A stretch of 59,944 nt of DNA from Candidatus Limnocylindrales bacterium (lineage in GTDB: Bacteria > Chloroflexota > Limnocylindria > Limnocylindrales > CSP1-4): NCBI GenBank assembly GCA_038230295.1, contig JBBRNM010000006.1, positions 1 through 59,944 on the forward strand, written 5' to 3'. Position numbers and translations under genes: made by a program. Positions within the stretch are counted from its first letter, which is position 1; the number at the start of each line of letters is the position of its first letter. Below the pieces are notes generated by a model. That model was given only the letters and a program-made list of their open reading frames with translations, was not told the origin of the DNA and did no database searches. Below are positions 1 through 59,944 of the stretch, piece after piece.

Positions 1-347
1 CCCTGGCGAACGCGGGTGCCGGCGATCTGGCGCCAGGCCCGATACGTACTCGGCGTCTGGGGCAGCGCGACCACCGATTCCCATGCCCCAAGCGCCTCAG
101 GCTCCGCGTCCATCCGGTACAGGGCGTCGCCGGCACCGAGCCAGCCGGCTGCCGTGATGGCGGCATCGGAGTGGCCGATGATCCGACGGAAGTCGTTCAG
201 CGCCTGGGCGGGCTCGCCCTGGTCGAGGCGGTCCCTGCCCCGATCCAGCAGTGCCTGGGCCACCCCGACCGGCAACGGACCCTGGGCATCGCGGGCCGCG
301 TCGAGATCGAGCGGCGGGCGCGACGGGTCGGGCTGTGGCAGATCCAT
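1..347 (-). CDS. TPR-like helical repeat protein, N-terminal part (runs off the window edge)
   Basis: Not in the ORF track. Manual translation from ATG 347 gives MDLPQPDPSRPPL...ALLDRGRDRLDQGEPAQALNDFRRII...AGWLGAGDALYRMDAEPEALGAWESVV, TPR-like helix pairs, open to position 1. Confidence 0.55.
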   Translation of the reverse strand, partial: MDLPQPDPSRPPLDLDAARDAQGPLPVGVAQALLDRGRDRLDQGEPAQALNDFRRIIGHSDAAITAAGWLGAGDALYRMDAEPEALGAWESVVALPQTPSTYRAWRQIAGTRVRQ

Positions 348-371
348 CGGGCCCGACGATACTAGAGTTCG

Positions 372-1121
372 ATGTGCGGACGGTTCACCCAGGAGCGCGC
401 CACCTCGGAGCTCGCCGACATCTTCGGGGCTGAGGATCGGGTCGACCTGCCCGGCGGCCGCTTCAACGTGGCGCCGACCGACCCCGCGGCCGTCGTGGTG
501 CAGCGTGAGGACCATCGAGCCATCACCGCATACCGCTGGGGCCTCATCCCCCACTGGTCCGAGACCGCGAAGACCGGCAACCGAATGTTCAACGCCCGGG
601 CCGAATCGATCGACCGGAACCCGGCGTTCCGGTACGCGTTCGGGAAGCGCCGCTGCCTCGTCCCGGTCGATGCGTTCTACGAGTGGCGGCGCGAAGGTGA
701 TGCGCGGCTCCCGTACGCGGTCGTCCGCGAGGATCGGAAGCCGATGGCGCTTGCCGGCCTGTGGGCCGGCTGGAAGGATCCGGACACCGGCGAGGTGATC
801 CGCTCCTTCACGATCGTCACGACCACGCCCAACGAGCTCATGCGGCCGATCCACAACCGCATGCCGGTCGTGGTCCCCGAATCGGCCTGGGATCGCTGGC
901 TGGACCCGACCCTGACGAAGCCTGCGGATCTCGCGGAGCTCCACGGGCTCCTGGTGCCGGCCGAGGACGACACGCTCGATGCCTACCGGGTCAGCCCTCG
1001 GGTCAACAGCGTCCGAAACGACGGACCCGAGCTCGTCGAGCCGATCGGTGCCGGCGGAGATTCGGTCGACGGACCACCGCCCGAGTCGACCCTGGGCCTG
1101 TTTGCGGAGCCTTTGGACTAG
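372..1121 (+). CDS. yedK: SOS response-associated peptidase (SRAP/HMCES family, abasic-site crosslinking)
   Basis: N-terminal MCGRF (catalytic Cys2), RFNVAPT, RWGLIP, FNARAE, RCLVPVDAFYEW, IHNRMP. Confidence 0.95.
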   Translation: MCGRFTQERATSELADIFGAEDRVDLPGGRFNVAPTDPAAVVVQREDHRAITAYRWGLIPHWSETAKTGNRMFNARAESIDRNPAFRYAFGKRRCLVPVDAFYEWRREGDARLPYAVVREDRKPMALAGLWAGWKDPDTGEVIRSFTIVTTTPNELMRPIHNRMPVVVPESAWDRWLDPTLTKPADLAELHGLLVPAEDDTLDAYRVSPRVNSVRNDGPELVEPIGAGGDSVDGPPPESTLGLFAEPLD

Positions 1122-1128
1122 CCTCGAT

Positions 1129-1671
1129 CTAGGCCGGACCCGCCTCGGCCGGGTCGATCGCGAGCCCCTCGACGGTCGACCGGAGCGCCGCGGCCGGTTC
1201 CTCGCCCGCCTCGAGTCGAATCGCGAGCGCTGCGACGAATCCGGCGAACGCGCCATCGGGATCGCGTCCCGGCGGCTCCAGCACCAGCACGTCGGAGGGC
1301 AGGTCTCGGGGCTCCTCGACGCTCGAGGCGATGACCACGAGGCGAGCAGCTCCCCAGGCCGCTGCGGCGACTGCGGTTTGGATCAGGTCGCCACGACCGT
1401 CATCGATGAGCACGATCGTCGTGATCCCCAGGAGGTAGCGCAGCGCCAGCTCGAGATCGGCCGCCTCCATGGCCTCGCCAGTCGACCGCAGCACCGCCGC
1501 GTGGCCGATCCCCAGTATCGCGAGCTCGAGCAGCCGGCGATCACCAACGTTATCGCCGGGCACGCGGCCGACGATCTCGACGGTCGATCCGAGCGCCACC
1601 GCGCGAGCGGCGATGTTCGCGGCCGAGGCCCGCGACGTCTCGGCTCCGAGGTCACCGACGACGACGATCAC
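1129..1671 (-). CDS. Small PfkB/ribokinase-like protein (degenerate)
   Basis: MIVVVGD...ASAANIAARAVALGSTVEIVGRVPGDNVGDRRLLELAILGI resembles the PfkB N-terminal signature. TAGGCT lies 6 nt upstream of the GTG. Confidence 0.55.
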   Translation of the reverse strand: MIVVVGDLGAETSRASAANIAARAVALGSTVEIVGRVPGDNVGDRRLLELAILGIGHAAVLRSTGEAMEAADLELALRYLLGITTIVLIDDGRGDLIQTAVAAAAWGAARLVVIASSVEEPRDLPSDVLVLEPPGRDPDGAFAGFVAALAIRLEAGEEPAAALRSTVEGLAIDPAEAGPA

Positions 1672-1733
1672 GACGTCAGCCTAGCGCGCCGCGATCGGGC
1701 CGCGGCGCCCTGGACCCGAGCCCGTGTCGGACT

Positions 1734-3146
1734 TCAGCGTCCGGCTGCTGGCTCGGCATCCTCTCGTTCGACGACGATCCGGCCGAGGTCGGCACCTTCG
1801 AGGGCCGCCAGGAAGGCATCGGCGTCGCCGACGAGGACGATCGCGGCCGCATCGGGCCGGATGTGCGAGATCGCGGCGGCCTGGATGTCGGAGATCGAGA
1901 CCGCCTCGATCGCGGACCGATAGCGCACGAGCTCGTCGATCGGCAGGTCATGGACGACGAGCCCGGCGATCGCTCCCACCACCGCCGGCGGCGTCTCGAA
2001 TCGGAGCGGGAAGACCCCGACGAGGAAGTCGCGGGCGGCATGCCGCTCCGCGGGTTCGACCTCGGCGTCGCGAATGGAATTGAGCTCCGCGAGCATGTCG
2101 ATCGTCGCGGGGACCGTGACCTCGGTGTTGACGGCGGCGCGTGCCGCGAACGGGCCCGCGGCGCGTCGCAGCTCGTAGCCGGCGCTGGCGCCGTACGTGT
2201 AGCCCTTCTCCTCGCGGAGCTTCCGATTCAGGCGGGAGTTGAAGAGCCCGCCGAGGATCGCGCTCATGACCGAGAGCGCATGGAAGTCCTCGATGTGCCG
2301 AGACACCCCGACGTGCCCGATCCGGATCTCGGTCTGGACGGAGCCGGGTCGATGGAAGACGCGGACGAAGCGCTCACTGACTGCCGATTCCGCGTCGATC
2401 GCTCGCCGCGACTCGGCCGTCGGGCTCGCCATCCATGAGCCGAAGCGCGCGTGCGCCAGCTCCATCACGTCCATCCCGGTCAGGTCGCCGCCGACGATCA
2501 GCGTCATCGCGGCCGGGTCGAATCGCCGGCCATGGATGTCCGCGGCCGCGGCGGCATCGAGCCGCTCCACCGTCTCTCGTAGACCGGCGGCCGGGCGCCG
2601 GTACGGCGACCCAGCTGCATAGATCGTGTCGACGAACCCCTCGTCCGCCCGACGCCGCGGATCGGCCCGGGCCTGGAGCAGGTCGTTCAGGCGCTCCTCC
2701 CGAAGCCGTTGGACCTCGGTCGCCGGAAACGTCGGCTCGGCCATGACCTCGGCCACGAGATCGAGCGCCGGCCCGAGGCGCGCGACCGGCACGTCGACGC
2801 CCACCGATAGGGCATCCCAGCCGGCTTCGGCATGGAGCGAGGCGCCGAGACGTTCCGTAGCCTCGACAAGGGCGATCGCATCGTGGCGTTGCGTGCCCTC
2901 CGACAGGGCCCGGGCCATCAGGGTCGTGAGGCCGCCCTCGTCGTCACGTTCGTCGGCCGCCCCGGCCGGCAGCAGGAGCGAGGCGGTCACGAGCTCCCGG
3001 CCCGGAAGATCAACGGCAATGACGGTCAGACCGTTCGCGAGCCGCTGTCGGTCCACGACTGGGAAGTGATACGGCCGAGGCTCCCCGTGCGTCGGGCGCT
3101 CGGCGATCACGGTCGCGGCGCCGATCGCGGCGCCTGCGTCGGTCAT
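1734..3146 (-). CDS. M16 family peptidase, non-catalytic subunit
   Basis: LANGLTV, ILGGLFNSRLNRKLREEKGYTYG; no HxxEH; follows the catalytic M16 gene. Confidence 0.9.
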   Translation of the reverse strand: MTDAGAAIGAATVIAERPTHGEPRPYHFPVVDRQRLANGLTVIAVDLPGRELVTASLLLPAGAADERDDEGGLTTLMARALSEGTQRHDAIALVEATERLGASLHAEAGWDALSVGVDVPVARLGPALDLVAEVMAEPTFPATEVQRLREERLNDLLQARADPRRRADEGFVDTIYAAGSPYRRPAAGLRETVERLDAAAAADIHGRRFDPAAMTLIVGGDLTGMDVMELAHARFGSWMASPTAESRRAIDAESAVSERFVRVFHRPGSVQTEIRIGHVGVSRHIEDFHALSVMSAILGGLFNSRLNRKLREEKGYTYGASAGYELRRAAGPFAARAAVNTEVTVPATIDMLAELNSIRDAEVEPAERHAARDFLVGVFPLRFETPPAVVGAIAGLVVHDLPIDELVRYRSAIEAVSISDIQAAAISHIRPDAAAIVLVGDADAFLAALEGADLGRIVVEREDAEPAAGR

Positions 3147-3159
3147 GCTGCGGCCTCGG

Positions 3160-4464
3160 TCATGCGGCAGCCGGCTCGAGCTCGGCCGCGCCGGCCGGCA
3201 GATACGTCAGGACGACGCGGTTGTCGGCCCGGAACACGTCGGCGGATACACGTCGGATGTCCTCGGCGGTGACCGACAGGTAGCGCGGCAGCATGCGGTT
3301 GATCAGGTCGGGATCGTCGAAGAGCGTGGCGTACATCGACAGGCGGTCGGCTCGCTCGTCGACCCGCATCAATGCGCCCAGCTCGTCGGCCTCGGTCAAT
3401 GCCCGCGCTCGTTCCAGCTCGTCGGGCGAGATCGGCTCGCGCGTGATCCGCTCGAGCTCTTCCCAGAACACCGCCTCGAGCAGCTCGAGATCAGTGCCGG
3501 GTCGTGCGGTGGCCCAGCCGGCGGTCACGGAGGCGCCACCCGTGAAGCCCATCGAGAAGAGCGCCACGTCCTGCGCCAGTCGCTCATCGCGGACCAGCCG
3601 GCGATGGAGCCGGCTGCCCTTGCCGCCGGCGAGGATCTGGCCGGCGAGATCGAGCGCGTCGAGGCGCGGGTCGCCGTAGGCGGGCGCCCGGAACCCCCAG
3701 AACAGGCGCGGTAGCGGCACGCGATCCGGAACGATCTCGCGAATCTCGCCCCCGAGCGTCGCCGGGAGCGACAGGTCGGGCAGCTTGACAGGCAGGTTCG
3801 GATTCGCCGGGATGCCGCCGAAGTAGCGCGCGACCCACGTTCGGATCCTGGCGGACTCGACGTCGCCCACGATCGTGATCACGGCGTTATTGGGGGCGTA
3901 GTGCAGCCGGAAGAACGAGCTCACGTCCTCCAGCGACGCGGCGTCGAGGTCCTCCATCGATCCGATCGTCGGATGGTGGTAGGGATGGCTTTCGGGGAAG
4001 AGCGCCCCGAACATCCGCTCGCTCCATGATCCGTACGGCCGGTTGTCGTAGGACTGCCGCTTCTCGTTCTTCACGACCTCGCGCTGGTTGTCGAGGTTCT
4101 CCTGCGAGAGGGCATCGAGGAGGGTGCCCATGCGGTCGGCCTCGAGCCAGATCGCCAGCTCCACCTGGTGAGACGGCATCGTCTCGTAGTAGTTCGTCCG
4201 GTCGAGCCAGGTGCTGCCATTCATGACCCCGCCCGCGGCCTGGACGAGGGCCATGTGCTCCGCCTTGCCGACGTGAGCCGAGCCCTCGAACATGACGTGC
4301 TCGAAGAGGTGGGCGAAGCCCGTCTTGCCCGGCTGCTCGTGCTTGGAGCCAACGCCGTACCAGAGGTTGATCGCCGCGACCGGAACGAGGTGATCCTCGG
4401 CGATGATCAGCCGGAGGCCGTTGGGCAGGCGCTCATCACTGAACGTGACAATGGGGACAGGCAC
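3160..4464 (-). CDS. M16 family zinc peptidase (pitrilysin-like), catalytic subunit
   Basis: GFAHLFEHVMFEGS (HxxEH), NGSTWLDRTNYYE, REVVKNEKR. Confidence 0.93.
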   Translation of the reverse strand: MPVPIVTFSDERLPNGLRLIIAEDHLVPVAAINLWYGVGSKHEQPGKTGFAHLFEHVMFEGSAHVGKAEHMALVQAAGGVMNGSTWLDRTNYYETMPSHQVELAIWLEADRMGTLLDALSQENLDNQREVVKNEKRQSYDNRPYGSWSERMFGALFPESHPYHHPTIGSMEDLDAASLEDVSSFFRLHYAPNNAVITIVGDVESARIRTWVARYFGGIPANPNLPVKLPDLSLPATLGGEIREIVPDRVPLPRLFWGFRAPAYGDPRLDALDLAGQILAGGKGSRLHRRLVRDERLAQDVALFSMGFTGGASVTAGWATARPGTDLELLEAVFWEELERITREPISPDELERARALTEADELGALMRVDERADRLSMYATLFDDPDLINRMLPRYLSVTAEDIRRVSADVFRADNRVVLTYLPAGAAELEPAAA

Positions 4465-4499
4465 CCGGCGATGCTAACGCAGCGCGGGAGGCCGGTGCG

Positions 4500-4782
4500 T
4501 CACGGGCCGATCTCGACGAACCCTGCCGCGCTGAAGTCGCCGTCGAACGCGAGCGCCTCGGTCATTCGTCGTTGACGCATCACGGCGAAGCTCGTGGCGT
4601 CGACGAACGAGTACGAGCGCTCATCGTGGCGATACAGCCAGGCCCAGGCGTCGGCCTCGGTGGCCTCGCCGACGTGAACGATGACCAACCGTCCCGACCG
4701 CTGCGCGCTCTGCGAACGCAATTGCCTCGGCATGGCCGAGGCGCCGCCGGAGGAACGTCCACATCTCGCCGATGACGGTATC
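4500..4782 (-). pseudogene. vapC: VapC (PIN) toxin remnant, VapC20-like, 5'-truncated and frameshifted
   Basis: DTVIGEMWTFLRRRLGHAEAIAF in one frame, then a shift near 4705 to VHVGEATEADAWAWLYRHDERSYSFVDATSFAVMRQRRMTEALAFDGDFSAAGF. The N-terminal DTS motif and a start are absent. Confidence 0.75.
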
Positions 4783-4863
4783 CGCCTCTCACCGTCGATC
4801 GGCGATTGCTGGATCGACTGGCGGGCAACGCCCTGAGGACGCCGGCTCGAAGAGCCTGTTGCC

Positions 4864-5250
4864 CTACGCGAGCTCGATATCGGTCTGGGAGAAATCGTCG
4901 CCCTTGGCGAGGAGCGGTTCGCCGGCAACCCGGGCAGCGGCGTAGGCGAGGCAATCCCCGAAGTTGAGGCTCGCGGGATGTCTCGATCGGCCGAAACGCC
5001 ACCAGGCCGAGAGGGCGGCCTCCCAATGATCGACGCCGAACTCGATCACGACGGCGTCGGCGACGGCGACCAGCTGGGCGACCAACTCGTGGGCATCCTC
5101 CCCGATCCGCGCGGATAGGACGATACCGGCCTCGACCAGCGTGGGCGCGCCGACCCCGACCGTGCTCGCCCCATTGATCTTCTCAACCAAAGCGCCACGG
5201 TCCGGTTCGTCAAGAGCGATGGCCACCAGGGCCGAGCTGTCGAGGATCAC
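4864..5250 (-). CDS. vapC: VapC PIN-domain ribonuclease toxin
   Basis: VILDSSALVAI...TLVEAGIV...HPASLNFGDCLAYA...KGDDFSQTD; the GTG start overlaps the vapB stop (GTGA). Confidence 0.93.
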   Translation of the reverse strand: MILDSSALVAIALDEPDRGALVEKINGASTVGVGAPTLVEAGIVLSARIGEDAHELVAQLVAVADAVVIEFGVDHWEAALSAWWRFGRSRHPASLNFGDCLAYAAARVAGEPLLAKGDDFSQTDIELA

Positions 5251-5519
5251 GCGCTGTCCGGACCGAAACCGAGAATCGCTTCCTCCTCGTCCTTGGGCAC
5301 GGCCTTTCCGCGGACGTTTTCGGGAAGGCGTGGCCAAAACCGCCGTTCCAGGAGACGGACCATCCGGTCCCCGCGCGCCTCGCCGCCTCGAGCAAGCAGC
5401 AGTCGCTCTTTTCGCTCCCTCAGTGCCCGACGGACGGCACCCGTCTTCGTCTCTCCCGTGAGCGCCGAGACCTCGCTGGCGAGTCGTTCGGTCTCTGGAT
5501 CCTTGATGTTAAGGGCCAT
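5247..5519 (-). CDS. vapB: VapB antitoxin
   Basis: MALNIKDPETERLASEVSALTGETKTGAVRRALRER is a ribbon-helix-helix VapB N-terminus; directly upstream of vapC. Confidence 0.9.
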   Translation of the reverse strand: MALNIKDPETERLASEVSALTGETKTGAVRRALRERKERLLLARGGEARGDRMVRLLERRFWPRLPENVRGKAVPKDEEEAILGFGPDSA

Positions 5520-5547
5520 GGTGTAACCATACCAGCATGGTGTAACC
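5517..5547. promoter_or_regulatory. Putative VapBC operator: 12-bp direct repeat over the vapB -10 and start
   Basis: CATGGTGTAACC at 5517-5528 and 5536-5547; minus-strand TATGGT lies 6 nt before the vapB ATG. Confidence 0.55.
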
Positions 5548-5550
5548 GCA

Positions 5551-5728
5551 CGAAGATGGAACCAATCCTCCACGCTCACTCCCTCTAGGCCAACACCGGG
5601 CGCATCGAGCCCGAACGAGGGACCAAGCCGTGACGCGAGAGTTGGTCGAACGAGCGCGAGGTGGCGATCGCGAGGTGTTCGAGAGCCCGGCCGCCGCGGT
5701 GATCGGCAACCTCTTCAACATCGCTCAA
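5551..5728 (+). repeat. Diverged copy of the ECF sigma-1 upstream region and first 33 codons (partner 6734-6911)
   Basis: Shared CGAAGATGGAAC, CCCTCTAG and AACGAGGGACCAAGCCGTG; peptides MTRELVERARGGDREVFESPAAAVIGNLFNIAQ vs MRRDLVLRARGGDREAFASLAAESVGRLFNIAQ. Confidence 0.9.
5558..5588 (+). promoter_or_regulatory. Putative ECF promoter P1, copy 1 (GGAAC-N18-CCCTCTAG)
   Basis: Boxes and spacing are identical to 6741-6771 while the spacer has diverged; GGAAC is a typical ECF -35. Confidence 0.6.
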
Positions 5729-6718
5729 CCCCGGACTCCGGCACCTCGATCTGGCCGCACTGTGAGCTCCGTCCGGACGCGCGCTTCGACCTTGGTCGTC
5801 GCGCTCTCTGCGCTTGCGATCTCGGCCTGCTCAGCCAGCCCTCCGGCCCCGTCGATTGCACCCTCCCAGGTGTCGGCGCAGCCGTCCTCGACGATCGCGC
5901 CGACCCCGACGGCCTCCCCGGCCCTCACCCCGGGTGTCGGCACCTCGAGCGAAGACACGCTCGGCGTCTCGGTGCCCGCCGACACGGCGGCCGCGACGAT
6001 GCTCCATGTCCCGGTCCTCATGTATCACCGGGTCATGCCCCCGTCGCTGCTCAAGGTCGACGAACGGTGGCCCGACCTCTACGTCGATCCGGTGACGTTT
6101 GACGCTCAAATAGCGGCCATGAAGTCTCGGGGTTGGCACACAGTCACGACGGGCCAGCTGGCCGCCGCCGTCATGGCCCGGAGGAGCCTCCCGTCGCACT
6201 CCGTCGTCATCACCTTCGACGACGGCCGGCCGGACAACTACACCTACGCCTTCCCGATCTTGAAGAAATACGGCTTCGTCGCGACCTTCTTCATCGTCTC
6301 GGGTCGGATCGGAAGGACCAGCCACATCACGGCAAGCCAGCTCCAGGAGATGGCAGCCGCCGGGAACGAGCTCGCCGATCACACCTGGGACCACACCGAT
6401 CTCACGACCCTGACCTACGCCCAGGCGCGGTTCAGGATCCGGGCCGCCGCCGACGCCATCGAGTCGCTTGTCGGCGTTCGACCGACCACCTTGGCCTATC
6501 CCTACGGTCACTACGACTCGACCGTCCTGGCGGCCGCCGACGCCGAGGGAATGTACCTGGCCTTCACGGTCCATGCCGGGGCCTGGGAAAGCGCCGCCAC
6601 CCGGCTCTTCCAGCCGCGGCTCCGCGTCCAGGGCCTCGTCCGACAGGCCGATGGGAGCTACTCGGGCGGAACGACCGCGCAGCAGCTCCTCGCCCGGCTG
6701 GCACCGTATGCCGACTAA
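5630..6718 (+). CDS. Polysaccharide deacetylase (CE4/NodB) lipoprotein; the native start may be GTG 5762
   Basis: Lipobox AISAC, S/P/T linker, VPVLMYHRV, ITFDDG, DHTWDH, LAYPYG. Confidence 0.9.
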   Translation: MTRELVERARGGDREVFESPAAAVIGNLFNIAQPRTPAPRSGRTVSSVRTRASTLVVALSALAISACSASPPAPSIAPSQVSAQPSSTIAPTPTASPALTPGVGTSSEDTLGVSVPADTAAATMLHVPVLMYHRVMPPSLLKVDERWPDLYVDPVTFDAQIAAMKSRGWHTVTTGQLAAAVMARRSLPSHSVVITFDDGRPDNYTYAFPILKKYGFVATFFIVSGRIGRTSHITASQLQEMAAAGNELADHTWDHTDLTTLTYAQARFRIRAAADAIESLVGVRPTTLAYPYGHYDSTVLAAADAEGMYLAFTVHAGAWESAATRLFQPRLRVQGLVRQADGSYSGGTTAQQLLARLAPYAD

Positions 6719-6740
6719 ATCGAGCCCGTCGGCCGAAGAT

Positions 6741-6771
6741 GGAACGAATTCGGCGCTCGCATTCCCTCTAG
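6741..6771 (+). promoter_or_regulatory. Putative ECF promoter P1, copy 2 (autoregulatory, sigma-1)
   Basis: GGAAC-N18-CCCTCTAG about 40 nt upstream of the sigma GTG at 6813. Confidence 0.6.
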
Positions 6772-6812
6772 TGCACAACCGGCGCATCCTGCCGGCAACG
6801 AGGGACCAAGCC

Positions 6813-7367
6813 GTGCGGCGAGACCTGGTGCTACGAGCCCGAGGCGGCGATCGCGAGGCGTTCGCGAGCCTCGCCGCTGAGTCGGTCGGGCGGCTGTTCA
6901 ACATCGCCCAGCTCATGCTCCGGGACCGCGATCTCGCCGATGACGCCGTCCAGGAGACACTCGTCCTCGCGTGGCGGGACCTGAAAGGGCTGCGCGACCT
7001 CGACGGGTTCGATGCCTGGCTGCATCGAGTCCTCGTGCGATGCGTATACCGCGAGGCGAACCGTGAGCGACGGCACACGGTCCGCGCGGCCGTCGTGGGC
7101 GAGATCTCCTCGCATCCCGACGCCTCACGTGACGTCGAGAATCGCGACGCGCTGGATCGGGGCTTCCGACGCCTCAGGTCCGACCATCGAGCCGTCCTCG
7201 TCCTCCATCACTACCTCGGCCTCTCCGACGACGAAGCCGCGGCAGCCCTCTCGATCCCGACCGGAACGATCAAGTCGCGGCTCAGCCGCGCGACCTCGGC
7301 GCTTCGCTCGGAGCTCGACGCCGATGCCCGCTCAGCGGATCGCCTTGCCATGGAGTCCGTCCGATGA
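6813..7367 (+). CDS. ECF RNA polymerase sigma factor (sigma-1)
   Basis: GDREAF, ADDAVQETLVLAWR, FDAWLHRVLV (region 2); LHHYLGLSDDEAAAALSIPTGTIKSRLSRA (region 4); GAGGG RBS. Confidence 0.95.
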   Translation: MRRDLVLRARGGDREAFASLAAESVGRLFNIAQLMLRDRDLADDAVQETLVLAWRDLKGLRDLDGFDAWLHRVLVRCVYREANRERRHTVRAAVVGEISSHPDASRDVENRDALDRGFRRLRSDHRAVLVLHHYLGLSDDEAAAALSIPTGTIKSRLSRATSALRSELDADARSADRLAMESVR

Positions 7368-8737
7368 CCGCAGATCGCAACCTCGATCGTGAGCTTGGGT
7401 CGTGGTTCGCCGAGCAGGCGAGCTCCGTGCCGGCTGAGACGCTCCTGCAGCGCGGGCTCGAACGCGTGGCTGCGACGCGCCAGCGTCCGGGGTGGCTCGT
7501 GGGCGGCGTGGCGCTGCCCCGTCCGTTCGCGGCTCCGGCGATCGTGCCTGCCTGGGTGGTCATCCTCCTCATCGCGCTGGCGGCCGCGGCCGTCGTGGCG
7601 ACGGGCGCGCGGCTACTCCTGGCTCCGTCGCTGGCGATCGTCGAGACGTCGCCGATCCCCTCGACCTTCGTCGAGCCATCGGCGGCGCCGAGCCCGACGT
7701 CGACAGCGACGCCCTCGGGGCCACTCGGGGGAGGCCCGATCCTGGCCCATGAATTCAAGCGAATCAGCGACCCGGACCCTCACGGTGTCTTTGCCATCGA
7801 CGCGGGGACGGGCGCCCGGACGCTGCTCGGCACGTTGCCGGGCGAGGCCGTGACGGGCTCGTCCAATCCGTACACGTTCCAATTCAGTGCGGACCGCACC
7901 CATGTCCTCATCCTCGGTGGGTCGCTGCAGGCGCCGACCGCCGTGAGCCGGGCATTCGGGTTCATCGCCAGCGCCGATCTCGACCAAAGCTGCTGCAAGG
8001 ACGGCATGGAGTGGATCACGTTGTCGCCTCGCGGCGACCGAGTCGCGGCGATCCACGTGAGCCGATTCGATGCGACCATCGAGATCGTCATTCTCGATAT
8101 CGCGGGTGGCGGCATATCGCGACTTCCGCTGCCCGCGGGCATCGGCTGGGGCGGACCGCTCGCCTGGTCACCCGACGAAGCAGCATTGGTCGTGCCCGGC
8201 TGTCGGCCCTGCAACAAGGCGGCGACACCGACCGAGAAGCAGACATCGGATCACAGCCACATCTACGTCGTGCCAGTCGACGGTTCGCCGTGGCGCGAGC
8301 TCCTCGACGTCGACAACGGTGCTGCCATCGGCGCGGTGGCGCCCGACGGGAAGACGCTCGCGGTCGACACCTTCATCTGTGCGTCGGGCAGCTACATGCC
8401 CCGCTGCGACCCGTCCGAAGGCACGCACACCCTGAGCACCCTATCGCTCGCGGATGGCGTCCAGACGCCGCTCGGGGTCGTGCCCTCGCTCACCGGCATC
8501 GCCTGGTCGCCGGATGGCACCCGGATCGCGTACGGGGCGAAGGACGGGATCCACGTCATGAACGCAGACGGCAGTGGCACGGTCAAGCTCGGCGACGGCG
8601 TCGGCTACGGTGCCGACTGGTCGCCCGACGGCCAATGGCTCCTTCTCAGGCGCGACGGCTTCGACCTGTGGATCGCCTCCGCCGATGGAAGCGACCTGCG
8701 GCAGATCGGAACGGGCTATGCCGGAGGGACCTGGTGA
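7364..8737 (+). CDS. Putative membrane anti-sigma factor with an extracytoplasmic TolB/PD40 beta-propeller
   Basis: ATGA overlap with the sigma gene; ~45-aa cytoplasmic N-terminus, one TM helix, S/P/T linker, WSPDG-type repeats. Confidence 0.8.
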   Translation: MTADRNLDRELGSWFAEQASSVPAETLLQRGLERVAATRQRPGWLVGGVALPRPFAAPAIVPAWVVILLIALAAAAVVATGARLLLAPSLAIVETSPIPSTFVEPSAAPSPTSTATPSGPLGGGPILAHEFKRISDPDPHGVFAIDAGTGARTLLGTLPGEAVTGSSNPYTFQFSADRTHVLILGGSLQAPTAVSRAFGFIASADLDQSCCKDGMEWITLSPRGDRVAAIHVSRFDATIEIVILDIAGGGISRLPLPAGIGWGGPLAWSPDEAALVVPGCRPCNKAATPTEKQTSDHSHIYVVPVDGSPWRELLDVDNGAAIGAVAPDGKTLAVDTFICASGSYMPRCDPSEGTHTLSTLSLADGVQTPLGVVPSLTGIAWSPDGTRIAYGAKDGIHVMNADGSGTVKLGDGVGYGADWSPDGQWLLLRRDGFDLWIASADGSDLRQIGTGYAGGTW

Positions 8738-8801
8738 CCGGGCTACTGCGCGATCGCAAGCGCCCGCCAGCTACTGCAACGCATCGAGAGAGGAGGGCCC
8801 C

Positions 8802-10127
8802 GTGACATCCAGCGGAACTCGCGCCGTCACGACCTTGATCGCGATCACCGCGCTCGTCATGTCCGCTTGCACGGGCGTTGTCACGACGTCATCCCCAGCC
8901 TCGCAGACATCGTTGCCGACGTCGGCGCCGCCGTCATCGACCTCCGCGCCACTTCCGACGGCCTCCCCGTCCCTCCCACAGGGTGTCGGCACCTGGAGCG
9001 CCACGGGCAGCATGGTTTCAGCCCACGGCCCGGAGTCCACGGCGACCCTGTTGGCCGACGGCAAGGTGCTCGTCGCGGGGGGCGAGGACGAGTCAGCAGG
9101 GGGTAGCGGCAACGTATCCGTGACGGCCGCCGCCGAGCTCTACGACCCGAGTACCGGGCAATGGACGGCGACGGGCGACATGACGATGTCGCGCTCCCAG
9201 CACACCGCGACCCTGCTTCAAGACGGCAGGGTCCTCGTGGCGGGCGGCGTCTGTTCAAAGCGATGCCCGGCAAAATTTGATCCCGACCTTGATCCCTCCG
9301 GAGCGGTCGCCACTGCGGAGATCTACGACCCGCGCACCGGCAAGTGGAACGTCACGGGGAGCATGACGACGCCCCGCGCACTGCACACGGCAACCCTCCT
9401 TGCCGACGGCAAGGTCCTGGTGGCCGGAGCCGAACACGCGGACGAGAATTTTGGCTGGCCCGAACCCTTCGCTCGGGGAATCCTTGCCTCCACCGAGCTC
9501 TACGACCCGGGCACCGGGAAGTGGACCGCGACCGGCAGCATGACCACGCCGCGGACCCAGCAACTCGCCGCACTGCTCCGTGACGGCAAGGTCCTGGTGG
9601 TGGGGGGCATCGGGCCGGTGTCTCCAACGGCACACGATGTCCTGGCCTCCGCCGAGGTCTACAACCCGGCCACCGGGAAATGGACGGCCACCGGCCGCCT
9701 GACGACGGCGCGCGCGTATGGAGCGGCGGCCACCATCCTCAAGGATGGCAAGGTCCTCCTGACAGGCGGTGACGGTCCCGGTGACCCCAACCTGGCCTCG
9801 GCCGAGCTCTACGACCCGCTCAGTGGGACATGGACGACGACGGGCAGCATGGCCACGGCACGCGGCGTGCTCGCCGCAACCCTGCTCGCCGATGGCAAGG
9901 TCCTGGTCTCGGCTGGCTGTGATTGCGGGGGGCCCGGCCCTTTGCTGGCGTTCGCCGAGATCTACGACCCGAGCAGCGGGACATGGACGGCCGCCGCAAG
10001 CCTGATCACCGCGCGTTGGGGGCACACCGCCACCCTGCTCAAGAACGGCAAGGTCCTCGTGGCGGGCGGGGGCACTAATGGCGGATCGGCGTCGTCCGCC
10101 GAGCTCTATGACGAAGCGGGGACCTGA
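8802..10127 (+). CDS. Kelch-repeat lipoprotein 1
   Basis: GAGGAGG RBS, lipobox VMSAC, about 6 repeats of HTATLLxDGKVLVAGG...AELYDP..G.W. Confidence 0.9.
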   Translation: MTSSGTRAVTTLIAITALVMSACTGVVTTSSPASQTSLPTSAPPSSTSAPLPTASPSLPQGVGTWSATGSMVSAHGPESTATLLADGKVLVAGGEDESAGGSGNVSVTAAAELYDPSTGQWTATGDMTMSRSQHTATLLQDGRVLVAGGVCSKRCPAKFDPDLDPSGAVATAEIYDPRTGKWNVTGSMTTPRALHTATLLADGKVLVAGAEHADENFGWPEPFARGILASTELYDPGTGKWTATGSMTTPRTQQLAALLRDGKVLVVGGIGPVSPTAHDVLASAEVYNPATGKWTATGRLTTARAYGAAATILKDGKVLLTGGDGPGDPNLASAELYDPLSGTWTTTGSMATARGVLAATLLADGKVLVSAGCDCGGPGPLLAFAEIYDPSSGTWTAAASLITARWGHTATLLKNGKVLVAGGGTNGGSASSAELYDEAGT

Positions 10128-10379
10128 GCCCGCGCGAGCTCGAGCGTCCCCGAACCCTTTAGACCGGTCGTCCGCGCACCGCAAAGGGATTCGACAGCCT
10201 CTCCCTGACCGCCGACGGCGCGCTCTGTGGCGCCGTCGCGTTCCACCAAGCGGCCGCGGCCGAGGGCATTGGGGCCTAGTGACGGTCTCGGAAACGTTGG
10301 TGCCATCGTGCTGGGTGTGGTGAGCCGTCCTGACCGCCCCGAGCGGCGGCGGAAGCGTCGACCTTCTGGTGCGAATTTG

Positions 10380-10407
10380 CCAACCGGGGCGCGCGCGCAG
10401 ACATCAG
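10380..10407 (+). promoter_or_regulatory. Putative ECF promoter P2, copy A
   Basis: CCAACC-N15-ACATCAG upstream of TolB-like gene 1; matches three other copies. Confidence 0.6.
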
Positions 10408-10458
10408 TGGGTCGAGGGGTCCGTGTGGGATTCCGGACGACGACGCTTGATGGAGGCG

Positions 10459-11610
10459 ATGGTGACAGGCCGAACGATGCTACGAACCAGCCGGGTCGTG
10501 AACGTGGTCGCTGTTCTCTTTCTGGCAGCATGCACCGGGGCGGCGCCTACTCCTTCTGGGACAGAGTCCCCGGCTGCTCCGTCAACGGCGACCCCGTTGG
10601 CGGAGGCATCGCCGTCGTCGACGCCCAGCGGAAGCCAGGCGACAGCGACGAAGCTCGGGGGCCAGATCGTGTTCGAGAACGTCGGTGACGACGCGGCTCA
10701 TTCGCAGGTCTGGGTCGAGAACGCTGACGCCTCGCAAGCACGCCAGCTCGTTACCGATTCGTTCAGCGACGGTGAGCCCGCACTATCGCCCGACGGCAAG
10801 ACCGTGGCCTTTGATCAGTCCCGCGGCGTCCCCATAGACGCCATGCTCGCCGATCCCGGCGTGGACGGCGGCATCATGCTGGTCAACGTCGACGGCTCGG
10901 GCCTTCACCGACTCGCGACACACTTGGGTATCCGCAACAAGTGCGGCGACGGAATCGAAGGCGACGCGTTTTCGCCGGATGGACGAACGCTCGTGTTCAC
11001 GCGGCTCTGCGTCACGGGCTCGTTTGGTCTCTGGATCGCGGCCGTCGATGGCTCAGACGAGCGCGAGGTCACCAGAAGCACGACGTCGCCCCAGGTCCTC
11101 CGTCGGTTCCTTCGCGACGGAATCGGATTTGTTCACCTCGAGGATCATCGCGCGACCTGGTCACCCGACGGGAAGCACTTGGTCTTCGAGCGGATCGACA
11201 CGTCGACGACACCGGAACGTGCCGCCATCTTCACGATCGCGGTCGACGGTTCCGACCTTCGCCAGGTGACAGATTGGTCCGTTGACGGGAACGACCCGGA
11301 CTGGTCGCCAGATGGAAGGCTGATCGTCTTCAATGCCCCTGCGGAGGAAGGTGGCGAGCAGAACATCTACACGATCCATCCCGACGGCTCCGGCCTGACG
11401 AAGCTCACTGATTTCAAAGGGACGGACCAGACGACGTTCCACCCGTCGTGGTCGCCGGACGGTAGGCACATCCTCTTCTCGCACAGCCCCGCGACGGACG
11501 GCTTCGTCGACTTACTCGTCATGAACGCCGACGGGACGGACCGTCATGCCCTCGCCGCGACGAAGATCCACGAGAACCACGCCTTCTGGGGGCCGAGTCC
11601 GAGTCCATGA
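10459..11610 (+). CDS. TolB-like (PD40) beta-propeller lipoprotein 1
   Basis: Lipobox LAAC, linker, repeats PALSPDG/AFSPDG/TWSPDG/PDWSPDG/PSWSPDG. Start uncertain (10450-10477). Confidence 0.85.
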   Translation: MVTGRTMLRTSRVVNVVAVLFLAACTGAAPTPSGTESPAAPSTATPLAEASPSSTPSGSQATATKLGGQIVFENVGDDAAHSQVWVENADASQARQLVTDSFSDGEPALSPDGKTVAFDQSRGVPIDAMLADPGVDGGIMLVNVDGSGLHRLATHLGIRNKCGDGIEGDAFSPDGRTLVFTRLCVTGSFGLWIAAVDGSDEREVTRSTTSPQVLRRFLRDGIGFVHLEDHRATWSPDGKHLVFERIDTSTTPERAAIFTIAVDGSDLRQVTDWSVDGNDPDWSPDGRLIVFNAPAEEGGEQNIYTIHPDGSGLTKLTDFKGTDQTTFHPSWSPDGRHILFSHSPATDGFVDLLVMNADGTDRHALAATKIHENHAFWGPSPSP

Positions 11611-11644
11611 ACAGCGTGCGACAGAGCGGCGAGGCAACTTTGGG

Positions 11645-11672
11645 CCAACCGCTGAACGAGCGCGTGCATCAA
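11645..11672 (+). promoter_or_regulatory. Putative ECF promoter P2, copy B (autoregulatory, sigma-2)
   Basis: CCAACC-N15-GCATCAA about 60 nt upstream of sigma-2. Confidence 0.7.
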
Positions 11673-11731
11673 TGGTGCATGGACAGAACGCGTGGCCGGG
11701 TGACCGACCGGGCAGGTCAGGCGCAGGACTG

Positions 11732-12307
11732 ATGGAGCCGGTCGCGGTCGTGAACCGCGCGCTCGTCTCGACCGAGTCGGCGTTCGTCCGCCGCGCCGCC
11801 AAAGGCGATGCAGGCGCCTTCGAACAGCTCGTCGCGACGAGGTCTCAGCATGCATTTCGAATCGCGCGAGCCATCCTCGGCAACGACGCCGACGCGCGCG
11901 ATGCGACGCAGGATGCCCTCGTCTCGGCCTGGAGGCAGCTCCCGAGTCTCCGCGATCCGGAGAGCTTCGACGCGTGGCTCCGGAGGATCCTGGTGAACGC
12001 GTGCCAGGCGCAGATCCGCAGCCGTCGCCATGTTCGCGAGATCAGTCTCGATGACTCGTTCGATCGCAAAGCGCCCGGCCCGGGGATCGCTGAGCAGGTC
12101 GGCGACACCGAAGTGCTCAGCAAGGCGTTCGACCGACTCGACGTCGAGAAGCGATCGATCCTCGTCCTCCATTACCTCAACCACGAACCCGTCGCTTCGA
12201 TCGCCACCGACCTGAAGATCCCGAGTGGGACCGCGAAGTGGCGGCTTTCCGAGGCGCGCGCGGCGTTGCAACGTGCCCTCACGGCAGAAGGCGAGGCCCG
12301 ATCGTGA
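11732..12307 (+). CDS. ECF RNA polymerase sigma factor (sigma-2)
   Basis: GDAGAFEQL, DARDATQDALVSAWRQLPSLRDPESFDAWLRRILVN, IPSGTAKWRLSEAR. Confidence 0.95.
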   Translation: MEPVAVVNRALVSTESAFVRRAAKGDAGAFEQLVATRSQHAFRIARAILGNDADARDATQDALVSAWRQLPSLRDPESFDAWLRRILVNACQAQIRSRRHVREISLDDSFDRKAPGPGIAEQVGDTEVLSKAFDRLDVEKRSILVLHYLNHEPVASIATDLKIPSGTAKWRLSEARAALQRALTAEGEARS

Positions 12308-13707
12308 CCGCGCGACGACCCGTGCTGACCGATTCGATGATCGAGCGAATGCTCGTCGAGCGAGCAGGTGCCGAAACGCCCGCCGACCTGACGCAGGGTA
12401 TTCTCCGGGCCGCCGCGGCCGTCCGACAGAACCGGCGAACACCATTCCTGCCCGCGCTTCCCGACCGGCGCACACAGGTGCTGCTCGCCGCGGCCGTGGT
12501 CGGGCTCCTCGTGCTCGCGACCGCTCTCGCCTTGACCGGAGCGTCGCGCCTCTTCCGGGTTCAGCAACTCGTTGTGGCGCCGACTTCGTCGCCGACGCTG
12601 ATCGTCGACGCGTCGCCGTCGGCGGCGCCTATCGCCTTGAGTACACCAGGACCGACCCAGAGTGCGCTGATCGCGTTCCCGACCCGACCTGGGATGCTCG
12701 AGTCGATCGCTGACTTCCTCGTGGCCTCAGACACAGTCGGCTGGGTCAGGACGAATGTGCCTGCTGCGATTTACCGAACGACGGACCTGGGCTCCACGTG
12801 GACGGAGGTTCGACCGCCGGGTTGGTCAGCCGCTGCCGCGGCTGCTTTCGTCGACGTCGACACGATGTACGCAGAGGCCGCGGGGACCATCTCGGCGACG
12901 CACGACGGTGGGGTGACATGGGTCGACGTGGCCGTGGATAAGGCTCTGATCTCAGGCCGGGCTGACTTCACGTTCCGCACCGCTACGGATGCCTACGCAA
13001 CGTTTCCCGCGGAGGGCGCCGACCCCCTCCTCGTGTACCACACGACGGACGGCGGCAGGACTTGGACGGGACCCCTGGCCGGAAAGGTGCCGCACTTGGA
13101 GGCGAGCATGGGGAAGGTGGCGGGGCCACACGGCGAGTTCCTCCTCCAAAGCGCGGGTAAGTTCCCGAACAAACCATTCGACAACCGATTCTTCCTCTCG
13201 GCAGACGGGGGTGTGACTTGGACGGAATACACCTTCCCGATCAGGGTTGGGTCGCCGGCGAATTCGATGAAGTCGGTGTCGGCCATCGACCGCGAAGACA
13301 ATGGACGCCTCCTCGTTTCGATCCGGATCAGTCCCGACGGTCAGCTTGATCTCCCGGACGCGATCTACGAGAGTGGCGGCGATACGGCTACCTGGCGCCT
13401 CATCGAGCAGCTGCCGCTCGGCGCATCAGTTCAATTCCTCTCACCCACCGATTGGGTGCGATTCTCCAACGCGCCGTCGGCGATCGCCTGGACCGTCGAC
13501 GCGGGCGGCCACTGGGAGTCGATCAGTCCGTCAACCTCGCTCTACGACTTTCAGCCCGAGGCGGCGCATCAGTTCGCGACAACGAGAACGGGTTGGGCGA
13601 TCAAGCAGTGCGGATTTTCGGCTGCTGCGGGCTGCACGGACCCCCACGCCACACTGCTGTTCGGGACCAGAGATAGCGGAGCTTCGTGGACGCAGGTCGG
13701 GAAGTGA
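12304..13707 (+). CDS. Putative membrane anti-sigma factor with an Asp-box/BNR beta-propeller
   Basis: GTGA overlap with sigma-2; TM helix VLLAAAVVGLLVLATALAL; repeats TTDLGSTW, THDGGVTW, TTDGGRTW, SADGGVTW, TVDAGGHW, TRDSGASW. Confidence 0.8.
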   Translation: MTARRPVLTDSMIERMLVERAGAETPADLTQGILRAAAAVRQNRRTPFLPALPDRRTQVLLAAAVVGLLVLATALALTGASRLFRVQQLVVAPTSSPTLIVDASPSAAPIALSTPGPTQSALIAFPTRPGMLESIADFLVASDTVGWVRTNVPAAIYRTTDLGSTWTEVRPPGWSAAAAAAFVDVDTMYAEAAGTISATHDGGVTWVDVAVDKALISGRADFTFRTATDAYATFPAEGADPLLVYHTTDGGRTWTGPLAGKVPHLEASMGKVAGPHGEFLLQSAGKFPNKPFDNRFFLSADGGVTWTEYTFPIRVGSPANSMKSVSAIDREDNGRLLVSIRISPDGQLDLPDAIYESGGDTATWRLIEQLPLGASVQFLSPTDWVRFSNAPSAIAWTVDAGGHWESISPSTSLYDFQPEAAHQFATTRTGWAIKQCGFSAAAGCTDPHATLLFGTRDSGASWTQVGK

Positions 13708-14978
13708 ACTGGCAACGGTCCGCCGCTGCGACCGACCTCAACCGCCCGTGGCTCGCGCTCCTGGGAGCCGTCGGATTGCTCACGGCCGCATGTGCCCCGT
13801 CGGTCGCGGCTCCGGGACCATCGGCCTCTCCACGAGTCGTAATATCCACGACGTTCGCAGCGTCTACGTCGCAGCCATCGTCCCGCGCAACTCCAACTTC
13901 CTCGGTCCCCGCCTCTGCATGGGCCACCGTCGGCTCGATGAGCACGCCTCGGGTCGAGTTCACGGCAACATTGCTTCGCGACGGCAAGGTCCTTGTCGCC
14001 GGCGGATTCGCGAATGGCAACGGCGAGGACCCGCGCGCGTCGGCCGAACTCTACGATCCCCAAACGCGATCGTGGAGTCCGACCGGGCCTATGCGCGAGG
14101 CGAGAGCGGGTCAATCCGCGACGCTGCTCCCCGACGGGAACGTGCTCATAGCTGGCGGCGACAGCAGCCCAGGGGCCCCGCTCGCCTCAGCAGAGCTCTA
14201 CAACCCCTTGCGCGGGGCATGGACGGCAGTCAAGCCGATGGGTAGCGCTCGAAGTGACCACACCGCGACACTGCTTCGAAACGGGAAGGTCATCATTGCC
14301 GGCGGGTCGACGGCGGATGGACCCACTGCGTCAACAGAGATCTACGATCCGCAAGGGGGGACGTGGTCCCGCGGCCCAACCATGGCGGTCGCCCGTGCCG
14401 TTCGTACCGCAAACCTCCTTCCCGACGGTCGCGTCCTTATCACCGGAGGCGTTGGCCGTGGATCGGTCGGGCTGTCTTCGTCAGAGCTCTATAACCCGAT
14501 CTCAAATTCGTGGCGCAACGCACGCGCGATGAACAGCATTCGTGCGGCTCACACCTCCACGCTCCTGGCGGTCGGCCGCGTGCTCGTCGCGGCCGGGCTG
14601 AGCGGCGGTTTCGCGGGCGACCTCAACTTGAGCGAAATCCTCGCGTCGGCCGAGCTCTACGACCCGCGCACGGACTCCTGGACGATGACAGGGAGCATGG
14701 AGGCTGCGCGGTTCCAGTACCCCGCAATCATCCTGGCGGACGGCAGGGTGGTAGCGATCGCCGGAGACACCCTCGGCCCGGGTCCGCTCGCCTCGGTCGA
14801 GATCTACGACCCCAGCGAGGGATCATGGACGACGATTCAGGCAGTGATCGAGGGCCGTGCAGCTGCGGTTGCGATCACCCTGCGGGACGGCGATGTCCTC
14901 GTCGTTGGTGGTGAGGGTCCGGGCGCTTCGGGACTCGCCTCCGCGGAACTGTTCAATCCCGCCCTACCCACCACGTGA
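13704..14978 (+). CDS. Kelch-repeat lipoprotein 2
   Basis: GTGA overlap; lipobox TAAC; repeated TATLLxDGxVLVAGG...AELYDP. Confidence 0.9.
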   Translation: MNWQRSAAATDLNRPWLALLGAVGLLTAACAPSVAAPGPSASPRVVISTTFAASTSQPSSRATPTSSVPASAWATVGSMSTPRVEFTATLLRDGKVLVAGGFANGNGEDPRASAELYDPQTRSWSPTGPMREARAGQSATLLPDGNVLIAGGDSSPGAPLASAELYNPLRGAWTAVKPMGSARSDHTATLLRNGKVIIAGGSTADGPTASTEIYDPQGGTWSRGPTMAVARAVRTANLLPDGRVLITGGVGRGSVGLSSSELYNPISNSWRNARAMNSIRAAHTSTLLAVGRVLVAAGLSGGFAGDLNLSEILASAELYDPRTDSWTMTGSMEAARFQYPAIILADGRVVAIAGDTLGPGPLASVEIYDPSEGSWTTIQAVIEGRAAAVAITLRDGDVLVVGGEGPGASGLASAELFNPALPTT

Positions 14979-15013
14979 CGCAACCCCGCTCGGGACGTTG
15001 CTGAGAAATATCC

Positions 15014-15041
15014 CCAACCGACGCCGCGGCCGTGGCATCAA
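15014..15041 (+). promoter_or_regulatory. Putative ECF promoter P2, copy C
   Basis: CCAACC-N15-GCATCAA. Confidence 0.65.
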
Positions 15042-15122
15042 GGCGGTATAGGCCGTAGTCGGCGAACGAGCCCTCGTCTCGAGGATCAGCGGATGGAGCC
15101 CGTCGCGTCCTCGGAAAGAGGT

Positions 15123-15150
15123 CCAACCGCTCGGTCGCTGGAAGCATCAA
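15123..15150 (+). promoter_or_regulatory. Putative ECF promoter P2, copy D
   Basis: CCAACC-N15-GCATCAA about 60 nt upstream of TolB-like gene 2. Confidence 0.7.
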
Positions 15151-15213
15151 CGGATCAGTAAAGGCGATAGGAGACAAATCCGGGGTCGTCCCGCGGTCCT
15201 GAGGAGGCGACTC

Positions 15214-16371
15214 ATGTGGTCCCGGAGATTTCACCCGAAGAGCGCAGCCGTGATCGCTGCGGCCATCGTCGCCGCTGCCTGCTCATCTGCCGGACCAGCG
15301 ACGGCGCCGCTCGGCTCGACCCCGGGCGCGACTTCGGCCGGCCTCGTCACGTCCCCATCGCCGCGGCCTTCACCGCCGGCATCGGGGCCATCGCCCGCGC
15401 CGTCGGAATCGACGACGGTCGGAGCCGGCGAGGAGTGGGTCGTCTTCCAGTCCCTGGCCGACCAGTTCGACCCGGCCGCTGACCAGGATGGGATTGAGCA
15501 TGACGACACGATCTTCCTGGTTCGGACCGATGGCACAGGACTTCATCGACTCCCGCCCGTTGACCTCGTCGGGTCGGAGATTCGGCCCCGCTGGTCACCG
15601 GACGGAAACCAGATCGCCTTCATCCGCGGCCACCTGCCCGGTGACATCAATGAGCTCTGGATCATCAACGCCGACGGCAGCGGCGGAAGGGCCGTGTACA
15701 CGTGCGGCCCGGGGTGCAACACCATCGGGAACCCCGACTGGAGCCCCGATGGCAAGGCCCTCTTCTTCGAGGGCGACTCTGACGTCCCAGCCGAGGGCCC
15801 CCCTCGCACCTTCCAGATGTTCCGGTATGACCTCGCGACCCACGAGACCAAGCCGGCGTTCACTCGTCACGACACGATGACCGCCGAGCAGATGGCGTTG
15901 TCACCGGATGGCACGCAGGTCGTCTTCAGCCGCGGGAAGCGGGACGCCGAGACCCAGAACGCCCTTTTCGTCGCCGATTCGAATGGCGCTCACGAGCGCC
16001 GAATTACCGCGTGGGGCATGGCGGTGGCATATCCCGGATGGTCGGTCACTGGCCGCATCGTCTTCAACACCCACGACCTCCGCGCCGACCCGACGACAAC
16101 GGCCGCCGCGAACATCTACACGATCAACCCGGACGGGAGCAACCTGCGGCAGCTGACGTCGTACCACGCCAACGACACGCGAGCCACCCAGCCGCGCTGG
16201 ACGCAGGACGGACGAGGGATCGTTTACACGCTCGTCACCCGCGACGCCTTCGACCCATACGGCGTGCGCACCTTGGCCTACATGGACGCGGACGGCAGCC
16301 ATGCACGTCTCCTGACCCCCGAACCGATCATCGGGACGCACCCGGAGCTGCGGCCGATCCCACGTTCCTGA
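15214..16371 (+). CDS. TolB-like (PD40) beta-propeller lipoprotein 2
   Basis: GAGGAGG RBS, lipobox AAAC, repeats PRWSPDG/PDWSPDG/ALSPDG. Confidence 0.88.
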   Translation: MWSRRFHPKSAAVIAAAIVAAACSSAGPATAPLGSTPGATSAGLVTSPSPRPSPPASGPSPAPSESTTVGAGEEWVVFQSLADQFDPAADQDGIEHDDTIFLVRTDGTGLHRLPPVDLVGSEIRPRWSPDGNQIAFIRGHLPGDINELWIINADGSGGRAVYTCGPGCNTIGNPDWSPDGKALFFEGDSDVPAEGPPRTFQMFRYDLATHETKPAFTRHDTMTAEQMALSPDGTQVVFSRGKRDAETQNALFVADSNGAHERRITAWGMAVAYPGWSVTGRIVFNTHDLRADPTTTAAANIYTINPDGSNLRQLTSYHANDTRATQPRWTQDGRGIVYTLVTRDAFDPYGVRTLAYMDADGSHARLLTPEPIIGTHPELRPIPRS

Positions 16372-16642
16372 CGAGCCGGCGTTCGACGCGGCCGGAGCAA
16401 GGCTCAGCCGGGCGCCCCAGAGGCGACCAGCGACGCGGCGTTTCCGGAAGGAGCGGCCGAGCGAGACGCGAGCCACTCGCCGAGGGGTCGAACTTAGAAA
16501 AGGCGGTCGATGACGTTCCTCGGCCTCGCACGGATATTTTCCTAGGTGTTCTGCGACTCGGATGCTCAAGACCCGCGTGCCTGTCAGCTCCGGTTGAACA
16601 AACCGAACCGGACGCGATCAACGAGCACCCGACGGTCCCGCG

Positions 16643-17305
16643 CAACAAGAACTCCTCATGCTGCCGGTCATCGAGCGGGAATGGGTGGAGCCCTCCCCGG
16701 GCCAGGCTGAAGAAGAGCGGGATGAACCCGACGAGCAGGGTCCACTGGTTGATCTTGTCGCTGATCAGAGCCCCGAGGGCCGCGGCAGGGCGAAGGGCGA
16801 GCACGAACAGGACCGTGATCACGATCTCCGGCGCCTCGCCCGCGAGCGGGGCGAGCCATTGGACGAGGAAGAACGGATCGATGCCGAGCTGGCGGCCCGT
16901 GCCGAGCAGGGACTCGGCGAAAGGCTGGGCCGCCAGGACGATGACGATCGCGGCGCCAATCGCGAGGGCGGCGATCACGACCCATTGGCGGCGGATCGGC
17001 AGGCTCGCAAGGGCGGCCGCCGGCCCGACTTCTTCGTCGTTATTGTCTTCGTCGACTTCCCGCTTCAATCGCGACAGCCGCCACAGGTACGCGGCGAAGA
17101 TGAGGCCAAGCACGACGGTGTCGATGATGTCGATCTGGCCCTTCGCGACGATCACGAACGCATAGAGGCTCGCGATCGCCAGGAACGCGATCTCGACGGC
17201 GTTCGCGGCCTGAAGAGGGACGCTCCGCGCGCGTGATCGCCACCAGTACAGGAGTGCGATAAGCGGCCAGCCGGTCCCGATCAGGAGACGGTTCGCGCCG
17301 GTCAT
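16643..17305 (-). pseudogene. Ca2+/cation (CaCA, Na/Ca exchanger) antiporter internal fragment
   Basis: MTGANRLLIG.GWP and QWLAPLAGEAPE...ISDKINQWTLL are internal CaCA alpha-repeat segments. N-terminal helices are missing and the frame continues into non-membrane sequence after HEEFLL. Confidence 0.75.
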
Positions 17306-17321
17306 GCGCTGACGCGGGCGA

Positions 17322-17381
17322 GGGACCTGAGCGAGCCGGGGCCGAGCGAGCCTGGGCCGAGGGAGCCTGGGCCGAGGGAGG
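17322..17381. repeat. 15-bp tandem repeat (3 good units plus 1 degenerate)
   Basis: CGGGGCCGAGCGAGC / CTGGGCCGAGGGAGC / CTGGGCCGAGGGAGG at 17337-17381, between the carB stop and the antiporter fragment. Confidence 0.7.
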
Positions 17382-17394
17382 TCCGCGTCGCGAC

Positions 17395-20943
<3,549 letters not shown>

Positions 20944-20950
20944 CGGTCCC

Positions 20951-22096
20951 TCATCGGGCCGCCGCGGCGGCGAGGAACCGATCGAAGACCGCGAGCGCGT
21001 CGAGTGGCCCCGGCGCGCCCTCGGGGTGGTACTGGACGGTCTCGATCGGCAAGTCGCGGTGGCGGAGGCCTTCCACGGAGCGATCGTTCAGGTTGACCTG
21101 GCTGACCCGGAAGCCGCTCGCTGGCCGCAGCGTGTCGCCGACCACCTGGACCTCGTGGTTCTGCGCCGTCACCTGGACGAGACCGCTGTCGAGGTCCTGA
21201 ACCGGGTGGTTCGCGCCGTGATGGCCGAAACGAAGTCGGCGCGTTTCGGCACCCGCGGCACGACCGACGATCTGGTGACCCAGGCAGATCCCGAGCAGCG
21301 GACGCCCGTCGTCGATGATCGCCCGGGCGAGCGAGACCGGGCCATCGAGCCTCGCGGGGTCGCCCGGACCGGGCGAGAGCACGACGCCATCGAGGTCCGC
21401 CGAGAGCACGTCCGATCTGGTCGCCGTGTGTGGCAGGATCCGGACCCGGGCCCCGCGGCGGCGGAGGCTGCGGACGATGTTCGCCTTGAGGCCGAGGTCC
21501 ACGATGCCGATGAGCGGGCCGCCCTCGGCCGGATCGCCGATCTCCGTCACGGCGGCGGGCGAGACCTGGCCGACGAAGTCCTGGTCCTCCCAGCGCTCCA
21601 CCCGCCGGGCGCGATCCACCGCGACGTCGCGATCGAGAGCTCCGGGCTCGACGATGATCCCGCGGAGGCTCCCGTTCGCGCGAAGGTGGCGGGCCAGCGC
21701 CCGCGTGTCCACGCCGGCGATGGCGGGGATCCCGTTGCTTCGCAGGAGCGCGGCGAGCTGGCGGGCGTCGTCGAGGACGGCAGCCGTGGCATTAGCCACC
21801 ACGAGGCCGCGCAGCCAGGGTCGGATGGATTGGTCGTCGTCGACGAGCCGGCCATAGTTGCCGATCAGCGGATAGGTCATCACGACGACCTGGCCGGCGT
21901 ACGAGGGGTCGGTGCAGACCTCCTGGTAGCCCGTCTGGCTCGTATTCACGACGAGGTCGCCGCCGGCTGCCGCGGGCGCGCCGAACGCCACGCCGGGAAA
22001 GATGGTGCCGTCCTCGAGCGCGAGGAGGGCGGGGCCGAGATCGCCGATCCGGGGGTCGACCACGGCGCTCGATCGGGGCGCGGGTGGTGCGATCAC
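20951..22096 (-). CDS. carA: Carbamoyl-phosphate synthase small subunit
   Basis: LALEDG, TGYQEVCTDPSY, GICLGHQ, QYHPE. Start uncertain (GTG 22096, or TTG 22119 if there is a 1-nt indel). Confidence 0.97.
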   Translation of the reverse strand: MIAPPAPRSSAVVDPRIGDLGPALLALEDGTIFPGVAFGAPAAAGGDLVVNTSQTGYQEVCTDPSYAGQVVVMTYPLIGNYGRLVDDDQSIRPWLRGLVVANATAAVLDDARQLAALLRSNGIPAIAGVDTRALARHLRANGSLRGIIVEPGALDRDVAVDRARRVERWEDQDFVGQVSPAAVTEIGDPAEGGPLIGIVDLGLKANIVRSLRRRGARVRILPHTATRSDVLSADLDGVVLSPGPGDPARLDGPVSLARAIIDDGRPLLGICLGHQIVGRAAGAETRRLRFGHHGANHPVQDLDSGLVQVTAQNHEVQVVGDTLRPASGFRVSQVNLNDRSVEGLRHRDLPIETVQYHPEGAPGPLDALAVFDRFLAAAAAR

Positions 22097-22126
22097 GCGG
22101 GCACGGCAACGCTGGCCAAGGAGCCT

Positions 22127-22179
22127 CCTTCCCGGCCTCACGGGACCGGCTGACCGGCCTCACAGGACCGGCTTCAAGG
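22127..22179 (-). promoter_or_regulatory. PyrR-binding RNA element with a tandemly duplicated binding hairpin
   Basis: Minus strand CCTTGAA-GCCGGTCCTGTGAGGCCGG-TCA-GCCGGTCCCGTGAGGCCGG-GAAGG; both copies fit RUCCnGnGAGGY; overlaps AAGGAGG; extended -10 TGcTACCCT just upstream. Confidence 0.75.
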
Positions 22180-22264
22180 ACTCCGCGAAGGGTAGCACCG
22201 CGCGAGGTCAGCGCTGAAAGTCCGAAGGGATTCCGCAGTTCCGGAATCGAATCCGGTGCGGATC

Positions 22265-22423
22265 GGTGTCTGGGCGGCCAGCCGGCCCGCCATCGCCGGG
22301 GGAACAATGACGTGCTGAATGGTCGCCCAGTGCGGCTGAGAGTGTCGCGAATGTGCACCGCGCGCAGCCCCACCGGCGACAGTCGAAATGTCTCCAAGGC
22401 GACAATCGGCGGCGCCAGACATC
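22265..22423 (+). ncRNA. Candidate rod-shaped structured RNA, family unknown
   Basis: Nested pairings GGTGTCTGG/CCAGACATC, TCGCC/GGCGA, GTCGCC..GGCTG/CAGCC..GGCGAC with G-U pairs on the + strand; followed by a terminator-like hairpin. Confidence 0.4.
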
Positions 22424-22465
22424 ACGATGCCCGTGGGCGGGGGGCCGCCCTCCGGGCATCGTTTT
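22424..22465 (+). terminator. Intrinsic terminator-like hairpin
   Basis: ACGATGCCCG/CGGGCATCGT plus GGGCGG/CCGCCC stem followed by TTTT. Confidence 0.55.
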
Positions 22466-22759
22466 GGTCCGCTGCATCGGGGGCGTGAAAGCCCTTCCCC
22501 ACACCCGTCAGCCGGACGGTCCACCAGTGGCGTGCTGGCGGGCCAGGCGCGGGACTGTAGTGGTTGTCAGGTCCCGGGGCATTAGGTTGAACAACCTATT
22601 GGGTTCGGCGGACCCGGCTCCCTGCCGTGGCGAAACGCTTCGCGTTTGTTCCTTGGACCGGACCGACGCCAAGCGAATCAGGCCGATGCAGGGGCCGTCG
22701 CCGCACCTCGAGCCGGGGGCCGAGATCGGGCGGTCGCCAGGGCCCTCCTCGGCGGTCTG

Positions 22760-22834
22760 TGGTGAGCCAGCAGGGACTTGAACCCTGAACCCGCAGATTA
22801 AGAGTCTGCTGCTCTGCCATTGAGCTACTGGCCC
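22760..22834 (-). tRNA. tRNA-Lys (CTT)
   Basis: GGGCCAGTAGCTCAATGGCAGAGCA-GCAGA CT CTT AA TCTGC-...GGTTCAAGTCC...CTCACCA; CCA encoded. Confidence 0.97.
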
Positions 22835-22899
22835 GCGGCAGAGTCTACCCGACATCCTCCGCCACGGACCCCGCGACCAGTCGCTTCGGAGCGACCGGT

Positions 22900-24429
22900 T
22901 CAGATCTCCTGGTTGTCGATCTGGGCCCGCTGGAGGCGTCCGCTGTAGTCGACGTAGATCGATTTCCACTCGGTGAACGTGTCGAGCGCGACGTGACCGG
23001 CCTCGCGATGGCCGTTGCCCGTCTCCTTCCAGCCGCCGAACGGCAGATGCGTCTCGGCGCCGATCGTGCCTGCGTTGACGTACACGATGCCGGTCTCGAA
23101 GTCGCGCATCGCCCGGAACGCCATGTTCGCGTCGCGGGTGAAGATCGAGGAGGAGAGGCCGTATCGGACCTGGTTCAGCGCGGTCACCGCTGCCTGGTAG
23201 TCGTCGACGGGCACGACCGACAACACGGGCCCGAAGATCTCCTCCTGGGCGATCCGGTCCATCGGCTTCACGCCGCTGAAGATCGTCGGCTCGAAGAACG
23301 TGCCGTGCGCCAGGTCGCCGGACGTCGCGGCGTGACCTCCGAGGACGAGCTCGCCCTCGCCGCGACCGATCTCGACATACGAGCCGACCTTCTCGACGGC
23401 GGCCGGGTTGATCAACGGCCCGACATCGGTCTCCTCGTCGAGGCCGGAACCGAGTCGAAGGGCCTTCGCCCGCGTCTCCAGGCGCTCGAGCAGCGGCTCG
23501 AGGACCGGCCGCTCGACGATGACCCGCGAGCAGGCCGTGCAGCGCTGGCCGGTCGTGCCGAACGCGGACCAGAGGATGCCGTCCGTGGCGAGATCGAGGT
23601 CCGCGTCGCGCAGGACGACCACCCCGTTCTTGCCGCCGAGCTCGAGCGAGACGCGCTTCAGGCGGCGGGCAGCGCGCTCGGCGATCATCTTGCCGGTCGA
23701 CGTGTGGCCGGTGAAGGAGATGACCTGGACGTCGGGCGATTCGACGATCGCGTCGCCGACCTCGGCTCCACCGCCGGTCACCAGATTGACCGTGCCAGGC
23801 GGGAAACCGGCCTCGGCCAGGAGCTCGACCAGGAGCGTCGCGCAGTGGGGTGTGTCGCTTGCCGGCTTGAACACCACGGTATTCCCGGTCACCAGGGCCG
23901 GCATCATCTTCCAGCACGGGATCGCCATCGGGAAGTTCCAGGGGGTTATGATCCCGGCGATCCCGATCGGCTGGCGGATGCTCATCGCCCACTTGTCGGG
24001 CAGCTCCGAGGGCACCGTGTCGCCGAACATCCGACGACCCTCGCCGGCCATGAGGAAGGCGATGTCGATCCCCTCCTGCACGTCGCCCCGGGCCTCCGCG
24101 AGAACCTTGCCCATCTCGCGGGTCATCGCCCGGGCGAGCCGCTCCTTGTGCTCAGCCATGAGAGCGCCAAACCGGTACATGATCTCGCCACGCTTCGGCG
24201 CGGGGGTTGCCTTCCACCGCGGCAGCGCCATCTCGGCGGCCTTGACGGCCATGCCGACATCCGCCGCGGTGCCCGCCTGGAACCGCCCGACGACGTCACG
24301 CCGATCGGCCGGGTTCAGGCTCTCGAACGTCTTGCCCGAGACGGAGTCGACCCACTCCCCGGCGATGAAGAGCTGGTGGGTCCGGGTCGTTTGGTGATCC
24401 GGAGAACGGGCCGCCTCGGTCGTGGTCAT
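22900..24429 (-). CDS. Aldehyde dehydrogenase
   Basis: ITPWNFP, FTGHTSTG, LELGGKN, GQRCTA, EEIFGP, PFGG. Confidence 0.96.
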   Translation of the reverse strand: MTTTEAARSPDHQTTRTHQLFIAGEWVDSVSGKTFESLNPADRRDVVGRFQAGTAADVGMAVKAAEMALPRWKATPAPKRGEIMYRFGALMAEHKERLARAMTREMGKVLAEARGDVQEGIDIAFLMAGEGRRMFGDTVPSELPDKWAMSIRQPIGIAGIITPWNFPMAIPCWKMMPALVTGNTVVFKPASDTPHCATLLVELLAEAGFPPGTVNLVTGGGAEVGDAIVESPDVQVISFTGHTSTGKMIAERAARRLKRVSLELGGKNGVVVLRDADLDLATDGILWSAFGTTGQRCTACSRVIVERPVLEPLLERLETRAKALRLGSGLDEETDVGPLINPAAVEKVGSYVEIGRGEGELVLGGHAATSGDLAHGTFFEPTIFSGVKPMDRIAQEEIFGPVLSVVPVDDYQAAVTALNQVRYGLSSSIFTRDANMAFRAMRDFETGIVYVNAGTIGAETHLPFGGWKETGNGHREAGHVALDTFTEWKSIYVDYSGRLQRAQIDNQEI

Positions 24430-25379
24430 GACGGAATTCTACGAGCCGCTTCGTTGTGGACGGCCGCTTCGTTGCGGATGGCCCACGGCTGGAGGACCGC
24501 GTAGGCCGCGTCCGTCGAGGGCGTCGCGATGCCGGTCTCACGGCCGAGCCGCGAAAGTGTGCCCTGGAGCGCCTCGATCTCCATGCGCCGCCCGTTCAGG
24601 AGATCGTGCCGAAGCGACGTGCCTTCCGAATCCGCCTGCGAGAGCACGCGGTCGAGCTGCCGATCGACGAGGTCGTCACCGAGCGGGACGCCGAGCGCTC
24701 GCCCCACGGTCCAGGCCTCGGACATGATCGCGCGGAGCATCGCGACGGCCGCCGGTGCGCGCTTGATGTCGCCGAGCGGCAGCTGCGTGCCGGCGCTGAC
24801 GGCCGAGAACGCCACCAGCAGGACGTATTTCTCCCACTTCGCGACCCGCACGTCCGCGGCGGCTTCGGCGGTCACGCCGCCCGCGTTTGCCAGCTCAACG
24901 AGCGCGAGAACGCGCTCGCTCGGCGGTCCCGGATCGAGCTCGCCGACGACGATCCTCGCCGTGCCGCTGCGAACGACGCCGGGGGCTTCGAGCGCCGCGA
25001 GGATGTAGGCCGCGCCACCCAGCACGTGCTGGGCGCCGACGACTGCCCCGATCCGCTCCTCGTTGTCGATGCCGTTCTGGAGCGAGAGGACGGCAGTCCC
25101 CTCCCCGATCAGCGGGGCGAGCTGGGCCGCGGCCGTCTCGGTGTCGTATGACTTCACGCAGAACAGCACGAGATCGACCGGCCCGATCTCGGCCGGGTCA
25201 TCGGTGGCGGTAAGTCGGAACGTCTCCGATCGACCGCCCGACACGATGGTCAGCCCATCACGTCGGAGGGCTTCGAGATTCGACCCGCGGGAGATGAGGC
25301 TGACCTCGGCGCCGGCCGCCGCGAGCCGCGACCCGAAGTAGCCGCCGACTCCGCCGACGCCCATGACCGCGATCTTCAT
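24426..25379 (-). CDS. panE: 2-dehydropantoate 2-reductase (ketopantoate reductase family)
   Basis: MKIAVMGVGGVGG, CVKSYD, SLQNG, KWEK, TSLRHDLLNGRRMEI. Confidence 0.9.
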   Translation of the reverse strand: MKIAVMGVGGVGGYFGSRLAAAGAEVSLISRGSNLEALRRDGLTIVSGGRSETFRLTATDDPAEIGPVDLVLFCVKSYDTETAAAQLAPLIGEGTAVLSLQNGIDNEERIGAVVGAQHVLGGAAYILAALEAPGVVRSGTARIVVGELDPGPPSERVLALVELANAGGVTAEAAADVRVAKWEKYVLLVAFSAVSAGTQLPLGDIKRAPAAVAMLRAIMSEAWTVGRALGVPLGDDLVDRQLDRVLSQADSEGTSLRHDLLNGRRMEIEALQGTLSRLGRETGIATPSTDAAYAVLQPWAIRNEAAVHNEAARRIPS

Positions 25380-25386
25380 GCCACGC

Positions 25387-25938
25387 TCACGCCGACGCCC
25401 CGGCATACCGCCGCAGGCCGATCCGGAAGAAGATCCGCGTCACCACGAGCAGTATGGCCGCGAAGACGATGGCCTCGACCATGGTCTCGGGCGTGAGGCG
25501 CCCGGTCAGCGCCTGGGCCGGCACCGTGACCGCGAACGCGATCGGCACGAGGAACGTCAGGCTGGTCCGCATCCAGCCGGGATAGATCGTCACGGGCCAG
25601 CGGCCCGTCTGGTAGACGCCCTCGAACAGCTCGGCGATCTCGTCGACGCGGACGATCCAGAACGCAATCGTCGTGAGAATCAGCCAGAAGCAATAGATCA
25701 TCACCCCGCCGAGCACGAGGGCGACACCGAACGCGATCGCCTCGAGCAGCCCGATCGTGGACTGCAACTGGCTAATGGCATAGCCGAGGATGACGACCCC
25801 AACCAGGACGTCGACGGCCTGCCAGATCTTGACCTCGCGAACGCTCGACAGGACCTGGATGTCCTCGGGCTTCGTCAGGATGAAGTCGAACGTCCCCTGG
25901 CGGATCTCCTGCGTGCGGCGCTCCCTCAGGAAGGCCAT
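25387..25938 (-). pseudogene. ABC-2 family permease, C-terminal fragment
   Basis: IRQGTFDFILTKP...TIAFW...GRWPVTIYP...TFLVPIAFAVTVPA...GLRRYAGAS. N-terminal TM segments and the partner ATPase/permease are absent. Confidence 0.7.
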
Positions 25939-26231
25939 CGTGTCGAGGCTTGGCTGCGGCGGCCCAGCGGCATCCTGGCCGCGCTTTCTTTCATGCCATA
26001 CGAGCAAGGGCCGGACCGAAGGCGGAGCCTCGCCACGCCCAAGCGGGTCAGACTCGCGGCCCGTGCGGGGCCCGCGGCCGCCTGACGGACTGTCGGTCAG
26101 GATCGATGGATCTGGCAGTCTGGCAGCAGCAGAAGTCCGGCTGGTCTCGGTCTCCTGATCGGTTGGCAGGAAGATCGAGACGGGGGCCTGCGGCGGCTCG
26201 GCGTTCGTGACCGGGCCGATCGCTGACGGGC

Positions 26232-27440
26232 TTAGCTCTTGGCCCGATCGGCGCGCTTGAGGACCTCGTCGGCCACGATTGCGCGATGGATCTGGTTCGT
26301 GCCCTCATAGATCTGGGCGCCCTTCGCGTCGCGCATGAGGCGCTCGATCCCGGTTTCCCGGGAGTAGCCACTCCCGCCGAAGAGCTGGACCGCGTCCGTG
26401 GCGACCTTCATGGCCGTGTCGGACGCCGTCCATTTCGCGAGCGAGGAGGCCTCGCCGATGGGCTCACCGCGGTCCTTCGCGCGCGCGGCCTCGTGGGTGA
26501 GAGCCCGCGCCGCGGCCACGTCGCGCGCCATTTCGGCCAGCATGAACCGGAGGCCCTGCTGCTCCGAGAGCGGGGCCCCGAACGCCTTTCGCTGCTGGAC
26601 GTACGCGGCCGACTGCTCGAGTGCGGACCGGGCGAGCCCGACGCAGGCCGCGGCGATGGAGATCCGGCCTTCCGCGAGAGCGGACAGGGCGATCCGGTAA
26701 CCCTGGCCTTCGCCGCCGAGACGATTCGCGGCCGGGACGACCGCGCCGTCGAAGATGAGCTCAGCGGCGGGACACGCGCGGATTCCCATCTTCTTCTCAT
26801 GCGCCCCGAATCGGAATCCGGCGGTCCCCTTCTCCACGAGGAACGCGGTGATGCCCTTCGGCCCCTTCGCCAGATCGATCGTCGCGAAGACGAGATAGCG
26901 ATCGGCTTCGGGCGCGTTCGAGATCCAGATCTTCGTCCCGTCGAGGCGGTAGGAGGCGATCTCGGACGCGGGCGCCTTGGCCGCGACCTCTTCGCCCGCC
27001 GCATTGAGGCGCGTCGCCCTCGTCCTCAGGGCCGCAGCGTCGCTCCCGCCCGACGGCTCCGTCAGGCAGAACGCGCCGAGCGCCTCGCCTGCCAGCATCG
27101 GCGGCAGCCAGCGATGGTGCTGCTCTGCCGACCCGAAGGTCACGACCGGGTACTGGGAGAGGATGTGCACCGACAGCGTCACCGCGGACGCCATGTCCGC
27201 CGCGCCCAGCTCTTCCATGACGAGCGCCCAGCCCAGGTAGCTGAAGCCCGCGCCGCCGACGGACTCGGGGAGCGGCGCCGCCGTCAGCCCGAGCTCGCCC
27301 ATCCGCCGGAAGATCCCACGTTCGAAGCGCTCCTCCTCGTCACGCGCGATCGCCGTCGGCGCGAGCTCGCGCTGGGCGAACTCTCGGGCGGTGTCGCGCA
27401 GCAGCCGCTCCTCCGAGGTCAGGCCACCGTCGGACGTCAC
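26232..27440 (-). CDS. Acyl-CoA dehydrogenase (short/branched-chain type)
   Basis: FCLTEPSGGSD, GTKIWISN, KMGIRA, QLFGGSGY, QIYEGTNQI. Start approximate. Confidence 0.95.
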   Translation of the reverse strand: MTSDGGLTSEERLLRDTAREFAQRELAPTAIARDEEERFERGIFRRMGELGLTAAPLPESVGGAGFSYLGWALVMEELGAADMASAVTLSVHILSQYPVVTFGSAEQHHRWLPPMLAGEALGAFCLTEPSGGSDAAALRTRATRLNAAGEEVAAKAPASEIASYRLDGTKIWISNAPEADRYLVFATIDLAKGPKGITAFLVEKGTAGFRFGAHEKKMGIRACPAAELIFDGAVVPAANRLGGEGQGYRIALSALAEGRISIAAACVGLARSALEQSAAYVQQRKAFGAPLSEQQGLRFMLAEMARDVAAARALTHEAARAKDRGEPIGEASSLAKWTASDTAMKVATDAVQLFGGSGYSRETGIERLMRDAKGAQIYEGTNQIHRAIVADEVLKRADRAKS

Positions 27441-27509
27441 GAGCCCGTCACCGTGGCCAGCCCCCTCGGCGTCACGGCGCCCCATCACCGCGGCCCAGCT
27501 CGGATGATG

Positions 27510-27683
27510 CCGTTTACCAATGGGGGTGGTGATACGCGTCGATCTCGCGCCCCGGCGGACTGACGGCGGTGGTTCGGACCTTTCGCTCGAACGTGGCCGT
27601 CGCTCGAGGAGGGCCAAGACCTGCAGCTCCGGGCGCGGACGGCGCTCGAAGCGGCACGTACCACCACTCGGGTTGGTAAACGG
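27510..27683. mobile_element. MITE-like element with ~27-bp imperfect terminal inverted repeats
   Basis: Left CCGTTTACCAAtgggGGTGGTGaTACG vs right (reverse complement) CCGTTTACCAAcccgAGTGGTGgTACG; 174 bp, non-coding; no clear target-site duplication. Confidence 0.5.
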
Positions 27684-27723
27684 GTCCGACTCGGCCCGCT
27701 TGACGACTGGGGCCTCGCCGCCG

Positions 27724-28587
27724 TCACTGGCGCGGGTAGGTGTGGAAGCCGCGGCCCGTCTTCTGGCCGAGGTGGCCCGCGGCGACGAGTTCGACCAGCA
27801 CCTTCGGCGGCTTGAAGTGCGCCTGGCCGAAACCGTCATACAGGACCTGCATGACGTTCAGGCAGACGTCGAGGCCGATGAAGTCGGCGAGCTCGAGGGG
27901 GCCCATCGGGTGGTTCAGCCCGACCTTCGCCCCCGTGTCGATGTCGTCGGCGGTGCCGGTTCCGTCCTCGAGGGCGTGCATCGCCTCCGCGAGGAGCGGC
28001 ATGAGGATTCGGTTCACGATGAACCCGGGCCGATCCGCCGAGACGATCAGCTGCTTGCCGAGCTCATCCGCGAGTTCCCGGATCGCCGCCTCGGTCGCGT
28101 CGGTCGTCGCCGCACCGCGGATCAGCTCGATCAGCGGCATGACCGGCACCGGGCTGAAGAAGTGCATTCCCACGAAGCGGCCCTTGCGGCCGGGCGAGAC
28201 GGCCTCAGCCAGCGAATCGATCGAGATGGAGCTCGTGTTCGACGCGAAGATCGTCGCCTCGGGGGCCATCTCGTCGAGCGATCGCCAGAGCTCGCGCTTG
28301 ATCTCGAGGTCCTCGAACACGGCCTCGACGACGAGGTCGGCCGTCCTGACGCGCGAGATGTCGGCCGTGGGCTCGACTCGAGCCAGGATCGCATCGCGGG
28401 CCGCGGCGTCCAGCTTGCCCTTCGCGACCGACCGATCGAGGTTGGCGGCAATCCGATCGCGCCCCGCGACGGCCCTGGCCAGGTCCGGCTCATAGAGCAC
28501 GACATCCTTGCCGATTGCCGCGTGGACCTGGCCGATCCCGTGGCCCATGAGCCCGGCGCCGGCAACGAAGACCCGCTGCAGCGTCAT
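27724..28587 (-). CDS. hbd: 3-hydroxybutyryl-CoA dehydrogenase
   Basis: GAGLMGHGI, VEAVFED, ASNTSS, GMHFFSP, PGFIVNR, HPMGP. Confidence 0.93.
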   Translation of the reverse strand: MTLQRVFVAGAGLMGHGIGQVHAAIGKDVVLYEPDLARAVAGRDRIAANLDRSVAKGKLDAAARDAILARVEPTADISRVRTADLVVEAVFEDLEIKRELWRSLDEMAPEATIFASNTSSISIDSLAEAVSPGRKGRFVGMHFFSPVPVMPLIELIRGAATTDATEAAIRELADELGKQLIVSADRPGFIVNRILMPLLAEAMHALEDGTGTADDIDTGAKVGLNHPMGPLELADFIGLDVCLNVMQVLYDGFGQAHFKPPKVLVELVAAGHLGQKTGRGFHTYPRQ

Positions 28588-29783
28588 GACGGCAGGATAC
28601 CCGGCGAGCCCAGGTCGGCCAGGAGCCGGTCGGCGGCGGCGAATGGGTCGAGCGCGTGGTCCGCAACGGCGCGGAGCGTCGCGTCGGTGGCCGCGCGCCG
28701 ATCGTCAGCGGTAAGCGTCGCCCGGATCCGGTCCCCGAGGATCGCCCAGACCTGCGCGCCGGCACGGGCGAGGCGCGCCGGCGAATCGGCGCCATCGCGG
28801 GCGCTCGCCCGATGGGCATCGAGCGCGGCCAGGAGCTCGGGGACGCCTTCTCCGGTCGCGGCCGTGGTCACCAGGACCTGTGGTTGCTTCGGACGCGGTC
28901 CGGACGATTGTGGGCTGGGGGGCGCTGCAGGCTTCGATGCCTCGGGAGCCGCCGACTCGGCTGCGTGGGAACCCGCTGAGGCGGCCATGTCGCCGCGCGC
29001 GTGCCCCTTCCCGTGATGGCCGTTCGCGGCCCCGACCCGGGCGACCGCCACGAGCATTGCCCGCAGCTGCGAGGCCGTCCGTTGGGCTCCGGGTCGATCG
29101 CCCTTGTTCACGACGACGATGTCGGCGACCTCGAGCAGGCCGGCCTTGATCGCCTGGACCTCGTCGCCCATCTCGGGCGCCTCGAGGACGACCGTCGTGT
29201 CCGCGGCTCCGGCGACCTCGACCTCGGACTGGCCCGTCCCGACCGTCTCCAGGAGGATCAGGTCGAAGCCCGCCGCATCGAGGACGGCCGCGGCTGCGGT
29301 CGACGTGGAAGCGAGACCACCGGCGTGTCCGCGCGCCGCCATCGAGCGGATGAACACGTCGCGATCCGAGGAGTACGCCTGCATCCGGACGCGGTCACCG
29401 AGCAGGGCGCCGCCGGTGATGGGGCTCGACGGATCCACGGCAATCACACCGACGGTGCGACCACGGCTGCGAACCTCTGCGATGAGCGCCGAGACCAGCG
29501 TCGATTTCCCCGCGCCGGGCGGCCCCGTGATCCCGACCAGGTGGGCATGTCCGGCCAGGGGGTACAGCCGTCGCAACGCTGCCTCGGCAACCCCGGTCCG
29601 ATTCTCGACCGCCGTGAGGATCCGGGCCAATGCGAGGCGGTCGCCGCCGAGCGCGGCATCGGTGAGGGCGGCCGCGCGGGTCTCGGACGCGGAGGAGCCG
29701 CGAGACGCGGACGCGACGACCCGAGTCTCAGGCGCTGGCCCCGCGACGCCGGTCTTGGGCGCGGACGCGCCGCGCGCGGCCAT
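28584..29783 (-). CDS. meaB: MeaB/ArgK GTPase chaperone of B12 acyl-CoA mutases
   Basis: GITGPPGAGKST, AVDPSSPITGGALLGDRVRM, ETVGTGQSE, VNKGD. Confidence 0.95.
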   Translation of the reverse strand: MAARGASAPKTGVAGPAPETRVVASASRGSSASETRAAALTDAALGGDRLALARILTAVENRTGVAEAALRRLYPLAGHAHLVGITGPPGAGKSTLVSALIAEVRSRGRTVGVIAVDPSSPITGGALLGDRVRMQAYSSDRDVFIRSMAARGHAGGLASTSTAAAAVLDAAGFDLILLETVGTGQSEVEVAGAADTTVVLEAPEMGDEVQAIKAGLLEVADIVVVNKGDRPGAQRTASQLRAMLVAVARVGAANGHHGKGHARGDMAASAGSHAAESAAPEASKPAAPPSPQSSGPRPKQPQVLVTTAATGEGVPELLAALDAHRASARDGADSPARLARAGAQVWAILGDRIRATLTADDRRAATDATLRAVADHALDPFAAADRLLADLGSPGILPS

Positions 29784-29784
29784 G

Positions 29785-30189
29785 TCAGTCGCGCGGTCGG
29801 GCGTTGGCCCGGAGGTATTGCGCGACCTCCGCGATGGTCGTGCCCGGCCCGAACGTGGCGGCGACGCCGGCTTCGCGCAGCGCCGGGACATCGTCGTCCG
29901 GGATGATCCCGCCGACGACCAGCAGCACGTCGTCCATGCCCGCCTCGCGAAGGAGCTTGCCGACCCGCGGCACGAGCGTCATGTGGGCGCCCGACAGGAT
30001 CGACAGTCCCACGACATCCACGTCCTCCTGGAGGGCCGCGGTAGCGACCATCTCGGGCGTCTGGCGGAGGCCGGTGTAGACGACCTCGAAGCCTTCGTCG
30101 CGCAGCCCGCGCGCGAGCACCTTCGCGCCGCGATCGTGGCCGTCGAGGCCAGGCTTCGCGATCAGGACCTTGATCGGTCGATCGGTCAT
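29785..30189 (-). CDS. B12-binding small subunit of an acyl-CoA mutase (IcmB-like)
   Basis: [12 protein letters not shown] (DxHxxG), [14 protein letters not shown]. Confidence 0.95.
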
Positions 30190-30219
30190 GGCGCGATTGT
30201 GCCATGCGCCTCAAAGCGA

Positions 30220-30966
30220 TCAGGAGCCCGGGGCGCGCCGCTCGAGGTGGCTGAAGAACTCGGCGCGGGTCCGGTCGCGGGATCGGAAGAGGCCGAGCAC
30301 GGCCGAGGTGGTCATGACGGTCCCGGGCTTCCGGATGCCTCGCATGATCGCGCAGAGGTGATGGGCCTCCACGACCACGCCGACACCCTGCGGCCCGAGC
30401 CGCTCGTTCAGGAACTCCCCGATCTGCTGGGTCAGGCGCTCCTGGACCTGCAAGCGGCGGGCATACATCTCCACGATTCGCGGGATCTTCGACAGGCCGA
30501 TGACCCGGCCCCGCGGGATGTAGGCAACCGCGACCGTCCCGAAGAACGGGAGCAGGTGGTGCTCGCAAAGCGAGTAGAACGGGATGTCCTTCACGACGAC
30601 CATCTCGGAGTAGTCGACGTCGTAGATCGCGTCGTTGACGAGCCGCTCCGGATCGACGTGGTACCCGGCGGTCAGCTCGGCGTACATCCGGTGGACCCGA
30701 TCCGGTGTTCCACGGAGGCCGTCTCGATCGGGATCCTCGCCGATCTCGAGGAGGATCTCGCGGACGGCTTCCTCGACGGCGCCATACGGCTCGTGGAGCG
30801 AGCCGGTGCCCTGGATCGGCTGGGCCCGGTCGAGATCGGCCAGCAGCTCTGCATCGCCGATCAGGCGCCGTTCGTCATCGACCCCACCGTGCTCGCCCGT
30901 CGACTCGCCGATCTCGGTCTCGATCTCGGAGACGAGCCGGCGGACATGATCAGGCAGTCGGGGCAT
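30220..30966 (-). CDS. folE: GTP cyclohydrolase I
   Basis: [40 protein letters not shown]; ~60-aa N-terminal extension. Confidence 0.96.
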
Positions 30967-30967
30967 C

Positions 30968-32080
30968 TCAGCGGGATGGTACGCCCGGCTCGGTCGAGCC
31001 CGAGCCGATCTGCGCCCTGGGCCGTCCCGCGGCGCCCCGGAGCCACTGGACCGCGTTGGCACCCAAGGACGGCAGGTGGTAGCCGCCCTCCTGGAGGATG
31101 ACGAGCTGCCGCCCCAGTGCCGCCACCCGGCGACCGATCTCATGGTAGACAGGCGTCGTCAGGGCGAGGTCGCAGATCGGGTCGTCGACGTAGGTGTCGA
31201 AGCCGAGGGAAACCACGACGAAATGGCCGCTGGTCGCGTCGATCGCCTCGAGGGCCCGATCGAGCGCCGCCAGGTACGACGTGTTGTTCGTTCCGGCCGG
31301 CAGCGGGATGTTGAGATTGGCGCCGGCGCCCTCCCCTTCCCCGCGCTCGTTGGCATGGCCGATGAAGAACGGATAGATCCGGGCCGGATCGCCGTGCAGC
31401 GAGACGTAGAGGACGTCGCCCCGGCGCCAGAAGATCTGCTGGCTGCCGTTGCCGTGGTGGAAGTCGAGGTCGAGGATCGCCACCGGCTCACCGGTCTCCC
31501 GGACGAGCTCCTGCGCGGCGATGGCCGCGTTGTTGAAGAAGCAGTAGCCGGCGGCCATCGATCGGGCGGCGTGGTGGCCCGGCGGCCGACACAGGCCGTA
31601 GACGGCCCGCTCGCCGCCGAGGGCCAGGTCGACGGCCGTGAGGGCCACGTCGACGGCCCAGCGAGCGGCTTCGTAGGTCCCGGCGACGATCGGGTTGGCC
31701 GTGTCGAGGCCCCACCAGCCGGCGCGACCTTCCACGGCCGTCGGCTCCGGGATCCGCCCGATTGCCTCGGCGCTCATGCCCTCGTACAACCCCCGGGATG
31801 GATAGGTGTCGGCGACGAGGTAGTCCGGGTGCCGCGATCGACGTTCGAAGTCGGGCCAGGCGGCCTCGAGGAACCGCACGAGGCCCGGATCGTGGACCGC
31901 GAGGATGGGCTCCTCGCCGTGCTCGGTCGGGGCGACGATCTCGAAGCCACCATCGGCGATGAGCGCCGCGCGGATCAGCTCGGCCCGCTCTGCGACCTCG
32001 TGCGCGGCGACCGGCTGGCCGAGCCACGTCTCGCGGGTCACGTCATGCGCGCGGTGGTGGGACGTGTAGACGGCTCTCAC
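30968..32080 (-). CDS. Histone deacetylase family enzyme (acetylpolyamine amidohydrolase-like)
   Basis: [33 protein letters not shown]. Confidence 0.93.
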
Positions 32081-32427
32081 GACGGGAATCGTAGCGGCTC
32101 AGGCGCCCGCCCCGGGGCCGGCCCGCGCCCGGCATGGGCGCCTCCACAACCTCCCTCGTATCCGCGAGTTTCTTCTCGATTACTACCGCCCGTAATCCGC
32201 GGCGAGCAGGAGCGTGCCACGTCCCGCCATTTCCGATCCCCCATTGATGAGCGGCGAGATTAGGGAGGCGCTGGGGTTCGCGGAGTCGCTCGACGGGACG
32301 TCGCGTATTACTCGGAGTGCTGACTGGCGAGACCGCGAGCCCGGACACGAAACCCGACGATGGGCTTCGGGATTCCGGCGCGGGCCGGTCGTGGTTCCCT
32401 CCCGCGCCGGGCTACGATCTTCCAGCC

Positions 32428-32841
32428 ATGCCAAAACGGATTCGCGGATCGCAACGGGGTCGCGATCGGGCCACTGCGCGAGCGGCCGCCTTCGAGCGGC
32501 TCGTGGATCGCTCGCTCGCGTCGATCCCGTCGCCGTTCCGGGAGAGCCTCGAGGAGGTCGCCGTCGTCATCGAGGACGAACCATCCGCAGAGCAGCTTGA
32601 GGAGAACGGCCTCGATCTCGACGAGACCATGTACGGGCTCTACGAGGGCGTGCCGCGGATCGAATGGGGCGCCGACCTCGCGATCGCGCCCAACCGAATC
32701 ACGCTGTTCCGACTCCCGCTCGAAGAAGACTTTCCCGATCCGGTCGAGCTCGAGGAAGAGGTCCGGCGAACGGTCGTCCACGAGCTCGGACACCATCTCG
32801 GCATCGAGGACGACCGCCTCGACGAGCTGGGGATCGGCTGA
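32428..32841 (+). CDS. Zincin-like metallopeptidase family protein
   Basis: YGLYEGVP, PNRITLFR, TVVHELGHHLG (HExxH). Confidence 0.88.
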   Translation: MPKRIRGSQRGRDRATARAAAFERLVDRSLASIPSPFRESLEEVAVVIEDEPSAEQLEENGLDLDETMYGLYEGVPRIEWGADLAIAPNRITLFRLPLEEDFPDPVELEEEVRRTVVHELGHHLGIEDDRLDELGIG

Positions 32842-32871
32842 CTCGGGCCCCCATTTCGGGAGCGCGGTTCG

Positions 32872-33954
32872 TCACCGCAGCGAAGCGATGCCGCTGAGGG
32901 CGCCGAGCGCGAGGAGGCCCATCAAGGCCACCATCGGGCGGGTGATCCAGCGGAACTTCGGCCGCACATCCGCCTCCGGTCGGCGGGCGCGGTCGAGCCC
33001 ACCCGCATAGAACGTCAGACCGAGAAATGCCGCGACCTGCGGCGCCACGACGATCGCAGAGACCGTGAATGCCAGTGAGCCGAGCGCGACGACGAACGCG
33101 AGGATGCCGATCACGACGAGCACCAGGGAGAACCACCCGGCGTCGACGCCGAGGTGCAGGAACTGGCCGACGCGGACGATGATGCCGAGGCCGGCCGAGA
33201 GCGCGAACGTCTGGATCGCGCTCGCGGCGAACGTGAATAGCGCCACGACGATCGCGATCGTCGGCCTCGCTCGAGCCAGCCGCACCGAGCGCCAAATTGA
33301 CTCCGAGGCGCCGACATCGCCGAGCACGATCCCGGTCGCAACGTAGCCGAACGGAGCGGTGACGAGCGTCGCGACGAGGGTGGCGATCAAGGACGCGCCC
33401 TGGCTCGACCCATTGAGGTCCCCCAGGGCGGCGAGGACGATGAGCTGGGCGACGAGGGCGACGATTCCGACCAGGAAGGCTGCGCCGACCATTCGCCAGA
33501 AGACCTGTCGGGCCCGGATGGTCGCGTCTCGGAGGGTGAAGGCCCGGCCGCCGGCACGAGCCGCGAGCAGGGAGATGGCAATGAGCCGGCCGTCGATCGT
33601 CACCGCCAACCAGCCGAAGATCGCACCGCCCGCAAGCGCCTCGAGACCGATGAACGCCGCGAGCGCGGACCGGTTGGCGAAAAGGAGTCCCTGGAACGAA
33701 TCGACATTCGTGACGCTGAAGTGAACGACGACCGCGATCCCGTACAGGAGCGTGGGCCCGAGTAGACCCAGCGACAGGAGCCCGATGTAGAGCGACGCCC
33801 ACCGCAGCTCGCCGCTGACGCCGGAGGCGAGCTGCAGGCCGTACGTCACGACGCGTCGCGGGCCGGGGAGCTCGTACGTTCGCAAGCTGGGCGGAAGCGC
33901 CTCAGCGAGATCGCCCGGACGCGGGGCCTCCGGGCTCAGCTCCTGCTCGGTCAT
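32872..33954 (-). CDS. Hypothetical multi-pass membrane protein
   Basis: 360 aa with about 7 hydrophobic segments; ATGA-coupled to the upstream dehydratase. Confidence 0.75.
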   Translation of the reverse strand: MTEQELSPEAPRPGDLAEALPPSLRTYELPGPRRVVTYGLQLASGVSGELRWASLYIGLLSLGLLGPTLLYGIAVVVHFSVTNVDSFQGLLFANRSALAAFIGLEALAGGAIFGWLAVTIDGRLIAISLLAARAGGRAFTLRDATIRARQVFWRMVGAAFLVGIVALVAQLIVLAALGDLNGSSQGASLIATLVATLVTAPFGYVATGIVLGDVGASESIWRSVRLARARPTIAIVVALFTFAASAIQTFALSAGLGIIVRVGQFLHLGVDAGWFSLVLVVIGILAFVVALGSLAFTVSAIVVAPQVAAFLGLTFYAGGLDRARRPEADVRPKFRWITRPMVALMGLLALGALSGIASLR

Positions 33955-34967
33955 GCGACCGCAATCGGAGCAGCCAGCGCGAGGAGCTCGCCGAGGCGCG
34001 CCATATCCACGTTGCCGCCCGACAGGATGACGCAGACCGTCTCGCCCGAGCGGACGGGGATTCGGCCCGTGAAGAGGGCGGCGAGCCCCGCGGCACCGGC
34101 TGGTTCGAGAACCTGCTTGGTTCGCTCGAGCGCGAACCGCATCGCCGAGAGGATCGAGGCGTCGTCGACCAGCACGACGTCCTCGACGTAGCGCCTCGCC
34201 ATGGCGATGTTCAGCGCACCGGCGTAGGGCCCGTTCAGCCCATCGGCCACGCTCCGGGGCTGGATCGTGACCGGGTGCCCGGCCGCGAGACCCTGTCGGA
34301 GCGCATCGGAACCCTCGGGCTCGACCCCGAACACCCGCGCCGATGGTCGCGCCTCGCGGATCGCCGCGGACGTTCCGGCGACGAGGCCGCCGCCGCCGAC
34401 CGGGACCACCACCACGTCCACCTCGGGCAGGTCCTCGATGATCTCGAGCCCGACCGAGGCATGCCCGGCGACGACCTCGGGATCGTCGAATGGATGACAG
34501 AAGACGAGGTCCCTCTCGCTGCGGATCCGCTCCATCGCCGCCAGCGCTTCGCTCACGTCGACGCCCTCGAGGACGACCTCCGCGCCATAGCCACGGCAGG
34601 CGGCGACCTTCGAGGCGTTCGCGCCGACCGGCATAACGACGATCACGGGCACGCCCGCGGCTTTGCCGGCATAGGCGTAGCCCTGGCCCGCATTGCCGGC
34701 CGAGATCGTGATGATTCCGCGGCGACGCTCGTCCTCGGAGAGCGTGGACACCTTGGCGACGCTGCCGCGCGGCTTGTACGAGCCCGTCTTTTGGAGGTGC
34801 TCGGCCTTGAGGTAGACCCGGCCGCCGGCGATCCCGGTCCCGGTTGCGGCCTCGAGCACTCGGGCCGCGGCAGAGGACGAGAGGAGCGGTGTCCGATGCA
34901 CGCTGCCGGCGATTCGGGCTCGCGCAGCCGCGATTCGCTCGGGCGTCACGATCTCGGCGTCTGGCAC
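33951..34967 (-). CDS. PLP-dependent threonine/serine dehydratase family enzyme
   Basis: RTPL, LKAEHLQKTGSYKPRG, SAGNAG, VPVGGGGL, EPAGA, LSGGN; no ACT domain. Confidence 0.93.
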   Translation of the reverse strand: MPDAEIVTPERIAAARARIAGSVHRTPLLSSSAAARVLEAATGTGIAGGRVYLKAEHLQKTGSYKPRGSVAKVSTLSEDERRRGIITISAGNAGQGYAYAGKAAGVPVIVVMPVGANASKVAACRGYGAEVVLEGVDVSEALAAMERIRSERDLVFCHPFDDPEVVAGHASVGLEIIEDLPEVDVVVVPVGGGGLVAGTSAAIREARPSARVFGVEPEGSDALRQGLAAGHPVTIQPRSVADGLNGPYAGALNIAMARRYVEDVVLVDDASILSAMRFALERTKQVLEPAGAAGLAALFTGRIPVRSGETVCVILSGGNVDMARLGELLALAAPIAVA

Positions 34968-35006
34968 GCGCGGACTATACCGTCGCGACCATCCCACGGG
35001 CCGGGT

Positions 35007-35037
35007 AGTTGCGAGATTGCGCAACTGCTGACATACT
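35007..35037 (+). promoter_or_regulatory. SigA-type promoter with an overlapping inverted repeat (putative ArsR operator)
   Basis: TTGCGA-N17-CATACT; AGTTGCG-N6-CGCAACT at 35007-35026; ATG 7 nt after the -10. Confidence 0.6.
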
Positions 35038-35044
35038 TTCGGGG

Positions 35045-35341
35045 ATGACACTCGAGCTCGAGCCCGCCGAAGCCGGCTACCAGCGCACGGCCGTCGTTGG
35101 CCGCGCCCTTGCCGACGCCAAACGGCTCTGCGTGCTCGAGTCCCTCGCCGCGGGCGAGCTCTCCGTGAGCGACCTCGCATCGAGGGTCGCCTGCCAGGTG
35201 CCGAACATGAGTCAGCACCTGGCCGTCCTGCGCTCCGCCGGCCTGGTCGCAACCCGGCGCGAGGGCAGCACCGTGTTTTACCGCCTCTCCGACCCGCGGG
35301 TCCTCGAGGCCTATCACCTGTTGCAGTCGATCGCCCGCTAG
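35045..35341 (+). CDS. ArsR/SmtB family transcriptional regulator
   Basis: ALADAKRLCVL, ELSVSDLA, MSQHLAVLRSAGLVATRREG..FYRL. Confidence 0.93.
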   Translation: MTLELEPAEAGYQRTAVVGRALADAKRLCVLESLAAGELSVSDLASRVACQVPNMSQHLAVLRSAGLVATRREGSTVFYRLSDPRVLEAYHLLQSIAR

Positions 35342-35397
35342 GGCGAATGAAGACGGGCCTGCGGGCCCACCCGCTCCGCGGGAGAAAGGATCACCCG

Positions 35398-35772
35398 ATG
35401 GCGATCAAGACCGCCACCGACGCCACCTTCGAGGAGGTGGTCCTCAAGAACGACAAGCCCGTCGTCGTCGACTTCTGGGCCGCCTGGTGCGGTCCCTGCA
35501 AGCTTGTCGCGCCCGAGATGGAGAAGCTCGCGGCGAAGTACGAGGGGGCCATCGACATCGTCAAAGTCGACGTCGATGCCAACCCCGGGCTTTCCCGCTC
35601 GTTCAACATCATGAGCATCCCGACGATCGCGTTCTTCGCTCCCGGCAAACAGCCGATGGGTGTCGTGGGCTTCCGGCCCGCCGAGCAGCTCGAGGACCAG
35701 TTCGGCCTCAAGCAGTACCCGGTCATCACCGCCCCGGCAGAGGCCACGAGCGGGACCGCCGCCGACGCCTGA
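35398..35772 (+). CDS. trxA: Thioredoxin
   Basis: VDFWAAWCGPCK, SIPT; AAGGA RBS. Confidence 0.96.
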   Translation: MAIKTATDATFEEVVLKNDKPVVVDFWAAWCGPCKLVAPEMEKLAAKYEGAIDIVKVDVDANPGLSRSFNIMSIPTIAFFAPGKQPMGVVGFRPAEQLEDQFGLKQYPVITAPAEATSGTAADA

Positions 35773-35836
35773 CCGGAGCGGGAGGAGCTCCCGCCGGCTC
35801 ATTTTTCAATCCGACCCCGGTCATCGACCGGGGTCG
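35773..35836. terminator. Two hairpins between convergent genes (likely bidirectional terminator)
   Basis: GCGGGA/TCCCGC stem with a downstream TTTTT; perfect 11-bp CGACCCCGGTC/GACCGGGGTCG at 35812-35836. Confidence 0.65.
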
Positions 35837-35856
35837 TTCCGTGTCCGGTGCCCCGG

Positions 35857-37221
35857 TCAGTCCGCGACGGTCACGAACGCGTCGAAGAACCGGCCCGTGA
35901 TCCGGACCGCAGCGGCGGCGTAGTCGAGGCGGAAGCTCTCGTCCGGCGCGTGGGCCCGACATTCCTCGTCCGATCCGCCGAGCGTCGTGATGGGCACATT
36001 GCCGCTCGCGCAGACGACGTGCATCGGCGCCGTCCCGGCAGCCGAAAGATCGTGGATCGCGGACTTGCCGAGGACTTCCTCGGAGACGCGAATCGCGGCG
36101 GCCAGGATCGGGTGGTCTGGCGGCGTCCAGTAGGCTCGGTACTGGAACGAGAACGGCCGGACCTCGATGTCGCCGAAGCCCTGCCGCTCGAGATGGCGAC
36201 CCACGGCGGCGATGATCTCGTCTGGGTCCTGGTCGGGCACGAGCCGGAGGTCGAGTCTCGCGTGGGCCTCGGCCGGCGTGATGGTCTTGCCGCCCGGCCC
36301 GATGTAGCCGGACCAGACGCTCTGGAGGTTGCACGTCGGCTCCAGCGTCAAGATCCGAATCGCCTCCTGGCCCGATCGCCCGCCGACGAAGGCTTCGATG
36401 CCGAAGACGCCCCGTACCTCGTCGATCGCGTCGTCGGGAATCGCTGCGAGGACGGCGAGCTGGGCCTTCGTGGGCGGGAGGACGCCGGCCCGGAGGCCTT
36501 CCACGACCGGGGCCCCGTCCGCGTCCCAGAACGTGGCCAGCGCCTTGACCATCCGGATCGCCGCGCTCGGGAGGAGGTTGGAGAGACTGGAATGCGCGTC
36601 GTAGCGGATCGTCCGACAGACGAGCTCGGCAGCCACCATTCCCCGGGTTCCCCCAACGACCTGGGGGCGTCCCTGCAGGTCGATCCCACCGCCTTCGATG
36701 AGGGCGCCCGCGGCCTCGCGGAGGCCGGTCCGTTGATCGAGGAGCTGCGCGAAATGCTCGCTCCCCGACTCCTCCTCGCCCTCCACGAGGAACCGGACGC
36801 GGCACGGCAGCTCGCCGATGGCGGCCTGATAGGCCTCGACCGCCCAGATCCTCGCCAGCAGCTCGCCCTTGTTGTCCGCGGCGCCCCGGGCGTAGAGCCG
36901 GCCGTTGCGAACCTGGGCCTCGTATGGCGGGCTGGTCCAGAGCTCGAGCGGGACCGCCGGCTGGACGTCGTAGTGCTGGACGGCGTTGAGGATCGAGCCG
37001 GAACCGACGTCGCCGACGACGAGCGGCGGCACGCCATCGAGCTCCACGACATCCACGGCCGCGCCGAGGCGGCGGAGGCGAGCGGCGGTCCACTCGGCGG
37101 CCCGGCGGAGCGCAGCGGGATCCGACGCCTCGGAGCCAATCGAGCAGTACTCGAGCAGCTCCTCGGTCCAGGCTGCCATGTGGTCCGCGACGTAACGGTC
37201 GAGCGCGTCGTAGGTCGTCAA
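35857..37221 (-). CDS. M20/M25/M40 family metallo-hydrolase (paralog B)
   Basis: QHYDVQP, ARGAADNKG, EGEEE, DAHSS, AHAPDE. Confidence 0.92.
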   Translation of the reverse strand: MTTYDALDRYVADHMAAWTEELLEYCSIGSEASDPAALRRAAEWTAARLRRLGAAVDVVELDGVPPLVVGDVGSGSILNAVQHYDVQPAVPLELWTSPPYEAQVRNGRLYARGAADNKGELLARIWAVEAYQAAIGELPCRVRFLVEGEEESGSEHFAQLLDQRTGLREAAGALIEGGGIDLQGRPQVVGGTRGMVAAELVCRTIRYDAHSSLSNLLPSAAIRMVKALATFWDADGAPVVEGLRAGVLPPTKAQLAVLAAIPDDAIDEVRGVFGIEAFVGGRSGQEAIRILTLEPTCNLQSVWSGYIGPGGKTITPAEAHARLDLRLVPDQDPDEIIAAVGRHLERQGFGDIEVRPFSFQYRAYWTPPDHPILAAAIRVSEEVLGKSAIHDLSAAGTAPMHVVCASGNVPITTLGGSDEECRAHAPDESFRLDYAAAAVRITGRFFDAFVTVAD

Positions 37222-38615
37222 TGCTTCTCCTCGATCTCGGCGAACTCGTCCAAGAATCGGCCCGTCATCTGCGCTGCCAGGGCCGCGCCGGCAAGGCTCC
37301 AGCTCTCGTCAGGGGCGTGCATTCGGGCCTCGTCATCGGAGGAGCCGAGACTCGTCGCCGGCAGGTTCCTCTCGGCACAGACGTCGTAGAGCGGCTCCGT
37401 CCCGGGGGCGGACAGCCGCTGGATCGCCGTCGTGCCGAGGACGGCCTCCGACGCCCGGATCGCAGCCTCGATGATCGGGTCGTCGGCCGGCGTCCACCAC
37501 GCCGGGTAGTTCTCATCCGACACGATGAGCTGGATGTCGCTATAGCCGTGGCCCTCGAGGTGCCCCCGGACGGCCTCGACAACCGCGTCCGGCTGCTGGC
37601 TCGGGACGAGCCGGATGTCGAGCCGAGCGTGGGCCTCGGCCGGGGTGATCGTCTTGTCGCCGGGACCCGTGTAGCCCGACCACAAGCCCTGGAGGTTGCA
37701 GGTCGTGCCGAACGTGAGGACCTCGAGCGCCTCGAGCCCTTCCCGACCCGCGACGAGGCGATCCGTCCCATAGACGCCGAACAGGTCGCGAATCTCGTCG
37801 ATCGGCGATCCCTCGAGCAGGGCCCTGTCGGCACTCGTCGGCGGGCGGACGCCCGCCTCGAGGCCGGCCACCTGCGGCACGCCCTCGGCATCCCAGAACG
37901 TCGAAAGGGCGGCGACGAGGCGGCCGGCGGCGTTCGGCAGCAGGTTGGCGAGGCTCGAATGGGCGTCGTAGGCGATCGTCCGGCAGACGAGCTCGACGCT
38001 CACCATCCCGCGGACACCGCCGTACACGACGGGTCGGCCGCGGCTGTCGATCTCGCCGCCTTCGGAGAGGACACCATCGGCCTCGCGGATCCCCGGGCGG
38101 AGGTCGAGCAGCGGGCCAAAATTCGCGCCGCCGCCTTCCTCCTCGCCCTGGATGAGAAATCGCAGCCGGCACGGCAGTTCGCCGATGGTCGCGAGATAGG
38201 CCTCGACCGCCCAGATCCGCGCCAGGAGCTCGCCCTTGTTGTCGCTGGCGCCGCGGGCGTAGAGGCGGCCGCCGCGCACGTTCGGCTCGTACGGCGGCGT
38301 CGTCCACAGCTCCAGCGGAACCGCGGGCTGAACGTCGTAATGCTGGACCGCGAGCAGCGAGCGACCCGCCCCGAGCTCGCCGACGACCAGGGGCGGCGCG
38401 CCGTCCTTCTCGACCACGTCGACGTCGGCGCGGAGGCGCCGCAGTCGTGCTGCACACCAGTCCGCTGCACGCCGGAGAGCGCCCTCGTCGCCGGCCTCCG
38501 ATGGGATCGCGCAGAACCTCACGAGCTCCTCGGTCCAGGCCGGCATGGCATCGCTGATATAGCGGTCGAAGGCCGCGTAGTCGCGCGCGGTCGCGCGCGG
38601 CTGGACCGCGGTCAC
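37218..38615 (-). CDS. M20/M25/M40 family metallo-hydrolase (paralog A)
   Basis: QHYDVQP, ARGASDNKG, QGEEE, DAHSS, MHAPDE; GTG coupled to the upstream gene. Confidence 0.92.
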   Translation of the reverse strand: MTAVQPRATARDYAAFDRYISDAMPAWTEELVRFCAIPSEAGDEGALRRAADWCAARLRRLRADVDVVEKDGAPPLVVGELGAGRSLLAVQHYDVQPAVPLELWTTPPYEPNVRGGRLYARGASDNKGELLARIWAVEAYLATIGELPCRLRFLIQGEEEGGGANFGPLLDLRPGIREADGVLSEGGEIDSRGRPVVYGGVRGMVSVELVCRTIAYDAHSSLANLLPNAAGRLVAALSTFWDAEGVPQVAGLEAGVRPPTSADRALLEGSPIDEIRDLFGVYGTDRLVAGREGLEALEVLTFGTTCNLQGLWSGYTGPGDKTITPAEAHARLDIRLVPSQQPDAVVEAVRGHLEGHGYSDIQLIVSDENYPAWWTPADDPIIEAAIRASEAVLGTTAIQRLSAPGTEPLYDVCAERNLPATSLGSSDDEARMHAPDESWSLAGAALAAQMTGRFLDEFAEIEEKH

Positions 38616-38926
38616 CGCGTGCCTCCCCGTTGATTGGCCCGCCGCGCGGCCAGCGCGAACCAGGCCTCGAGCCGGTCGATCGCGTGGTCGTCGAGCGTCC
38701 GGGGGTGGAAGCGGATCCACTCAGGGCCGTGCGGCGAGGGGTCGGTGTCGGGCGTCTGGCTGGCCGCCGCGGCGATGGCGGGATCCAGGCGCAGCTCGAC
38801 GCCGTTCTCCGTCAGCTTCGCGAACGTGACGCCGCCGGCGCTCCAGGCAATGGCGTTACCGTCGGTCGTGGCGTCCGGCGCACCGAGCTTCTCGAGGATG
38901 GCGGCCAATCCCGCGCGATCGGTCAC
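38612..38926 (-). CDS. Small hypothetical protein (possible YjbR/TfoX-like fold)
   Basis: 104 aa, GTGA-coupled at both ends; WSAGGVTFAKL...EWIRF...LEAWFALA pattern. Confidence 0.65.
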   Translation of the reverse strand: MTDRAGLAAILEKLGAPDATTDGNAIAWSAGGVTFAKLTENGVELRLDPAIAAAASQTPDTDPSPHGPEWIRFHPRTLDDHAIDRLEAWFALAARRANQRGGTR

Positions 38927-39399
38927 CCCGCCCCTTCGAGGACGGCGTCGAGATCGGCTGCGTGGTCGGCGTAGTGGTCGATCGTCTCGTCGATGAAGTA
39001 GCGCAAGTTGTCGCTGTGCTTGAGCCAGCGCGACTCGGGCACGACCGTGAGGTAGCCTCGCAGCTCGCCGGGAACGGCCCGGAGGCGCCGCCGAACCTCG
39101 TCGATCGGCAATGTTCGCCACTCCACGATGCTGGCATCGTTCATCGCGTCGCCGCCAGCATCCCACTGGGCGTCGAATCGCGCCTTCGTGGCACTGTCCG
39201 GACCGATCGCGAGATCGTTGGCCACGGCAAGGGCCCACGACTGCCCGGCAACGAGATGCCCGATCAGGTCCCGTCCGGACCACCCGTGGGCCCCCTCGAC
39301 GGGCTCGTCGAGCTGCTGGTCGGTGAGGCCGTCAAGGGCCTCGAAAGGGCGCCAGGCCTCGCGCTCCTCCTCGAGAAACTCGAGCGCGTTCAGATACAT
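38923..39399 (-). CDS. DinB superfamily four-helix-bundle protein
   Basis: GWSGRDLIGHL and HYADH motifs; GAGAGGGA RBS. Confidence 0.85.
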   Translation of the reverse strand: MYLNALEFLEEEREAWRPFEALDGLTDQQLDEPVEGAHGWSGRDLIGHLVAGQSWALAVANDLAIGPDSATKARFDAQWDAGGDAMNDASIVEWRTLPIDEVRRRLRAVPGELRGYLTVVPESRWLKHSDNLRYFIDETIDHYADHAADLDAVLEGAG

Positions 39400-39419
39400 A
39401 TCGTGGTCCCTCTCGACCG

Positions 39420-41189
39420 CTAGACCGCGACGGGTTCGCGGTACTCGCCGAAGACGCCGCGCAGGACGTCGCACTGCTCTCCGAGGGTCGCGTAGGCCGC
39501 CGCACAGCGGACGAAGTGTGGCATGAGGTTCGTCTCGCTCGTGCCGGCCCGCCCGGCGGCCTCGCGCAACCCGCGCAGGGCCGCCTCGACCTCGCCGGCG
39601 TCCCGTTCGCGGCGGGCCTTCTCGAGCCGCGCCATGTGCCGCTCGAACGATCCCGGCGGCACCTGCAGGACGGGGACGCTCGTGACCTCGCCCTCGTCGA
39701 CGTAGGCGTTCACGCCGACGATGCGGCGATCGCCAACGTCGAGGGCCCGCTGGAAGCGATACGCGGCGTCGGCGATCTCGCGCTGCGGGTAGCCCTCGCC
39801 GATCGCCTTGACCATGCCGCCGCGGCGGTCGATCTCGTCGAGGTAGCGCCACACCTGGCGCTCGACCTCGTTGGTCAGGGATTCCACGAACCATGAGCCG
39901 CCGAGCGGGTCGACCGTGCCGGTGACGCCGGTCTCCTCGGCGATGATCTGCTGCTGCCGGAGGGCAAGGAGCGCGGCCTCGGCCGTGGGGACCGCCAGGG
40001 CCTCGTCGTAGGCATCCGTGTGCAGGGACTGGGTGCCGCCAAGGACGGCCGCGAGGGCCTGGACCGCAACCCGCGTCAGGTTGTTCAGGGGCTGCTGGGG
40101 CGCGAGCGACACGCCTGCCGTCTGGGTGTGGAAGCGCATCCAGGTCGAGCGCTCGTTCTCCGCGCGGTAGCGCTGCGTCATGAGCTTCCACCAGATCCGG
40201 CGCGCGGCCCGGAACTTCGCGATCTCCTCGAAGAAGTCGCTGTGGGAGTTGAAGAAGAAGCTCAGCCGGGGGGCGAAGTCATCCACCCGAAGGCCCCGAC
40301 CGAGGGCATCCTCGACGTAGGCCATCCCGTCGGCGATCGTGAAGGCGAGCTCCTGGACGGCGGTCGAGCCGGCCTCGCGGATGTGGTAGCCGGAGATCGA
40401 GATCGTGTTCCAGCGTGGCAGCTCCTTCGTCCCGAACTCGATCGTGTCGGTCACGAGCCGCATCGAAGGCTCGGGTGGGAAGAGGAACTCCTTCTGGGCC
40501 ACGAACTCCTTGAGGATGTCGTTCTGGGTCGTCCCCTCCAGCGAGGCCCGTGGGAAGCCGGCCTTCTCGGCGGCCACGATGTACATCGCCCAGATCGGCG
40601 CGGCCGGTGAGTTGATCGTCATCGAGGTGGACACGCGATCGAGCGGCAGTCCGCCGAGCAGGACCTCCATGTCTGCGAGCGACGAGACGGCGACGCCGCA
40701 AGTGCCGAACTCGCCCTCTGCCTCGGGCTGGTCGGTGTCGTAGCCGTACAGGGTTGGCATGTCGTAGGCGATCGAGAGACCAGTCTGGCCGGCTGCGAGC
40801 AGCTGCCGGAAGCGGGCGTTCGTGTCCTCCGCCGCCCCGAAGCCGGCAAACATCCGCATCGTCCAGAGCCGCGACCGGTAGCCGCTCGGGTGGATCCCGC
40901 GGGTGAACGGGGCCTCGCCGGGGAAGCCGACGTCGCGAAGCGCGTCGAAGTCGTCCCAGCGGCCCGCCGGCAGCGAGTCGCCATGGTGATCGACGGCGGT
41001 CGGCCCGCCGGCCCCGGCTGGATGCGAGGCGTCGCCGGACCACGACCAGGGGCCGTAGAGCGGGCCGAGCTCGATCTCGCCCATGGTCGTCGTGTGCTTC
41101 GCTCGTTCGGGCGCGCGAGCGAGCGCTGGATCGAGGCGCTCGACCTTCCAGGCCTTCCGCCGCGCCGCCCAGTCGGATCGGTCGGTCAT
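39420..41189 (-). CDS. B12-dependent acyl-CoA mutase large subunit, isobutyryl-CoA mutase-like
   Basis: [55 protein letters not shown]. Confidence 0.93.
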
Positions 41190-41206
41190 GCGGGCGACGG
41201 TACCAC

Positions 41207-41836
41207 CTAAAGTGCGGCGACCGCCGCGACGGCCGCGGCGATCTCGGCGTCATGGGCGGTCTTCGATGCGCCTGGATCGACTGCCGTGGCGACGATCACG
41301 ACCCGTACGAGCGGTCCGTCCTGCCAGACGACGACGCTCTGGAAGGAGAGGTCGTTGAGGGCGTCGATCCGGAAGGTCTCCCCGACCCGGTCGAAGGTCG
41401 GGCGGCTCGTCTCGATGTTGCCGGTTTTCTTGCCCGTGACGGCGCCGAATCCGTAGAACTCCTCGGCCCAGGCAACCGGCAGCGTGCCGCTCGGTAGTCC
41501 GAGGACTGCGATCGATATGCCCGCATCGCTGCCGCCGCTCCAGACTGCGCCGGCAAACCGAAGGTCCGTCACGCCGTGCGACGTCAGCGATCCGAGCGCA
41601 CTGTCGGAGCACTTCCGTCCCGAATCGAGCGACGTTGGTGCTCGTCCCTCCAGCGAGCGAGGGACGAGGGCCTCGAGATCTGGGAACGTCCCGGGCGCGC
41701 GGCCTTCCGCGAGGCACGGCCCGGTTGGCGAGAACGTGCCGCCGCCCAGTCCGCAGGCGGCGACGGTCAGCGCAAGGACCACTCCCGAAAGCAGGGCACC
41801 GGCGCGCGGGCGCGGTTGCCGAGCGCGCCGAGCCAC
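41207..41836 (-). CDS. Hypothetical lipoprotein
   Basis: Basic N-terminus, hydrophobic stretch and lipobox VAAC; start approximate. Confidence 0.7.
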
Positions 41837-41847
41837 CAGTCGGGGCG

Positions 41848-42510
41848 TCAGACCGGCACGGGCCGGGGCCGCCGCGGGACCGACCGCCGATCCAGGTCCT
41901 CCTGGATCACGCGAGCAGCCGCGAGCAGGTCCGGGTCGCGCGAGATCGTCTTCGCGAGCCAGTCGATGTAGCTCGGCTCGAAGTTGGCGACTTCGGAGAG
42001 GGTGTGGCCGTGGAACTTGCCGAACTCGATGATGCGGGCTGCGGCATCCTCGAAGGACGGCGGCTCCGGCGGCTTGTAGCCGCGACGGAGGCCCCGTGCG
42101 AGCGGGCCCGTCGGCTGCGAGGCACGCAGGGGCTCGCGACCGAGACGATCCACGCGCAAGGGTGCCGGCGCGGTGTGCCGGTGCGTTGGACCCATCGTCG
42201 CATTCCGGGGTCGGAAGGTCGCCGAAGTGTCCACCCGGCCGGTCACCGGGCGGGTTGGACGCTCGCGGGGCGGGCCGCCGCGAGTCGAGGCCGGGCCAGC
42301 CGCGTCGCGCCCGGGACTCCCGATCCGGAGCTGCTCGTAGGCCTGGTTGATCTCGGCCATCCGGCGGGTCGCGAGGCGGGCCGCGGTCGGATCGCCCGCC
42401 GTCAGGTCCGGATGATGCTCGCGCGCGAGCTTTCGCCAGGCGGCCTTGATCGTCGACTGCGAGGCATTCCGGGAGACGCCAAGGACGTCGTGGGGTTCGC
42501 GTTTCGGCAC
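41848..42510 (-). CDS. J-domain protein with a C-terminal FGKxxG...Y..WL domain
   Basis: PHDVLGV...IKAAWRKLAREHHPD...EINQAYEQL; C-terminal IEFGKFHGHTLSEVANFEPSYIDWL. Confidence 0.88.
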   Translation of the reverse strand: MPKREPHDVLGVSRNASQSTIKAAWRKLAREHHPDLTAGDPTAARLATRRMAEINQAYEQLRIGSPGRDAAGPASTRGGPPRERPTRPVTGRVDTSATFRPRNATMGPTHRHTAPAPLRVDRLGREPLRASQPTGPLARGLRRGYKPPEPPSFEDAAARIIEFGKFHGHTLSEVANFEPSYIDWLAKTISRDPDLLAAARVIQEDLDRRSVPRRPRPVPV

Positions 42511-42572
42511 GCTCCGAGTGTATCGACCCGGGCTCGCTTGACAGCCGGCGGCCCCGGGCGTCCCCTGTGGCC

Positions 42573-43646
42573 ATGACGACTCGACGGCCGGGCCGCCGCG
42601 CGGGACTCACCGCGGCGCTCGCGCTGACCCCGATCGCGGCGTGGCGTTTCGCGCACGCCTATCGGGCGCGGGCCGGGTATCCGCGGCAGCACCTCCCGAC
42701 CGCGGATCCAGGCGCGCTCGGCCTTGCCTTCGAGACCGTGGTCGTCCCATCGCCGGAGACGGACGGGCTTCCGGCGTGGTTCATTCCGGCGGCAGCGGGC
42801 GGCCCGGCGCCGGCGGTCCTGCTCATCCACGGCTGGGAATCGGCGCGCGACCGGACGCTGCCGAACGCCCTGGTCCTGCATGCGGCGGGCTTCCACGTCC
42901 TCACCCTCGACGTTCGAGCCCACGGCGCGAACCCACCCGAGCTCCTGCCGCTCACGGCCGGCGAGTTCGGCGCCGACGCGCTCGCGGGCGTCCGCTACCT
43001 GCTGGACCGCGCGGACGTCACGTCGATCGCGATCCTCGGTCACTCAATGGGCGGGATCGGCGCCCTCCTGGCCGCCGCCGCGGAGCCGCGCGTCGGGGCC
43101 GTTGTCGCGATCTCCACGCCAGCCGATCCCTACCGTCTCACCCGCCAGACCTTCCACCTGGCGAACCTGCCGCTGCCGGACGTCATCGCCTACCCGCTTG
43201 CGTGGCTGACCACCCGAGTCTTTCTCGCCCCGCGCGGGCACGACGTGCGCTCCGTCTCGGCGAGCGAGGCGGTCGCGCAGTACGAGGGTCCGATGCTCCT
43301 CGTCCACGGGACGGACGATCGAGTCGTCCCCTACGCCCACATGGCGCGGCTCGCCCGACGGGCTCGCTCCGCTCGAGCAGGCGACCCTGCGGCACAACCT
43401 GTCGAGACCCTGACGATTCCCGGCGGACATCACAGCTGGCTCTTCGAGGCGCCGGCGTACCGGGCGGCGATCGGTGGATTCCTGGCCCGCGCCCTCGGCG
43501 GGCCACTCACGCCGGAGGAAGCCGCGGCACGCGCCGAGGCCGTGCCGGCGGTCAGGATGCCCGACATCGGCCCGACGGGCTTCTCGGCGATGGACGACGA
43601 GCCCGGCGGAGTCCGGACGCTTGTCCGCGCGATTCGCGACGCCTGA
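42573..43646 (+). CDS. Alpha/beta hydrolase
   Basis: LIHGW, GHSMGG, LVHGTDDRVVP, GGHH; TTGACA-N17-TCCCCT-N6-ATG upstream. Confidence 0.92.
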   Translation: MTTRRPGRRAGLTAALALTPIAAWRFAHAYRARAGYPRQHLPTADPGALGLAFETVVVPSPETDGLPAWFIPAAAGGPAPAVLLIHGWESARDRTLPNALVLHAAGFHVLTLDVRAHGANPPELLPLTAGEFGADALAGVRYLLDRADVTSIAILGHSMGGIGALLAAAAEPRVGAVVAISTPADPYRLTRQTFHLANLPLPDVIAYPLAWLTTRVFLAPRGHDVRSVSASEAVAQYEGPMLLVHGTDDRVVPYAHMARLARRARSARAGDPAAQPVETLTIPGGHHSWLFEAPAYRAAIGGFLARALGGPLTPEEAAARAEAVPAVRMPDIGPTGFSAMDDEPGGVRTLVRAIRDA

Positions 43647-43667
43647 CGGACCGGACGCCTCACGACG

Positions 43668-44189
43668 GTGGATACCTGGACCGCGATCCGGATGAAGCGG
43701 ATGGTTCGCACCTTCGAGGCGCGGCCGCTCGGCCCGGAGCATCTCGAACGAATCCTCGACGCCGGCCGCCATGCAGGCAGCTCGAAGAACCTCCAGCGCT
43801 GGGACTTCATCGTGGTGGACGACCGCGACCACCTGCGCGCGCTCGCGGCGGTGGGCCCGTATGCCGGACACCTGGCCGGGGCAGCTGTGGCGGTCGCGCT
43901 CGTCACGCCGGATCCGTCGCTGCCAGGCAGCGCCCTGTCGATCACGTGGGACCTGGGCGTCGCGGCCCAGAACATGATGCTGGCGGCCTGGGAGCTCGGG
44001 ATCGGCAGCTGCCCGGCCACGGTCTACGAGCAGGCACTCGCGCGGGAGCTGCTCGGCTACCCGGAGGACCGGGCCTGCGAGTACCTCATCTCGTTCGGCT
44101 ACCCGGCGAACCCGGAGGACCTCACTCGTCCGCTGCGCCAAGGAGGTCGTCGACGGCTGGCGGAACTGATCCATCTGGATCGATGGTGA
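43668..44189 (+). CDS. Nitroreductase family protein
   Basis: RMVRTF, AGSSKNLQRWDF, DLGVAAQNMMLAAWELGIGSC, FGYP. Confidence 0.93.
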   Translation: MDTWTAIRMKRMVRTFEARPLGPEHLERILDAGRHAGSSKNLQRWDFIVVDDRDHLRALAAVGPYAGHLAGAAVAVALVTPDPSLPGSALSITWDLGVAAQNMMLAAWELGIGSCPATVYEQALARELLGYPEDRACEYLISFGYPANPEDLTRPLRQGGRRRLAELIHLDRW

Positions 44190-45400
44190 CGTCGGTCTCC
44201 GGGGCGGGAGCGCCTTCCTCGAGGTAGTTCGCGATCGCGGCGTCGAGGCCGACGTCGTGGCCGACGTGCTCCGAGAGCAGCCACTTCCGTTCGAGGACGT
44301 CGCAGTGCGCCTGGAGCGGATCCCGCATCGGGCCGATCACGGGCGCGAGCTTCCGGAGCGCCGGCTCGAGGACCTCCGACCGCCAGACCTGCGCGCCGCG
44401 GGCCTCTGGCACGCTCTTGCCCGCGGTCGCCTCGAGCCAGGCCACGTGCTCGCGCAGGTCGTTGAGGAGCAACCGGGCCTGGCCCTCGAGGGCGCGAATC
44501 CCCGTCAGCCGCTCGAGCTCGTGCGCATGGAAGTCGCGGTTCGTCGTCGTCACGCGGAGGCGGACGCGTGATCCCTCCGCGGATGGGATGACCTCATCTC
44601 GTCGACGGCGAAACCGAGGTCGTTGAGGCGTCGCAGGTGCCCCCGGATCGCGTGTCGATCGCCCGCGGCAGCTCAGGCTCGAGGTGCAGCTCCGCCCAGA
44701 TCGCCTCGTACCGGTCGCGGACGCTCTCGGCGGCCTCGATGGCGTCGTCGAGACCCTCCGGCCGGTTCTGGACGACCGCGACCTCGGCCAGCCCGTAGCC
44801 GACGTTCTCGACGAGGATCTCGAGATCGAAGCGGCGCTGGCCATCCGATAGGGCCTGGTGGACCTCGCTCGTCTCGGCATCGACGAGGAATGCCTGGATG
44901 CGGTCGCCGTCGCGCCGGAACAGCGTGTTCGAGAGCGAGCAGTCGCCCCAGTACACGCCGCCGCGGTGAAGGTCCACGAGCAGCCAGGCCATCGCGTCGA
45001 GGAGACGGTCGCGGTACGCCCCCGGGCCGAGCGGGAAGCGGAGGAGCAGGCGGCGGAACTGGAGGGAGTGACGGAGGTACTCAGTCACCACGATTGCCGA
45101 CGCGCCGGGCGGTCGAATGAGGCCGACCGGCGTCACCACGGGCAACCCAACGTGCTCGAGGTGGTTGAGGACCTCGTACTCCCGCTCGGCGGTCTTCTTG
45201 GGCTCCTCCTTGAACGCGAGCAGGGCGCCGTCGACGACGAGGAACCGCACGAGGTGGCGCGACGGTCCGACCGCGAGGTCCCGGAATCCGAGGTTCGCCG
45301 GCCATTCCGCGAGCGGCAGCTCCCACGGCAGGTCGAGCAGCCCGCCGGTTCGTCGCAGCCGCATGAGCGGCGCGGACGGTAGCGGCGCCTCGCCGGTCAC
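44122..45400 (-). pseudogene. DUF4032 / LPS-kinase-like protein broken by two frameshifts
   Basis: LDLPW, SRHLVRF, LHRGGVYWGDCSLSNTLFRRD, VDAET; the reading continues ...GDRHAIRGHLRRLNDLGFAVDE and then EVIPSAEG...VLERKWLLSE only with shifts near 44668 and 44596. Confidence 0.8.
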
Positions 45401-45894
45401 GACGGCCTCGGGTCGGTGTCGAGGACGACGGTCGACGGCTCGCCGGACCGAGCCCCGGTGAAGTGCCGGCCGCGCCCGAGCGGTCCACCGGCCGGGATGC
45501 CGAAGGCGCCGGGTGCCGGCCGGGCGCCTGACCGGACCGTGACAAAGATCGCCCCGATGCCCTCGCCGTGCCGAGCCAGGAATGCAGCGAGGCGGCCTTC
45601 GGTGTCGGGCTCGAGGACCACCACAATTGGTTCGCCGGCTGCACCGGATCGAGAAACCGCCGCGCGAGCCCCGAGGAGCGCGTCCCTTGGCGCCTCGGTC
45701 CACGAGCCGCCGTCGCCGATCGCATCGCCCAGCTCCCGCTCGGCACGTTCCAGGTCGACGGTCGCCCAACCGATCCCGACCAGGTGGGCCTCCTCGACGC
45801 CCGGGCTGTCGTGCCCGAAATCGGCGAGGAGGGCCTCTCCGGCCGCAACAAGCTCTTTCCAGGCTTCGGCCCTGCGGCGTTCTGGATCGCTCAT
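45397..45894 (-). CDS. VOC/glyoxalase-like protein (divergent)
   Basis: IGWATVDLERA...VLEP..EGRLAAFLARHGEGI resembles epimerase/VOC motifs; metal ligands not evident; coupled on both sides. Confidence 0.6.
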   Translation of the reverse strand: MSDPERRRAEAWKELVAAGEALLADFGHDSPGVEEAHLVGIGWATVDLERAERELGDAIGDGGSWTEAPRDALLGARAAVSRSGAAGEPIVVVLEPDTEGRLAAFLARHGEGIGAIFVTVRSGARPAPGAFGIPAGGPLGRGRHFTGARSGEPSTVVLDTDPRPS

Positions 45895-46736
45895 TGCAGT
45901 AACAGGTCCGGAACCGCATCGCCGATCACAGCGAAGCCAAGGCCCTCGTAGAACCGTCGCGCCGGCTCGTTGTCCAGCTCGACCGCGAGATGGACGAACG
46001 TGGTGCCGGCCTCGAGCGCGTCGGCGACGGTCAGCGCCGTGACCAGGGACCCGAGACCGCGCCCGCGGCGGTCGGGCCGCGTACCGATCGACGACAGGTA
46101 GGTGCCATCGGCAATGGTCGCCCGCCGGGCAACCGCGACGGCGTCGCCGTCGTCGCGCGCAATGAGGATCGAGCAGCCGCTCCGAGCCGCGCAGGCGAGG
46201 ACATCCGTCTCGAGGGAAACTCGCCTGAGGGGATCGATGGCGAACGCGGCCGCGAGCACGGCTGCGGCATCGGTCGCCCATCCCGGACCGATCTGCGACG
46301 CGCCGTCGGGATGGCGCTCGATCACGAGCCGCCCGGCGGCGCGCGCCTTCCAGGCCGTGACCACGTCACGGCACGGCGCGGGATCAGCCAGGACCATCCG
46401 CCGGTCGGCACCCACGCGGTGAAATCCCGCCCCCACGAGGCGCTCGACGATGTCTGGAGGCTCATTGCCAACCGGCAACGGCCGTACGTGGGGCGCACGA
46501 TCGAGCGTCGCGAACAGCGTGATGACCTCGTCGAGGCGGCGATCGAATTGTTCCCGAGCCGCGGGCCAGCGGGGGGCGACCAGCCGGTTCCAGAAGGGCT
46601 CCGGGTCCGCGGGATCGTGGAGCAGCCAGCCATCACCGAGGTCCCGCAGCTCGCGGCCGAGGGAGAGCTGCGCGCGCGCCTCGTGAACGAGGAGCCGTCG
46701 CGCCAGCGCCGGGTCGTTGAGCGTCGGCTCGGCCAC
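45891..46736 (-). CDS. GNAT family N-acetyltransferase
   Basis: IGTRPDRRGRGLG, NEPARRFYEGLGF; TATCGT 6 nt before the GTG. Confidence 0.9.
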   Translation of the reverse strand: MAEPTLNDPALARRLLVHEARAQLSLGRELRDLGDGWLLHDPADPEPFWNRLVAPRWPAAREQFDRRLDEVITLFATLDRAPHVRPLPVGNEPPDIVERLVGAGFHRVGADRRMVLADPAPCRDVVTAWKARAAGRLVIERHPDGASQIGPGWATDAAAVLAAAFAIDPLRRVSLETDVLACAARSGCSILIARDDGDAVAVARRATIADGTYLSSIGTRPDRRGRGLGSLVTALTVADALEAGTTFVHLAVELDNEPARRFYEGLGFAVIGDAVPDLLLQ

Positions 46737-46857
46737 GCCCGAACGATAGCGCGCGCCCGGACGATGACGCGGGACACCGCGGCCGGCCGCCATCGCCTGG
46801 GACGGGACCCGGGCCCCGAGCCGTAATAACCGGCTACATCGTGGTAGCATGTCGGAG

Positions 46858-48918
46858 ATGCAGACGCTCGCCCGACCCATCGGCCTCGGGCTCGCCGCGC
46901 GAGGCGACCCGGCGGATGCCGTGGAGTGGGCGCGCCGCGCCCGTGATGCCGGCCTCGAGTCGGTCTGGACGCACGACTCGTACTTCGAGCGCGATGCGGT
47001 CACCTTCTCGACGGTCATCGCCCAGGCCATCGCTGCCGACGGTGGTGACCCCGGATTTCGGGTGGCCCTCGGCGCCCTGAACCCGTACACCCGCCATCCC
47101 GTTGTCCTCGCGATGACCGGCGCCGCGCTCGACGAGATCCTGCCCGGCCAGATCGTCATGGGTCTCGGGACGGGCCTGCCGCTCCGGCTCAAACAGATGG
47201 GCATCCCCTACGACCCCGCCACGGCCGTGGGCCGCGTGTCTGAGGCGATCGACCAGGTCCGCGTCCTGTGGGCTGGCGAGCGCCTGCCGTCCTCGACCCC
47301 GGGCCTGCCGCCGATCCAGCCGATGTTCGCGCCGACCCACCGAATCCCGATTTCGATCGCCGCGTATCGCAAGGAGTTCGTCGCGCTGGCCGGCCAGAAG
47401 GCCGACGGCTATCTCGCCCGGCCTGCGGAGTCGATCCCATCGCTGCGCGGGATCCTCGAGCGGCTGCGGACAGCCGCGACCGAAGCGGGCCGCGACCCGG
47501 ACTCGATCGAGACGGCCGGCTACCTGCTCTCCCTGGTCGACCGAACGCGGCGCGAGGCGCTGAACCGGGCGAAGCGCGAGCCCTTCGTGATCTACATGAT
47601 GTCGGTCCTGTCGGACATCTCCCTCGGCCGAGCGGGCTTCGAGCCGGAGCTACGCGACCGGATCGCGACGGCCTGGCGGGCCGAGGACTACACGACCGCC
47701 GGCAACCTCATCCCCGACGAGCTGCTCGACGCGTTCATGCTGTGCGGGACCCGCGAAGACGTCGCCACGAAGGCGATGGCGTTCCACGTCGACGCCGGCC
47801 TTGGCCTGCCCCTCCTCCAGCCGGTCCTCCAGGAGGACGCCCAGGTCGACGCGCTGCTCGCCGCGGCGACGCTCTATGCCGAGGCTCCCGAGCCGGTGCG
47901 CGAAGGTGCCACGGACCGGCGAGCGACGACGATGGCCGAGGTGCGGGCACCGAAGGCGGGTGCGCTCGCGGGCGCCCTCGCCGACGATCGACGCCTTGGA
48001 CGGGTCGAAGCCGGGCGACGCCGGCTCGGGGCGACCTGGGAGATCTTGCGGCCCTTCGCCTACACCGCCTCGGTGATCCCGGTCCTCGCCGGCGCGGCCC
48101 TCGCCTACGTCCACGGCGGCTTCACCTTCCTGCCGTTCCTCGCTGCGCTGGCCGGCGCGATCCTGCTCCACTCCGGGACGAACATCGTCAACGAGGTCTA
48201 CGACGTCCGCCAGGGCATCGACACGATCATTTCGCCGCGGGCCAGCCACGCGATCGTCAAGGGCCGCCTGACCGAGCATGCCGCGCTCATCACCGCCGTG
48301 ATCGCGTTCTCGATCGCGGTGGCCGTCGGGGTGTACCTCGTCCTGCTTCGTGGGCCGGCGATCGTCGTCCTCGGCCTGATCGGCCTGGTTGGCGGCTGGG
48401 GCTATACGGCGCCACCGCTCCAGTACAAGTACCGCGCCCTCGGCGTGCCCCTGGTATTCCTGCTGATGGGTCCGCTGATGGTCGTCGGGACGTACTTCGC
48501 GGTGACCGGCGATTGGAGCTTCGACGCCCTCTTCCTGTCTGTGCCCGTGGGTCTCCTCGTCGCGGCGATCCTCCACGGCAACGAGTGGCGGGACATCGGT
48601 GAGGACACCCGTGCCGGGATCGTGACGCTGTCGTCGCGGCTCGGAAAGGAATGGGCTCACTACGGCTACGTCGGGCTCGTCCTGGGGGCCTACGTGACCC
48701 TCGGTCTCGCCGTCGCGTTCCGGCTCCTGCCGCCGGCGACGCTCCTCGCGATCCTGTCGCTGCCGTTCCTCGCCCAGGTGGTCCGCTCCGCCGAGCTCGG
48801 CGCCAGCGGCCAGACGCGGGCGATTGCGATGATCGACCTCCAGACGGCCCGCCTGCACCTCGCGTTCGGTGCGCTGCTCGTGCTGGGCGTCCTGCTTTCG
48901 GGCGTCCTGCGTGGCTGA
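46858..48918 (+). CDS. Fusion: LLM-class flavin/F420-dependent oxidoreductase + MenA/UbiA prenyltransferase
   Basis: N-half ESVWTHDSYFERD, NPYTRHP, GLGTG, LAGQKADG; C-half LRP..ASVIP, NIVNEVYDVRQGID, YTAPP..YKY, NEWRDIGEDTRAG..TL and multiple TM helices; one uninterrupted frame. Confidence 0.88.
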   Translation: MQTLARPIGLGLAARGDPADAVEWARRARDAGLESVWTHDSYFERDAVTFSTVIAQAIAADGGDPGFRVALGALNPYTRHPVVLAMTGAALDEILPGQIVMGLGTGLPLRLKQMGIPYDPATAVGRVSEAIDQVRVLWAGERLPSSTPGLPPIQPMFAPTHRIPISIAAYRKEFVALAGQKADGYLARPAESIPSLRGILERLRTAATEAGRDPDSIETAGYLLSLVDRTRREALNRAKREPFVIYMMSVLSDISLGRAGFEPELRDRIATAWRAEDYTTAGNLIPDELLDAFMLCGTREDVATKAMAFHVDAGLGLPLLQPVLQEDAQVDALLAAATLYAEAPEPVREGATDRRATTMAEVRAPKAGALAGALADDRRLGRVEAGRRRLGATWEILRPFAYTASVIPVLAGAALAYVHGGFTFLPFLAALAGAILLHSGTNIVNEVYDVRQGIDTIISPRASHAIVKGRLTEHAALITAVIAFSIAVAVGVYLVLLRGPAIVVLGLIGLVGGWGYTAPPLQYKYRALGVPLVFLLMGPLMVVGTYFAVTGDWSFDALFLSVPVGLLVAAILHGNEWRDIGEDTRAGIVTLSSRLGKEWAHYGYVGLVLGAYVTLGLAVAFRLLPPATLLAILSLPFLAQVVRSAELGASGQTRAIAMIDLQTARLHLAFGALLVLGVLLSGVLRG

Positions 48919-49603
48919 GGCGGCTCTGGACGCGGGGCTCGGCGCGGACGGCGCCGACGGCCCGGGCAGGATCGCCCTCGCCGTCGCCCTTGCGGCGGCC
49001 GGCGGCGCATTCGGCGCAACGTTCCGCGGTCCTCGGGAGCGGTTCTGGTCGCGGATGACCCTGACCGGGATCGGGCTCGGGAGCCTCGCAATCGCGACGT
49101 CAAGGCCGGCGCGGCGAGCGCGGCTCCGTTGGTGGCACCTGCCGATCGGACTGGCCTCCGCGGCCGTCCTGTACGTGACGTTCCAGCTCGGCGACCGCTT
49201 CGCGCGTCGGTTCGTGCCGAGCGGCGACCGCGAGATCCGCGAGATCTACGACCTGCGGACGCTCCGACCGCGGGAGGAGATCGCGACGCGCCTCGCGACG
49301 ATCATCGGGCCCGCCGAGGAGCTGTTCTGGCGCGGGCTCGTACAGTCGGCACTGATGCGCCGCTATGGCCGCTGGACGGGCGCGGCTCTCGCGGCCGCGG
49401 CATACGGCGGCGTGCACGTGGTGTCGGGCAACTTCACCTTGCTGGGCGCAGCGGGGATCGCCGGTGCCCACTGGTCGGCGCTGTATGCGGCCGGCGTGCC
49501 GCTCGGCGCCCTGATCGTGAGCCACGTCGCCTGGGACGTCTGGATCTTCCTTGTCCAGCCGACGGGCGAGATCGAGCTTGTCCCCTACGGTGCGGCCAGG
49601 TAG
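48911..49603 (+). CDS. CPBP/CAAX (Rce1-like) intramembrane glutamic endopeptidase
   Basis: GPAEELFWRG, YGGVH, IVSHVAWD; overlaps the stop of the fusion gene. Confidence 0.92.
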   Translation: MAEAALDAGLGADGADGPGRIALAVALAAAGGAFGATFRGPRERFWSRMTLTGIGLGSLAIATSRPARRARLRWWHLPIGLASAAVLYVTFQLGDRFARRFVPSGDREIREIYDLRTLRPREEIATRLATIIGPAEELFWRGLVQSALMRRYGRWTGAALAAAAYGGVHVVSGNFTLLGAAGIAGAHWSALYAAGVPLGALIVSHVAWDVWIFLVQPTGEIELVPYGAAR

Positions 49604-49686
49604 GTCCGCGTGCCGTCGGGCCACTCCTTGTACGAGCTGCCCGGCATGATGCCGTACAGCACGCCGGGGTCCTGACCTCGCTACGC

Positions 49687-49713
49687 TGCAACCCTTGGGT
49701 TGCTTACCGTGTT
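49687..49713 (+). promoter_or_regulatory. Putative ECF promoter with an embedded palindrome
   Basis: TGCAACC...CGTGTT before sigma-3; perfect inverted repeat GCAACCC-TT-GGGTTGC at 49688-49703. Confidence 0.5.
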
Positions 49714-49723
49714 GAAGGTGCTG

Positions 49724-50431
49724 ATGGACACCGACGCCACGCTTACCGCCCGACTCGCCCACGACCTTGACGCCGCGTTCCCGACGCTCGTCGAAACCCA
49801 CCAGGACCGGCTCTACACGATCGCGCTCCGACTGCTCGGGGATCCGCGCGACGCGGAGGAGGTCGCCCAGGACGCGCTCGTGCGCGCCTACCGCGCGATG
49901 TCGGCGTACCCGGCACGACGGATCGCCGAGCTCCGGCTTCGACCGTGGCTCGCCGCCATCACGGTCAACCTGGCCCGGAACCGGCGGCGGCGCCTCGCCG
50001 AGCGACATCCGCCGGTCCAGCTCGATCCGCTTCTTGGCGCCGGCTTCGAGCCGGTGGAGGAGCAACCGGGCCCGGCCTCGCTCGCGACACGCCGCGAACG
50101 CATCGAGGAGCTCGCCGAAACCATGCTTCGGCTCCCGCCGGCCATTCGCATCGCCGTCGTCCTCCGCCACGTCGACGGGCTCTCCGTCGCCGAGACCTCG
50201 GAAGCGCTCGGGCGGCCGGAAGGCACCGTGAAGGCCCAGGTCTCCCGCGGGCTCGATCGGCTGCGCCAGCTGCTCGACGACTCGGAAGCTCAGGCCTCGG
50301 TCACGGCGCACGACACCGAGCTGTCAGGCTCGCCGCCGCGACCGCGCACGGCCGCTGTCGATCCCGCCCACACCGCAGCTCCCCCTTCGACCGAGGGCCG
50401 CGCGTTCGCGGCCGCCGAGGTGCTCCGATGA
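49724..50431 (+). CDS. ECF RNA polymerase sigma factor (sigma-3) with a C-terminal extension
   Basis: DAEEVAQDALVRAY, RPWLAAITVNLARN, GLSVAETSEALGRPEGTVKAQVSRG. Confidence 0.95.
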   Translation: MDTDATLTARLAHDLDAAFPTLVETHQDRLYTIALRLLGDPRDAEEVAQDALVRAYRAMSAYPARRIAELRLRPWLAAITVNLARNRRRRLAERHPPVQLDPLLGAGFEPVEEQPGPASLATRRERIEELAETMLRLPPAIRIAVVLRHVDGLSVAETSEALGRPEGTVKAQVSRGLDRLRQLLDDSEAQASVTAHDTELSGSPPRPRTAAVDPAHTAAPPSTEGRAFAAAEVLR

Positions 50432-51210
50432 CCACGACGATCCTGACCTCCCTTGCCGACCTTCGGGTCAGCGCCCCAGACTCCGTCGGGTTCGGCGCCC
50501 TCGTCGCGACGGGTCTCGCCGACCGCTACGCCACGAGCAACTCGCCGCTGGGCCTGACCTTCGTCGCCTGGAACGGGCGCGGCGTGTCGTGGGTCGGATC
50601 TGCCGGCAATCCCGCCGACTTCGAGGCCCAGGTCCAGGCGCACACGGGCCGGCCCATCCGGCGTGCCGTGGCGCTGCCGCCGAAGCTCTCGCGGGCCATC
50701 GAGCGGCGCCTGGCGGGCGACCGGCGGGTCCGGATCGACTTGGACCTCCGCGGTGCGACACCGTTCGAGGTCGCGGTCTGGCGCAAGGCGCTCGAGATCC
50801 CGCGCGGCGAGGTCCGGCCATACGGCTGGATCGCCGCCGAGATTGGGCGGCCGAAGGCCGTCCGGGCCGTCGGTACGGCACTCGCCCACAACCCGATCCC
50901 GCTCGTGGTGCCGTGCCATCGCGTCGTTCGAAGCGACGGCACGATCGGGATGTACTCGCTCGGCGGGCCGGAGAACAAGCGTCGAATTCTCTTCGCCGAG
51001 GGCCTCGATCCCGATGCCATGGAAGCGGCGGCGAGCGCAGGCGAGCGCTACCTCGGCTCAGACACCACCCATATCGTCTGCCTGCCTTCGTGCCAGCACG
51101 CTCGCCGGATCACGGAGCGGCACCGCGTGCCCTTCGCCTCGCTGAACCAGGCGCGTGCCGCCGGCTATCGGCTCTGCCGTCGCTGCCGACCGGTGTCGCT
51201 CGCGGCCTGA
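50428..51210 (+). CDS. Methylated-DNA-protein-cysteine methyltransferase with a C-terminal Ada Zn-binding domain
   Basis: TPFEVAVW, IPRGEVRPYG, RAVGTA, VPCHRV; C-terminal TTHIVCLPSC...AGYRLCRRC; ATGA overlap with sigma-3. Confidence 0.92.
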   Translation: MTTTILTSLADLRVSAPDSVGFGALVATGLADRYATSNSPLGLTFVAWNGRGVSWVGSAGNPADFEAQVQAHTGRPIRRAVALPPKLSRAIERRLAGDRRVRIDLDLRGATPFEVAVWRKALEIPRGEVRPYGWIAAEIGRPKAVRAVGTALAHNPIPLVVPCHRVVRSDGTIGMYSLGGPENKRRILFAEGLDPDAMEAAASAGERYLGSDTTHIVCLPSCQHARRITERHRVPFASLNQARAAGYRLCRRCRPVSLAA

Positions 51211-51290
51211 CGTTTCGAATCGCAACCGAATCGCACATGGCGTCGCCCTGCGCGAGGCGCTAGACTCGGCCAATCTTGGACCACCAGGCT

Positions 51291-52355
51291 ATGCCAAGAA
51301 GGCACTACGTTACGGGCCCGCGGCTGTGGCTCGCGCTGGCGACCGTCTATGTGGTCTGGGGCTCGACGTATCTCGGAATCGCGGTCGCGATCGAGTCGAT
51401 CCCGCCGTTCCTCATGCTGGCAGTGCGTTTCGCCGTCGCCGGCACCCTGCTCCTCGGATGGGAGATCGTCCGGAACGGGCGCATGATCGTCTGGCCGACG
51501 CGGCGCGAGGTTCGCGATTCGGCCATCGTCGGCGGGCTGCTGCTTGGGATCGGCAACGGGTTCGTTGCCTATGGCGAGCAGACCCTCCCGTCCGGGATCG
51601 CCGCGATCCTCATCGCCCTTATGCCGGTCTGGCTCGCGATCCTCGGCTGGATCTACTTCCGCGATCGCCTCCCCCGAATCGTCCTCGCTGGCGTCGTCGT
51701 GGGGCTCCTCGGTGTTGTCCTGCTCGTCTGGCCGGCCGGCGGCGGCGCGAACCACTTCGCCCCGGCCGGGATCGTCGCCCTCATCCTGTCGCCGCTCGGT
51801 TGGGCGCATGGGTCGCTCTTCTCGGCGCGGGCGGCTCGACTGCCGAAGCGTCCGCTCATGGCCACCGCGCTCCAGATGCTCGCCGGGGCGGTGTTCCTGG
51901 CGCTCGAGGGCGTCGTCACCGGCGAGCTCGGCCGGTTCCAGCCCGACGCGGTCACGTTCCGATCCCTCGCCGCGCTCGCCTACCTGACCGTCGTCGGCAG
52001 CATGCTGGCGTTCAACGCGTACGCCTGGCTGCTCCGGCACGCGCCGCTCTCGATCGTCGGCACGTATGCGTACGTGAACCCGATCGTCGCGGTCGGCCTC
52101 GGCACGCTCCTCCTCAACGAGCCGGTGAGCCCCAGGACGCTCCTCGCCTCGGGCGTGATCGTCGCCGCCGTCGCGATGATCGTCACGGCGCGCGGTCGCC
52201 TGAGCCGGATGTCGGCAGCCACGACGCAGTCGGGCGAGTTCTCGGGCGCGATGATCGACGACCCCCCGGCGGGCGATCCCGAGGACGGGATTGTGGCCGC
52301 GGCGCCGCCCCGGGTCAGACCGGCGGTGAGCTCTCCGCAAGCACGGTCCGACTGA
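51291..52355 (+). CDS. EamA/DMT family transporter
   Basis: VYVVWGSTYL, PPFLM..VRF, TYAYVNPIVA; about 10 TM helices. Confidence 0.92.
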   Translation: MPRRHYVTGPRLWLALATVYVVWGSTYLGIAVAIESIPPFLMLAVRFAVAGTLLLGWEIVRNGRMIVWPTRREVRDSAIVGGLLLGIGNGFVAYGEQTLPSGIAAILIALMPVWLAILGWIYFRDRLPRIVLAGVVVGLLGVVLLVWPAGGGANHFAPAGIVALILSPLGWAHGSLFSARAARLPKRPLMATALQMLAGAVFLALEGVVTGELGRFQPDAVTFRSLAALAYLTVVGSMLAFNAYAWLLRHAPLSIVGTYAYVNPIVAVGLGTLLLNEPVSPRTLLASGVIVAAVAMIVTARGRLSRMSAATTQSGEFSGAMIDDPPAGDPEDGIVAAAPPRVRPAVSSPQARSD

Positions 52356-54351
52356 TCCGGCGAGCCATCGCCATGATCCCGAGCATCGGGTTGACCCCGA
52401 TGCCGGTCGGGAACGTGGACCCGTCGGCGACGTATAGCCCGCGGATCAGCCTCCCGTCGGCGTTCGAGCGGATCCGTCCCTGCGGGTCAGCCGGGTGGTC
52501 GCGAGCATCCGCGCCCAGGCGGACCGTCCCCATCTGGTGGGCCGAGAACACCGATCCGCGGTTCGAGGCGAAGTCCATCGCCGCGAGCTCGGCCTCGAAG
52601 GCACCGAATCGGGCGACCGCTCCCCGCGTGGTCTCGGGTCGGTGGCGGATCATCGGCGTCCCGACGCCGATAATCTCTGCGGCCCCGCCTGCCCGAGCGA
52701 TGTTCGCCATCGCGACGAGCGCGTGTCGGAGCGTCGCGACGCCAAGGCGATCGAGCCGGTAGTCGATTCGAACGCGGCGGGCGCGGGTCACGCTCGTGCG
52801 CCCTTCGCCGCCGTCACGGGTGATCGCGATCAGGGGGGCGATGTATCGGACCGCGCCGGCGAGCTCGGCGTGGTCGGCCGCGCCGGCCCAGGGCAACGCG
52901 AGCGCGAGCAACCCGGGATGGCCTGGCGCCGATTCGATGACGTATCCGCGCCGCGTCGCATCGCCGGACCCGAACTGCAGCGATCGCGCCGCCTGCATCG
53001 TGCCCTGCCACATGTCGACCGGATCGGCCATCCTGGCCGCGACGAGCGCCACGGGATGGATCCGGAGATACCGCCCGATCGACGGGTGATGCACGCCGGA
53101 AGCTTGGAGGACCGCGGGAGATCGCAGCGCACCCGCGGCGAGGGCGACCTGCGGCGCACGAACGACGAGTCGGCGCACGGCGGCCGCGGTCGAGTCACCC
53201 TCCCGAGTGACCGGCATGCCGGTGACCGGGTCGGTGACGAGCAGGTTCGCCTCGACGCCTGTGACCCGGTCTCCCTCGAGGAGCAGGCGGGTGACCCTGG
53301 CGCGGTCGACGATCCGGGCGCCGTGCTCGAACGCCGATCGGAGGTGGACCCGGATCCCGGACTGCTTGGCGCCCGCGACGCAGCCGAACGGGCAGGAGCC
53401 ACACGCGCCGCAGTCCGTCGCGTTGCGCCGGATCCGGTCCGCCTCCCAGCCGAGCGCTGCCGTCCCACGGAGGATCAGCTCGTCCTTCGAGGGAATCACG
53501 CTCGCCGGGGCGACGCCGAGCTCTTCCTCGATGACTGCGCGATCTTTCGCCCACTCGGGGCCGTCGAGCCCTTCGAGGCCGTGCTCGGTCCCCCATTCGG
53601 CACGGATCGAGTCGGGGATGTCGATGCAGGTCATCCAGTTCACGAGCGTGCCGCCGCCGACGCCCGAGCCGGCGAGGATCGTCACGCTGCCGTCCCACGT
53701 CGAGAGGAGCCCGTGATTCAGGTAGAGGCGGCTGAAGGCATCCATCTCGCCGCGGGGCATCGCGCCTTCGTCCACGAATGGCCCCGCCTCGAGCACGACG
53801 ACCGATCGGCCGGCACGCGCGAGCTCGGCGGCCATGACCCCACCGCCTGCGCCGGAGCCCACGATCACGACGTCGGCGGTCAGCTCGATCGGGCTCTCGC
53901 CGGCGGACGGTGCACGAGGGAGGTCGAGCGGCCGGATCGGCGTTGGATCCACGGTGACGGCGGGCCGATCCGGCGCGTACCCGATCCGTGCCGGCAGGAG
54001 GTTCGGCGCGTCCGGCGTGCCCGAGTCGGCATAGGCCAGGAACGACAGAAGCCCCCGAAACGCCTGGAACGCCGCGCGCTTCTGCGGCACGGACGAGCCG
54101 GCCCATCGGAGCAGGAGCCGCTCGCGGTCGGCAGGAGCCAGGTTACGGAACGCGCGCCCTCGACCGGCGGAAAGGCGGTTCACGAGCGGTTGCTCGAGCA
54201 GGCGGAGGACGAGCCGAAGCTGGAGGACCTGGGCCGGGTCGGCGGCGCGGATCAGGGCGTCGCCGGCCAATCCGGCGATCCGTTCAGGGTCCGCGGCCGG
54301 GACGAACGTCTCGACGAGAGCCGCGAGCGTCCGGAGCTCGCCGGCGTTCAC
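52315..54351 (-). CDS. GMC oxidoreductase (long-chain alcohol oxidase-like)
   Basis: VGSGAGG, GVGGGTLVN, CGACGSCPFGC, SAHQMGT, DGSTFPTGIGVNP. Confidence 0.92.
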   Translation of the reverse strand: MNAGELRTLAALVETFVPAADPERIAGLAGDALIRAADPAQVLQLRLVLRLLEQPLVNRLSAGRGRAFRNLAPADRERLLLRWAGSSVPQKRAAFQAFRGLLSFLAYADSGTPDAPNLLPARIGYAPDRPAVTVDPTPIRPLDLPRAPSAGESPIELTADVVIVGSGAGGGVMAAELARAGRSVVVLEAGPFVDEGAMPRGEMDAFSRLYLNHGLLSTWDGSVTILAGSGVGGGTLVNWMTCIDIPDSIRAEWGTEHGLEGLDGPEWAKDRAVIEEELGVAPASVIPSKDELILRGTAALGWEADRIRRNATDCGACGSCPFGCVAGAKQSGIRVHLRSAFEHGARIVDRARVTRLLLEGDRVTGVEANLLVTDPVTGMPVTREGDSTAAAVRRLVVRAPQVALAAGALRSPAVLQASGVHHPSIGRYLRIHPVALVAARMADPVDMWQGTMQAARSLQFGSGDATRRGYVIESAPGHPGLLALALPWAGAADHAELAGAVRYIAPLIAITRDGGEGRTSVTRARRVRIDYRLDRLGVATLRHALVAMANIARAGGAAEIIGVGTPMIRHRPETTRGAVARFGAFEAELAAMDFASNRGSVFSAHQMGTVRLGADARDHPADPQGRIRSNADGRLIRGLYVADGSTFPTGIGVNPMLGIMAMARRISRTVLAESSPPV

Positions 54352-54519
54352 CCCGTTGGCACTCGCGGGATTGCTATTCGGACTTGAAGAGGATGTGGCT
54401 CGAGCACGCTCGGCCCGGCGGCGGACTCGCCGAATCCGGCGTGTCGGTCAGCACACTCAACCTGAATCGCATTCGAGGGTGGATAGGCCATTGGCGTGAC
54501 GCCGACGGGGCGCACCTGA

Positions 54520-55755
54520 TCAGCCGCGGCCGGCGAGCGCGGCGACGGACGCCGGGAGCGGCTCGAAACCCTCCGCCGGCAGGGGCTCGCAGCGGAGCGG
54601 GCGGTCTTCGCGGTAGCCCAGGGCGTAGTCGGCCTGGATGAGCGTGTGCAGCTGGCTCGTGCCCTCGTAGATCACGGCGGCCTTCGCATTGCGCAGATAG
54701 CGCTCCACCGGGAACTCGTTCGAGTAGCCGTTTGCACCATGGATCTGGATCGCATCCAGCGCGCTCGCCACCGCGTGATCGGTGGCGTGCCACTTCGCGA
54801 GAGACGTCTCGCGGGTGTTGCGGACGGCATGGTTCTTCAGGAATGCCGCCCGCCACACGAGCAGCCGGCCGGCCTCGATCCCCGCGACCATCTTCGCGAT
54901 CATCTGCTTGACGAGCTGGTGCCGGCCGATCTCGTCCCCGAACGTCTCGCGCTCGTGGGCGTACCGCAGAGATGCGTCGAGGCAGGCCTGGGCAAGCCCG
55001 ACGTTACCGGCGGCCACGGTGAACCGGCCCTGGTCGATCGCGCTCATCGCGATGAGGAACCCCTCTCCTTCCTCGCCGATCCGGTGCTCGGCCGGGACGC
55101 GGAGGTTGTCCATCGAGATCGTACCGGTGTTGCCGGCCCGGATGCCGAGCTTGCCGTGGAGCGTGCCCGTCGTCAGCCCGGGCATCCCACGCTCGAGCAG
55201 GAAGGCGGTGACGCCTCGGTGGCCCTTCGAGCGGTCGACCGAGGCGAAGACCAGGAAGTGATCGGCGATGTCGGCGAGGCTGATCCAGACCTTCTCGCCG
55301 TTCAGGACGTACGAATCGCCATCGCGGCGCGCCGTCGAGGCGAGGTTCCCGGCATCCGTCCCGACGCCCGGCTCGGTGAGCCCGAACGTCGCGAGCTTCT
55401 CGCCTTTCGCCTGCGGCACGAGCCAGCGCCGCTTCTGCTCGTCTGTCCCCCACTGCATGAGGGTCAATGAGTTCAGCCCGACGTGGACGCTCTGGACGAC
55501 CCGGAAGGCCGTGTCGCCGCGCTCGAGCTCCTCGCAGATGATCCCGAACGAGACGTAGTCCATTCCGGACCCACCCCAGGCGGAGTGGATCGGAGCACCG
55601 AGCAGGCCGAGGTCGGCCATCCGGCCGAAGACCTCGCGATGGACCTCGCCCTTCTCGTCCCACGCACGGATATGGGGCAGGATCTCGTCGGCGACGAATT
55701 CGCGAACGGTCTGCTGGACGAGCCGGTTCTCCTCGGTTGGGCGGAGGTCGATCAC
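54520..55755 (-). CDS. Acyl-CoA dehydrogenase
   Basis: FGLTEPGVGTD, GEKVWIS, KLGIRA, QIHGANGY, IYEGT. Confidence 0.95.
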   Translation of the reverse strand: MIDLRPTEENRLVQQTVREFVADEILPHIRAWDEKGEVHREVFGRMADLGLLGAPIHSAWGGSGMDYVSFGIICEELERGDTAFRVVQSVHVGLNSLTLMQWGTDEQKRRWLVPQAKGEKLATFGLTEPGVGTDAGNLASTARRDGDSYVLNGEKVWISLADIADHFLVFASVDRSKGHRGVTAFLLERGMPGLTTGTLHGKLGIRAGNTGTISMDNLRVPAEHRIGEEGEGFLIAMSAIDQGRFTVAAGNVGLAQACLDASLRYAHERETFGDEIGRHQLVKQMIAKMVAGIEAGRLLVWRAAFLKNHAVRNTRETSLAKWHATDHAVASALDAIQIHGANGYSNEFPVERYLRNAKAAVIYEGTSQLHTLIQADYALGYREDRPLRCEPLPAEGFEPLPASVAALAGRG

Positions 55756-55802
55756 CGGGGCATTCTAGGCGGGCACCCACCCCCGCTCAGGGCCGGCGGG
55801 CG

Positions 55803-56501
55803 TCAGGCACGCGTGCTCGTCGCAGGCCAAACACGAAGGACGTTGTCGATGATGCTCGGCGATTCGGTGCCATTGCTGACGTTGTAGACGAGTGGGCCCG
55901 CCGGCGCATGGCCGATGCAGTCTGAACTGCCTTGGGGAAGGAACCACAGCTGCGAGGAGTTGAGGAAGACGGGATTGTCACGCGGGCCCCTCCCGATCCG
56001 CACGGGCCGCCCGTCATGACCGAGGTCGGCGAGGTAGACGTCATGCAGGCCGTCCGAGCGGCGGCGGGCATAAGCGAGGTGGGCTCCATCGGGCGAGATC
56101 GTCGCCGACGACCAGTCGACGCCGGCCAGGAACCGCGTCGAGCCGCCAGACGGCGTCCAGCGCCAGACGGCGCCATTCTTCGTGAAGTACAGCGTCTCCG
56201 ACGTCGGCGACCACAGCGCCCTCAAGGGTCGAGTCGAGGGATCCGGACTGCCCTTCGGCGCGAGGTCCGAGAGCACGACTCTCTCGCCCTCGAGCACGAG
56301 CAGGCTGATCTCGGGCAGCGGTTCGTCGAGGATGAACAGCGCAGAGGTGGCGACCACTTCAGCCGAGGGTGACGGAACTGAAGCTGAGTCGGTGGGAGAT
56401 GCGGAAGGCGGGACCCCCGAACAACTGGCGAGCACCATCGCCAGCGTGACGCTCGCGAGCGTCGAGGTTCGTCGAACGGTCGACCGTCCTCGCACAGCCA
56501 T
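55803..56501 (-). CDS. Lipoprotein with a partial TolB-like propeller (possibly internally deleted)
   Basis: Lipobox LASC, S/P linker, only 3-4 blades (WSPTS, ISPDG, PVFL); GTAAC-N16-CGTCT upstream. Confidence 0.65.
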   Translation of the reverse strand: MAVRGRSTVRRTSTLASVTLAMVLASCSGVPPSASPTDSASVPSPSAEVVATSALFILDEPLPEISLLVLEGERVVLSDLAPKGSPDPSTRPLRALWSPTSETLYFTKNGAVWRWTPSGGSTRFLAGVDWSSATISPDGAHLAYARRRSDGLHDVYLADLGHDGRPVRIGRGPRDNPVFLNSSQLWFLPQGSSDCIGHAPAGPLVYNVSNGTESPSIIDNVLRVWPATSTRA

Positions 56502-56577
56502 CAATCGAGCGTACTCCTCGGCAGACATGCCACGACCGTCTTCGGGCAGGGAGACGGTCGACGGCGGCCGATGTTAC

Positions 56578-56602
56578 TGGGGCGCCGAACATCGGCGCCC
56601 CA
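56578..56602. terminator. Hairpin downstream of the HTH gene
   Basis: Perfect 11-bp stem TGGGGCGCCGA/TCGGCGCCCCA; no U-tract. Confidence 0.5.
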
Positions 56603-56610
56603 CGCTCGGG

Positions 56611-56805
56611 TCAGCGGTTGTTGTCGAGGAACCGCCGGACGTCGTCGAGCAGGAACCGCCGGTCGCCGCGCTTGCAGACCTTGTAGTACTTGAGCTCGCC
56701 GCGGTCGCCGAGGCGCTTCACGGTGTTGACGTGGAGATGCAGCATCTCCGCGACTTCCGAAGCGGTCAGCATCTTGCCGAGCTCGTTGACAGCCATCGAG
56801 GCCAT
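56611..56805 (-). CDS. Stand-alone MerR/excisionase-like HTH protein (BldC-like)
   Basis: MLTASEVAEMLHLHVNTVKRLGDRGEL...RGDRRF..DDVRRFL. Confidence 0.88.
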   Translation of the reverse strand: MASMAVNELGKMLTASEVAEMLHLHVNTVKRLGDRGELKYYKVCKRGDRRFLLDDVRRFLDNNR

Positions 56806-56896
56806 GCCTGTGGTCGCCTTTCCATTGGACACGTTCGAGCCGGCATGGATGGAGCCATGAACAGATGAGTGCGGGTGCCGGCTCGCTGTCATGTGG

Positions 56897-56925
56897 ACCG
56901 TAGGGCCATGCGCATCGAACGCCAA
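56897..56925 (-). promoter_or_regulatory. SigA-type promoter of the HTH gene
   Basis: TTGGCG-N17-TACGGT on the minus strand; the leader contains a 10-bp stem CGAGCCGGCA/TGCCGGCTCG. Confidence 0.5.
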
Positions 56926-57104
56926 GCCGTACTTCGGTCCGGTGAGCGGGGGTACCGTCGGGCGTGGGGCGGTTGGCAATCCTTTGGTAGGGCAGGGTGC
57001 GTTCGAAGGCACCTGGGCGACGAGCACCATGAGGCACCCGACGATCAACGTCCTGAGCCCGACGGTCACGTCCTGACTCGGGCGGCCACCCCCGGGTATG
57101 CGTC

Positions 57105-57218
57105 TCACAGCCACCACGTGACGAGGTCGGCAACGATGTGAGCCACGGCGGGGGCGGCGACACCGCGGCCGACGAGCCGCAGCCCGCCGAGCCACATGCC
57201 GACGCCGAGGTCGAGCGG
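57105..57218 (-). pseudogene. C-terminal fragment of a CPBP/CAAX protease
   Basis: Manual translation PLDLGVGMWLGGLRLVGRGVAAPAVAHIVADLVTWWL*, ending in the H...D motif; GC-rich third positions. Confidence 0.55.
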
Positions 57219-57291
57219 CGCGCACTGACCACAATCGCCGGACCGAGTCGCCTGCGCATGGACCTCACTGAACGTCGATTACCCTTCCACA

Positions 57292-58191
57292 GTGAGTGAT
57301 GAAACCGGGGCGCCTCGAGACGAGGGCGCCGAGCCCGGACGCGAGCCCAGCCAGCCTCCGGAGCCCGACCGGAACCCGAACCCGAACGAGGCGATTTGGC
57401 GGTCGATCCTCGTCGGCACGGACCCGAGGTACGCCAAGACCAGATCGTGGCTCCGCCGTCTGCCAAGCGAGCCGCGCTGCAAGATGTGCGCGGCGCCGTT
57501 CGGCGGCATCGGCCGGCCATTCATGCACTACTTCGGCCGGGACCGCTGGGCGAAGAACCCGAACTACTGCGGCAACTGCTTCCACGTCCTGTCGACGATG
57601 CACGGCGGCGCCGAGATCGACGCCAGCTTCCTCTTCGCCGACGTCCGCGGATCGACCTCCCTGGCCGAGACGATCAGCCCAACCGAGTTCCGGCGCCAGC
57701 TCGACCGCTTCTACGACGCCTGCTCCCGGATCGTCGTCGGCCACGACGGGATCGTGGACAAGTTCGTCGGCGACGAGATCGTGGCCATCTTCATTCCGGC
57801 GCTGGCCGGCGAAGAGCACGCTCGACGGGCGATCGAGGCCGGAATCGCGATCCTCGACGCAACCGGTCACGCCGATCGCGAGGGTCCATGGCTGCCGGTC
57901 GGGGCCGGAGTCCACACCGGGGTCGCATTCGTCGGCGCGGTCGGCCAGCCGCCCGTCACCGAGCTCACCGCCCTCGGCGACGTCGTCAACACGACCGCCC
58001 GCCTCGCGTCGGTCGCGGGCGCCGGCGAGGTCCTCGTCAGCGATGCGGCGATCGCCGCGGCCCGCTGGGACAACCGCTCCCTCGAGGTGCGAGCGCTGGC
58101 TCTGAAGGGCAAGGCCGACGACACGCACGTCCACGTGATCCGCGTCGGGGCCGCCACCGTCGCGACCGGCCCCGGATCCGCGGTCCCTTGA
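57292..58191 (+). CDS. Class III adenylate/guanylate cyclase with an N-terminal Cys-rich domain
   Basis: FADVRGST, DKFVGDE, GVHTG, TALGDVVNTTARL; N-terminal CKMC and CGNC. Confidence 0.92.
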   Translation: MSDETGAPRDEGAEPGREPSQPPEPDRNPNPNEAIWRSILVGTDPRYAKTRSWLRRLPSEPRCKMCAAPFGGIGRPFMHYFGRDRWAKNPNYCGNCFHVLSTMHGGAEIDASFLFADVRGSTSLAETISPTEFRRQLDRFYDACSRIVVGHDGIVDKFVGDEIVAIFIPALAGEEHARRAIEAGIAILDATGHADREGPWLPVGAGVHTGVAFVGAVGQPPVTELTALGDVVNTTARLASVAGAGEVLVSDAAIAAARWDNRSLEVRALALKGKADDTHVHVIRVGAATVATGPGSAVP

Positions 58192-59444
58192 GCCAACGGG
58201 AGGCGGCCGACTCCACACCACCAAGCTCCTCTCCTCCCGAGGCGTCATACGGGGCCCTGTTCCGCGTCCCCTCCCTCCACCGAGCCCTCTTTGGCATGCA
58301 GATCTCGCGGATCAGCGGATCGATGGTCGCCATCGCGCTCGTCCTGTTCACCCTGAGCCACTACCACTCTCCCGAGCTCGCCGGCTTCGTGACCTTCGTG
58401 AGCATCGCGCCCGGCCTCGTGTTCAGCCCCCTTGCCGGAGCCCTCCTGGATCGTCACGGACGGATCAAGTTCATCGTGCTGGATTTCTTGGTCGCGATGC
58501 TCTCCCTGGGGGCGATCGGCGTCCTCGCGAACGCGGACCTGCTGCCGCCGTGGCTCCTCATCCTCATCGCCGCGCTGTCGGCCCTGACCGGTCCGTTGAG
58601 CGCGACGGGGCTCCGGTCGCTCTTCCCGTTGATGGCTCCGCGTTACCTGTGGGAGCGCCTCAACGCGATCGATTCGAACGGCTACGTCGTCGCTTCGATC
58701 TTCGGACCGCCGCTGGCCGCAACGCTGGTCGCGCTGCTTGGCGGTCCCGCAGCATTGATTCTCATCGGGTTGCTCTTCGGCGTGGCCGCAGTGATCCTCT
58801 GGCCCGTTCCTGACCCGGATACTGACGCCCACTCGACAGGCAGCCTCTTCCGCGATGCCTGGGAGGGCCTCCGGTACACGTGGTCGAATCCGACGCTGCG
58901 CGGGCTCGGCTTCTCGGTCACGACCCTGAACCTGGCCGGCGGGATGATGGCGATCCTCATCCCGATCATCGTCCTCGAGCGGCTGCACCTGTCCGAGCTC
59001 GTCGTCGGTGGCGTCTTCGCCGTCCAGGGGGTGTTCGGCCTCGTCGCTGGCCTGTTCGCCGGCCGGATGGACACGCGCGGACGCGAGCGGGCGCTCATCG
59101 CCTGGCCGATGCTTGCCTTTGTCCCGGCGACGGCGTTGCTGCTCATCGGCGGCAGCATCGTCCCGATCGTGGTCTCGATGGCGATCATCGGCCTCGTCAA
59201 CGGCCCGATGGACGTCGCGATGTTCACGCTCCGACAGCGCCGCACCGACTCGGCCTGGCTCGGCCGGGCCTTCGCCGTCTCGATGTCGTTCAACTTCGCC
59301 GGGTTCCCGATCGGGTCGGCGATCGCGGGCACGCTCGCCGGGCGCTCGATCGAGGCGGCGATCGTCGTCGGCATCGTCGCCTGCCTGCTCGCGGCGCTCT
59401 TCGCCATGCGGCTGATCCCGGCGCGGGCGACGGAGGTCGGTTAG
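58188..59444 (+). CDS. MFS transporter
   Basis: AGALLDRHGR motif A, about 12 TM helices; TTGA overlap with the cyclase. Confidence 0.9.
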   Translation: MSQREAADSTPPSSSPPEASYGALFRVPSLHRALFGMQISRISGSMVAIALVLFTLSHYHSPELAGFVTFVSIAPGLVFSPLAGALLDRHGRIKFIVLDFLVAMLSLGAIGVLANADLLPPWLLILIAALSALTGPLSATGLRSLFPLMAPRYLWERLNAIDSNGYVVASIFGPPLAATLVALLGGPAALILIGLLFGVAAVILWPVPDPDTDAHSTGSLFRDAWEGLRYTWSNPTLRGLGFSVTTLNLAGGMMAILIPIIVLERLHLSELVVGGVFAVQGVFGLVAGLFAGRMDTRGRERALIAWPMLAFVPATALLLIGGSIVPIVVSMAIIGLVNGPMDVAMFTLRQRRTDSAWLGRAFAVSMSFNFAGFPIGSAIAGTLAGRSIEAAIVVGIVACLLAALFAMRLIPARATEVG

Positions 59445-59839
59445 GCCTCGAGCTCGTAATCGAGGTGGTACTCGACCCTGGGTCCGCCCGGTGCTTCGAA
59501 GCCGCCGCGGCCGGTGATCCCCTCGAGCTCGCCGGTGCCGGTGCCGGCGATGACCTCCCAGGTCCCGGTCGAGCTCTTGCCGTCGTGGCTCGACGTTGCC
59601 TCGAGGATGAAGCTGCCGCTCCGATCGTCGATTCGCCCGTCGATTCGCTGGAGCCCGACGAAGCGCGCCGTCTTGTCCGGCCGGTAGCAGACGAGCCAGT
59701 CGACGGAGCCGTTGCCGTCGATGCCGCCGCCGAAGCTCTGGGTGCCCTTCGCGTGGGTCAGGCGGGGTCCGCCTGGATCCTCGCGATAGGCCTCTTCTCC
59801 CCCGCCGAGGACCTCGAACGTTCCCGAAACGGTTGGCAT
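59441..59839 (-). CDS. DUF3224-like protein
   Basis: FGGGIDG, FVGLQRIDG, SGSF, VIAGTGTGELEGITG.G; AAGGAG RBS. Confidence 0.8.
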   Translation of the reverse strand: MPTVSGTFEVLGGGEEAYREDPGGPRLTHAKGTQSFGGGIDGNGSVDWLVCYRPDKTARFVGLQRIDGRIDDRSGSFILEATSSHDGKSSTGTWEVIAGTGTGELEGITGRGGFEAPGGPRVEYHLDYELEA

Positions 59840-59867
59840 CTTGTCTCCTTTCTGGCCCAAGAACGTG

Positions 59868-59943
59868 TGGCGTCCCCGGCAGGATTTGAACCTGCGACCC
59901 GCTGCTTAGAAGGCAGCCGCTCTGTCCACTGAGCTACGGGGAC
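59868..59943 (-). tRNA. tRNA-Arg (TCT)
   Basis: GTCCCCGTAGCTCAGTGGACAGAGCG-GCTGC CT TCT AA GCAGC-...GGTTCAAATCC...GGGGACGCCA. Confidence 0.97.
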
Positions 59944-59944
59944 G

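Follow-up and report, generated by a model that had tools for sequence, protein, structure and literature searches.

Two ECF sigma/anti-sigma switches, each followed by a Kelch and a PD40 propeller lipoprotein, stand in tandem within the 59,944-nt stretch of DNA analyzed here (the window), and we place at roughly 55% the probability that, taken as a whole, this is a pair of switches with the Kelch lipoproteins as detached second sensors. The nine genes concerned (CE4, sig1, asf1, kel1, pd1, sig2, asf2, kel2, and pd2) all lie on the plus strand. The order reported in the first-pass annotation, from sigma through transmembrane (TM) anti-sigma with an outer propeller to Kelch and PD40 lipoproteins, is borne out, with every gene present and supported by Pfam. 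Domain calls and fold models together identify the blocks as ECF sigma/anti-sigma sensing modules with extracytoplasmic propellers.

ECF sigma factor 1 (sig1; 6813 to 7367, plus strand; 184 amino acids [aa]) matches Pfam Sigma70_r2 (3.1e-9) and r4_2 (4.7e-9) and scores 58 bits against TIGR02937, exceeding the cutoff of 42.9. ECF sigma factor 2 (sig2; 11732 to 12307, plus strand; 191 aa) matches r2 (6e-14), r4_2 (1.6e-7), and Sigma70_ECF and reaches 82.5 bits against TIGR02937. Translation of each sigma gene is coupled to that of a single-pass membrane anti-sigma by the 4-nt overlap originally described: ATGA at 7364 to 7367 for sig1 and anti-sigma 1 (asf1; 7364 to 8737, plus strand) and GTGA at 12304 to 12307 for sig2 and anti-sigma 2 (asf2; 12304 to 13707, plus strand). 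A third 4-nt overlap, missed at first, places the GTG start of kel2 (13704) on the asf2 stop (GTGA); this translational coupling of kel2 to asf2 speaks for the detached-sensor reading.

The anti-sigmas follow one plan: a short two-helix N terminus in the cytoplasm, then a single TM helix, and outside it a Ser/Pro/Thr stalk that carries a beta-propeller. In asf1, the two-helix domain is followed by a TM helix at residues 61 to 85, the stalk, and a TolB-like propeller at residues 126 to 457. The weak PD40 call for this propeller (4.4e-5) is supported by the structure model (pLDDT, 69.5), whose top PDB matches are TolB propellers (E, 1.3e-12). In asf2, N-terminal helices, a TM helix at residues 56 to 78, and a stalk precede a BNR/Ycf48-like propeller with five Asp-boxes (Sortilin-Vps10, 7.3e-9; BNR_2, 7.4e-6), and the model (pLDDT, 71.7) matches the folds of Ycf48, sortilin, and GH74 propellers (9.4e-12). 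The sig1 and sig2 switches are separate lineages, and the high divergence noted earlier between the modules amounts to identities of 38% for sig1 and sig2, 44% for kel1 and kel2, and approximately 30% for pd1 and pd2.

Structure prediction has the N terminus of asf1 gripping sigma-1 between the sigma-2 and sigma-4 domains. The pair modeling called for in the first-pass annotation gave, for asf1 residues 1 to 59 with sig1, a score of 0.69, and the best of three controls scored 0.05; the score mark was attained by 58 of 80 solved complexes and 2 of 110 mismatched pairs, counts that are only approximate for this pair, for which our own alignments were fed in. Contact agreement between runs was at least 89%, partner pLDDT was at least 66, and the predicted contacts fall on sig1 residues 11 to 59 and 114 to 168. 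A profile of the asf1 N-terminal domain matched nothing among PDB sequences at an E value of ≤10.

The two Kelch lipoproteins are kel1 (8802 to 10127, plus strand; Kelch families, 1e-36 to 1e-38, with Kelch_6 at 4.5e-38; lipobox MSAC) and kel2 (13704 to 14978, plus strand; Kelch_1, 5.1e-44; lipobox TAAC). The start of kel1 was corrected to GTG 8802, which lies 64 nt past the asf1 stop and has the ribosome-binding site GAGGAGGG. The PD40 (TolB-like) lipoproteins are pd1 (10477 to 11610, plus strand; 1.3e-23; lipobox LAAC), whose corrected start is ATG 10459 or 10477, and pd2 (15214 to 16371, plus strand; 2.1e-15; lipobox AAAC; ribosome-binding site GAGGAGG). The gaps between kel1 and pd1 (about 330 nt) and between kel2 and pd2 (236 nt) bear on cotranscription and count against the preferred reading. 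Lipoboxes occur in five proteins (CE4, kel1, pd1, kel2, and pd2), and the genome also encodes Lgt, LspA, and an M50 site-2 protease. Predicted surface propellers of three repeat classes (TolB/PD40, BNR/Ycf48, and Kelch) do sit on Ser/Pro/Thr stalks, as had been claimed: the Ser/Pro/Thr fraction is 0.39 to 0.60 in the six stalks computed, and that of kel1 was judged rich in these residues by eye. asf1, pd1, and pd2 resemble TolB of the Tol-Pal system in their propeller fold, with partial matches to NCBIfam TIGR02800, but the scores (98 and 70 bits) are far under the family cutoff of 343, Pfam reported no TolB N-terminal domain in the three proteins, and no tol or pal genes were recognized among the annotated island genes.

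The role proposed for the Kelch lipoproteins stems from proteins in which the modules are joined. Anti-sigmas of 827 aa combining BNR and Kelch propellers occur in two genomes (G328 and G099; Pfam confirmed) and are split by a frameshift in a third (G341), and kel2 aligns to the C-terminal half of the two intact forms. PD40+Kelch fusions are present at L173, L175, and L178 and a Kelch+Kelch fusion at L179 (all Pfam confirmed), with additional Kelch+Kelch forms at L177, L181, L183, and L186 recognized by our own HMMs only. In every case listed, the fusion gene stands after a sigma gene. Because an anti-sigma propeller and a Kelch propeller share one polypeptide in these relatives, the Kelch lipoproteins look like detached sensor modules. 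In the tree of Kelch domains, the PD40+Kelch fusions group in a clade apart (SH-aLRT, 99) that is not sister to the kel1 clade, so the fusion evidence for module 1 applies at the level of the family and not of the ortholog. The branch of kel2 is long, and the group it falls in, which also contains the distal domains of the BNR+Kelch proteins, has only 88% support.

Gene neighborhoods conserve the four-gene order in part only. All five kel1 orthologs lie beside a sigma/anti-sigma pair, after it at L043, L044, and L045 and before a sig2-like pair at L163 and L164. All five pd1 orthologs lie beside a sigma gene: a recognized anti-sigma-type open reading frame (ORF) separates sigma and lipoprotein at L192, L193, and L194, a gap of approximately 1 kb does so at L191, and the lipoprotein is upstream of the sigma gene at L195. 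For pd2, two of four orthologs are beside a sigma gene. The idea that propeller lipoproteins act as coreceptors or effectors is thus supported in part, by the fused forms and by this recurrent adjacency of kel1 and pd1. The conserved layout that had been proposed is not supported as worded, with the full order recurring at only one other examined locus (L043). Among the best 20 sig1 orthologs, a PD40-type anti-sigma comes next in about 10, and in only 1 (L064) does a Kelch lipoprotein come after that, as judged with our own HMMs. At the 20 loci of the nearest Kelch relatives, only 7 have a sigma gene directly adjacent in the same orientation, several consist of Kelch genes alone in tandem, and 11 lack a sigma gene within approximately 9 kb, which counts against the preferred reading.

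Those 11 loci favor a different reading, unlikely but the foremost alternative, in which the anti-sigma propeller alone senses and the Kelch, PD40, and CE4 proteins are only regulon products that bind or scavenge at the surface or modify the wall. The lipoprotein genes are downstream of the switches in the same orientation, as this would have it, and CE4, an enzyme behind a copy of the sigma-1 promoter, also speaks for outputs. The CE4 polysaccharide deacetylase lipoprotein (5762 to 6718, plus strand; PF01522, 2e-32) has a signal peptide and a lipobox ending in ISAC; its probable own start is GTG 5762, but the ORF is open also from 5630. That upstream part (5630 to 5728, plus strand) aligns at the DNA level with the ribosome-binding site, GTG start, and first 33 codons of a sigma gene, is in frame with CE4, and has 70% amino acid identity to sig1 residues 1 to 33. 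It is preceded by a second copy of the sigma-1-type promoter (GATGGAAC-N18-CCCTCTA; 5555 to 5589, plus strand), which aligns with the putative autoregulatory sig1 promoter (GGAAC-N18-CCCTCTA; 6738 to 6772, plus strand), with both boxes kept and the spacer diverged. The window contains the exact pattern two times (0.02 expected), and GGAAC-N18-CC(C)xTA precedes sig1 and 17 of 17 sig1-like sigma genes from other genomes, counting those whose upstream DNA entered the site table. In a genome-wide scan with a position weight matrix (PWM), the sig1 promoter scored best (25.9), the CE4 promoter second (20.4), and no others above 19; matches above 14 numbered 10, versus 6 in reversed or complemented controls. 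Since the sig1 promoter and first 33 sigma codons are duplicated before it, CE4 is predicted to be a target of sigma-1. CE4 shares stalk DNA with kel1 (5872 to 5951 versus 8921 to 9000; 83% identical), a further point for this reading. However, the Kelch propeller covalently ends the anti-sigma ectodomain in at least six Pfam-checked proteins and is also borne by Ser/Thr kinases, which fits a sensing part better than a product, and kel1 orthologs can stand before the sigma gene.

Under the preferred reading of Kelch lipoproteins as detached sensors, an external ligand would bind the outer propeller of the anti-sigma, which regulated proteolysis would then eliminate (the genome has a gene for a site-2 protease), and the released sigma would transcribe its own operon and, for sigma-1, also the CE4 gene from the second promoter copy. 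The Kelch lipoproteins would most likely be lipid-anchored second sensor propellers beside the anti-sigma ectodomain, given that the same propeller classes are joined in single anti-sigmas of relatives, and the PD40 lipoproteins would be accessory, whether as an output or as a third partner at the surface. Other results count against this scheme: no sigma-1-type promoter precedes kel1, pd1, sig2, or pd2 (best PWM score, 3.9), no common motif was found upstream of sig2-like genes, and CE4 is present at none of the 77 other examined loci. Our best guess for the signal, from domain company, is an extracellular glycan or cell wall polymer, since Kelch relatives occur on a GH5 cellulase with fn3 (L176), Ser/Thr kinases (L184 and L189), and zinc-ribbon membrane proteins (L056 and L057) and a carbohydrate esterase is what sigma-1 is predicted to switch on. 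Next in likelihood comes a peptide or protein ligand.

The fusions and adjacency would equally suit a lipoprotein that binds the anti-sigma ectodomain, shields it against initial proteolysis, and gives way only to a signal, and the coupling of kel2 to asf2 suggests matched protein amounts. RseB does such shielding for RseA in the RpoE-RseA-RseB system of Escherichia coli, which has the same three-part plan of a sigma, a single-pass anti-sigma, and a downstream-encoded third extracytoplasmic protein acting on the anti-sigma outer domain. We regard a shield as quite improbable here: no signal could displace one that is permanently fused, as it would be in the 827-aa forms, and family profile searches found no RseA or RseB/MucB-type family in the nine proteins. 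The island system differs further in its sigma-binding N-terminal part (about 45 aa, two predicted helices) and in that its third protein is a lipid-anchored propeller.

The view that no such system had been described has to be given up for the sigma and TolB-type anti-sigma pair, which has a precedent in the experimentally characterized Tt-RpoE1/Tt-TolB of Thermoanaerobacter tengcongensis (Liu et al. 2012, PMC3397946). There, by description, an ECF sigma gene is directly followed by that of a single-pass protein annotated TolB, whose cytoplasmic residues 1 to 39 bind sigma, with a TM helix at 39 to 61 and a C-terminal part at 62 to 645 (PMC3397946). Tt-RpoE1 autoregulates from tGTTAC-N16-CGTC, unlike the GGAAC-N18-CCCTCTA of sigma-1, and the available part of that report gives no adjoining propeller lipoproteins, only a downstream permease and PtsB in the opposite direction (PMC3397946); module 2 also differs in using a BNR propeller. 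What is little studied is the variant with separate lipid-anchored propellers, and what is new is the island insertion, the duplicated sigma-1 promoter before CE4, the fused forms in relatives, and the predicted sig1/asf1 binding.

By analogy, our best guess is that the system works like the SigI/RsgI biomass sensors of Clostridium thermocellum, which, in the portions of the reports available, share many paralogous sigma/anti-sigma pairs per genome, variable outer anti-sigma modules also found on secreted glycoside hydrolases, and signal release by RseP-type cleavage (PMC4711584, PMC10328401, PMC12203970). The island sigmas are of the ECF type and not sigma-I, no island protein matches RsgI_N in Pfam, the sensors are beta-propellers in place of the CBM or PA14 modules given there, and part of the sensor would be a separate lipoprotein; glycan binding by the island system is a guess. 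SigV/RsiV is likewise an ECF sigma freed once external lysozyme, a protein, binds to the ectodomain of the anti-sigma, with CE4-type peptidoglycan deacetylases in its regulon, but the RsiV ectodomain, as far as these sources describe it, has no propeller and no lipoprotein partner (PMC4183432, bioRxiv 10.1101/2020.07.17.209676), and the link between CE4 and sigma-1 comes solely from the duplicated promoter.

This block forms the center of an accessory island, specific to the strain and approximately 13 kb long (4490 to 17450; strand not applicable), in a soil CSP1-4-type member of the Chloroflexota (Limnocylindria), and the island holds both sigma modules, CE4, and VapBC. Relative to three genomes of the same genus (G018, G005, and G024), the whole of 4.49 to 17.45 kb is an insertion: in these, the ortholog of the M16 peptidase (window positions up to 4485), a gene present in 27 of 30 genus genomes, is followed within about 40 to 1,400 bp by the ortholog of window positions from 17449. 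CE4 and VapBC, listed at first pass as part of the block, both have Pfam matches and lie upstream of the modules; the longest ORFs give a VapC-like PIN toxin (4864 to 5337, minus strand; PF01850, 4.3e-16) and a VapB-like antitoxin (5247 to 5579, minus strand; PF07704, Rv0623-like, 2.3e-17). Pseudogene fragments, said to bound the block, are found on the left, as the C-terminal half of a PIN domain (4500 to 4928, minus strand; E, 0.0025; profile positions 61 to 119 of 120) and the 99-nt 5' remnant of a sigma gene that reads in frame into CE4, but not on the right, where the gene for a Na/Ca-exchanger-type membrane protein (16328 to 17470, minus strand; PF01699, 9.1e-14) is an intact island member found in none of the 30 genus genomes.

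This insertion, the remnant-CE4 fusion, the common stalk DNA, the PIN fragment, and the size of the family (180 of 261 genomes share >860 sig1-like matches between them, and 168 of 258 have Kelch relatives) would suit mere mosaicism, with the paralogous sigma, anti-sigma, and propeller genes of the lineage, which number in the hundreds, recombining at stalk and leader sequences and adjacency a by-product with no working link, but we hold this the least probable reading in view of the 4-nt couplings, the in-frame fusions, and the ortholog contexts that recur across genera (kel1 and pd1, 5 of 5 each beside a sigma gene), an argument from nonindependent orthologs and not a statistical test. The G+C content is 0.66 to 0.69 inside the island and 0.70 to 0.72 in its flanks, and positions 4291 to 16680 are covered by a 12,390-nt contig of run X1 with zero differences.

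The genome of which the window is an entire contig (C6; 2.44 Mb in 162 contigs for the genome, 92% complete, G+C content of ~70%) carries, on the forward strand between 5.6 and 16.4 kb, the nine-gene order described in the first-pass annotation, and Pfam confirmed each of the domains called there. The gene for a CE4 polysaccharide deacetylase lipoprotein (5762-6718; Pfam, 2e-32) precedes two modules, each with genes for an ECF sigma factor, an anti-sigma factor with an outer propeller, a Kelch lipoprotein, and a PD40 lipoprotein: sig1 (6813-7367), asf1 (7364-8737), kel1 (8802-10127), and pd1 (10477-11610) in module 1, and sig2 (11732-12307), asf2 (12304-13707), kel2 (13704-14978), and pd2 (15214-16371) in module 2. 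Pfam recognizes sigma regions r2 and r4_2 in both sigma factors, Kelch repeats in kel1 and kel2 (1e-38 and 1e-44), PD40 repeats in pd1 and pd2 (1e-23 and 1e-15), and a BNR/sortilin-type propeller in asf2 (7e-9); asf1 gives a weak PD40 signal (4e-5). The two anti-sigma proteins have a predicted plan in common, consisting of two N-terminal helices, one transmembrane (TM) helix, and an all-beta propeller on a disordered stalk. In structure models built from small alignments of relatives, the best solved look-alikes of asf1 are TolB structures (E = 1.3e-12), and asf2 matches Ycf48 best, followed by sortilin and GH74 xyloglucanases (9.4e-12). As candidates for the Tol-Pal TolB protein, pd1, pd2, and asf1 were rejected, scoring 98.1, 70.2, and 18.3 bits with TIGR02800 against a cutoff of 343. 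Five proteins (CE4, kel1, pd1, kel2, and pd2) contain lipoboxes and are predicted lipoproteins, and genes for Lgt, LspA, and an M50 site-2 protease lie elsewhere in the same genome. Serine, proline, and threonine make up 39 to 60% of the six stalks measured, a set that leaves out kel1.

The sigma and anti-sigma genes overlap by 4 nt, as reported earlier (ATGA in sig1/asf1 and GTGA in sig2/asf2), and a further GTGA overlap places the GTG start of kel2, at 13704, on the stop codon of asf2. The GTG start of kel1 (8802) lies 64 nt past asf1 and is preceded by GAGGAGGG, and gaps of ~330 and 236 nt lie ahead of pd1 and pd2. A scan for sigma-70 promoters and terminators returned no promoters and two terminator-like sites, both within pd1 and fewer than in shuffled sequences.

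Both sigma factors (sig1, 184 aa; sig2, 191 aa) have the sigma-2 and sigma-4 domains, fitting ECF (group 4) proteins, and both pass the cutoff of the NCBIfam model for the ECF superfamily (TIGR02937, 58 and 82.5 bits versus 42.9). No NCBIfam equivalog or subfamily model was passed by either, the best subfamily being TIGR02983, at 107 versus 141.6 bits. The main text of the ECF reclassification paper (PMC7826278) nowhere uses the terms lipoprotein, Chloroflexi, propeller, Kelch, PD40, or WD40. The N terminus of asf1 matched no known anti-sigma family in Pfam, and its profile returned nothing from the PDB at E values of ≤10. Class I anti-sigma domains (zf-HC2 or RsrA-ChrR) comprise four helices in ~80 to 90 aa, often with an HxxxCxxC motif. 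Assignment of asf1 and asf2 to this class was rejected, there being no N-terminal Pfam family match and no Cys/His motif in either; the ~45 to 55 residues ahead of their TM helices contain two predicted helices.

A multimer model of sigma with anti-sigma, suggested as a check in the first-pass annotation and built for pair 1, predicts binding, with sig1 and residues 1 to 59 of asf1 scoring 0.69 versus 0.05 for the best control. Of 80 solved complexes, 58 attain the mark applied to such models, as do 2 of 110 mismatched pairs; these counts are only approximate here because we used our own alignments (A4 and A5). Contact agreement between runs was at least 89%, the partner pLDDT was at least 66, and the modeled asf1 contacts span both domains of sig1, as in solved sigma/anti-sigma pairs. 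In Thermoanaerobacter tengcongensis, experiments showed that a "TolB" whose gene immediately follows that of RpoE1 contacts this sigma factor through residues 1 to 39 (PMC3397946). Compared by architecture with that protein, asf1 follows the same plan, with a short N-terminal part that, according to the model, would bind sigma, one TM helix, a long TolB-like outer part, and a gene immediately after that of the sigma factor.

In a word-indexed search, the first 75 residues of asf1 matched only two other proteins; one of them, 65% identical at the N terminus, carries Kelch repeats as its ectodomain. A first scan of genome contigs with asf1 alone found no relative, and a second, with alignment A2, was set aside as recognizing a generic PD40 motif only: its matches were mostly unrelated PD40 proteins from many phyla, with a sigma gene directly upstream in 4 of 80 loci (L090, L118, L126, and L133). 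When 40 relatives were searched for orthologs of asf1, all matches were partial (best E value, 7.8e-7).

The proposal that the four-gene layout is conserved held in part: adjacency to sigma genes is recurrent, but the full order of sigma, anti-sigma, Kelch, and PD40 genes was found at only one other fetched locus (L043). Among the 20 best sig1 orthologs, as classified with our own HMMs, the next gene encodes an anti-sigma of the PD40 type in about 10 cases and of the Kelch type in 2, and at one locus only (L064) does a Kelch lipoprotein gene come after the anti-sigma gene. The anti-sigma N terminus travels with the sigma factor, and the ectodomain is swapped; in one genome (G045), the sigma factor is 77% identical to sig1 and the anti-sigma factor merely 29% identical overall to asf1. 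True orthologs of asf1 occur in genomes G214 and G283 (53% and 43% identity), each followed by an ortholog of kel1 (61% and 57%). The six kel1-type lipoproteins form one clade (SH-aLRT, 100), and of the five from other genomes, three are encoded after a sigma/anti-sigma pair and two before a sig2-like pair. All five pd1 orthologs adjoin a sigma gene (three after sigma and a recognized anti-sigma-type open reading frame [ORF], one after sigma and a gap of ~1 kb, and one before sigma), as do two of the four pd2 orthologs. As evidence against conservation, 11 of 20 loci with the nearest Kelch relatives are without any sigma gene. Some modules in relatives look broken (loci L163:4998-7468, L193:10025-11419, and L063:3606-8410), including a frameshifted BNR+Kelch anti-sigma gene in genome G341 and Kelch anti-sigma genes in pieces in genomes G130 and G388; the broken-looking modules may be pseudogenes or assembly errors. 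At another locus (L065:10826-12727, reverse strand), a 633-aa open frame combines a sigma factor, an N-terminal anti-sigma domain, and a PD40 propeller, and may represent a sigma/anti-sigma fusion or an ORF over-extended across a 4-nt overlap.

The best relatives of asf2, in genomes G328 and G099, are single ORFs of 827 aa that encode an N-terminal domain, a TM helix, a BNR propeller, a linker, and a Kelch propeller; in genome G341, the BNR+Kelch anti-sigma gene is split by a frameshift. The break between asf2 and kel2 corresponds to the linker position of the 827-aa forms, and kel2 has a lipoprotein signal peptide of its own. Other combinations also follow sigma genes: PD40+Kelch anti-sigmas at three loci (L173, L175, and L178) and Kelch+Kelch anti-sigmas at L179 (Pfam) and four more (our own HMMs). 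Domains from lipoproteins and those from anti-sigma proteins are intermingled in a tree of Kelch domains (65 rows), switching state at least nine times; the tree is weakly supported, 32 of its 62 inner branches being open. The kel2 domain, on a long branch, belongs to an 88%-supported group that includes the distal domains of the BNR+Kelch proteins, a placement that makes the fused forms plausibly orthologous to asf2 plus kel2. The distal domains of the PD40+Kelch proteins form a separate clade, away from kel1, so that the sequence evidence for fusion in module 1 holds at the family level only.

We tentatively propose, with a probability of roughly 0.3, that lipid-anchored Kelch (and perhaps PD40) propellers act in trans as exchangeable receptor subunits for anti-sigma factors, and that the two sensor halves, the anti-sigma propeller and the lipid-anchored propeller, are fused, split, and re-paired freely within the lineage. 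The earlier interpretation of the region as a sensing array with propeller lipoproteins found partial support and is sharpened here, and the observation behind it is confirmed. If the proposal of exchangeable subunits is true, mobile islands would equip each strain with a combinatorial set of sensors for extracellular polymers, and the same propeller would also be attached to Ser/Thr kinases and to glycoside hydrolases. Relatives of the Kelch propeller lie behind Ser/Thr protein kinase domains at L184:4831-7152 and L189:1931-4018 (both reverse strand) and behind zinc-ribbon membrane anchors at L056 and L057, and one precedes fn3 and GH5 cellulase domains in a 1,424-aa protein (L176:1762-6036, reverse strand). 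Much bacterial signaling runs through ECF sigma/anti-sigma pairs; to our knowledge, the sensed signal has been identified for only a minority of them, and what accessory outer proteins do is understood in a few models only. The natural joining and splitting of anti-sigma and lipoprotein propellers offers a concrete, testable rule for their pairing.

Our first guess is that the ligand is a glycan, because of the Kelch chassis, the predicted carbohydrate-esterase target, and the presence of GH74 and oligogalacturonate-lyase structures among the fold neighbors of the anti-sigma models. If the propellers do bind glycans, the arrays would resemble the SigI/RsgI biomass sensors in working logic and would form a Chloroflexota counterpart of these clostridial systems; Pfam detected neither the sigma-I-type sigma family nor the RsgI N-terminal domain in any protein. 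The ligand may instead be a peptide or protein, since TolB, Ycf48, and sortilin are all peptide binders; the model in that case is SigV/RsiV, a system whose output includes a deacetylase.

A segment of 230 bp upstream of and into sig1 is repeated ahead of the CE4 gene. This second copy retains the boxes GATGGAAC and TCCCTCTAG together with the ribosome-binding site and the first 33 codons, and its spacer has diverged. The motif GGAAC-N18-CC(C)xTA precedes 17 of 17 sig1-like sigma genes from other genomes whose upstream DNA was tabulated, and its GGAAC-type -35 box marks a putative autoregulatory promoter of sig1. A weight matrix derived from these sites found two strong matches only in the whole genome, those of sig1 (25.9) and CE4 (20.4); matches scoring >14 numbered 10 in the genome versus 6 in reversed or complemented controls. 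With these two strong matches, CE4 is the single predicted additional target of sigma-1, and the conserved promoter and its duplicate could be used directly as a reporter and give a first target to examine. The CE4 gene is a four-part mosaic of sigma promoter and 5' end, lipoprotein leader, stalk, and esterase domain, and its stalk DNA is 83% identical to that of kel1. The intergenic gaps contained no sigma or anti-sigma remnant (all E > 0.5) and no sigma-1-type promoter (weight matrix score, ≤3.9), and no motif was common to the upstream regions of sig2-like genes.

The modules lie on an island at 4.49 to 17.45 kb. Of 30 genomes of the genus, 27 have an ortholog of the M16 peptidase gene on its left, and none has one of the Na/Ca-exchanger gene on its right. 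In three genomes (G018, G005, and G024), the ortholog of the window from 17.45 kb onward comes within ~40 to 1,400 bp after that of the M16 gene, indicating that the island was inserted here or lost there. Its G+C content is lower, and neither a tRNA gene nor a direct repeat was found flanking it at the borders. The island is no assembly artifact, since a single 12,390-nt contig from public run X1, possibly the source sample, covers 4291-16680; identical pieces occur in runs X3 (same study) and X6 (another study), and pieces with ~94% identity occur in X5 (another study); the public runs listed as carrying this DNA included no RNA run. Flanking genes in two Chloroflexi/Chloroflexia metagenome-assembled genomes are ~80% identical to those of this genome. 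The left edge of the island (4500-5579, reverse strand) contains an intact VapBC pair (PIN toxin and Rv0623-like antitoxin) and a second, truncated PIN gene. The exchanger gene (16328-17470, reverse strand) is a member of the island, and a copy on another contig of this genome (C72:973-1374) is 90% identical over residues 146 to 279.

The sig1-like sigma family is multiplied in the uncultured CSP1-4 Chloroflexota, which are abundant in soil and sediment: more than 860 matches occur in 180 of 261 sampled genomes (E ≤ 1e-35), with up to 13 per genome, the most that were scored for any one, and these sigma factors would be served by interchangeable propeller sensors. Among 258 genomes of the family, 168 have Kelch relatives of kel1, versus 0 of 42 in its small-genome sister family; G249 and G227, both unpublished, are counted in the family tallies. 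Looking for longer Kelch relatives told little, because giant multi-Kelch surface proteins from many phyla swamped the results (7,822 proteins at E ≤ 1e-20 among the 8,000 candidates scored). Our literature search found no relevant paper that joins ECF and anti-sigma factors with PD40 or Kelch. Sigma-factor counts are reported to differ in the CSP1-4/Limnocylindraceae in a 2026 paper (PMC13212565), in which a word search for lipoprotein, propeller, Kelch, ECF, and anti-sigma had no hits. In one genus (g6; for example, genomes G246, G156, G160, and G049), many Kelch matches contain a single in-frame TAG or TGA, which may mark a gene boundary that the match runs across or may be genuine. A third match to sigma-70 region 2 lies in the window at 49787-49999, far from the island. 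Elsewhere in the genome, Kelch genes are represented only by a fragment, on contig C81, and three other contigs hold more sigma/anti-sigma-like pairs with 4-nt overlaps (C12:14149-17995, C34:17821-21732, and C61:1598-4392), the pair on C34 having a divergently placed PD40 lipoprotein gene.

Follow-up and report, generated by a model that had tools for sequence, protein, structure and literature searches.

Putative ECF promoters ahead of sigma-2 and exported beta-propeller genes in a Limnocylindrales bacterium

The window analyzed here is a 59,944-nt stretch of contig JBBRNM010000006.1 (assembly GCA_038230295.1, Candidatus Limnocylindrales bacterium), and all window features described below lie on its + strand. 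At its center of interest is sigma-2 (11732-12307), which encodes an ECF (group IV) sigma factor of 191 aa with Pfam matches to Sigma70_r2 (6e-14), Sigma70_r4_2 (1.6e-7), and Sigma70_ECF (6.7e-5) and a score of 82.5 bits against the NCBIfam ECF family model TIGR02937 (cut-off, 42.9). None of the equivalog-level models attained its cut-off against sigma-2, and the nearest solved chains are ECF SigE, SigW, and SigH; alignment shows the start at 11732 (MEP...) to be common to the orthologs. The start of the next gene (12304-13707) overlaps the sigma-2 stop (GTGA). Its product starts with some 55 residues on the cytoplasmic side, spans the membrane with a single helix, and exposes outside the cytoplasm a BNR/sortilin/Ycf48-like propeller, which gives weak Pfam matches to Sortilin-Vps10, BNR_2, BNR, and PSII_BNR (E values from 7e-9 to 6e-4), the last three falling below cut-off. 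Residues 1 to 60 match no Pfam or NCBIfam model, known anti-sigma domains (ZAS/RsrA-like, RskA, and others) included, and an N-terminal LTDxxIERMLxxRAG block is kept in 4/4 orthologs, the ectodomains of which differ; from position, topology, and this conserved block, we infer that the product is the anti-sigma factor of sigma-2. Kelch-2 follows (13704-14978; alternative start, 13686), a Kelch-repeat beta-propeller protein (Pfam Kelch_1, 5e-44) that is probably a lipoprotein (...LLTAAC). The anti-sigma stop and the Kelch-2 start overlap in GTGA, and co-transcription with sigma-2 is therefore probable.

This group of genes is flanked by PD40-1 (10450-11610; Pfam PD40, 1.3e-23) and PD40-2 (15214-16371; Pfam PD40, 2e-15), which encode beta-propeller proteins of the PD40 type (WD40-like in PD40-1) that are 31% identical to each other, and both of which are probable lipoproteins. 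The true start of PD40-1 lies between 10450 and 10477, and its signal peptide (...VLFLAAC) has what we take, by eye, to be a lipobox; the corresponding sequence of PD40-2, a gene preceded by GAGGAGG, is ...IVAAAC. A reading made earlier from the sequence only had named these genes TolB-like 1 and TolB-like 2, which overstates the resemblance: against the NCBIfam TolB model TIGR02800 they score 98.5 and 70.2 bits, far below the equivalog cut-off of 343, and the matches cover just profile positions ~235-418 of 418 (241-418 for PD40-1), i.e., the propeller half. Pfam finds only PD40 repeats in the two proteins, and we rejected their assignment as TolB of the Tol-Pal system.

For contrast, a second module (module 1, 6741-10127), which we do not count in the regulon, lies upstream. 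It consists of a GGAAC box (6741-6745) 72 nt before the start of sigma-1 (6813-7367; 39% identical to sigma-2), a putative anti-sigma-1 gene with a weak PD40 match (7364-8737), and Kelch-1 (about 8835-10127; 44% identical to Kelch-2). The two putative anti-sigma factors are unrelated in sequence.

The sequence-only reading had reported four exact copies of the bipartite motif CCAACC-N15-RCATCAR, and we recovered all four, all on the + strand, with none in 100 dinucleotide-preserving shuffles of the window. Copy 1 (10380-10407) ends in ACATCAG and precedes PD40-1 by 43 to 70 nt, depending on the start; copy 2 (11645-11672) ends in GCATCAA and lies 87 nt before the sigma-2 ATG; and copies 3 (distal, 15014-15041) and 4 (proximal, 15123-15150) precede the PD40-2 ATG by 173 and 64 nt, copy 3 beginning 36 nt past the Kelch-2 stop. 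Copies 1 and 2 fall inside program-made open reading frames (10369-11610 and 11546-12307), but the real starts of PD40-1 and sigma-2 are downstream, so that all four copies are intergenic, as had been claimed. The spacers are indeed unrelated (4 to 8 of 15 positions identical in pairwise comparison), and so are the upstream flanks (12 to 16 of 40). The G that follows CCAACC holds for all four copies in the window and for 10 of 20 sites in relatives. When up to three mismatches were allowed, 36 matches were found in the window against 33 expected; there is thus no cloud of degenerate copies around the exact ones. ECF promoters combine an AAC-containing -35 element with a short, C-rich -10 element at rigid spacing, and one copy typically stands before the sigma factor's own gene. 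Every copy here has the geometry AAC-N17-CATC, with -10 regions GACATC, TGCATC, GGCATC, and AGCATC, and this 17-nt distance, which matches the fixed separation usual in ECF promoters, supports reading the motif as a promoter. In copy 1, the boxes and spacing of which are those of the sites in relatives, the predicted -35 box is 10380-10385 and the -10 core CATC is 10402-10405.

A pattern scan of the whole genome (2,440,026 bases in 162 contigs; GC, 0.70), the check that the sequence-only reading had proposed, returned five strict copies; 20 first-order-Markov genomes averaged 0.05 copies, and none had more than 1. All five lie outside the genes called by a crude GC3-based caller (88% coding) and point at the next gene. 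The looser core CCAACC-N16-CATC occurs 15 times (3.2 ± 2.2 simulated), with 6 sites non-coding and 9 within called genes (about 3 expected), and the other core spacings scanned (N12, N14, N15, N17, N18, and N20) give 2 to 5 sites each, compared with 15 for N16. The fifth strict copy, at 220-247 on the - strand of contig C49, has C after CCAACC and stands so close to the ATG of its gene that a transcript would have almost no leader; the motif precedes none of four homologues of its gene in other genomes. With a position weight matrix built solely from relatives' sites, copy 4 scores best in the genome and copy 3 second. No sigma-70-like promoters or Rfam families were found in 6400-16600.

Among relatives (Limnocylindrales-type MAGs of the Chloroflexota), C[CG]AACC-N15-xCATC stands within 200 nt upstream of the sigma gene in 7/12 sigma-2-like loci of other genomes (L043-L054), with a chance, calculated from base composition, of ~6e-4 per 150-nt region. 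The orthologous sigma genes have the motif 85 to 100 nt upstream and share a TGGT after the -10 box. We gathered 20 sites from relatives by regular expression; CCAACC is exact in 18 of them, but conservation of the core boxes in this set is partly by construction, and related genomes are non-independent samples. Positions 27, 29, and 32 played no part in site selection and are A or T in 18/20, 17/20, and 17/20 sites, respectively (genome A+T, 30%), whereas spacer positions carry 0.01 to 0.43 bits each. In each of the 17 loci from relatives that bear the motif there is a single ECF gene, and its product is 44 to 67% identical to sigma-2 and 34 to 44% identical to sigma-1, nearer to sigma-2 in every case. 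In a scan of the genus, same-strand pairs of CCAACC-N15-GCATC within 5 kb were found in 9/61 genomes; with a loose pattern, per-genome counts were just slightly above those of a reversed-pattern control, and the clustering alone is striking. Three previously unseen loci, chosen by motif pairs alone, all proved to encode an ECF sigma factor and an anti-sigma factor with a PQQ_2 propeller, and all three have PQQ_2/NHL propeller genes behind the motifs. Finally, the order motif, propeller gene, motif, propeller gene, sigma, anti-sigma recurs in at least eight related loci; the usual arrangement is thus for sigma to be immediately preceded by a propeller gene with a motif of its own.

Taken together, these comparisons make it very probable that CCAACC-N15-RCATCAR is a promoter read by RNA polymerase carrying sigma-2 and serving sigma-2 itself and exported beta-propeller genes. 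Points on the other side are the core sites inside called genes, the C49 copy with its motif-free homologues, the slight excess over control in the genus scan, and a -10 box that departs from the ECF128s2 consensus (CATC, not CGTC). The proposal that this is the sigma-2 promoter gains support from the autoregulatory position of copy 2, from conservation, and from the sigma-2-like ECF gene in 17/17 loci, and its extension to both PD40 genes agrees with the placement of copies 1, 3, and 4 and with the propeller genes behind motifs in relatives. The same reading had left a choice between cross-wired modules and a PD40-1 that belongs to the sigma-2 module; given the gene order in the at least eight related loci, the evidence favors PD40-1 as a member of the sigma-2 unit, and cross-wiring with the sigma-1 module need not be invoked.

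A promoter of ECF type might still be recognized chiefly, or in addition to sigma-2, by another ECF paralog, such as sigma-1 or the closest sigma-2 paralog in the genome (C61; 49% identical), in a cross-regulated cluster that has no private sigma-2 regulon. The genome has 13 ECF-like matches; the C61 paralog and its orthologs have a promoter architecture like that of sigma-2 with slightly different boxes, a parallel that also speaks for the promoter reading itself, and the putative C61 promoter (CGAACC-N15-GCATCGA) is only two specified positions off the window motif at identical spacing. Two sigma-2 orthologs (L044 and L053) likewise have CGAACC instead of CCAACC, and the gap between Kelch-1 and PD40-1 holds no terminator-like site, which might allow read-through from the sigma-1 operon. 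We nevertheless consider this explanation unlikely, as the ECF of motif-bearing loci is sigma-2-like throughout, and the C61-type boxes, found ~70 nt upstream in 8/30 loci ([CTA]GAAC[CG]-N15-GCATCGA; L001-L030), start with [CTA]GAAC and end with GCATCGA, unlike the window copies, where CCAACC and CATCA occur in all four. Moreover, sigma-1-like genes have a position-conserved signature of their own (xGAAC at -72 to -76 in 11/18), and the sigma-2 motif was found within 200 nt upstream of none of the 18.

A conserved bipartite motif ahead of co-regulated genes could in principle also be the operator of a repressor or activator that is not a sigma factor. This is much less probable still: the motif is asymmetric, being neither a palindrome nor a direct repeat, it is always directed at the downstream gene, its upstream box contains AAC and keeps the spacing of ECF promoters, it lies 43 to 173 nt before start codons, an ECF gene accompanies it in every locus examined, and these gaps yielded no sigma-70-like promoter on which such a regulator might act. 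Duplication did occur here, as the modules are tandem paralogs in their Kelch, PD40, and sigma genes, and one could picture the copies as functionless remnants of it, or as chance matches; yet the boxes are exact amid unrelated flanks and spacers, zero matches are expected by chance, the boxes are retained in other genomes, and module 1 has no copy of the motif, and we give this account hardly any credence.

If the motif is the sigma-2 promoter, CCAACC would be the -35 box contacted by sigma region 4 and CATC(A) the -10 box contacted by sigma region 2, with transcription predicted to begin ~8 to 10 nt after CATC at the four sites, near A10415, A11679, A15048, and A15157. Sigma-2 would be tethered at the membrane by the single-pass product of 12304-13707, with its BNR/sortilin-like propeller outside, until an envelope signal sets it free. 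It would then transcribe PD40-1 from 10380, possibly reading on into sigma-2; the sigma-2/anti-sigma-2/Kelch-2 operon from 11645, in positive feedback; and PD40-2 from two promoters in tandem (15014 and 15123), so that the regulon would yield a few beta-propeller lipoproteins, all exported. The inducing signal, the function of the propellers, and the binding of the anti-sigma factor to sigma-2 are inferred parts of this model. Such a circuit would be of an ordinary bacterial kind, here in an uncultured Chloroflexota lineage. A bolder and rather doubtful conjecture is that one kind of ECF module has been amplified in this genus, with an exported beta-propeller as its sensor (the anti-sigma ectodomain) and exported beta-propellers as its entire output, possibly for modular surface recognition and not as a classical stress regulon. 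The anti-sigma N-terminus and CCAACC-N16-CATC would be kept fixed as ectodomains are swapped, drawing on PD40, Kelch, BNR, PQQ_2/BamB-like, and NHL propellers. Were this true, the propellers under control of the sigma factor might serve as partners of the sensor propeller, or as decoys for it, closing an extracytoplasmic feedback loop.

The systems RpoE-RseA and SigW-RsiW pair a two-domain sigma factor with a co-transcribed membrane anti-sigma factor, have a promoter before their own operon, and control a small envelope-related regulon. The sigma-2 module shares this canonical autoregulated layout; it differs in that the anti-sigma N-terminus fits no known anti-sigma domain model and in that the predicted regulon consists of beta-propeller lipoproteins only.

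According to the classification of ECFs by Casas-Pastor et al. 2021 (PMC7826278), these sigma factors usually autoregulate, and the group entries of its supplement offer several partial parallels. Two of them, ECF29 and ECF255, have a predicted -10 that contains CATC (CATCCAAT and GCATCT), so a CATC-type -10 has precedent among ECFs, but their -35 elements (GGGAACCT and TATGGAT) and their regulators differ. ECF39 (the type of sigma-E of Streptomyces coelicolor) and ECF51, envelope-related ECFs of high-GC Gram-positives, resemble sigma-2 in the -35 (CAACC and GCAACCG, respectively) and in a CGTC-type -10; however, that -10 is CGTC or GCGTGTC where CATC stands here, several ECF39 subgroups are controlled by two-component systems, and the entries for the two groups describe no BNR or propeller anti-sigma factor. 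Among the groups listed, the closest described type is ECF128s2, with CCAACC in the -35, GGCGTC in the -10, and at +1 a single-pass anti-sigma factor with a BNR/Asp-box, sortilin, or YCF48 ectodomain (PMC7826278 supplement). The differences from that entry are that A replaces the G of CGTC in every window copy, that ECF128s2 is described there for Actinobacteria only and the present system belongs to the Chloroflexota (nearest loci, Chloroflexia, Chloroflexota, or Limnocylindrales), and that an ATP-grasp gene occupies +2 where the Kelch lipoprotein gene is found here. The likeness lies in the CCAACC of the -35, exact in all four window copies; in a -10 that is G-rich and then C-x-T-C (GGCGTC there, [G]GCATC here); in a putative anti-sigma factor at +1 with a single helix and a cytoplasmic N-terminus that has no Pfam domain; and in the three ectodomain families of that entry, all of which match the 12304-13707 protein.

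An exact search of the 59,944-base window for the bipartite motif CCAACC-N15-RCATCAR (predicted -35 box CCAACC, predicted -10 box CATC) returned four + strand copies, at 10380, 11645, 15014, and 15123, and none of 100 dinucleotide-preserving shuffles of the window contained any match, which bears out the number given in the sequence-only reading. When up to 3 mismatches were allowed, 36 matches were found against 33 expected; the four exact copies therefore stand alone. Their flanks and spacers are unrelated, as that reading had also claimed for the spacers, in a register-based comparison of the four promoter regions that was used instead of an uninformative MAFFT alignment. The genome-wide scan it had proposed was performed on the assembly (2.44 Mb, 162 contigs, 70% G+C, 92% complete) and yielded five strict matches, the fifth on the minus strand of contig C49 (C49:220-247), compared with a mean of 0.05 in 20 simulated first-order-Markov genomes. 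All five are non-coding according to a crude third-position-GC gene caller made for this analysis (2,283 genes, 88% coding). The core CCAACC-N16-CATC occurs 15 times in the genome (6 of them non-coding) versus 3.2 ± 2.2 in simulations, and with spacers of 12, 14, 15, 17, 18, or 20 nt the two boxes are found 2 to 5 times each. An A is found 8 to 10 nt after CATC in every window copy, and A10415, A11679, A15048, and A15157 are the predicted start sites; among 20 sites from relatives, 12 have A at position 36. In this 70% G+C genome, A/T-rich bits (AATTTG, AACTTTG, AAATATC, and GAAAGAG) also adjoin CCAACC on its 5' side in all four copies (10369-10379, 11634-11644, 15003-15013, and 15112-15122); they may represent an extended -35 or UP-like element, and in relatives A/T is weakly enriched at positions -5 to -3 (10 to 12 of 20 sites).

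Gene identities, assigned from Pfam, NCBIfam, and N-terminal translations, gave two tandem modules. Module 1 consists of sigma-1 (6813-7367), the putative anti-sigma-1 (7364-8737; single-pass, with a weak PD40 match), which begins in an overlap with the stop of sigma-1, and Kelch-1, which ends at 10127. Between motif copies 1 and 2 lies PD40-1 (10450/10477-11610), with a signal peptide and lipobox. Directly after copy 2 comes module 2: sigma-2 (11732-12307), the putative anti-sigma-2 (12304-13707; single-pass, with a BNR/sortilin/Ycf48-like ectodomain), and the lipobox protein Kelch-2 (13704-14978). Copies 3 and 4 follow, and then PD40-2 (15214-16371), which has a lipobox and a good Shine-Dalgarno sequence. 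Start and stop codons overlap by 4 bases at sigma-2/anti-sigma (GTGA, 12304-12307), anti-sigma/Kelch-2 (GTGA, 13704-13707), and sigma-1/anti-sigma (ATGA, 7364-7367), signs of translational coupling inside operons. A sodium/calcium-exchanger gene on the opposite strand converges on the cluster; upstream, the minus strand carries M16 peptidase genes at 1734-3146 and 3160-4464 and a PIN-domain gene at 4864-5250, and the latter may form a toxin-antitoxin pair with the small open reading frame beside it (4500-4733). The name TolB-like, previously given to PD40-1 and PD40-2, did not hold up, as the matches of both are confined to TolB's propeller half and score far below the TolB cut-off; by their domain matches, they are better described as PD40 propeller lipoproteins. 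Identity between the modules is 39% for the sigmas, 44% for the Kelch proteins, and 31% for the PD40 proteins, with no detectable similarity between their membrane proteins, and judged by these values, the modules are old paralogs. Closer paralogs of sigma-2 are encoded elsewhere in this genome, on contigs C61 (49% identical) and C12 (43%).

The motif had been read as the sigma-2 promoter, and comparison with relatives supports this assignment. Each of 17 motif-bearing loci in relatives contains exactly one ECF gene by local tblastn, and in all 17 its product is nearer sigma-2 (44 to 67%) than sigma-1 (34 to 44%). Sigma-1 belongs to a far larger paralog swarm in the genus, with hundreds of matches at an E value of ≤1e-30 in 53 of 61 genomes, and no sigma-2-type motif was found within 200 nt upstream of the 18 sigma-1-like genes with usable upstream sequence. 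In 11 of these 18 upstream regions (L085-L102), xGAAC is present at -72 to -76, as it is for sigma-1 itself (GGAAC at -72; window 6741-6813), followed after ~16 nt, as judged by eye, by GTCT/GCT and a CATCTA/CTCTAG block; the xGAAC signature probably marks a separate family of autoregulated promoters.

The loci nearest to this one are in public genomes titled Chloroflexia, Chloroflexota, or Candidatus Limnocylindrales. Of 36 genomes from the same genus, 32 have sigma-2-like genes, and none was detected at an E value of ≤1e-20 in 24 small genomes of a sister family. In 7 of 12 loci (L043-L054), the 200 nt preceding the sigma gene contain C[CG]AACC-N15-xCATC, at a distance of 85 to 100 nt in 5 of the 7 (87 nt in the window); one of the 5 motif-less loci ends at a contig edge. 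The ortholog at L031 (the L045 locus; 68% identical) carries a second motif copy in front of a divergent PD40 gene. Across 20 relatives' sites, the spacer is nearly information-free; these sites were chosen by regular expression, so the invariance of their core boxes is partly circular, and related genomes are non-independent samples. Constraint is also seen at positions that the expression left free, with A/T at positions 27 (18 of 20), 29 (17 of 20), and 32 (17 of 20).

In a second clade of sigma-2-like genes (44 to 50% identical), the order of elements is constant at L032, L033, L034, L035, and L037: motif, PQQ_2/BamB-like propeller gene, motif, NHL propeller gene, ECF sigma, and anti-sigma with a PQQ_2 ectodomain. 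This cassette recurs at L109, L110, and L111, the last of which has an additional motif and a second NHL gene downstream of the anti-sigma gene; at L036 the order is motif, sigma, anti-sigma, motif, and a gene with vanadium-chloroperoxidase-like (VCPO) domains. To avoid the circularity of the regular-expression sites, we also scanned 61 genomes of the genus for CCAACC-N15-GCATC. Per-genome counts barely exceed those of a reversed-pattern control, and many matches are one conserved coding sequence; with the loose-pattern count not clearly above control, clustering alone was used. Same-strand motif pairs no more than 5 kb apart occur in 9 of the 61 genomes, where the rough chance expectation is well below one, and all three previously unseen pair loci have the complete cassette: an ECF sigma, an anti-sigma with PQQ_2, and PQQ_2/NHL genes downstream of the motifs.

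A standard ECF circuit is the most likely working of the cluster, and the mechanism of such circuits is textbook knowledge that would not surprise a specialist. The putative anti-sigma-2, a membrane protein, would hold sigma-2 until its propeller ectodomain senses a signal; released sigma-2 would then transcribe its own operon (with Kelch-2) as well as PD40-1 and PD40-2. We infer transcription starts, sigma-2 dependence, anti-sigma binding, the role of the propellers, and expression. The first 30 residues of the putative anti-sigma-2 (LTDxxIERMLxxRAG..., window 12304-12400) are conserved in 4 of 4 orthologs, which fits an anti-sigma domain that would bind sigma-2. The ectodomain varies among these orthologs: that of the window protein is BNR-like, L043 has PD40, L046 has DUF6923, and no domain was detected in L045. 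This pattern suggests that ectodomains are swapped while the anti-sigma head stays constant.

Two arrangements had been offered to explain a sigma-2 motif in front of PD40-1: either the modules are cross-wired or PD40-1 belongs to module 2. Sigma genes of the second clade lack a motif of their own and start ~27 to 40 nt after the NHL gene; a propeller gene and sigma forming one unit is thus common in relatives, and we therefore place PD40-1 with sigma-2 and set cross-wiring aside. No sigma-70-like promoters or Rfam matches were found in the cluster region, and its two terminator-like sites are both within PD40-1. With none in the intergenic stretches that follow Kelch-1 and PD40-1, transcription of module 1 may run on into PD40-1, and that of PD40-1 into sigma-2. 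Crosstalk is a further possibility, between sigma-2 promoters and the sigma of the C61 paralog (C61:3859-4453, minus strand; L038), whose matched region is preceded at ~40 nt by CGAACC-N15-GCATCGA. Orthologs of this paralog carry [CTA]GAAC[CG]-N15-GCATCGA ~70 nt upstream in 8 of 30 loci (L001-L030), in what looks like a sister promoter specificity with the same geometry and slightly different boxes, and these sites support reading the motif as one of a family of ECF promoters. Between the PD40-2 promoters, 15092-15107 matches the sigma-2 start region (11731-11746) at 15 of 16 nt; we rejected its reading as a relic of a third sigma gene, as 53 of 1170 real-sequence control windows reach an equal local score and its distance to the motif is off by 8 nt.

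A genome scan with a position weight matrix built from the relatives' sites revealed no further regulon members: beyond the four window copies, the C49 copy, and the C61 paralog site, all top matches listed lie within called genes. The spacer columns add noise to this matrix, and the 11645 copy scores only 13.5. The C49 copy (C49:207-247, minus strand; L039) precedes by 10 nt the ATG of a gene, truncated at the contig end, for a small multi-pass membrane protein, and an mRNA from it would be almost leaderless; its status as a promoter is uncertain because the motif is absent upstream of the homologs (~150 aa) in four further genomes of the genus (0 of 4). A non-coding core match at C22:11398 was not counted as a promoter, as it faces opposite-strand genes in a stretch without called genes.

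Taken together, the observation is confirmed and its interpretation supported, for a well-known kind of system. The analysis provides a concrete predicted promoter (boxes, spacing, and four natural variants) for an ECF sigma of Limnocylindria-type Chloroflexota, a lineage known here from metagenome assemblies only, and a wiring of the cluster that groups PD40-1 with sigma-2, apart from module 1. It also points to a genus-wide pattern of numerous propeller-sensing, propeller-producing ECF modules, consistently tied to exported beta-propeller proteins. Sigma-2 passes only the general ECF model in NCBIfam, and we liken it to ECF128s2 by that group's description rather than its profile; our literature search found no paper combining ECF, anti-sigma, propeller, and Chloroflexi. 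In the available part of the ECF reclassification (PMC7826278) and its supplement, ECF128s2 is given as restricted to Actinobacteria, with CCAACC at -35 and GGCGTC at -10 (supplement), and its +1 gene encodes a single-pass protein with an N terminus lacking a Pfam domain and a BNR/Asp-box, sortilin, or YCF48 ectodomain. The same material lists CAACC-type -35 boxes for ECF39, ECF51, ECF21, and ECF37 and CATC-type -10 boxes for ECF29 and ECF255. As far as that description goes, the sigma-2 promoter and neighboring +1 protein closely match ECF128s2, whereas the A in CATC, the phylum, and the +2 gene differ. The ECF128s2-like type of promoter and anti-sigma, in that source a prediction for Actinobacteria only, would thus extend to Chloroflexota, with the -10 box altered by one base.

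Follow-up and report, generated by a model that had tools for sequence, protein, structure and literature searches.

Introduction

UBIAD1, the animal menadiol prenyltransferase, uses a pre-formed and reduced naphthoquinone that is not made by its own organism, and we know of no luciferase-like (LLM) enzyme that reduces quinones. Soils and fresh waters are rich in Limnocylindria and related Chloroflexota, of which the records examined included no cultured members. The F420H2 quinone reductases described in the relevant part of PMC8498797 are FDOR-A and Fqo, and the same part presents the FDOR-A protein Ddn as an enzyme of F420H2-dependent menaquinone reduction. In phylloquinone synthesis, NDC1 acts as a quinone reductase after MenA and before MenG, as described in the section of PMC8133638 devoted to it. 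Many Chloroflexota seemingly lack any known quinone pathway, according to the portion of a survey that covers them (PMC13386864). Here, we analyzed a window of 59,944 nucleotides, the whole stretch of DNA under study, from contig JBBRNM010000006.1 of a Candidatus Limnocylindrales bacterium (assembly GCA_038230295.1), which carries a gene fusing an LLM domain to a MenA-like prenyltransferase domain, followed by a gene for a CPBP membrane protein.

Architecture and Conservation of the Fusion Gene

The fusion gene is located at positions 46858..48918 on the plus strand and encodes a protein of 686 aa composed of an LLM oxidoreductase domain, a linker, and a MenA/UBIAD1-like prenyltransferase domain. 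The one open frame (46849/46858-48918, +) has an alternative ATG at 46849 that would give 689 aa, while the entry in the public protein collection (P0001) starts at the ATG at 46858 and has 686 aa. In the 689-aa numbering, Pfam identified Bac_luciferase at residues 17-313 (E 6e-43, 147.7 bits vs. a cut-off of 27.9) and UbiA at residues 409-642 (E 1e-30, 107 bits vs. a cut-off of 34.2), and the AlphaFold2 model showed two folded domains with a mean pLDDT of 83.8. The linker (47878..48027, +) comprises about 50 aa (about residues 341-390); it is unconserved in the alignment and predicted to be disordered, with a pLDDT below 50 at residues 347-380. The single frame read in the original prediction as LLM domain, linker, and MenA-like domain is therefore present, and it is conserved in relatives.

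The public protein collection contained at least 120 full-length relatives with 77-100% identity, 36 of 401 sampled Chloroflexota genomes carried the fusion (9 families), and 498 stretches coding for a relative were found in species-representative genomes; the best 80 of these 498 loci were full-length in all 80 cases and all came from MAGs. In other genomes, 32 single full-length matches were free of internal stops. The alignment of 29 fusion sequences showed 137 invariant columns and strong conservation in both domains, and the UbiA domains of the fusions formed one clade in the tree (SH-aLRT 99). The fusion is a real and widely conserved gene of uncultured soil and freshwater Chloroflexota, including Limnocylindria and several other families. 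A stop codon lost between two genes, which had been raised at the outset together with the possibility that the fusion was unique to this assembly, is ruled out by the full-length relatives in the protein collection, the sampled genomes, and the species representatives. Considering also the independent sources of these relatives, the uninterrupted matches elsewhere, and the single clade, the chance that the fusion arose from faulty assembly or annotation is vanishingly small. The halves of the fusion were found on separate contigs in three fragmented genomes (G115, G100, and G145), a pattern resembling assembly breaks. The architecture had been put forward as seemingly undescribed, and our literature search likewise found no published description of it.

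The LLM Domain and Cofactor F420

The LLM domain (46858..47877, +) is a TIM-barrel domain that, judging from Pfam, NCBIfam, PDB, and fold comparisons, is Mer-like and probably F420-dependent. Its 13 best NCBIfam matches were all F420-type LLM families, headed by Mer (PRK02271, 130.9 bits vs. a cut-off of 276), and the best FMN-type family scored 34.2 bits. All ten PDB sequence matches were F420-dependent or LLM enzymes, including Mer 1z69 (E 1.7e-27), and the eight top matches of the fold search were Mer structures with target-normalised TM values of 0.80-0.89. Annotation of the gene as Mer was rejected, as both scores (130.9 vs. 276 and 106.9 vs. 348.7 bits) were below the cut-off. The domain reached no specific NCBIfam family cut-off, so its F420 use is to be read as a likeness rather than as a test.

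The capacity for F420 synthesis was judged by CofD, the single biosynthesis gene searched, in a panel of 79 genomes consisting of 34 fusion genomes and 45 non-fusion genomes hand-picked from the same families; all genomes were MAGs, 76-99% complete, the source assembly being 92% complete. CofD scored 289.5 bits in the source genome (cut-off 257.45) and was above the cut-off in 77 of the 79 panel genomes, the source genome included. The check on F420 biosynthesis genes suggested in the original prediction thus had a positive outcome. The proposed combination of redox tailoring and prenylation holds in outline, with the LLM domain nearest to F420 enzymes, CofD present, and a parallel clade of MenA-like fusions carrying a putative F420-type fold (see below).

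The MenA/UBIAD1-like Domain

The C-terminal part of the fusion (48028..48915, +) is a UbiA-superfamily membrane domain of the MenA/UBIAD1-like type, as indicated by Pfam UbiA, the MenA-type NCBIfam models, and a match to UBIAD1. Residues 382-683 were modeled as long helices, mostly with high pLDDT, consistent with a polytopic, all-helical membrane domain. The MenA-type NCBIfam models align over residues 391-685 and the best families are all MenA-type, with scores below the cut-off in each case (NF004751, 158.5 vs. 264; NF004749, 160 vs. 277; TIGR00751, 90.0 vs. 102.15). The canonical MenAs of the same bacterial family, used as controls from genomes G253 and G178, pass the equivalog cut-offs (298.6 and 291.3; 221.6 and 202.1). 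Given that the fusion fails all the MenA cut-offs that its same-family canonical counterparts pass, its UbiA domain is a paralogue whose acceptor could differ.

Three motifs were checked by translation, namely NEVYD (48190-48204, +), NEWRD (48580-48594, +), and GIVTL (48616-48630, +). In 29 sequences, N445, E446, D449, and D455 of the first Asp-rich motif and N575, W577, R578, D579, and D583 of the second were invariant. The PDB sequence search returned UBIAD1 (8djk) as the sole match (E 5.9e-24), and in this alignment GIVTL is identical and the first motif near-identical (...YYDFSKGID in UBIAD1 vs. ...VYDVRQGID in the fusion), while the second motif differs (NNTRD vs. NEWRD in the fusion), its second-position Glu being conserved in the fusion family. 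The motifs had originally been described as deviant; this stands for the second and falls for GIVTL and the first, which match UBIAD1, and an argument for new chemistry from motif deviation was largely set aside.

The CPBP Partner Gene

The gene encoding the CPBP (Rce1-like) membrane protein is situated at 48911..49603 (+) and encodes 230 aa from the GTG at 48911, or 244 aa if translation starts at the GTG at 48869. The ORF matched the Pfam Rce1-like family PF02517 (E 2e-10, 41.1 bits vs. a cut-off of 22.4) and was below the cut-off of every named NCBIfam CPBP family. It contains the motifs EELFWR (49316-49333, +), YGGVH (49403-49417, +), and HVAWD (49523-49537, +), all checked by translation, which we take to represent the CPBP motifs EExxxR, (F/Y)xxxH, and HxxxN/D; residues E136, E137, R141, Y165, H169, H205, and D209 were invariant in 23 CPBP sequences. 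The GTG start of this gene and the TGA stop of the fusion (48916-48918) overlap by 8 nt (48911..48918, +), which suggests translational coupling. Among 24 related loci with an assignable start, counted with L049 and without the window's own locus L020, the overlap between CPBP start and fusion stop measured 4 nt in 10 cases and 8 nt in 5, figures that are biased towards overlap because the candidate start nearest the stop was chosen.

The gene was found directly downstream of the fusion in all testable loci of three locus sets (28/28, 78/78, and 72/72), with counts taken from tblastn because the ORF picker often selected an opposite-strand shadow ORF over the CPBP gene. In the panel, 33 of 34 fusion genomes and none of the 45 others carried the CPBP subfamily. 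A CPBP gene was also located downstream of the closest unfused MenA-like genes, the partner of one unfused relative being Rce1-like with 61.7 bits; in a cluster look-up, the nearest unfused relatives carried automatic names only. Both the overlapping gene with intact motifs and its linkage to the fusion, as originally proposed, are borne out, and the linkage is strict. The CPBP protein is, on this gene-neighbourhood evidence, an obligate partner of the prenyltransferase clade of the fusion, with a predicted intact glutamic-hydrolase site. A complex prediction pairing the CPBP protein (alignment A4) with the UbiA domain (alignment A3, residues 385-686) scored 0.00 in a run without controls and speaks neither for nor against binding. 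No clear case of a UbiA-CPBP fusion was found among 14 longer CPBP proteins; one candidate, P0234 (422 aa, a UbiA C-terminus with a partial CPBP), was read as a fragment or a miscalled ORF.

The strict, apparently translationally coupled linkage and the three invariant catalytic motifs would fit a system in which a peptide or protein is prenylated by the UbiA domain and then trimmed by the CPBP protease, as CAAX proteins are by Rce1. We know of no UbiA-family enzyme that prenylates peptides, the neighbour search found no conserved small ORF and no other peptide-maturation gene near the module, and both the linkage to MenG described below and the likeness to MenA and UBIAD1 indicate a small-molecule quinol. 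Prenylation of a peptide followed by CAAX-like processing, suggested in the original prediction, gained no positive evidence beyond the CPBP gene itself, and we consider it very unlikely.

Quinone Genes in Genomes Carrying the Module

The fusion occurs almost only in genomes without the tested genes of both known routes to the menaquinone ring, Men and futalosine. MenB and MenD were each above the cut-off in 1 of 34 fusion genomes vs. 15 of 45 non-fusion genomes, although relatedness among the panel genomes, and the selection of the non-fusion set by hand within the same families, make these counts overstate independence; among genomes of the window's own family, MenB was present in 1 of 9 fusion vs. 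9 of 15 non-fusion genomes. MqnA/D was above the cut-off in none of the 79 panel genomes (0/34 fusion genomes), and MenB, MenD, MqnA/D, and MqnC were above it nowhere in the 92%-complete source assembly. Genomes with MenB have a canonical MenA next to it, and the two such MenAs tested both exceeded the MenA equivalog cut-offs. In the source genome, no separate canonical menA, another point raised originally, was detected: the fusion is the only MenA-like gene at E<=1e-15, the other two UbiA-superfamily genes being a CtaA-CtaB fusion and a small paralogue. The source genome also contains the complex I subunit NuoH and MenG, which implies that a quinone is needed and methylated there.

MenG was above the cut-off in 32 of 34 fusion genomes, in 15 of 16 MenB genomes, and in 11 of 30 genomes with neither. 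In 11 of the 34 fusion genomes it adjoins the fusion or its CPBP gene and is then the only MenG copy above the cut-off; in G194, for example, the order is fusion-CPBP-MenG on one strand. MenG was adjacent in 28 of 80 metagenome loci, though in only 2 of 80 loci of the window's own clade, and in the source genome it is located on another contig. The original observation that no men genes are nearby is therefore valid for the window and fails elsewhere. This adjacency points to a menaquinone-type product rather than to the non-standard lipid or peptide first envisaged. Beyond CPBP and, in certain lineages, MenG, the neighbour search (21 loci of approximately 18 kb) revealed only lineage-specific synteny. 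Such lineage-specific neighbours encode a phosphoribosyltransferase, a formyltransferase, GlcDEF-like proteins, PlsY, a histidine kinase, PanE, a CDP-alcohol transferase, and an ABC transporter.

Prenylation does not simply depend on the module alone, as genome G178 bears the full classical set (MenB, MenD, and MenA) alongside it and at least 11 other fusion genomes have further MenA-like paralogues. This coexistence, the position of the UbiA domain outside the canonical MenA clade and below the equivalog cut-offs, and the absence of known head-group pathways would also be compatible with another prenylated redox lipid or specialised metabolite (e.g., phenazine-like, hydroxy-aromatic, or deazaflavin-related), in which the LLM domain tailors the acceptor and MenG-like methylation is incidental; the part of PMC13386864 on Chloroflexota without known quinone pathways likewise allows that other quinones may await discovery. 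We regard such a product as possible but rather improbable, considering that the sole MenG above the cut-off adjoins the module in about a third of the fusion genomes, that no other conserved biosynthetic gene surrounds it, and that the fusion is the only MenA-like gene of a source genome in which complex I and MenG are nevertheless present.

A Second MenA-like Fusion

A separate MenA-like clade with a different N-terminal domain ("type-b") was found in 22 of the 79 panel genomes. This domain gave no Pfam match at E<=0.1 and only weak leads in the protein atlas (best score 0.83; PNPOx cluster at rank 20), and it was placed by fold search alone, the best matches of its model (pLDDT 83) being F420-bound, split-barrel FDOR proteins, which suggests an FDOR-like fold. 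It could not be aligned with the N-termini of P0172, P0179, P0187, P0216, P0235, and P0265 (13-19% identity, alignment A1); as A1 mixed non-alignable N-termini, alignment A2 was used instead.

The fusion of an LLM domain to a polyprenyl-handling enzyme could alternatively mean that the isoprenoid tail is the target of the LLM domain, with F420H2 saturating a prenyl unit to give MK-n(H2), as MenJ does in actinobacteria, or that the LLM domain is a regulatory, F420-sensing one. Partly saturated menaquinones do occur in cultured Chloroflexota. Hydride transfer from F420H2 onto an unactivated alkene is, however, chemically unfavourable, and the known tail reductases are FAD enzymes with a different fold. 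Moreover, the putative fold of the type-b domain has relatives that reduce quinones and other activated substrates, as set out in the corresponding part of PMC8498797. Action on the tail, or a sensing role, is accordingly judged unlikely.

Proposed Function of the Module

The reading we favour, with a probability of roughly 0.55, is that the two genes form a module for non-canonical, menaquinone-type prenylation with a built-in F420H2 quinone reductase. On the cytoplasmic side of the membrane, the MenA/UBIAD1-like domain would join a polyprenyl chain and a naphthoquinol-type head group, and the Mer-like LLM domain, tethered by the flexible linker, would draw on F420H2 to maintain either this head group or the demethylmenaquinone formed from it as the quinol, the reduced state that would be needed for prenylation and for subsequent methylation by MenG. 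The LLM domain would thereby take the place of NDC1/NdbB between MenA and MenG while performing on its substrate the chemistry of Ddn on menaquinone. We infer the acceptor, F420 as the cofactor, the substrate of the redox step and its direction, and any catalysis by the CPBP protein. With the known head-group pathways missing, the ring may be scavenged (e.g., DHNA or naphthoquinones) or come from a route yet to be described. What weighs against this reading is the paralogue status of the UbiA domain, whose acceptor could be a different one, along with the classical set in G178 and the further MenA-like paralogues of other fusion genomes, the rarity of an adjacent MenG in the window's own clade, the fact that no LLM enzyme is known to us to reduce quinones, and the scores of the LLM domain below all family cut-offs. 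The suspicion that the gene might simply act as a housekeeping MenA lacking a conserved CPBP linkage is half right: a role in housekeeping quinone synthesis is probable, while the linkage is conserved and the domain lies outside the canonical MenA clade.

A bolder version, which we consider doubtful, would place the module at the heart of a third, undescribed route to menaquinone-type quinones in much of the uncultured Chloroflexota, with a ring that neither the Men pathway nor the futalosine pathway supplies. The F420H2-dependent and intramembrane hydrolase steps would then be mechanistically required around prenylation, for instance in activating or releasing an oxidised or conjugated head-group precursor, and the FDOR-MenA-like fusion would be a second solution.

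A MenA-like enzyme replaces canonical MenA where the tested Men and futalosine head-group genes are absent, and it is tied to a predicted F420-type reductase and a predicted dedicated membrane hydrolase. The source genome retains complex I and a quinone methyltransferase, and the module offers a concrete, testable handle on the gap in quinone pathways. If the favoured reading is true, it would link cofactor F420 to respiratory quinone synthesis, parallel in bacteria the UBIAD1 logic of reduction before prenylation and the NDC1 logic of reduction before methylation, and place a CPBP protein for the first time in the context of a small-molecule pathway.

Comparison with Known Systems

When compared to Mer, the F420-dependent methylene-H4MPT reductase that is closest to it by sequence and fold, the LLM domain scores far under the family cut-off and stands in a bacterial, membrane-tethered setting, in which H4MPT is an unlikely substrate. 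Ddn and other FDOR-A proteins share with the proposed function F420H2-driven quinone reduction in F420-producing bacteria, as far as the relevant part of PMC8498797 describes them; in contrast, they have a split beta-barrel instead of the LLM fold and no fused prenyltransferase. The type-b fusion appears to combine such an FDOR-like fold with a MenA-like domain, where the fusion gene of the window has LLM. NDC1/NdbB would occupy the same place in the pathway, reducing the demethyl-naphthoquinone to allow its methylation by MenG (PMC8133638, in its account of this step), but it is a separate protein of unrelated fold (type II NAD(P)H dehydrogenase) that uses NAD(P)H, and the resemblance would be functional only.

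Regarding the prenyltransferases, the fusion shares with MenA the UbiA-superfamily membrane fold, both Asp-rich motifs, and MenA-type best families; linkage to MenG is seen in genomes of several lineages, rarely so in the window's own clade. It differs in falling below every MenA equivalog cut-off, in forming a separate clade, in its N-terminal LLM domain of approximately 340 aa, and in its surroundings, where a CPBP gene always follows and MenB never adjoins. UBIAD1 (8djk), its only solved sequence relative, has GIVTL in common and a near-identical first motif; however, it is a protein of approximately 300 aa with neither a fused redox domain nor a CPBP partner, and both Asp-rich motifs of the fusion have Glu as their second residue (NEVYD, NEWRD). 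Its dependence on an acceptor made elsewhere may parallel the situation of the fusion. Finally, the partner protein resembles the Rce1/CPBP glutamic intramembrane proteases in its Pfam Rce1-like match and invariant EExxxR, xxxH, and HxxxD motifs, and it differs from them in its length of 230 aa, its own conserved N-terminal half, and its dedication to one MenA-like clade.

Structure of the fusion gene

The gene at 46858-48918 (+) encodes a 686-aa protein in which a luciferase-like (LLM) oxidoreductase domain is joined to a MenA/UBIAD1-like UbiA prenyltransferase domain. The reading frame is open without interruption over 46849/46858-48918 (+), and the product translated from the ATG at 46858 is the form present in the public protein collection. 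Pfam placed a Bac_luciferase domain at residues 17-313 (E 6e-43) and a UbiA domain at residues 409-642 (E 1e-30), which bears out the original prediction that both are carried by one ORF. Residues ~9-337 were covered by Mer-like F420 LLM models of NCBIfam and residues 391-685 by MenA-type models, with none of either type attaining its cut-off on the fusion. The linker of about 50 aa (47878-48027, +) showed no sequence conservation and was disordered in an AlphaFold2 model (pLDDT <50 at residues 347-380), flanked by two well-folded domains; the model, built on a 29-sequence alignment, had a mean pLDDT of 83.8 and a pTM of 0.57. The motifs NEVYD (48190-48204), NEWRD (48580-48594), and GIVTL (48616-48630) are all encoded on the plus strand.

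Distribution and novelty

The fusion is genuine and no assembly artefact. Rather than being unique to this assembly through a lost stop codon, it occurred in 36/401 sampled genomes of the phylum, spread over nine families, a count that rests partly on the unpublished genomes G344 and G145. It was recovered as one full-length match without stops in 32 of the 36 genomes and as two abutting matches within one open frame in G187, while its halves were split over two contigs in G115, G100, and G145. The distribution was patchy even in the window's own family (9/24 genomes, the window's genome counted). A word-indexed search with the fusion protein gave 2280 matches, and the 120 listed were all 672-702 aa long, with both Pfam domains and 77-100% identity; source names among the matches listed include "Chloroflexi/Chloroflexota bacterium" and "Candidatus Limnocylindrales". 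A one-genome-per-species scan yielded 498 stretches encoding a relative. The best 80 of these were all from MAGs, labelled Chloroflexota or Limnocylindr- with one exception, labelled Sulfomarinibacteraceae. This stretch, L094 (DATIUS010000011.1), carries a fusion 78% identical to that of the window in a MAG labelled Candidatus Sulfomarinibacteraceae, which may reflect how that genome was binned or labelled. In a library clustered at 50% identity, the only other full-length representatives were the proteins P0121 (59%) and P0130 (53%), plus fragments, followed by unfused MenA-like proteins of ~300 aa (35-51% identity) and LLM proteins of ~330 aa (35-49%); the fusion family is therefore large but compact. 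Among the titles and abstracts listed for the literature on luciferase-like proteins, UbiA, F420, and menaquinone, no description of an LLM-UbiA fusion was found, nor were publications found on Limnocylindria menaquinone, MenA with CPBP, or a Chloroflexi F420 luciferase-like prenyltransferase.

The CPBP partner and neighbouring genes

The fusion is followed by a gene for an Rce1-like/CPBP membrane protein (48911-49603, +; E 2e-10) with the motifs EELFWR, YGGVH, and HVAWD, whose GTG start at 48911 overlaps the fusion TGA by 8 nt. The proposed linkage of the two genes proved robust: by tblastn, the CPBP gene came immediately after the fusion, in the same orientation, in 28/30 loci from the 401-genome sample, in 78/80 species-representative loci, and in 72/80 metagenome loci. 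The misses coincided with sequence ends, located 42 and 160 nt past the fusion in the first set, 0 and 19 nt past it in the second, and less than 200 nt downstream in all eight cases of the third; leaving out the unpublished genome's locus L049, the gene was present in 27/27 testable loci of the first set. A start could be assigned in 24 related loci (counting L049 but not L020, the locus of the window); the overlap was 4 nt in 10 of them and 8 nt in 5, a figure biased towards overlap because the candidate start nearest the fusion stop was picked. The three catalytic-type motifs were invariant in 23 sequences. In a panel of 79 genomes, the CPBP subfamily (E<=2e-49) was found in 33/34 genomes with the fusion, every time adjacent to it, the exception being G137, where the fusion lies at a contig edge; it was found in 0/45 fusion-free genomes, which gave just three local matches (E 3e-5 to 9e-4).

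The closest unfused relatives of the fusion UbiA domain were P0145-like proteins (50-52% identity) encoded in the loci L168-L170. Here, a CPBP gene of the fusion-type subfamily (38-44% identity, all motifs kept) immediately follows the MenA-like gene, and no LLM match was obtained anywhere in the three loci. The CPBP protein thus goes with the prenyltransferase clade, and fusion to the LLM domain came later. In L169 (4001-5584, +), the unfused MenA-like gene encodes 303 aa and the CPBP gene starts 4 nt after it. Upstream of this pair, in the same orientation, are three GlcD/GlcE/GlcF-like genes. L168 likewise has a GlcF-like ORF upstream, and all three loci (L168, L169, and L170) share an oppositely oriented AcrB-family transporter gene downstream. 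GlcDEF-like genes, encoding two FAD_binding_4 proteins and a CCG/4Fe-4S protein, were likewise located 3-6 kb from the fusion in genomes of family f18 (L063:1996-4616, +; same clusters in L065-L067), as beside the unfused MenA-like/CPBP pair; this proximity could reflect accidental synteny or a connection with quinone use.

Upstream of the fusion in the window, a GNAT acetyltransferase gene (45891-46745, -) is divergently oriented, and its homologues (cluster c7) were upstream of the fusion in 5/21 neighbourhoods, all of the window's own family (window counted). Further upstream, an alpha/beta-hydrolase gene (42567-43646, +) and a nitroreductase-family gene (43668-44189, +) belong to clusters c6 and c8, which recur in several own-family neighbourhoods. 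An ECF-type sigma-70 factor gene (49700-50431, +) directly follows the CPBP gene, with a homologue in the same region in 3/21 neighbourhoods (window counted).

Quinone genes across the panel

Within the panel, the module (fusion plus CPBP gene) and the Men pathway nearly exclude each other. MenB and MenD each exceeded their cut-offs in 1/34 fusion genomes (G178 in both cases) and in 15/45 fusion-free genomes, and in the window's own family the MenB figures were 1/9 and 9/15; these counts and those below, obtained from related genomes and from MAGs 76-99% complete, describe a pattern and are no statistic. The fusion-free set was hand-picked: families f1-f4, f18, and f27 are represented by every fusion-free genome that the sample contained, and families f17, f55, f51, and f10 by part of theirs. 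Four unpublished genomes and two less than 65% complete were omitted from the panel. MqnA/D (PF02621) was over its cut-off in 0/34 and 0/45 genomes. Wherever MenB occurs in the panel, a canonical MenA adjoins it.

MenG was over its cut-off in 32/34 fusion genomes, the remaining two (G109 and G100) being highly fragmented, and in 25/45 fusion-free genomes; it was present in 15/16 genomes with MenB and in 11/30 with neither MenB nor the fusion. It adjoined the module in 11/34 fusion genomes, in divergent orientation in G376, G288, G041, G128, G191, G110, G137, G328, and G017, in the order fusion-CPBP-MenG on a single strand in G194, and convergently in G115. MenG was adjacent in 28/80 metagenome loci, yet in just 2/80 loci belonging to the clade of the window.

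In the window's genome, MenG was located on contig C12 (208 bits against a cut-off of 158) and NuoH was present; neither MqnA/D nor MqnC was found, and the best MenB-like and MenD-like matches were below cut-off (138 bits vs 342.7 and 79 vs 244.2). A search of this genome for a separate canonical menA gave no further MenA-like gene at E<=1e-15. Its other UbiA-superfamily genes were a CtaA-CtaB fusion and a small paralogue; in the former (L001:2-1582, -, on contig C78), a CtaA-like heme A synthase and the UbiA-family heme O synthase CtaB appear to form a single fused ORF, which continues beyond the end of the contig.

The prenyltransferase domain

The families that best matched the fusion UbiA domain were all MenA-type, and the domain scored below the cut-offs of the MenA models (158.5 vs 264; TIGR00751, 90.0 vs 102.15), which canonical MenAs beside MenB in G253 and G178, of the same bacterial family, pass (298.6 and 291.3; 221.6 and 202.1). 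A tree was computed for 72 UbiA domains (L049 excluded, representatives trimmed to the last 305 residues, rooted on two distant G306 paralogues); in it, the 29 fusion domains and one 374-aa fragment formed one clade (SH-aLRT 99), distinct from the canonical MenA clade (99) and from a separate MenA-like clade termed type-b (100). The sole solved structure related by sequence was UBIAD1 (8djk, E 5.9e-24). The original prediction had described the Asp-rich motifs and GIVTL as deviating. Alignment with UBIAD1 showed the first motif (...YYDFSKGID in UBIAD1, ...VYDVRQGID in the fusion) and GIVTL (NNTRD...AGIVTL vs NEWRD...AGIVTL) to be ordinary for the MenA/UBIAD1 branch, and the part of the claim that stands is the Glu at position 2 of both Asp-rich motifs, a family-specific trait.

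The redox domain and a parallel fusion

The 13 NCBIfam families that best matched the LLM domain were all F420-dependent (top 130.9 bits), compared with 34.2 bits for the best FMN-type family. Its sequence matches in the PDB were all Mer, FGD, Adf, F420-dependent hydroxymycolate dehydrogenase, or another LLM, and its eight best fold matches were Mer (target-normalised TM 0.80-0.89). By this likeness, the domain probably uses F420. Scores for CofD, a marker of F420 biosynthesis, exceeded the cut-off in 77/79 panel genomes, that of the window among them.

The type-b clade carries a conserved N-domain of ~150 aa in 22/79 panel genomes, of which three also hold the LLM fusion and two MenB. Such fusions were found at L070:3655-5043 (-), L074:2245-3645 (-), and L072:2654-3982 (+), and also in L071, L073, L075, and L076. 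The N-domain had no Pfam match; the best fold matches of its model (pLDDT 83.3) were the F420-bound split-barrel FDOR-B structures 5jab and 5jv4 (E about 1e-4, TM 0.45-0.53), a predicted likeness of moderate strength. In G124, a type-b gene lies near MenG (N-domain end C17:5839, MenG start 6644). This parallel strengthens the idea of a redox step coupled to prenylation. In G106, the FDOR-type fusion of L070 lies less than 3 kb from a second MenA-like gene (L070:1119-2135, -), whose 339-aa product is closest to NCBIfam PRK05951 with a weak chlorophyll-synthase likeness. Other MenA-like metagenome proteins (P0187, P0179, P0235, P0265, and P0151) had differing N-terminal additions: a cupin domain in P0187, weak PNPOx_N matches in P0179, P0235, and P0265, or an HTH_17 DNA-binding domain.

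Proposed mechanism and comparison with known systems

We propose a menaquinone-type role in which the cytoplasmic LLM domain would use F420H2 to keep either the head group (a naphthoquinone) or the product, demethylmenaquinone, in quinol form, the membrane domain would prenylate the head group, and MenG would then methylate the prenylated product. Against this reading, the UbiA domain is a paralogue that falls outside curated MenA, the classical pathway and the module coexist in G178, additional MenA-like genes occur in at least 11 other fusion genomes, and F420 use is a prediction from likeness. We know of no LLM quinone reductase. UBIAD1 accepts reduced menadione, and bacteria without head-group synthesis are reported to use exogenous DHNA. 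According to a recent survey, many Chloroflexota seemingly lack known quinone pathways, and there may be further quinones (PMC13386864). F420 production has been confirmed in Chloroflexi, and the FDOR-A enzyme Ddn is an F420H2-dependent menaquinone reductase (PMC8498797). Phylloquinone synthesis offers the comparison of a dedicated quinone reductase, NDC1, acting between MenA and MenG (PMC8133638).

Follow-up and report, generated by a model that had tools for sequence, protein, structure and literature searches.

An ECF sigma factor paired with a two-domain alkyl-transfer protein in Limnocylindrales: a candidate anti-sigma factor consumed by DNA repair

Each lesion repaired by an O6-alkylguanine transferase (MGMT) costs one molecule of the enzyme, and cells therefore need a way to sense its consumption; to our knowledge Ada, which activates transcription by binding DNA, is the only bacterial answer to be well understood. 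Ada of E. coli is composed of an N-terminal Zn(Cys)4 domain, an AraC-type helix-turn-helix (HTH) and a C-terminal MGMT domain. Among anti-sigma factors, the short two-helix proteins CnrY and NepR, neither of which is fused to an enzyme, need no more than a very short helical stretch to keep an ECF sigma factor bound between its regions 2 and 4.

The closest described systems are ECF122 and ECF203, both listed with MGMT at position +1 and with the mechanism given as unknown (Casas-Pastor 2021, NAR, PMC7826278). That paper proposes DNA damage repair as their function and describes them from Actinobacteria only; the context of ECF203 also includes an Ada_Zn_binding domain with TetR and MFS neighbours, and the promoter of ECF122 is given as CTCAC (−35) and CGTCTAC (−10). 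A 2022 review places ECF122-MGMT among uncharacterised non-canonical systems (PMC8999054). No experimental study of such a sigma/MGMT pair was found in a literature search whose coverage left most subscription journals outside. The pairing is thus already catalogued and is not new as a pairing; an earlier note on this DNA, made from the sequence alone, had read it as a candidate sigma-based adaptive response to alkylation. New here are the conserved promoter motif found ahead of the operon, a complex model that puts residues 5-30 of the repair protein between sigma regions 2 and 4, the alignment of this N-terminal extension to the final portion of a zinc anti-sigma domain that relatives possess in full, and the absence of the extension from enzyme copies that have no sigma gene.

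The pair lies in a window of 59,944 nt (the whole stretch of DNA analysed) from Candidatus Limnocylindrales bacterium. The ECF sigma factor gene (49724..50431, + strand) encodes 235 aa recognised by Pfam and NCBIfam; residues 22-92 match Sigma70_r2 (PF04542, E 3.9e-13), residues 128-180 match Sigma70_r4_2 (PF08281, E 2.9e-13), and the family model TIGR02937 sigma70-ECF scores 70.1 bits over a cut-off of 42.9. With regions 2 and 4 alone and a family score above cut-off, the protein belongs to the ECF (group 4) sigma-70 factors, and all NCBIfam equivalogs score below their own cut-offs. Its C-terminus is a non-conserved P/A/T-rich tail of ~50 aa; the consensus of a 94-sequence alignment stops near residue 190. 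The stop codon TGA shares bases with the next ATG in an ATGA overlap (50428..50431, + strand) read directly from the sequence, which couples translation of the sigma and repair genes. In 63/91 sigma/MGMT pairs a start codon falls on such a 4-nt overlap, a count in which the choice of start favoured that position.

The repair gene (50428..51210, + strand) encodes 260 aa arranged as an N-terminal extension, an O6-alkylguanine transferase and a C-terminal Ada-type Zn(Cys)4 domain. The transferase core (50527..51018, + strand) comprises an N-domain and a DNA-binding/catalytic domain, and is recognised by PF01035 (DNA_binding_1, residues 112-192, E 6.1e-30), by TIGR00589 (93.8 bits, cut-off 46.4) and by the PDB profile of 1sfe (E 6.5e-35), to which Foldseek also aligns it with a TM(target) of 0.80. 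As in Ogt/MGMT proteins, the fold of the N-terminal domain is accompanied by a PCHR active site in the DNA-binding domain (50911..50922, + strand; P162-C163-H164-R165, read directly), with Cys163 as the acceptor. The Zn(Cys)4 domain (51034..51192, + strand) is the only Ada_Zn_binding match of its genome (PF02805, residues 203-255, E 4.1e-10, 40 bits vs a cut-off of 23); C218, C222, C250 and C253 line up with the four zinc cysteines of N-Ada 1adn, and C218 is the alignment counterpart of the methyl-acceptor Cys38 of E. coli Ada, as would suit a putative methylphosphotriester domain. The PCHR site and the four zinc-domain cysteines are invariant in 101 sequences, so both the MGMT and the Ada-Zn domains are likely active. 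The domain matches in both genes are far beyond chance.

Like E. coli Ada, the protein joins an O6-alkylguanine transferase to a Zn(Cys)4 domain of the methylphosphotriester type; every acceptor and ligand cysteine aligns between the two, and in both proteins irreversible self-alkylation is the plausible signal. It differs from Ada in its reversed domain order and in having no AraC-type HTH (no AraC/HTH_18 match in Pfam), and its score of 114.3 with the NCBIfam Ada equivalog NF011964 falls short of the cut-off of 345, which places it outside the E. coli-type Ada; its output would be sequestration of a dedicated sigma factor rather than DNA binding. The earlier note's overlapping gene order and its domain composition are borne out by the coordinates and domain matches. 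Rather than a 'rearranged Ada', the note's term, the protein is better considered a widespread MGMT plus Ada-Zn architecture with a remnant of an anti-sigma domain; at E<=1e-30 this architecture accounts for 228 representative clusters, and PF01035 and PF02805 occur together in every one of the best 120 near matches.

Conservation of the pairing, for which the earlier note had proposed a neighbourhood survey, is strong. An ECF sigma gene lies directly upstream on the same strand in 29/30 loci of a 201-genome phylum survey, and directly upstream in 74/75 assessable loci from several phyla among 80 loci taken from genome contigs, the other five having no upstream DNA. In the reverse direction, a sigma match at E<=1e-25 occurs in 34/201 genomes and is adjoined by an MGMT-AdaZn gene in 30; five sigma homologues without MGMT have as their +1 partner a zf-HC2 anti-sigma factor (three) or a HEAT-repeat protein (two). 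The nearest relatives of the window are named Limnocylindrales/Chloroflexota, and the short form of the repair protein seen here makes up one large clade across Chloroflexota, Actinomycetota, Acidobacteriota and Dormibacterota. Some long database matches appear to be sigma-MGMT fusions, which would offer Rosetta-stone evidence; these entries were found among 27 long matches, and were rejected as artefacts because the 10 examined turn out to be gene calls broken by frameshifts, in which good segments are separated by sequence read in the wrong frame. Apparent fusions of EamA with MGMT likewise occur and were rejected too.

The sigma gene is preceded by a gene for an Rce1-like CPBP protease (48869-49603), and the repair gene is followed by an EamA-family transporter gene (51276..52355, + strand, Pfam EamA) which is possibly co-transcribed. 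EamA in this position is conserved only in close relatives (eight loci: L036, L040, L041, L044, L047, L049, L050 and L052), and the downstream genes of other relatives differ. These neighbours include no recognisable anti-sigma gene, and the four zf-HC2 matches of the genome all lie on other contigs; the absence of a classical anti-sigma gene, noticed from the sequence at the outset, therefore stands, as does the placing of the repair protein in the anti-sigma position, at +1 and translationally coupled. Set against the published descriptions, the window pair is like ECF122 and ECF203 in its +1 MGMT gene and its lack of a recognisable anti-sigma gene, and like ECF203 in its Ada Zn domain. It is unlike ECF122 in its TGCAACC / CGTGTT motif, and unlike both groups as described in that its nearest relatives are named Limnocylindrales/Chloroflexota, within a clade that also holds Actinomycetota. 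The TetR and MFS genes described for ECF203 are absent from the two neighbours of the window pair and from within 3 kb of three Nonomuraea/Streptosporangium loci.

The N-terminal extension (residues 1-33; 50428..50526, + strand) is the predicted sigma-binding part of the repair protein, and consists of two helices (2-10 and 18-27) flanking a conserved Ala-Pro. Its length of ~33 aa follows from PDB MGMT profile matches, which start at profile positions 34-39 and place the beginning of the MGMT N-domain near residue 34. Among 101 sequences P17 is conserved in 99, L12 in 86 and L9 in 82, and the extension is therefore under constraint. In ZAS-bearing relatives it aligns C-terminal to the HxxxCxxC, where helix 3 of the anti-sigma domain ends and helix 4 follows. 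Such relatives show the four-helix, HxxxCxxC-bearing class I domain both by Pfam, zf-HC2 reaching its cut-off in 7/21 long-form relatives scanned, and by structure, with class I matches of Z 5.2-7.4; for the N-terminus of relative P0206 the matches include the anti-sigma domains of MucA (Z 7.4, rmsd 1.5, 52 aa), RsiW (Z 7.1) and RslA (Z 6.5). The window protein itself gives no zf-HC2 match in Pfam and falls outside class I, as its extension is without helices 1-3 of the full domain (the end of helix 3 is kept) and without its zinc ligands. The extension is thus predicted, by this alignment, to be a two-helix remnant of an anti-sigma domain, made up of helix 4 and the closing part of helix 3. 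This remnant is missing from both sigma-less MGMT-AdaZn loci (L032 and L107) and from the tandem second MGMT-AdaZn copies in L033 and L109. The earlier note had observed an extension of ~30 aa but had missed its role as the likely sigma-binding part.

A physical interaction, which the earlier note had made a condition of its proposal, is supported by complex prediction. The sigma factor and repair protein score 0.84 (runs 0.85, 0.84 and 0.84), with 0.00 for the best of three controls; the mark used is passed by 116/157 solved complexes and 2/215 mismatched pairs, a calibration that is only rough here because alignments of our own were supplied. At least 98% of contacts agree between runs, and the partner pLDDT is at least 89. 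The predicted interface involves only residues 5-30 of the repair protein, which face region 2 (residues 16-57) and region 4 (residues 123-184) of sigma, and the MGMT and Ada-Zn domains make no contact with sigma; the model thus supports binding of sigma through the N-terminal extension, in the position between regions 2 and 4 where an anti-sigma factor would block it. Since sigma/anti-sigma complexes are common among solved structures, the passing score may reflect likeness to these rather than binding by this copy. Covariation between the two proteins (mutual information with APC; 92 pairs, Neff 76) is uninformative, 15 of the top 100 pairs falling in the extension, which holds 12.5% of usable columns. 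The pair is like the class I pairs RslA-SigL, RsiW-SigW, MucA-AlgU and RseA-SigE in that the regulator is the +1 gene and translationally coupled, and its predicted seat between regions 2 and 4 is that of class I anti-sigma domains; it is unlike them in that the protein has neither zinc ligands in this part nor a membrane span, and is fused to two alkyl-acceptor domains.

The operon has a predicted ECF-type promoter with a −35 element TGCAACC (49687..49693, + strand) and a −10 element CGTGTT (49708..49713, + strand); GCAAC and GTT are 18 nt apart and GTT lies 10 nt from the ATG, leaving a leader that is very short or absent. Of 94 regions upstream of sigma genes, 62-68 share this promoter, with an 18-nt spacer in 59/62 instances, and in 64 anchored regions information content is found at TGCAACC and GGTGTTC only; the 10-nt distance from GTT to the start is shared by the window and 17/64 regions. 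The motif is conserved, and is presumably used by this sigma factor. Under a position weight matrix (PWM) of the 62 instances the operon site is the best in the genome at 24.3 bits; nothing else exceeds 19 bits, and the second-best site (18.6 bits) lies ahead of another ECF sigma gene. A PWM scan of the own genome for a wider regulon was convincing at these two sites only; the genome is 92% complete, so further sites could be missing. A 15.8-bit site ~500 nt ahead of a MutY-like frame was judged to be noise. In the genomes of five relatives, matches to the promoter pattern are near control level apart from the relatives' own sigma promoters; three matches in G111 lie in what is presumably 16S rRNA. 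A 7-2-7 palindrome over the −35 element is probably incidental, a comparable one occurring in only 3/64 promoters. A scan of 49400-52500 found neither a sigma-70 promoter nor an intrinsic terminator.

On these grounds the 260-aa protein may have two roles, repairing alkylated DNA and serving in the cytoplasm as anti-sigma factor to the ECF sigma factor made just before it. The extension is predicted to wedge between sigma regions 2 and 4 and would keep sigma off RNA polymerase. The protein would alkylate itself irreversibly, Cys163 receiving the group from O6-alkylguanine and Cys218 possibly from methylphosphotriesters; once alkylated it would be inactivated, unfolded or degraded, setting sigma free to transcribe its own operon from the TGCAACC-N-CGTGTT promoter. 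New synthesis would then replace the spent suicide enzyme and restore inhibition, in a self-contained circuit that would hold the amount of unalkylated repair protein steady and would need no Ada-like activator that binds DNA. That the repair protein is a cytoplasmic anti-sigma factor consumed by self-alkylation is given about an even chance; its binding step is supported in silico, and alkylation is the presumed trigger. As MGMT and Ada-Zn make no sigma contact in the model, release would presumably have to come about by unfolding or proteolysis. The fuller version is held more tentatively, at somewhat under even: the two-helix remnant holds the ECF sigma factor, the input is suicide alkyl transfer by MGMT and/or Ada-Zn, and the circuit measures unspent protein and replaces it one-for-one, with a regulon of roughly its own operon.

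Sigma could also be held through the extension and released by a signal other than alkylation, such as oxidation of the Zn(Cys)4 site or its attack by an electrophile (as in ZAS anti-sigma factors), engagement of the repair domains with DNA, or titration by synthesis rate. This shares all the binding evidence and suits an interface that excludes the MGMT and Ada-Zn domains; furthermore, relatives have a ZAS-type HxxxCxxC site, in other anti-sigma factors a thiol-reactive type of sensor. The ZAS cysteines are lost in the short form of the window, however, and the sigma-binding part is fused across phyla to exactly two alkyl-acceptor domains with invariant acceptor cysteines, which would be hard to explain if alkyl transfer were irrelevant; release by another signal is considered unlikely.

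Two further readings do without inhibition by the repair protein. The methylated protein could act positively as Ada does, as a co-activator touching sigma region 4 at the promoter, so that methylation activates sigma; methyl-Ada of E. coli contacts sigma-70, and the Ada Zn domain is intact here, including C218. This is very improbable, given that the 64 anchored promoters show no conserved sequence, and hence no Ada-box-like element, upstream of −35, that there is no HTH output domain, and that the predicted interface uses the extension to clamp regions 2 and 4 together, a geometry of inhibition. The repair gene could instead be a mere co-transcribed target, with sigma controlled elsewhere, at the level of transcription or through a regulator that is not linked to it; the extension would then serve the enzyme itself, in its structure or in dealing with DNA. 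Some ECF groups have no anti-sigma factor, according to the 2022 review (PMC8999054), and the AF2 monomer, in which both helices are visible, sets the extension at pLDDT 88-89 within a compact body (pTM 0.89), so that it may also pack on its own protein. An extension of purely enzymatic role fits poorly with its absence from copies that lack a sigma gene, with its homology to a segment of the genuine anti-sigma domain found in relatives, with a complex prediction that passes where controls give 0.00, and with the anti-sigma factors that sigma homologues without MGMT carry at the same position; the co-transcribed-target reading is accordingly improbable.

Under the preferred reading, that of an anti-sigma factor spent by alkylation, the two alkyl-acceptor domains of Ada are wired here to a sigma/anti-sigma switch; if alkylation does release sigma, this would be a second and mechanistically different adaptive response. 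If true, it would be a rare case of an enzyme whose irreversible turnover is directly the transcriptional signal, and an alkylation response that needs no DNA-binding regulator, a mode of signalling that would be widespread but unstudied. It would also provide a mechanism for ECF122 and ECF203, which their classification left without a regulator, and would yield a minimal motif for sigma binding, L..L...AP..L...V, with which other hidden anti-sigma factors might be found.

The ECF sigma factor of the window is a 235 aa protein encoded at 49724-50431 (+) which contains the Pfam domains Sigma70_r2 and Sigma70_r4_2 and scores above cut-off for TIGR02937; its stop codon overlaps the start of the repair-protein gene (50428-51210) through an ATGA at 50428-50431. 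The repair protein is 260 aa long, with an N-terminal extension (its first 33 residues), a complete O6-alkylguanine-DNA alkyltransferase (MGMT; PF01035, residues 112-192, E 6.1e-30; P162-C163-H164-R165; TIGR00589 above cut-off) and a C-terminal Ada Zn domain (PF02805, residues 203-255, E 4.1e-10); no AraC-type HTH was found in it by the Pfam/NCBIfam domain scan. The pair is flanked upstream by an Rce1-like CPBP protease and downstream by an EamA transporter (Pfam), and the four matches to the zinc anti-sigma domain zf-HC2 in the organism's genome all lie on other contigs, each directly behind a sigma gene. The domain matches and the neighbour scan therefore confirm on all points the earlier note's observation of an ECF sigma gene overlapping a gene for a PCHR transferase with a ~30 aa extension and a C-terminal Ada Zn domain, with neither an AraC HTH nor a membrane anti-sigma gene.

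In an alignment to E. coli N-Ada (1adn), residues C218, C222, C250 and C253 of the repair protein take the places of its four zinc cysteines; C218 is placed opposite the first of these, Cys38, the methyl acceptor of E. coli Ada. The AF2 model of the repair protein is confident (pLDDT 95.6, pTM 0.89; 101 sequences) and features an extension of two helices (residues 2-10 and 18-27); by profile and structure comparison, its fold matches those of Ada-C (1sfe), N-Ada and the OGT of M. tuberculosis. The C-terminal tail of the sigma factor (about 50 aa, P/A/T-rich; 50281-50428) is unconserved in most of 93 relatives, and a few close relatives align with the protein (P0001) as far as residue ~210-219. 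The genome encodes one Ada Zn domain (that of the repair protein), two MGMT genes and one AAG-type glycosylase, with zero matches to AlkB or AlkA_N in the 92% complete assembly. EamA lies downstream only in the window and eight close relatives, and may be part of the response. Elsewhere in the window, a 689 aa ORF (46849-48918, +) joins a luciferase-like monooxygenase (residues 17-313) to a UbiA prenyltransferase (residues 409-642); either a true fusion or read-through of two genes may account for it.

Sigma and MGMT-AdaZn form a real, conserved module. When 201 genomes of the phylum were searched with the repair protein and the 30 best loci fetched, an ECF sigma ORF was found directly upstream on the same strand in 29 (28 of 29 without locus L018 of genome G038, which is flagged unpublished). 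A wider survey of one genome per species gave 80 loci, five of them without upstream DNA; sigma precedes the gene in 74 of the 75 assessable loci, the exception (L107) having room but no sigma. The surveys share genomes and so lack independence (L031 and L092 give identical rows in the tree of enzyme columns). In the reverse direction, the sigma factor matches at E<=1e-25 in 34 of the 201 genomes and adjoins an MGMT-AdaZn gene in 30 of these; a start codon giving the 4-nt overlap is available in 63 of 91 pairs, a count for which start-codon choice favoured that position. The loci are named as Limnocylindrales/Chloroflexota, Acidimicrobiia and other Actinomycetota (including cultured Nonomuraea and Streptosporangium), Acidobacteriota, Dormibacterota and Eremiobacterota. 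Two MAG loci labelled Gammaproteobacteria (L062) and Verrucomicrobiia (L090) nest inside the Acidimicrobiia and Dormibacterota clades, respectively; these contigs are probably binning errors, the alternative being recent transfer.

The novelty of the pairing had been overstated, as two sigma groups with a methyltransferase at +1 are already catalogued. In the supplement of Casas-Pastor et al. 2021 (PMC7826278), the entry for ECF122 gives Actinobacteria, no anti-sigma factor, a 6-O-methylguanine methyltransferase at +1 and the motif CTCAC/CGTCTAC; that for ECF203 gives Actinobacteria, a methyltransferase at +1 and a context of Ada_Zn_binding, TetR and MFS. A passage of a 2022 review (PMC8999054) groups ECF122-MGMT with systems of uncharacterised regulatory mechanism, and the literature matches listed included no experimental study of such a pair. 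Apparent sigma-MGMT and EamA-MGMT fusions in public protein collections (P0122-P0133) proved to be gene calls with frameshifts, made on high-GC metagenome contigs, and could mislead domain-architecture surveys.

Across 101 sigma-linked proteins, constraint on the extension equals that on the catalytic core, with P17 kept in 99, L12 in 86, L9 in 82 and D32 in 77, and the anti-sigma ancestry of the extension is supported in silico. Many representatives of ~300 aa have an N-terminus of 60-100 aa, and zf-HC2 reaches the Pfam cut-off in 7 of 21 long relatives scanned. One relative, P0206, is modelled with four N-terminal helices (42 sequences, pLDDT 94.2); MucA (Z 7.4, rmsd 1.5, 52 aa), RsiW (Z 7.1), RslA (Z 6.5), RskA and RseA (Z 5.2) all have anti-sigma domains that match them, and these moderate Z values count because they are concordant with Pfam and with one another. 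Aligned to such relatives, residues 1-33 of the window protein map past the HxxxCxxC motif, to the end of helix 3, an Ala-Pro turn and helix 4. In the unrooted tree of enzyme columns one branch (SH-aLRT 95) splits 32 rows, holding all 19 zinc anti-sigma forms, from 89 rows of short or non-zinc forms only, the window included; being unrooted, the tree is silent on the direction of change.

Judged by sequence, the extension travels with sigma rather than with the enzyme. Both MGMT-AdaZn proteins with upstream room and no sigma (L032, L107) are without it, and the tandem second copies in L033 and L109, which follow a sigma-linked copy, begin directly at the MGMT N-domain. Two tandem MGMT-AdaZn genes follow sigma in L029, L031/L092, L033 and L109, the first copy carrying the anti-sigma part and the second none or an unrelated N-terminus; such pairs may represent a division into sensor and repair copies. 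Among five sigma homologues without MGMT, the +1 gene encodes a zf-HC2 anti-sigma factor (three) or a HEAT-repeat protein (two). The latter, behind close sigma homologues in L114 and L115, may be another unrecognised type of anti-sigma factor; the short N-terminus in L115 (...SAP..L...VL...) is similar to the MGMT extension in its Ala-Pro helix motif, and L114 has Ser-Pro.

Prediction of a complex between sigma residues 1-190 (94-sequence alignment A2) and the entire repair protein (alignment A3) scored 0.85, 0.84 and 0.84, versus 0.00 in all three controls; of 157 solved complexes, 116 attained the score mark, as did 2 of 215 mismatched pairs, counts which apply only roughly here since the prediction used alignments built for this analysis. 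The runs share at least 98% of contacts, with partner pLDDT of at least 89, and the confident interface consists only of partner residues 5-30 against sigma residues 16-57 in region 2 and 123-184 in region 4, leaving the MGMT and Ada Zn domains outside. The predicted geometry is the clamp of anti-sigma factors; as many sigma/anti-sigma complexes have been solved, the result denotes likeness and supports binding without proving it.

The sigma genes are preceded by a conserved motif, TGCAACC, 14-15 nt, (C/G)G(T/G)GTT(C); 68 of 94 upstream regions contain GCAAC in their final 80 nt, the spaced pattern fits 62-64 regions, and a spacer of 18 nt separates GCAAC from GTT in 59 of 62 instances. In the window the elements are TGCAACC (49687-49693) and CGTGTT (49708-49713), the latter only 10 nt ahead of the sigma ATG and therefore implying a near-leaderless transcript. 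No further conserved sequence was found upstream of the motif in the anchored regions. A set of close relatives (L036, L037, L041, L043, L044, L045, L048, L050, L052) carries two extra blocks upstream of TGCAAC, GATTGTCGCA(T/C) and GTACCGTA, which resemble the promoter or the beginning of a gene running the other way; they are absent from the window because its upstream gene is co-directional. A perfect 7-2-7 inverted repeat, GCAACCC-TT-GGGTTGC (49688-49703), overlaps the TGCAACC (-35) element and is a possible operator, though probably incidental, as just 3 of 64 related promoters have a comparable palindrome.

A PWM scan of the 2.44 Mb genome (92% complete) ranked the window site best (24.3 bits) and found no other convincing site beyond a second at 18.6 bits, ahead of a different ECF sigma gene (contig C39 of the same genome, G000; about 7176-6560, -). 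This closely similar promoter-like site, GTGTAAC...GGTGTTCTGG, could reflect cross-recognition or a related autoregulated paralogue. In the genomes of five relatives, a pattern scan gave hits close to the control level except at their own sigma promoters; the response, if any, seems to be the operon itself.

The repair protein is most likely a cytoplasmic anti-sigma factor consumed by its own repair chemistry: the extension would clamp and hold sigma, alkylation of C163 and/or C218 would destabilise or remove the protein, and the freed sigma would use the conserved promoter. Conserved gene coupling, anti-sigma ancestry of the extension, predicted sigma clamping and a conserved ECF-type promoter are each shown or supported in silico. 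The link from alkylation to release is the weak point, as the enzymatic domains lie outside the interface and the signal would therefore require the alkylated protein to unfold or be proteolysed; a rival with the same predicted clamp has sigma bound by the repair protein and a trigger other than alkylation. Under two further rivals, the repair gene is merely co-transcribed with sigma, against which stands an extension that follows sigma, or the repair protein acts in Ada-like co-activation, for which its Ada Zn domain speaks and against which its missing HTH. The earlier note's proposal of a repair enzyme as anti-sigma factor is partly upheld, and the hypothesis that the repair enzyme serves as the anti-sigma factor now has support that is specific and testable.
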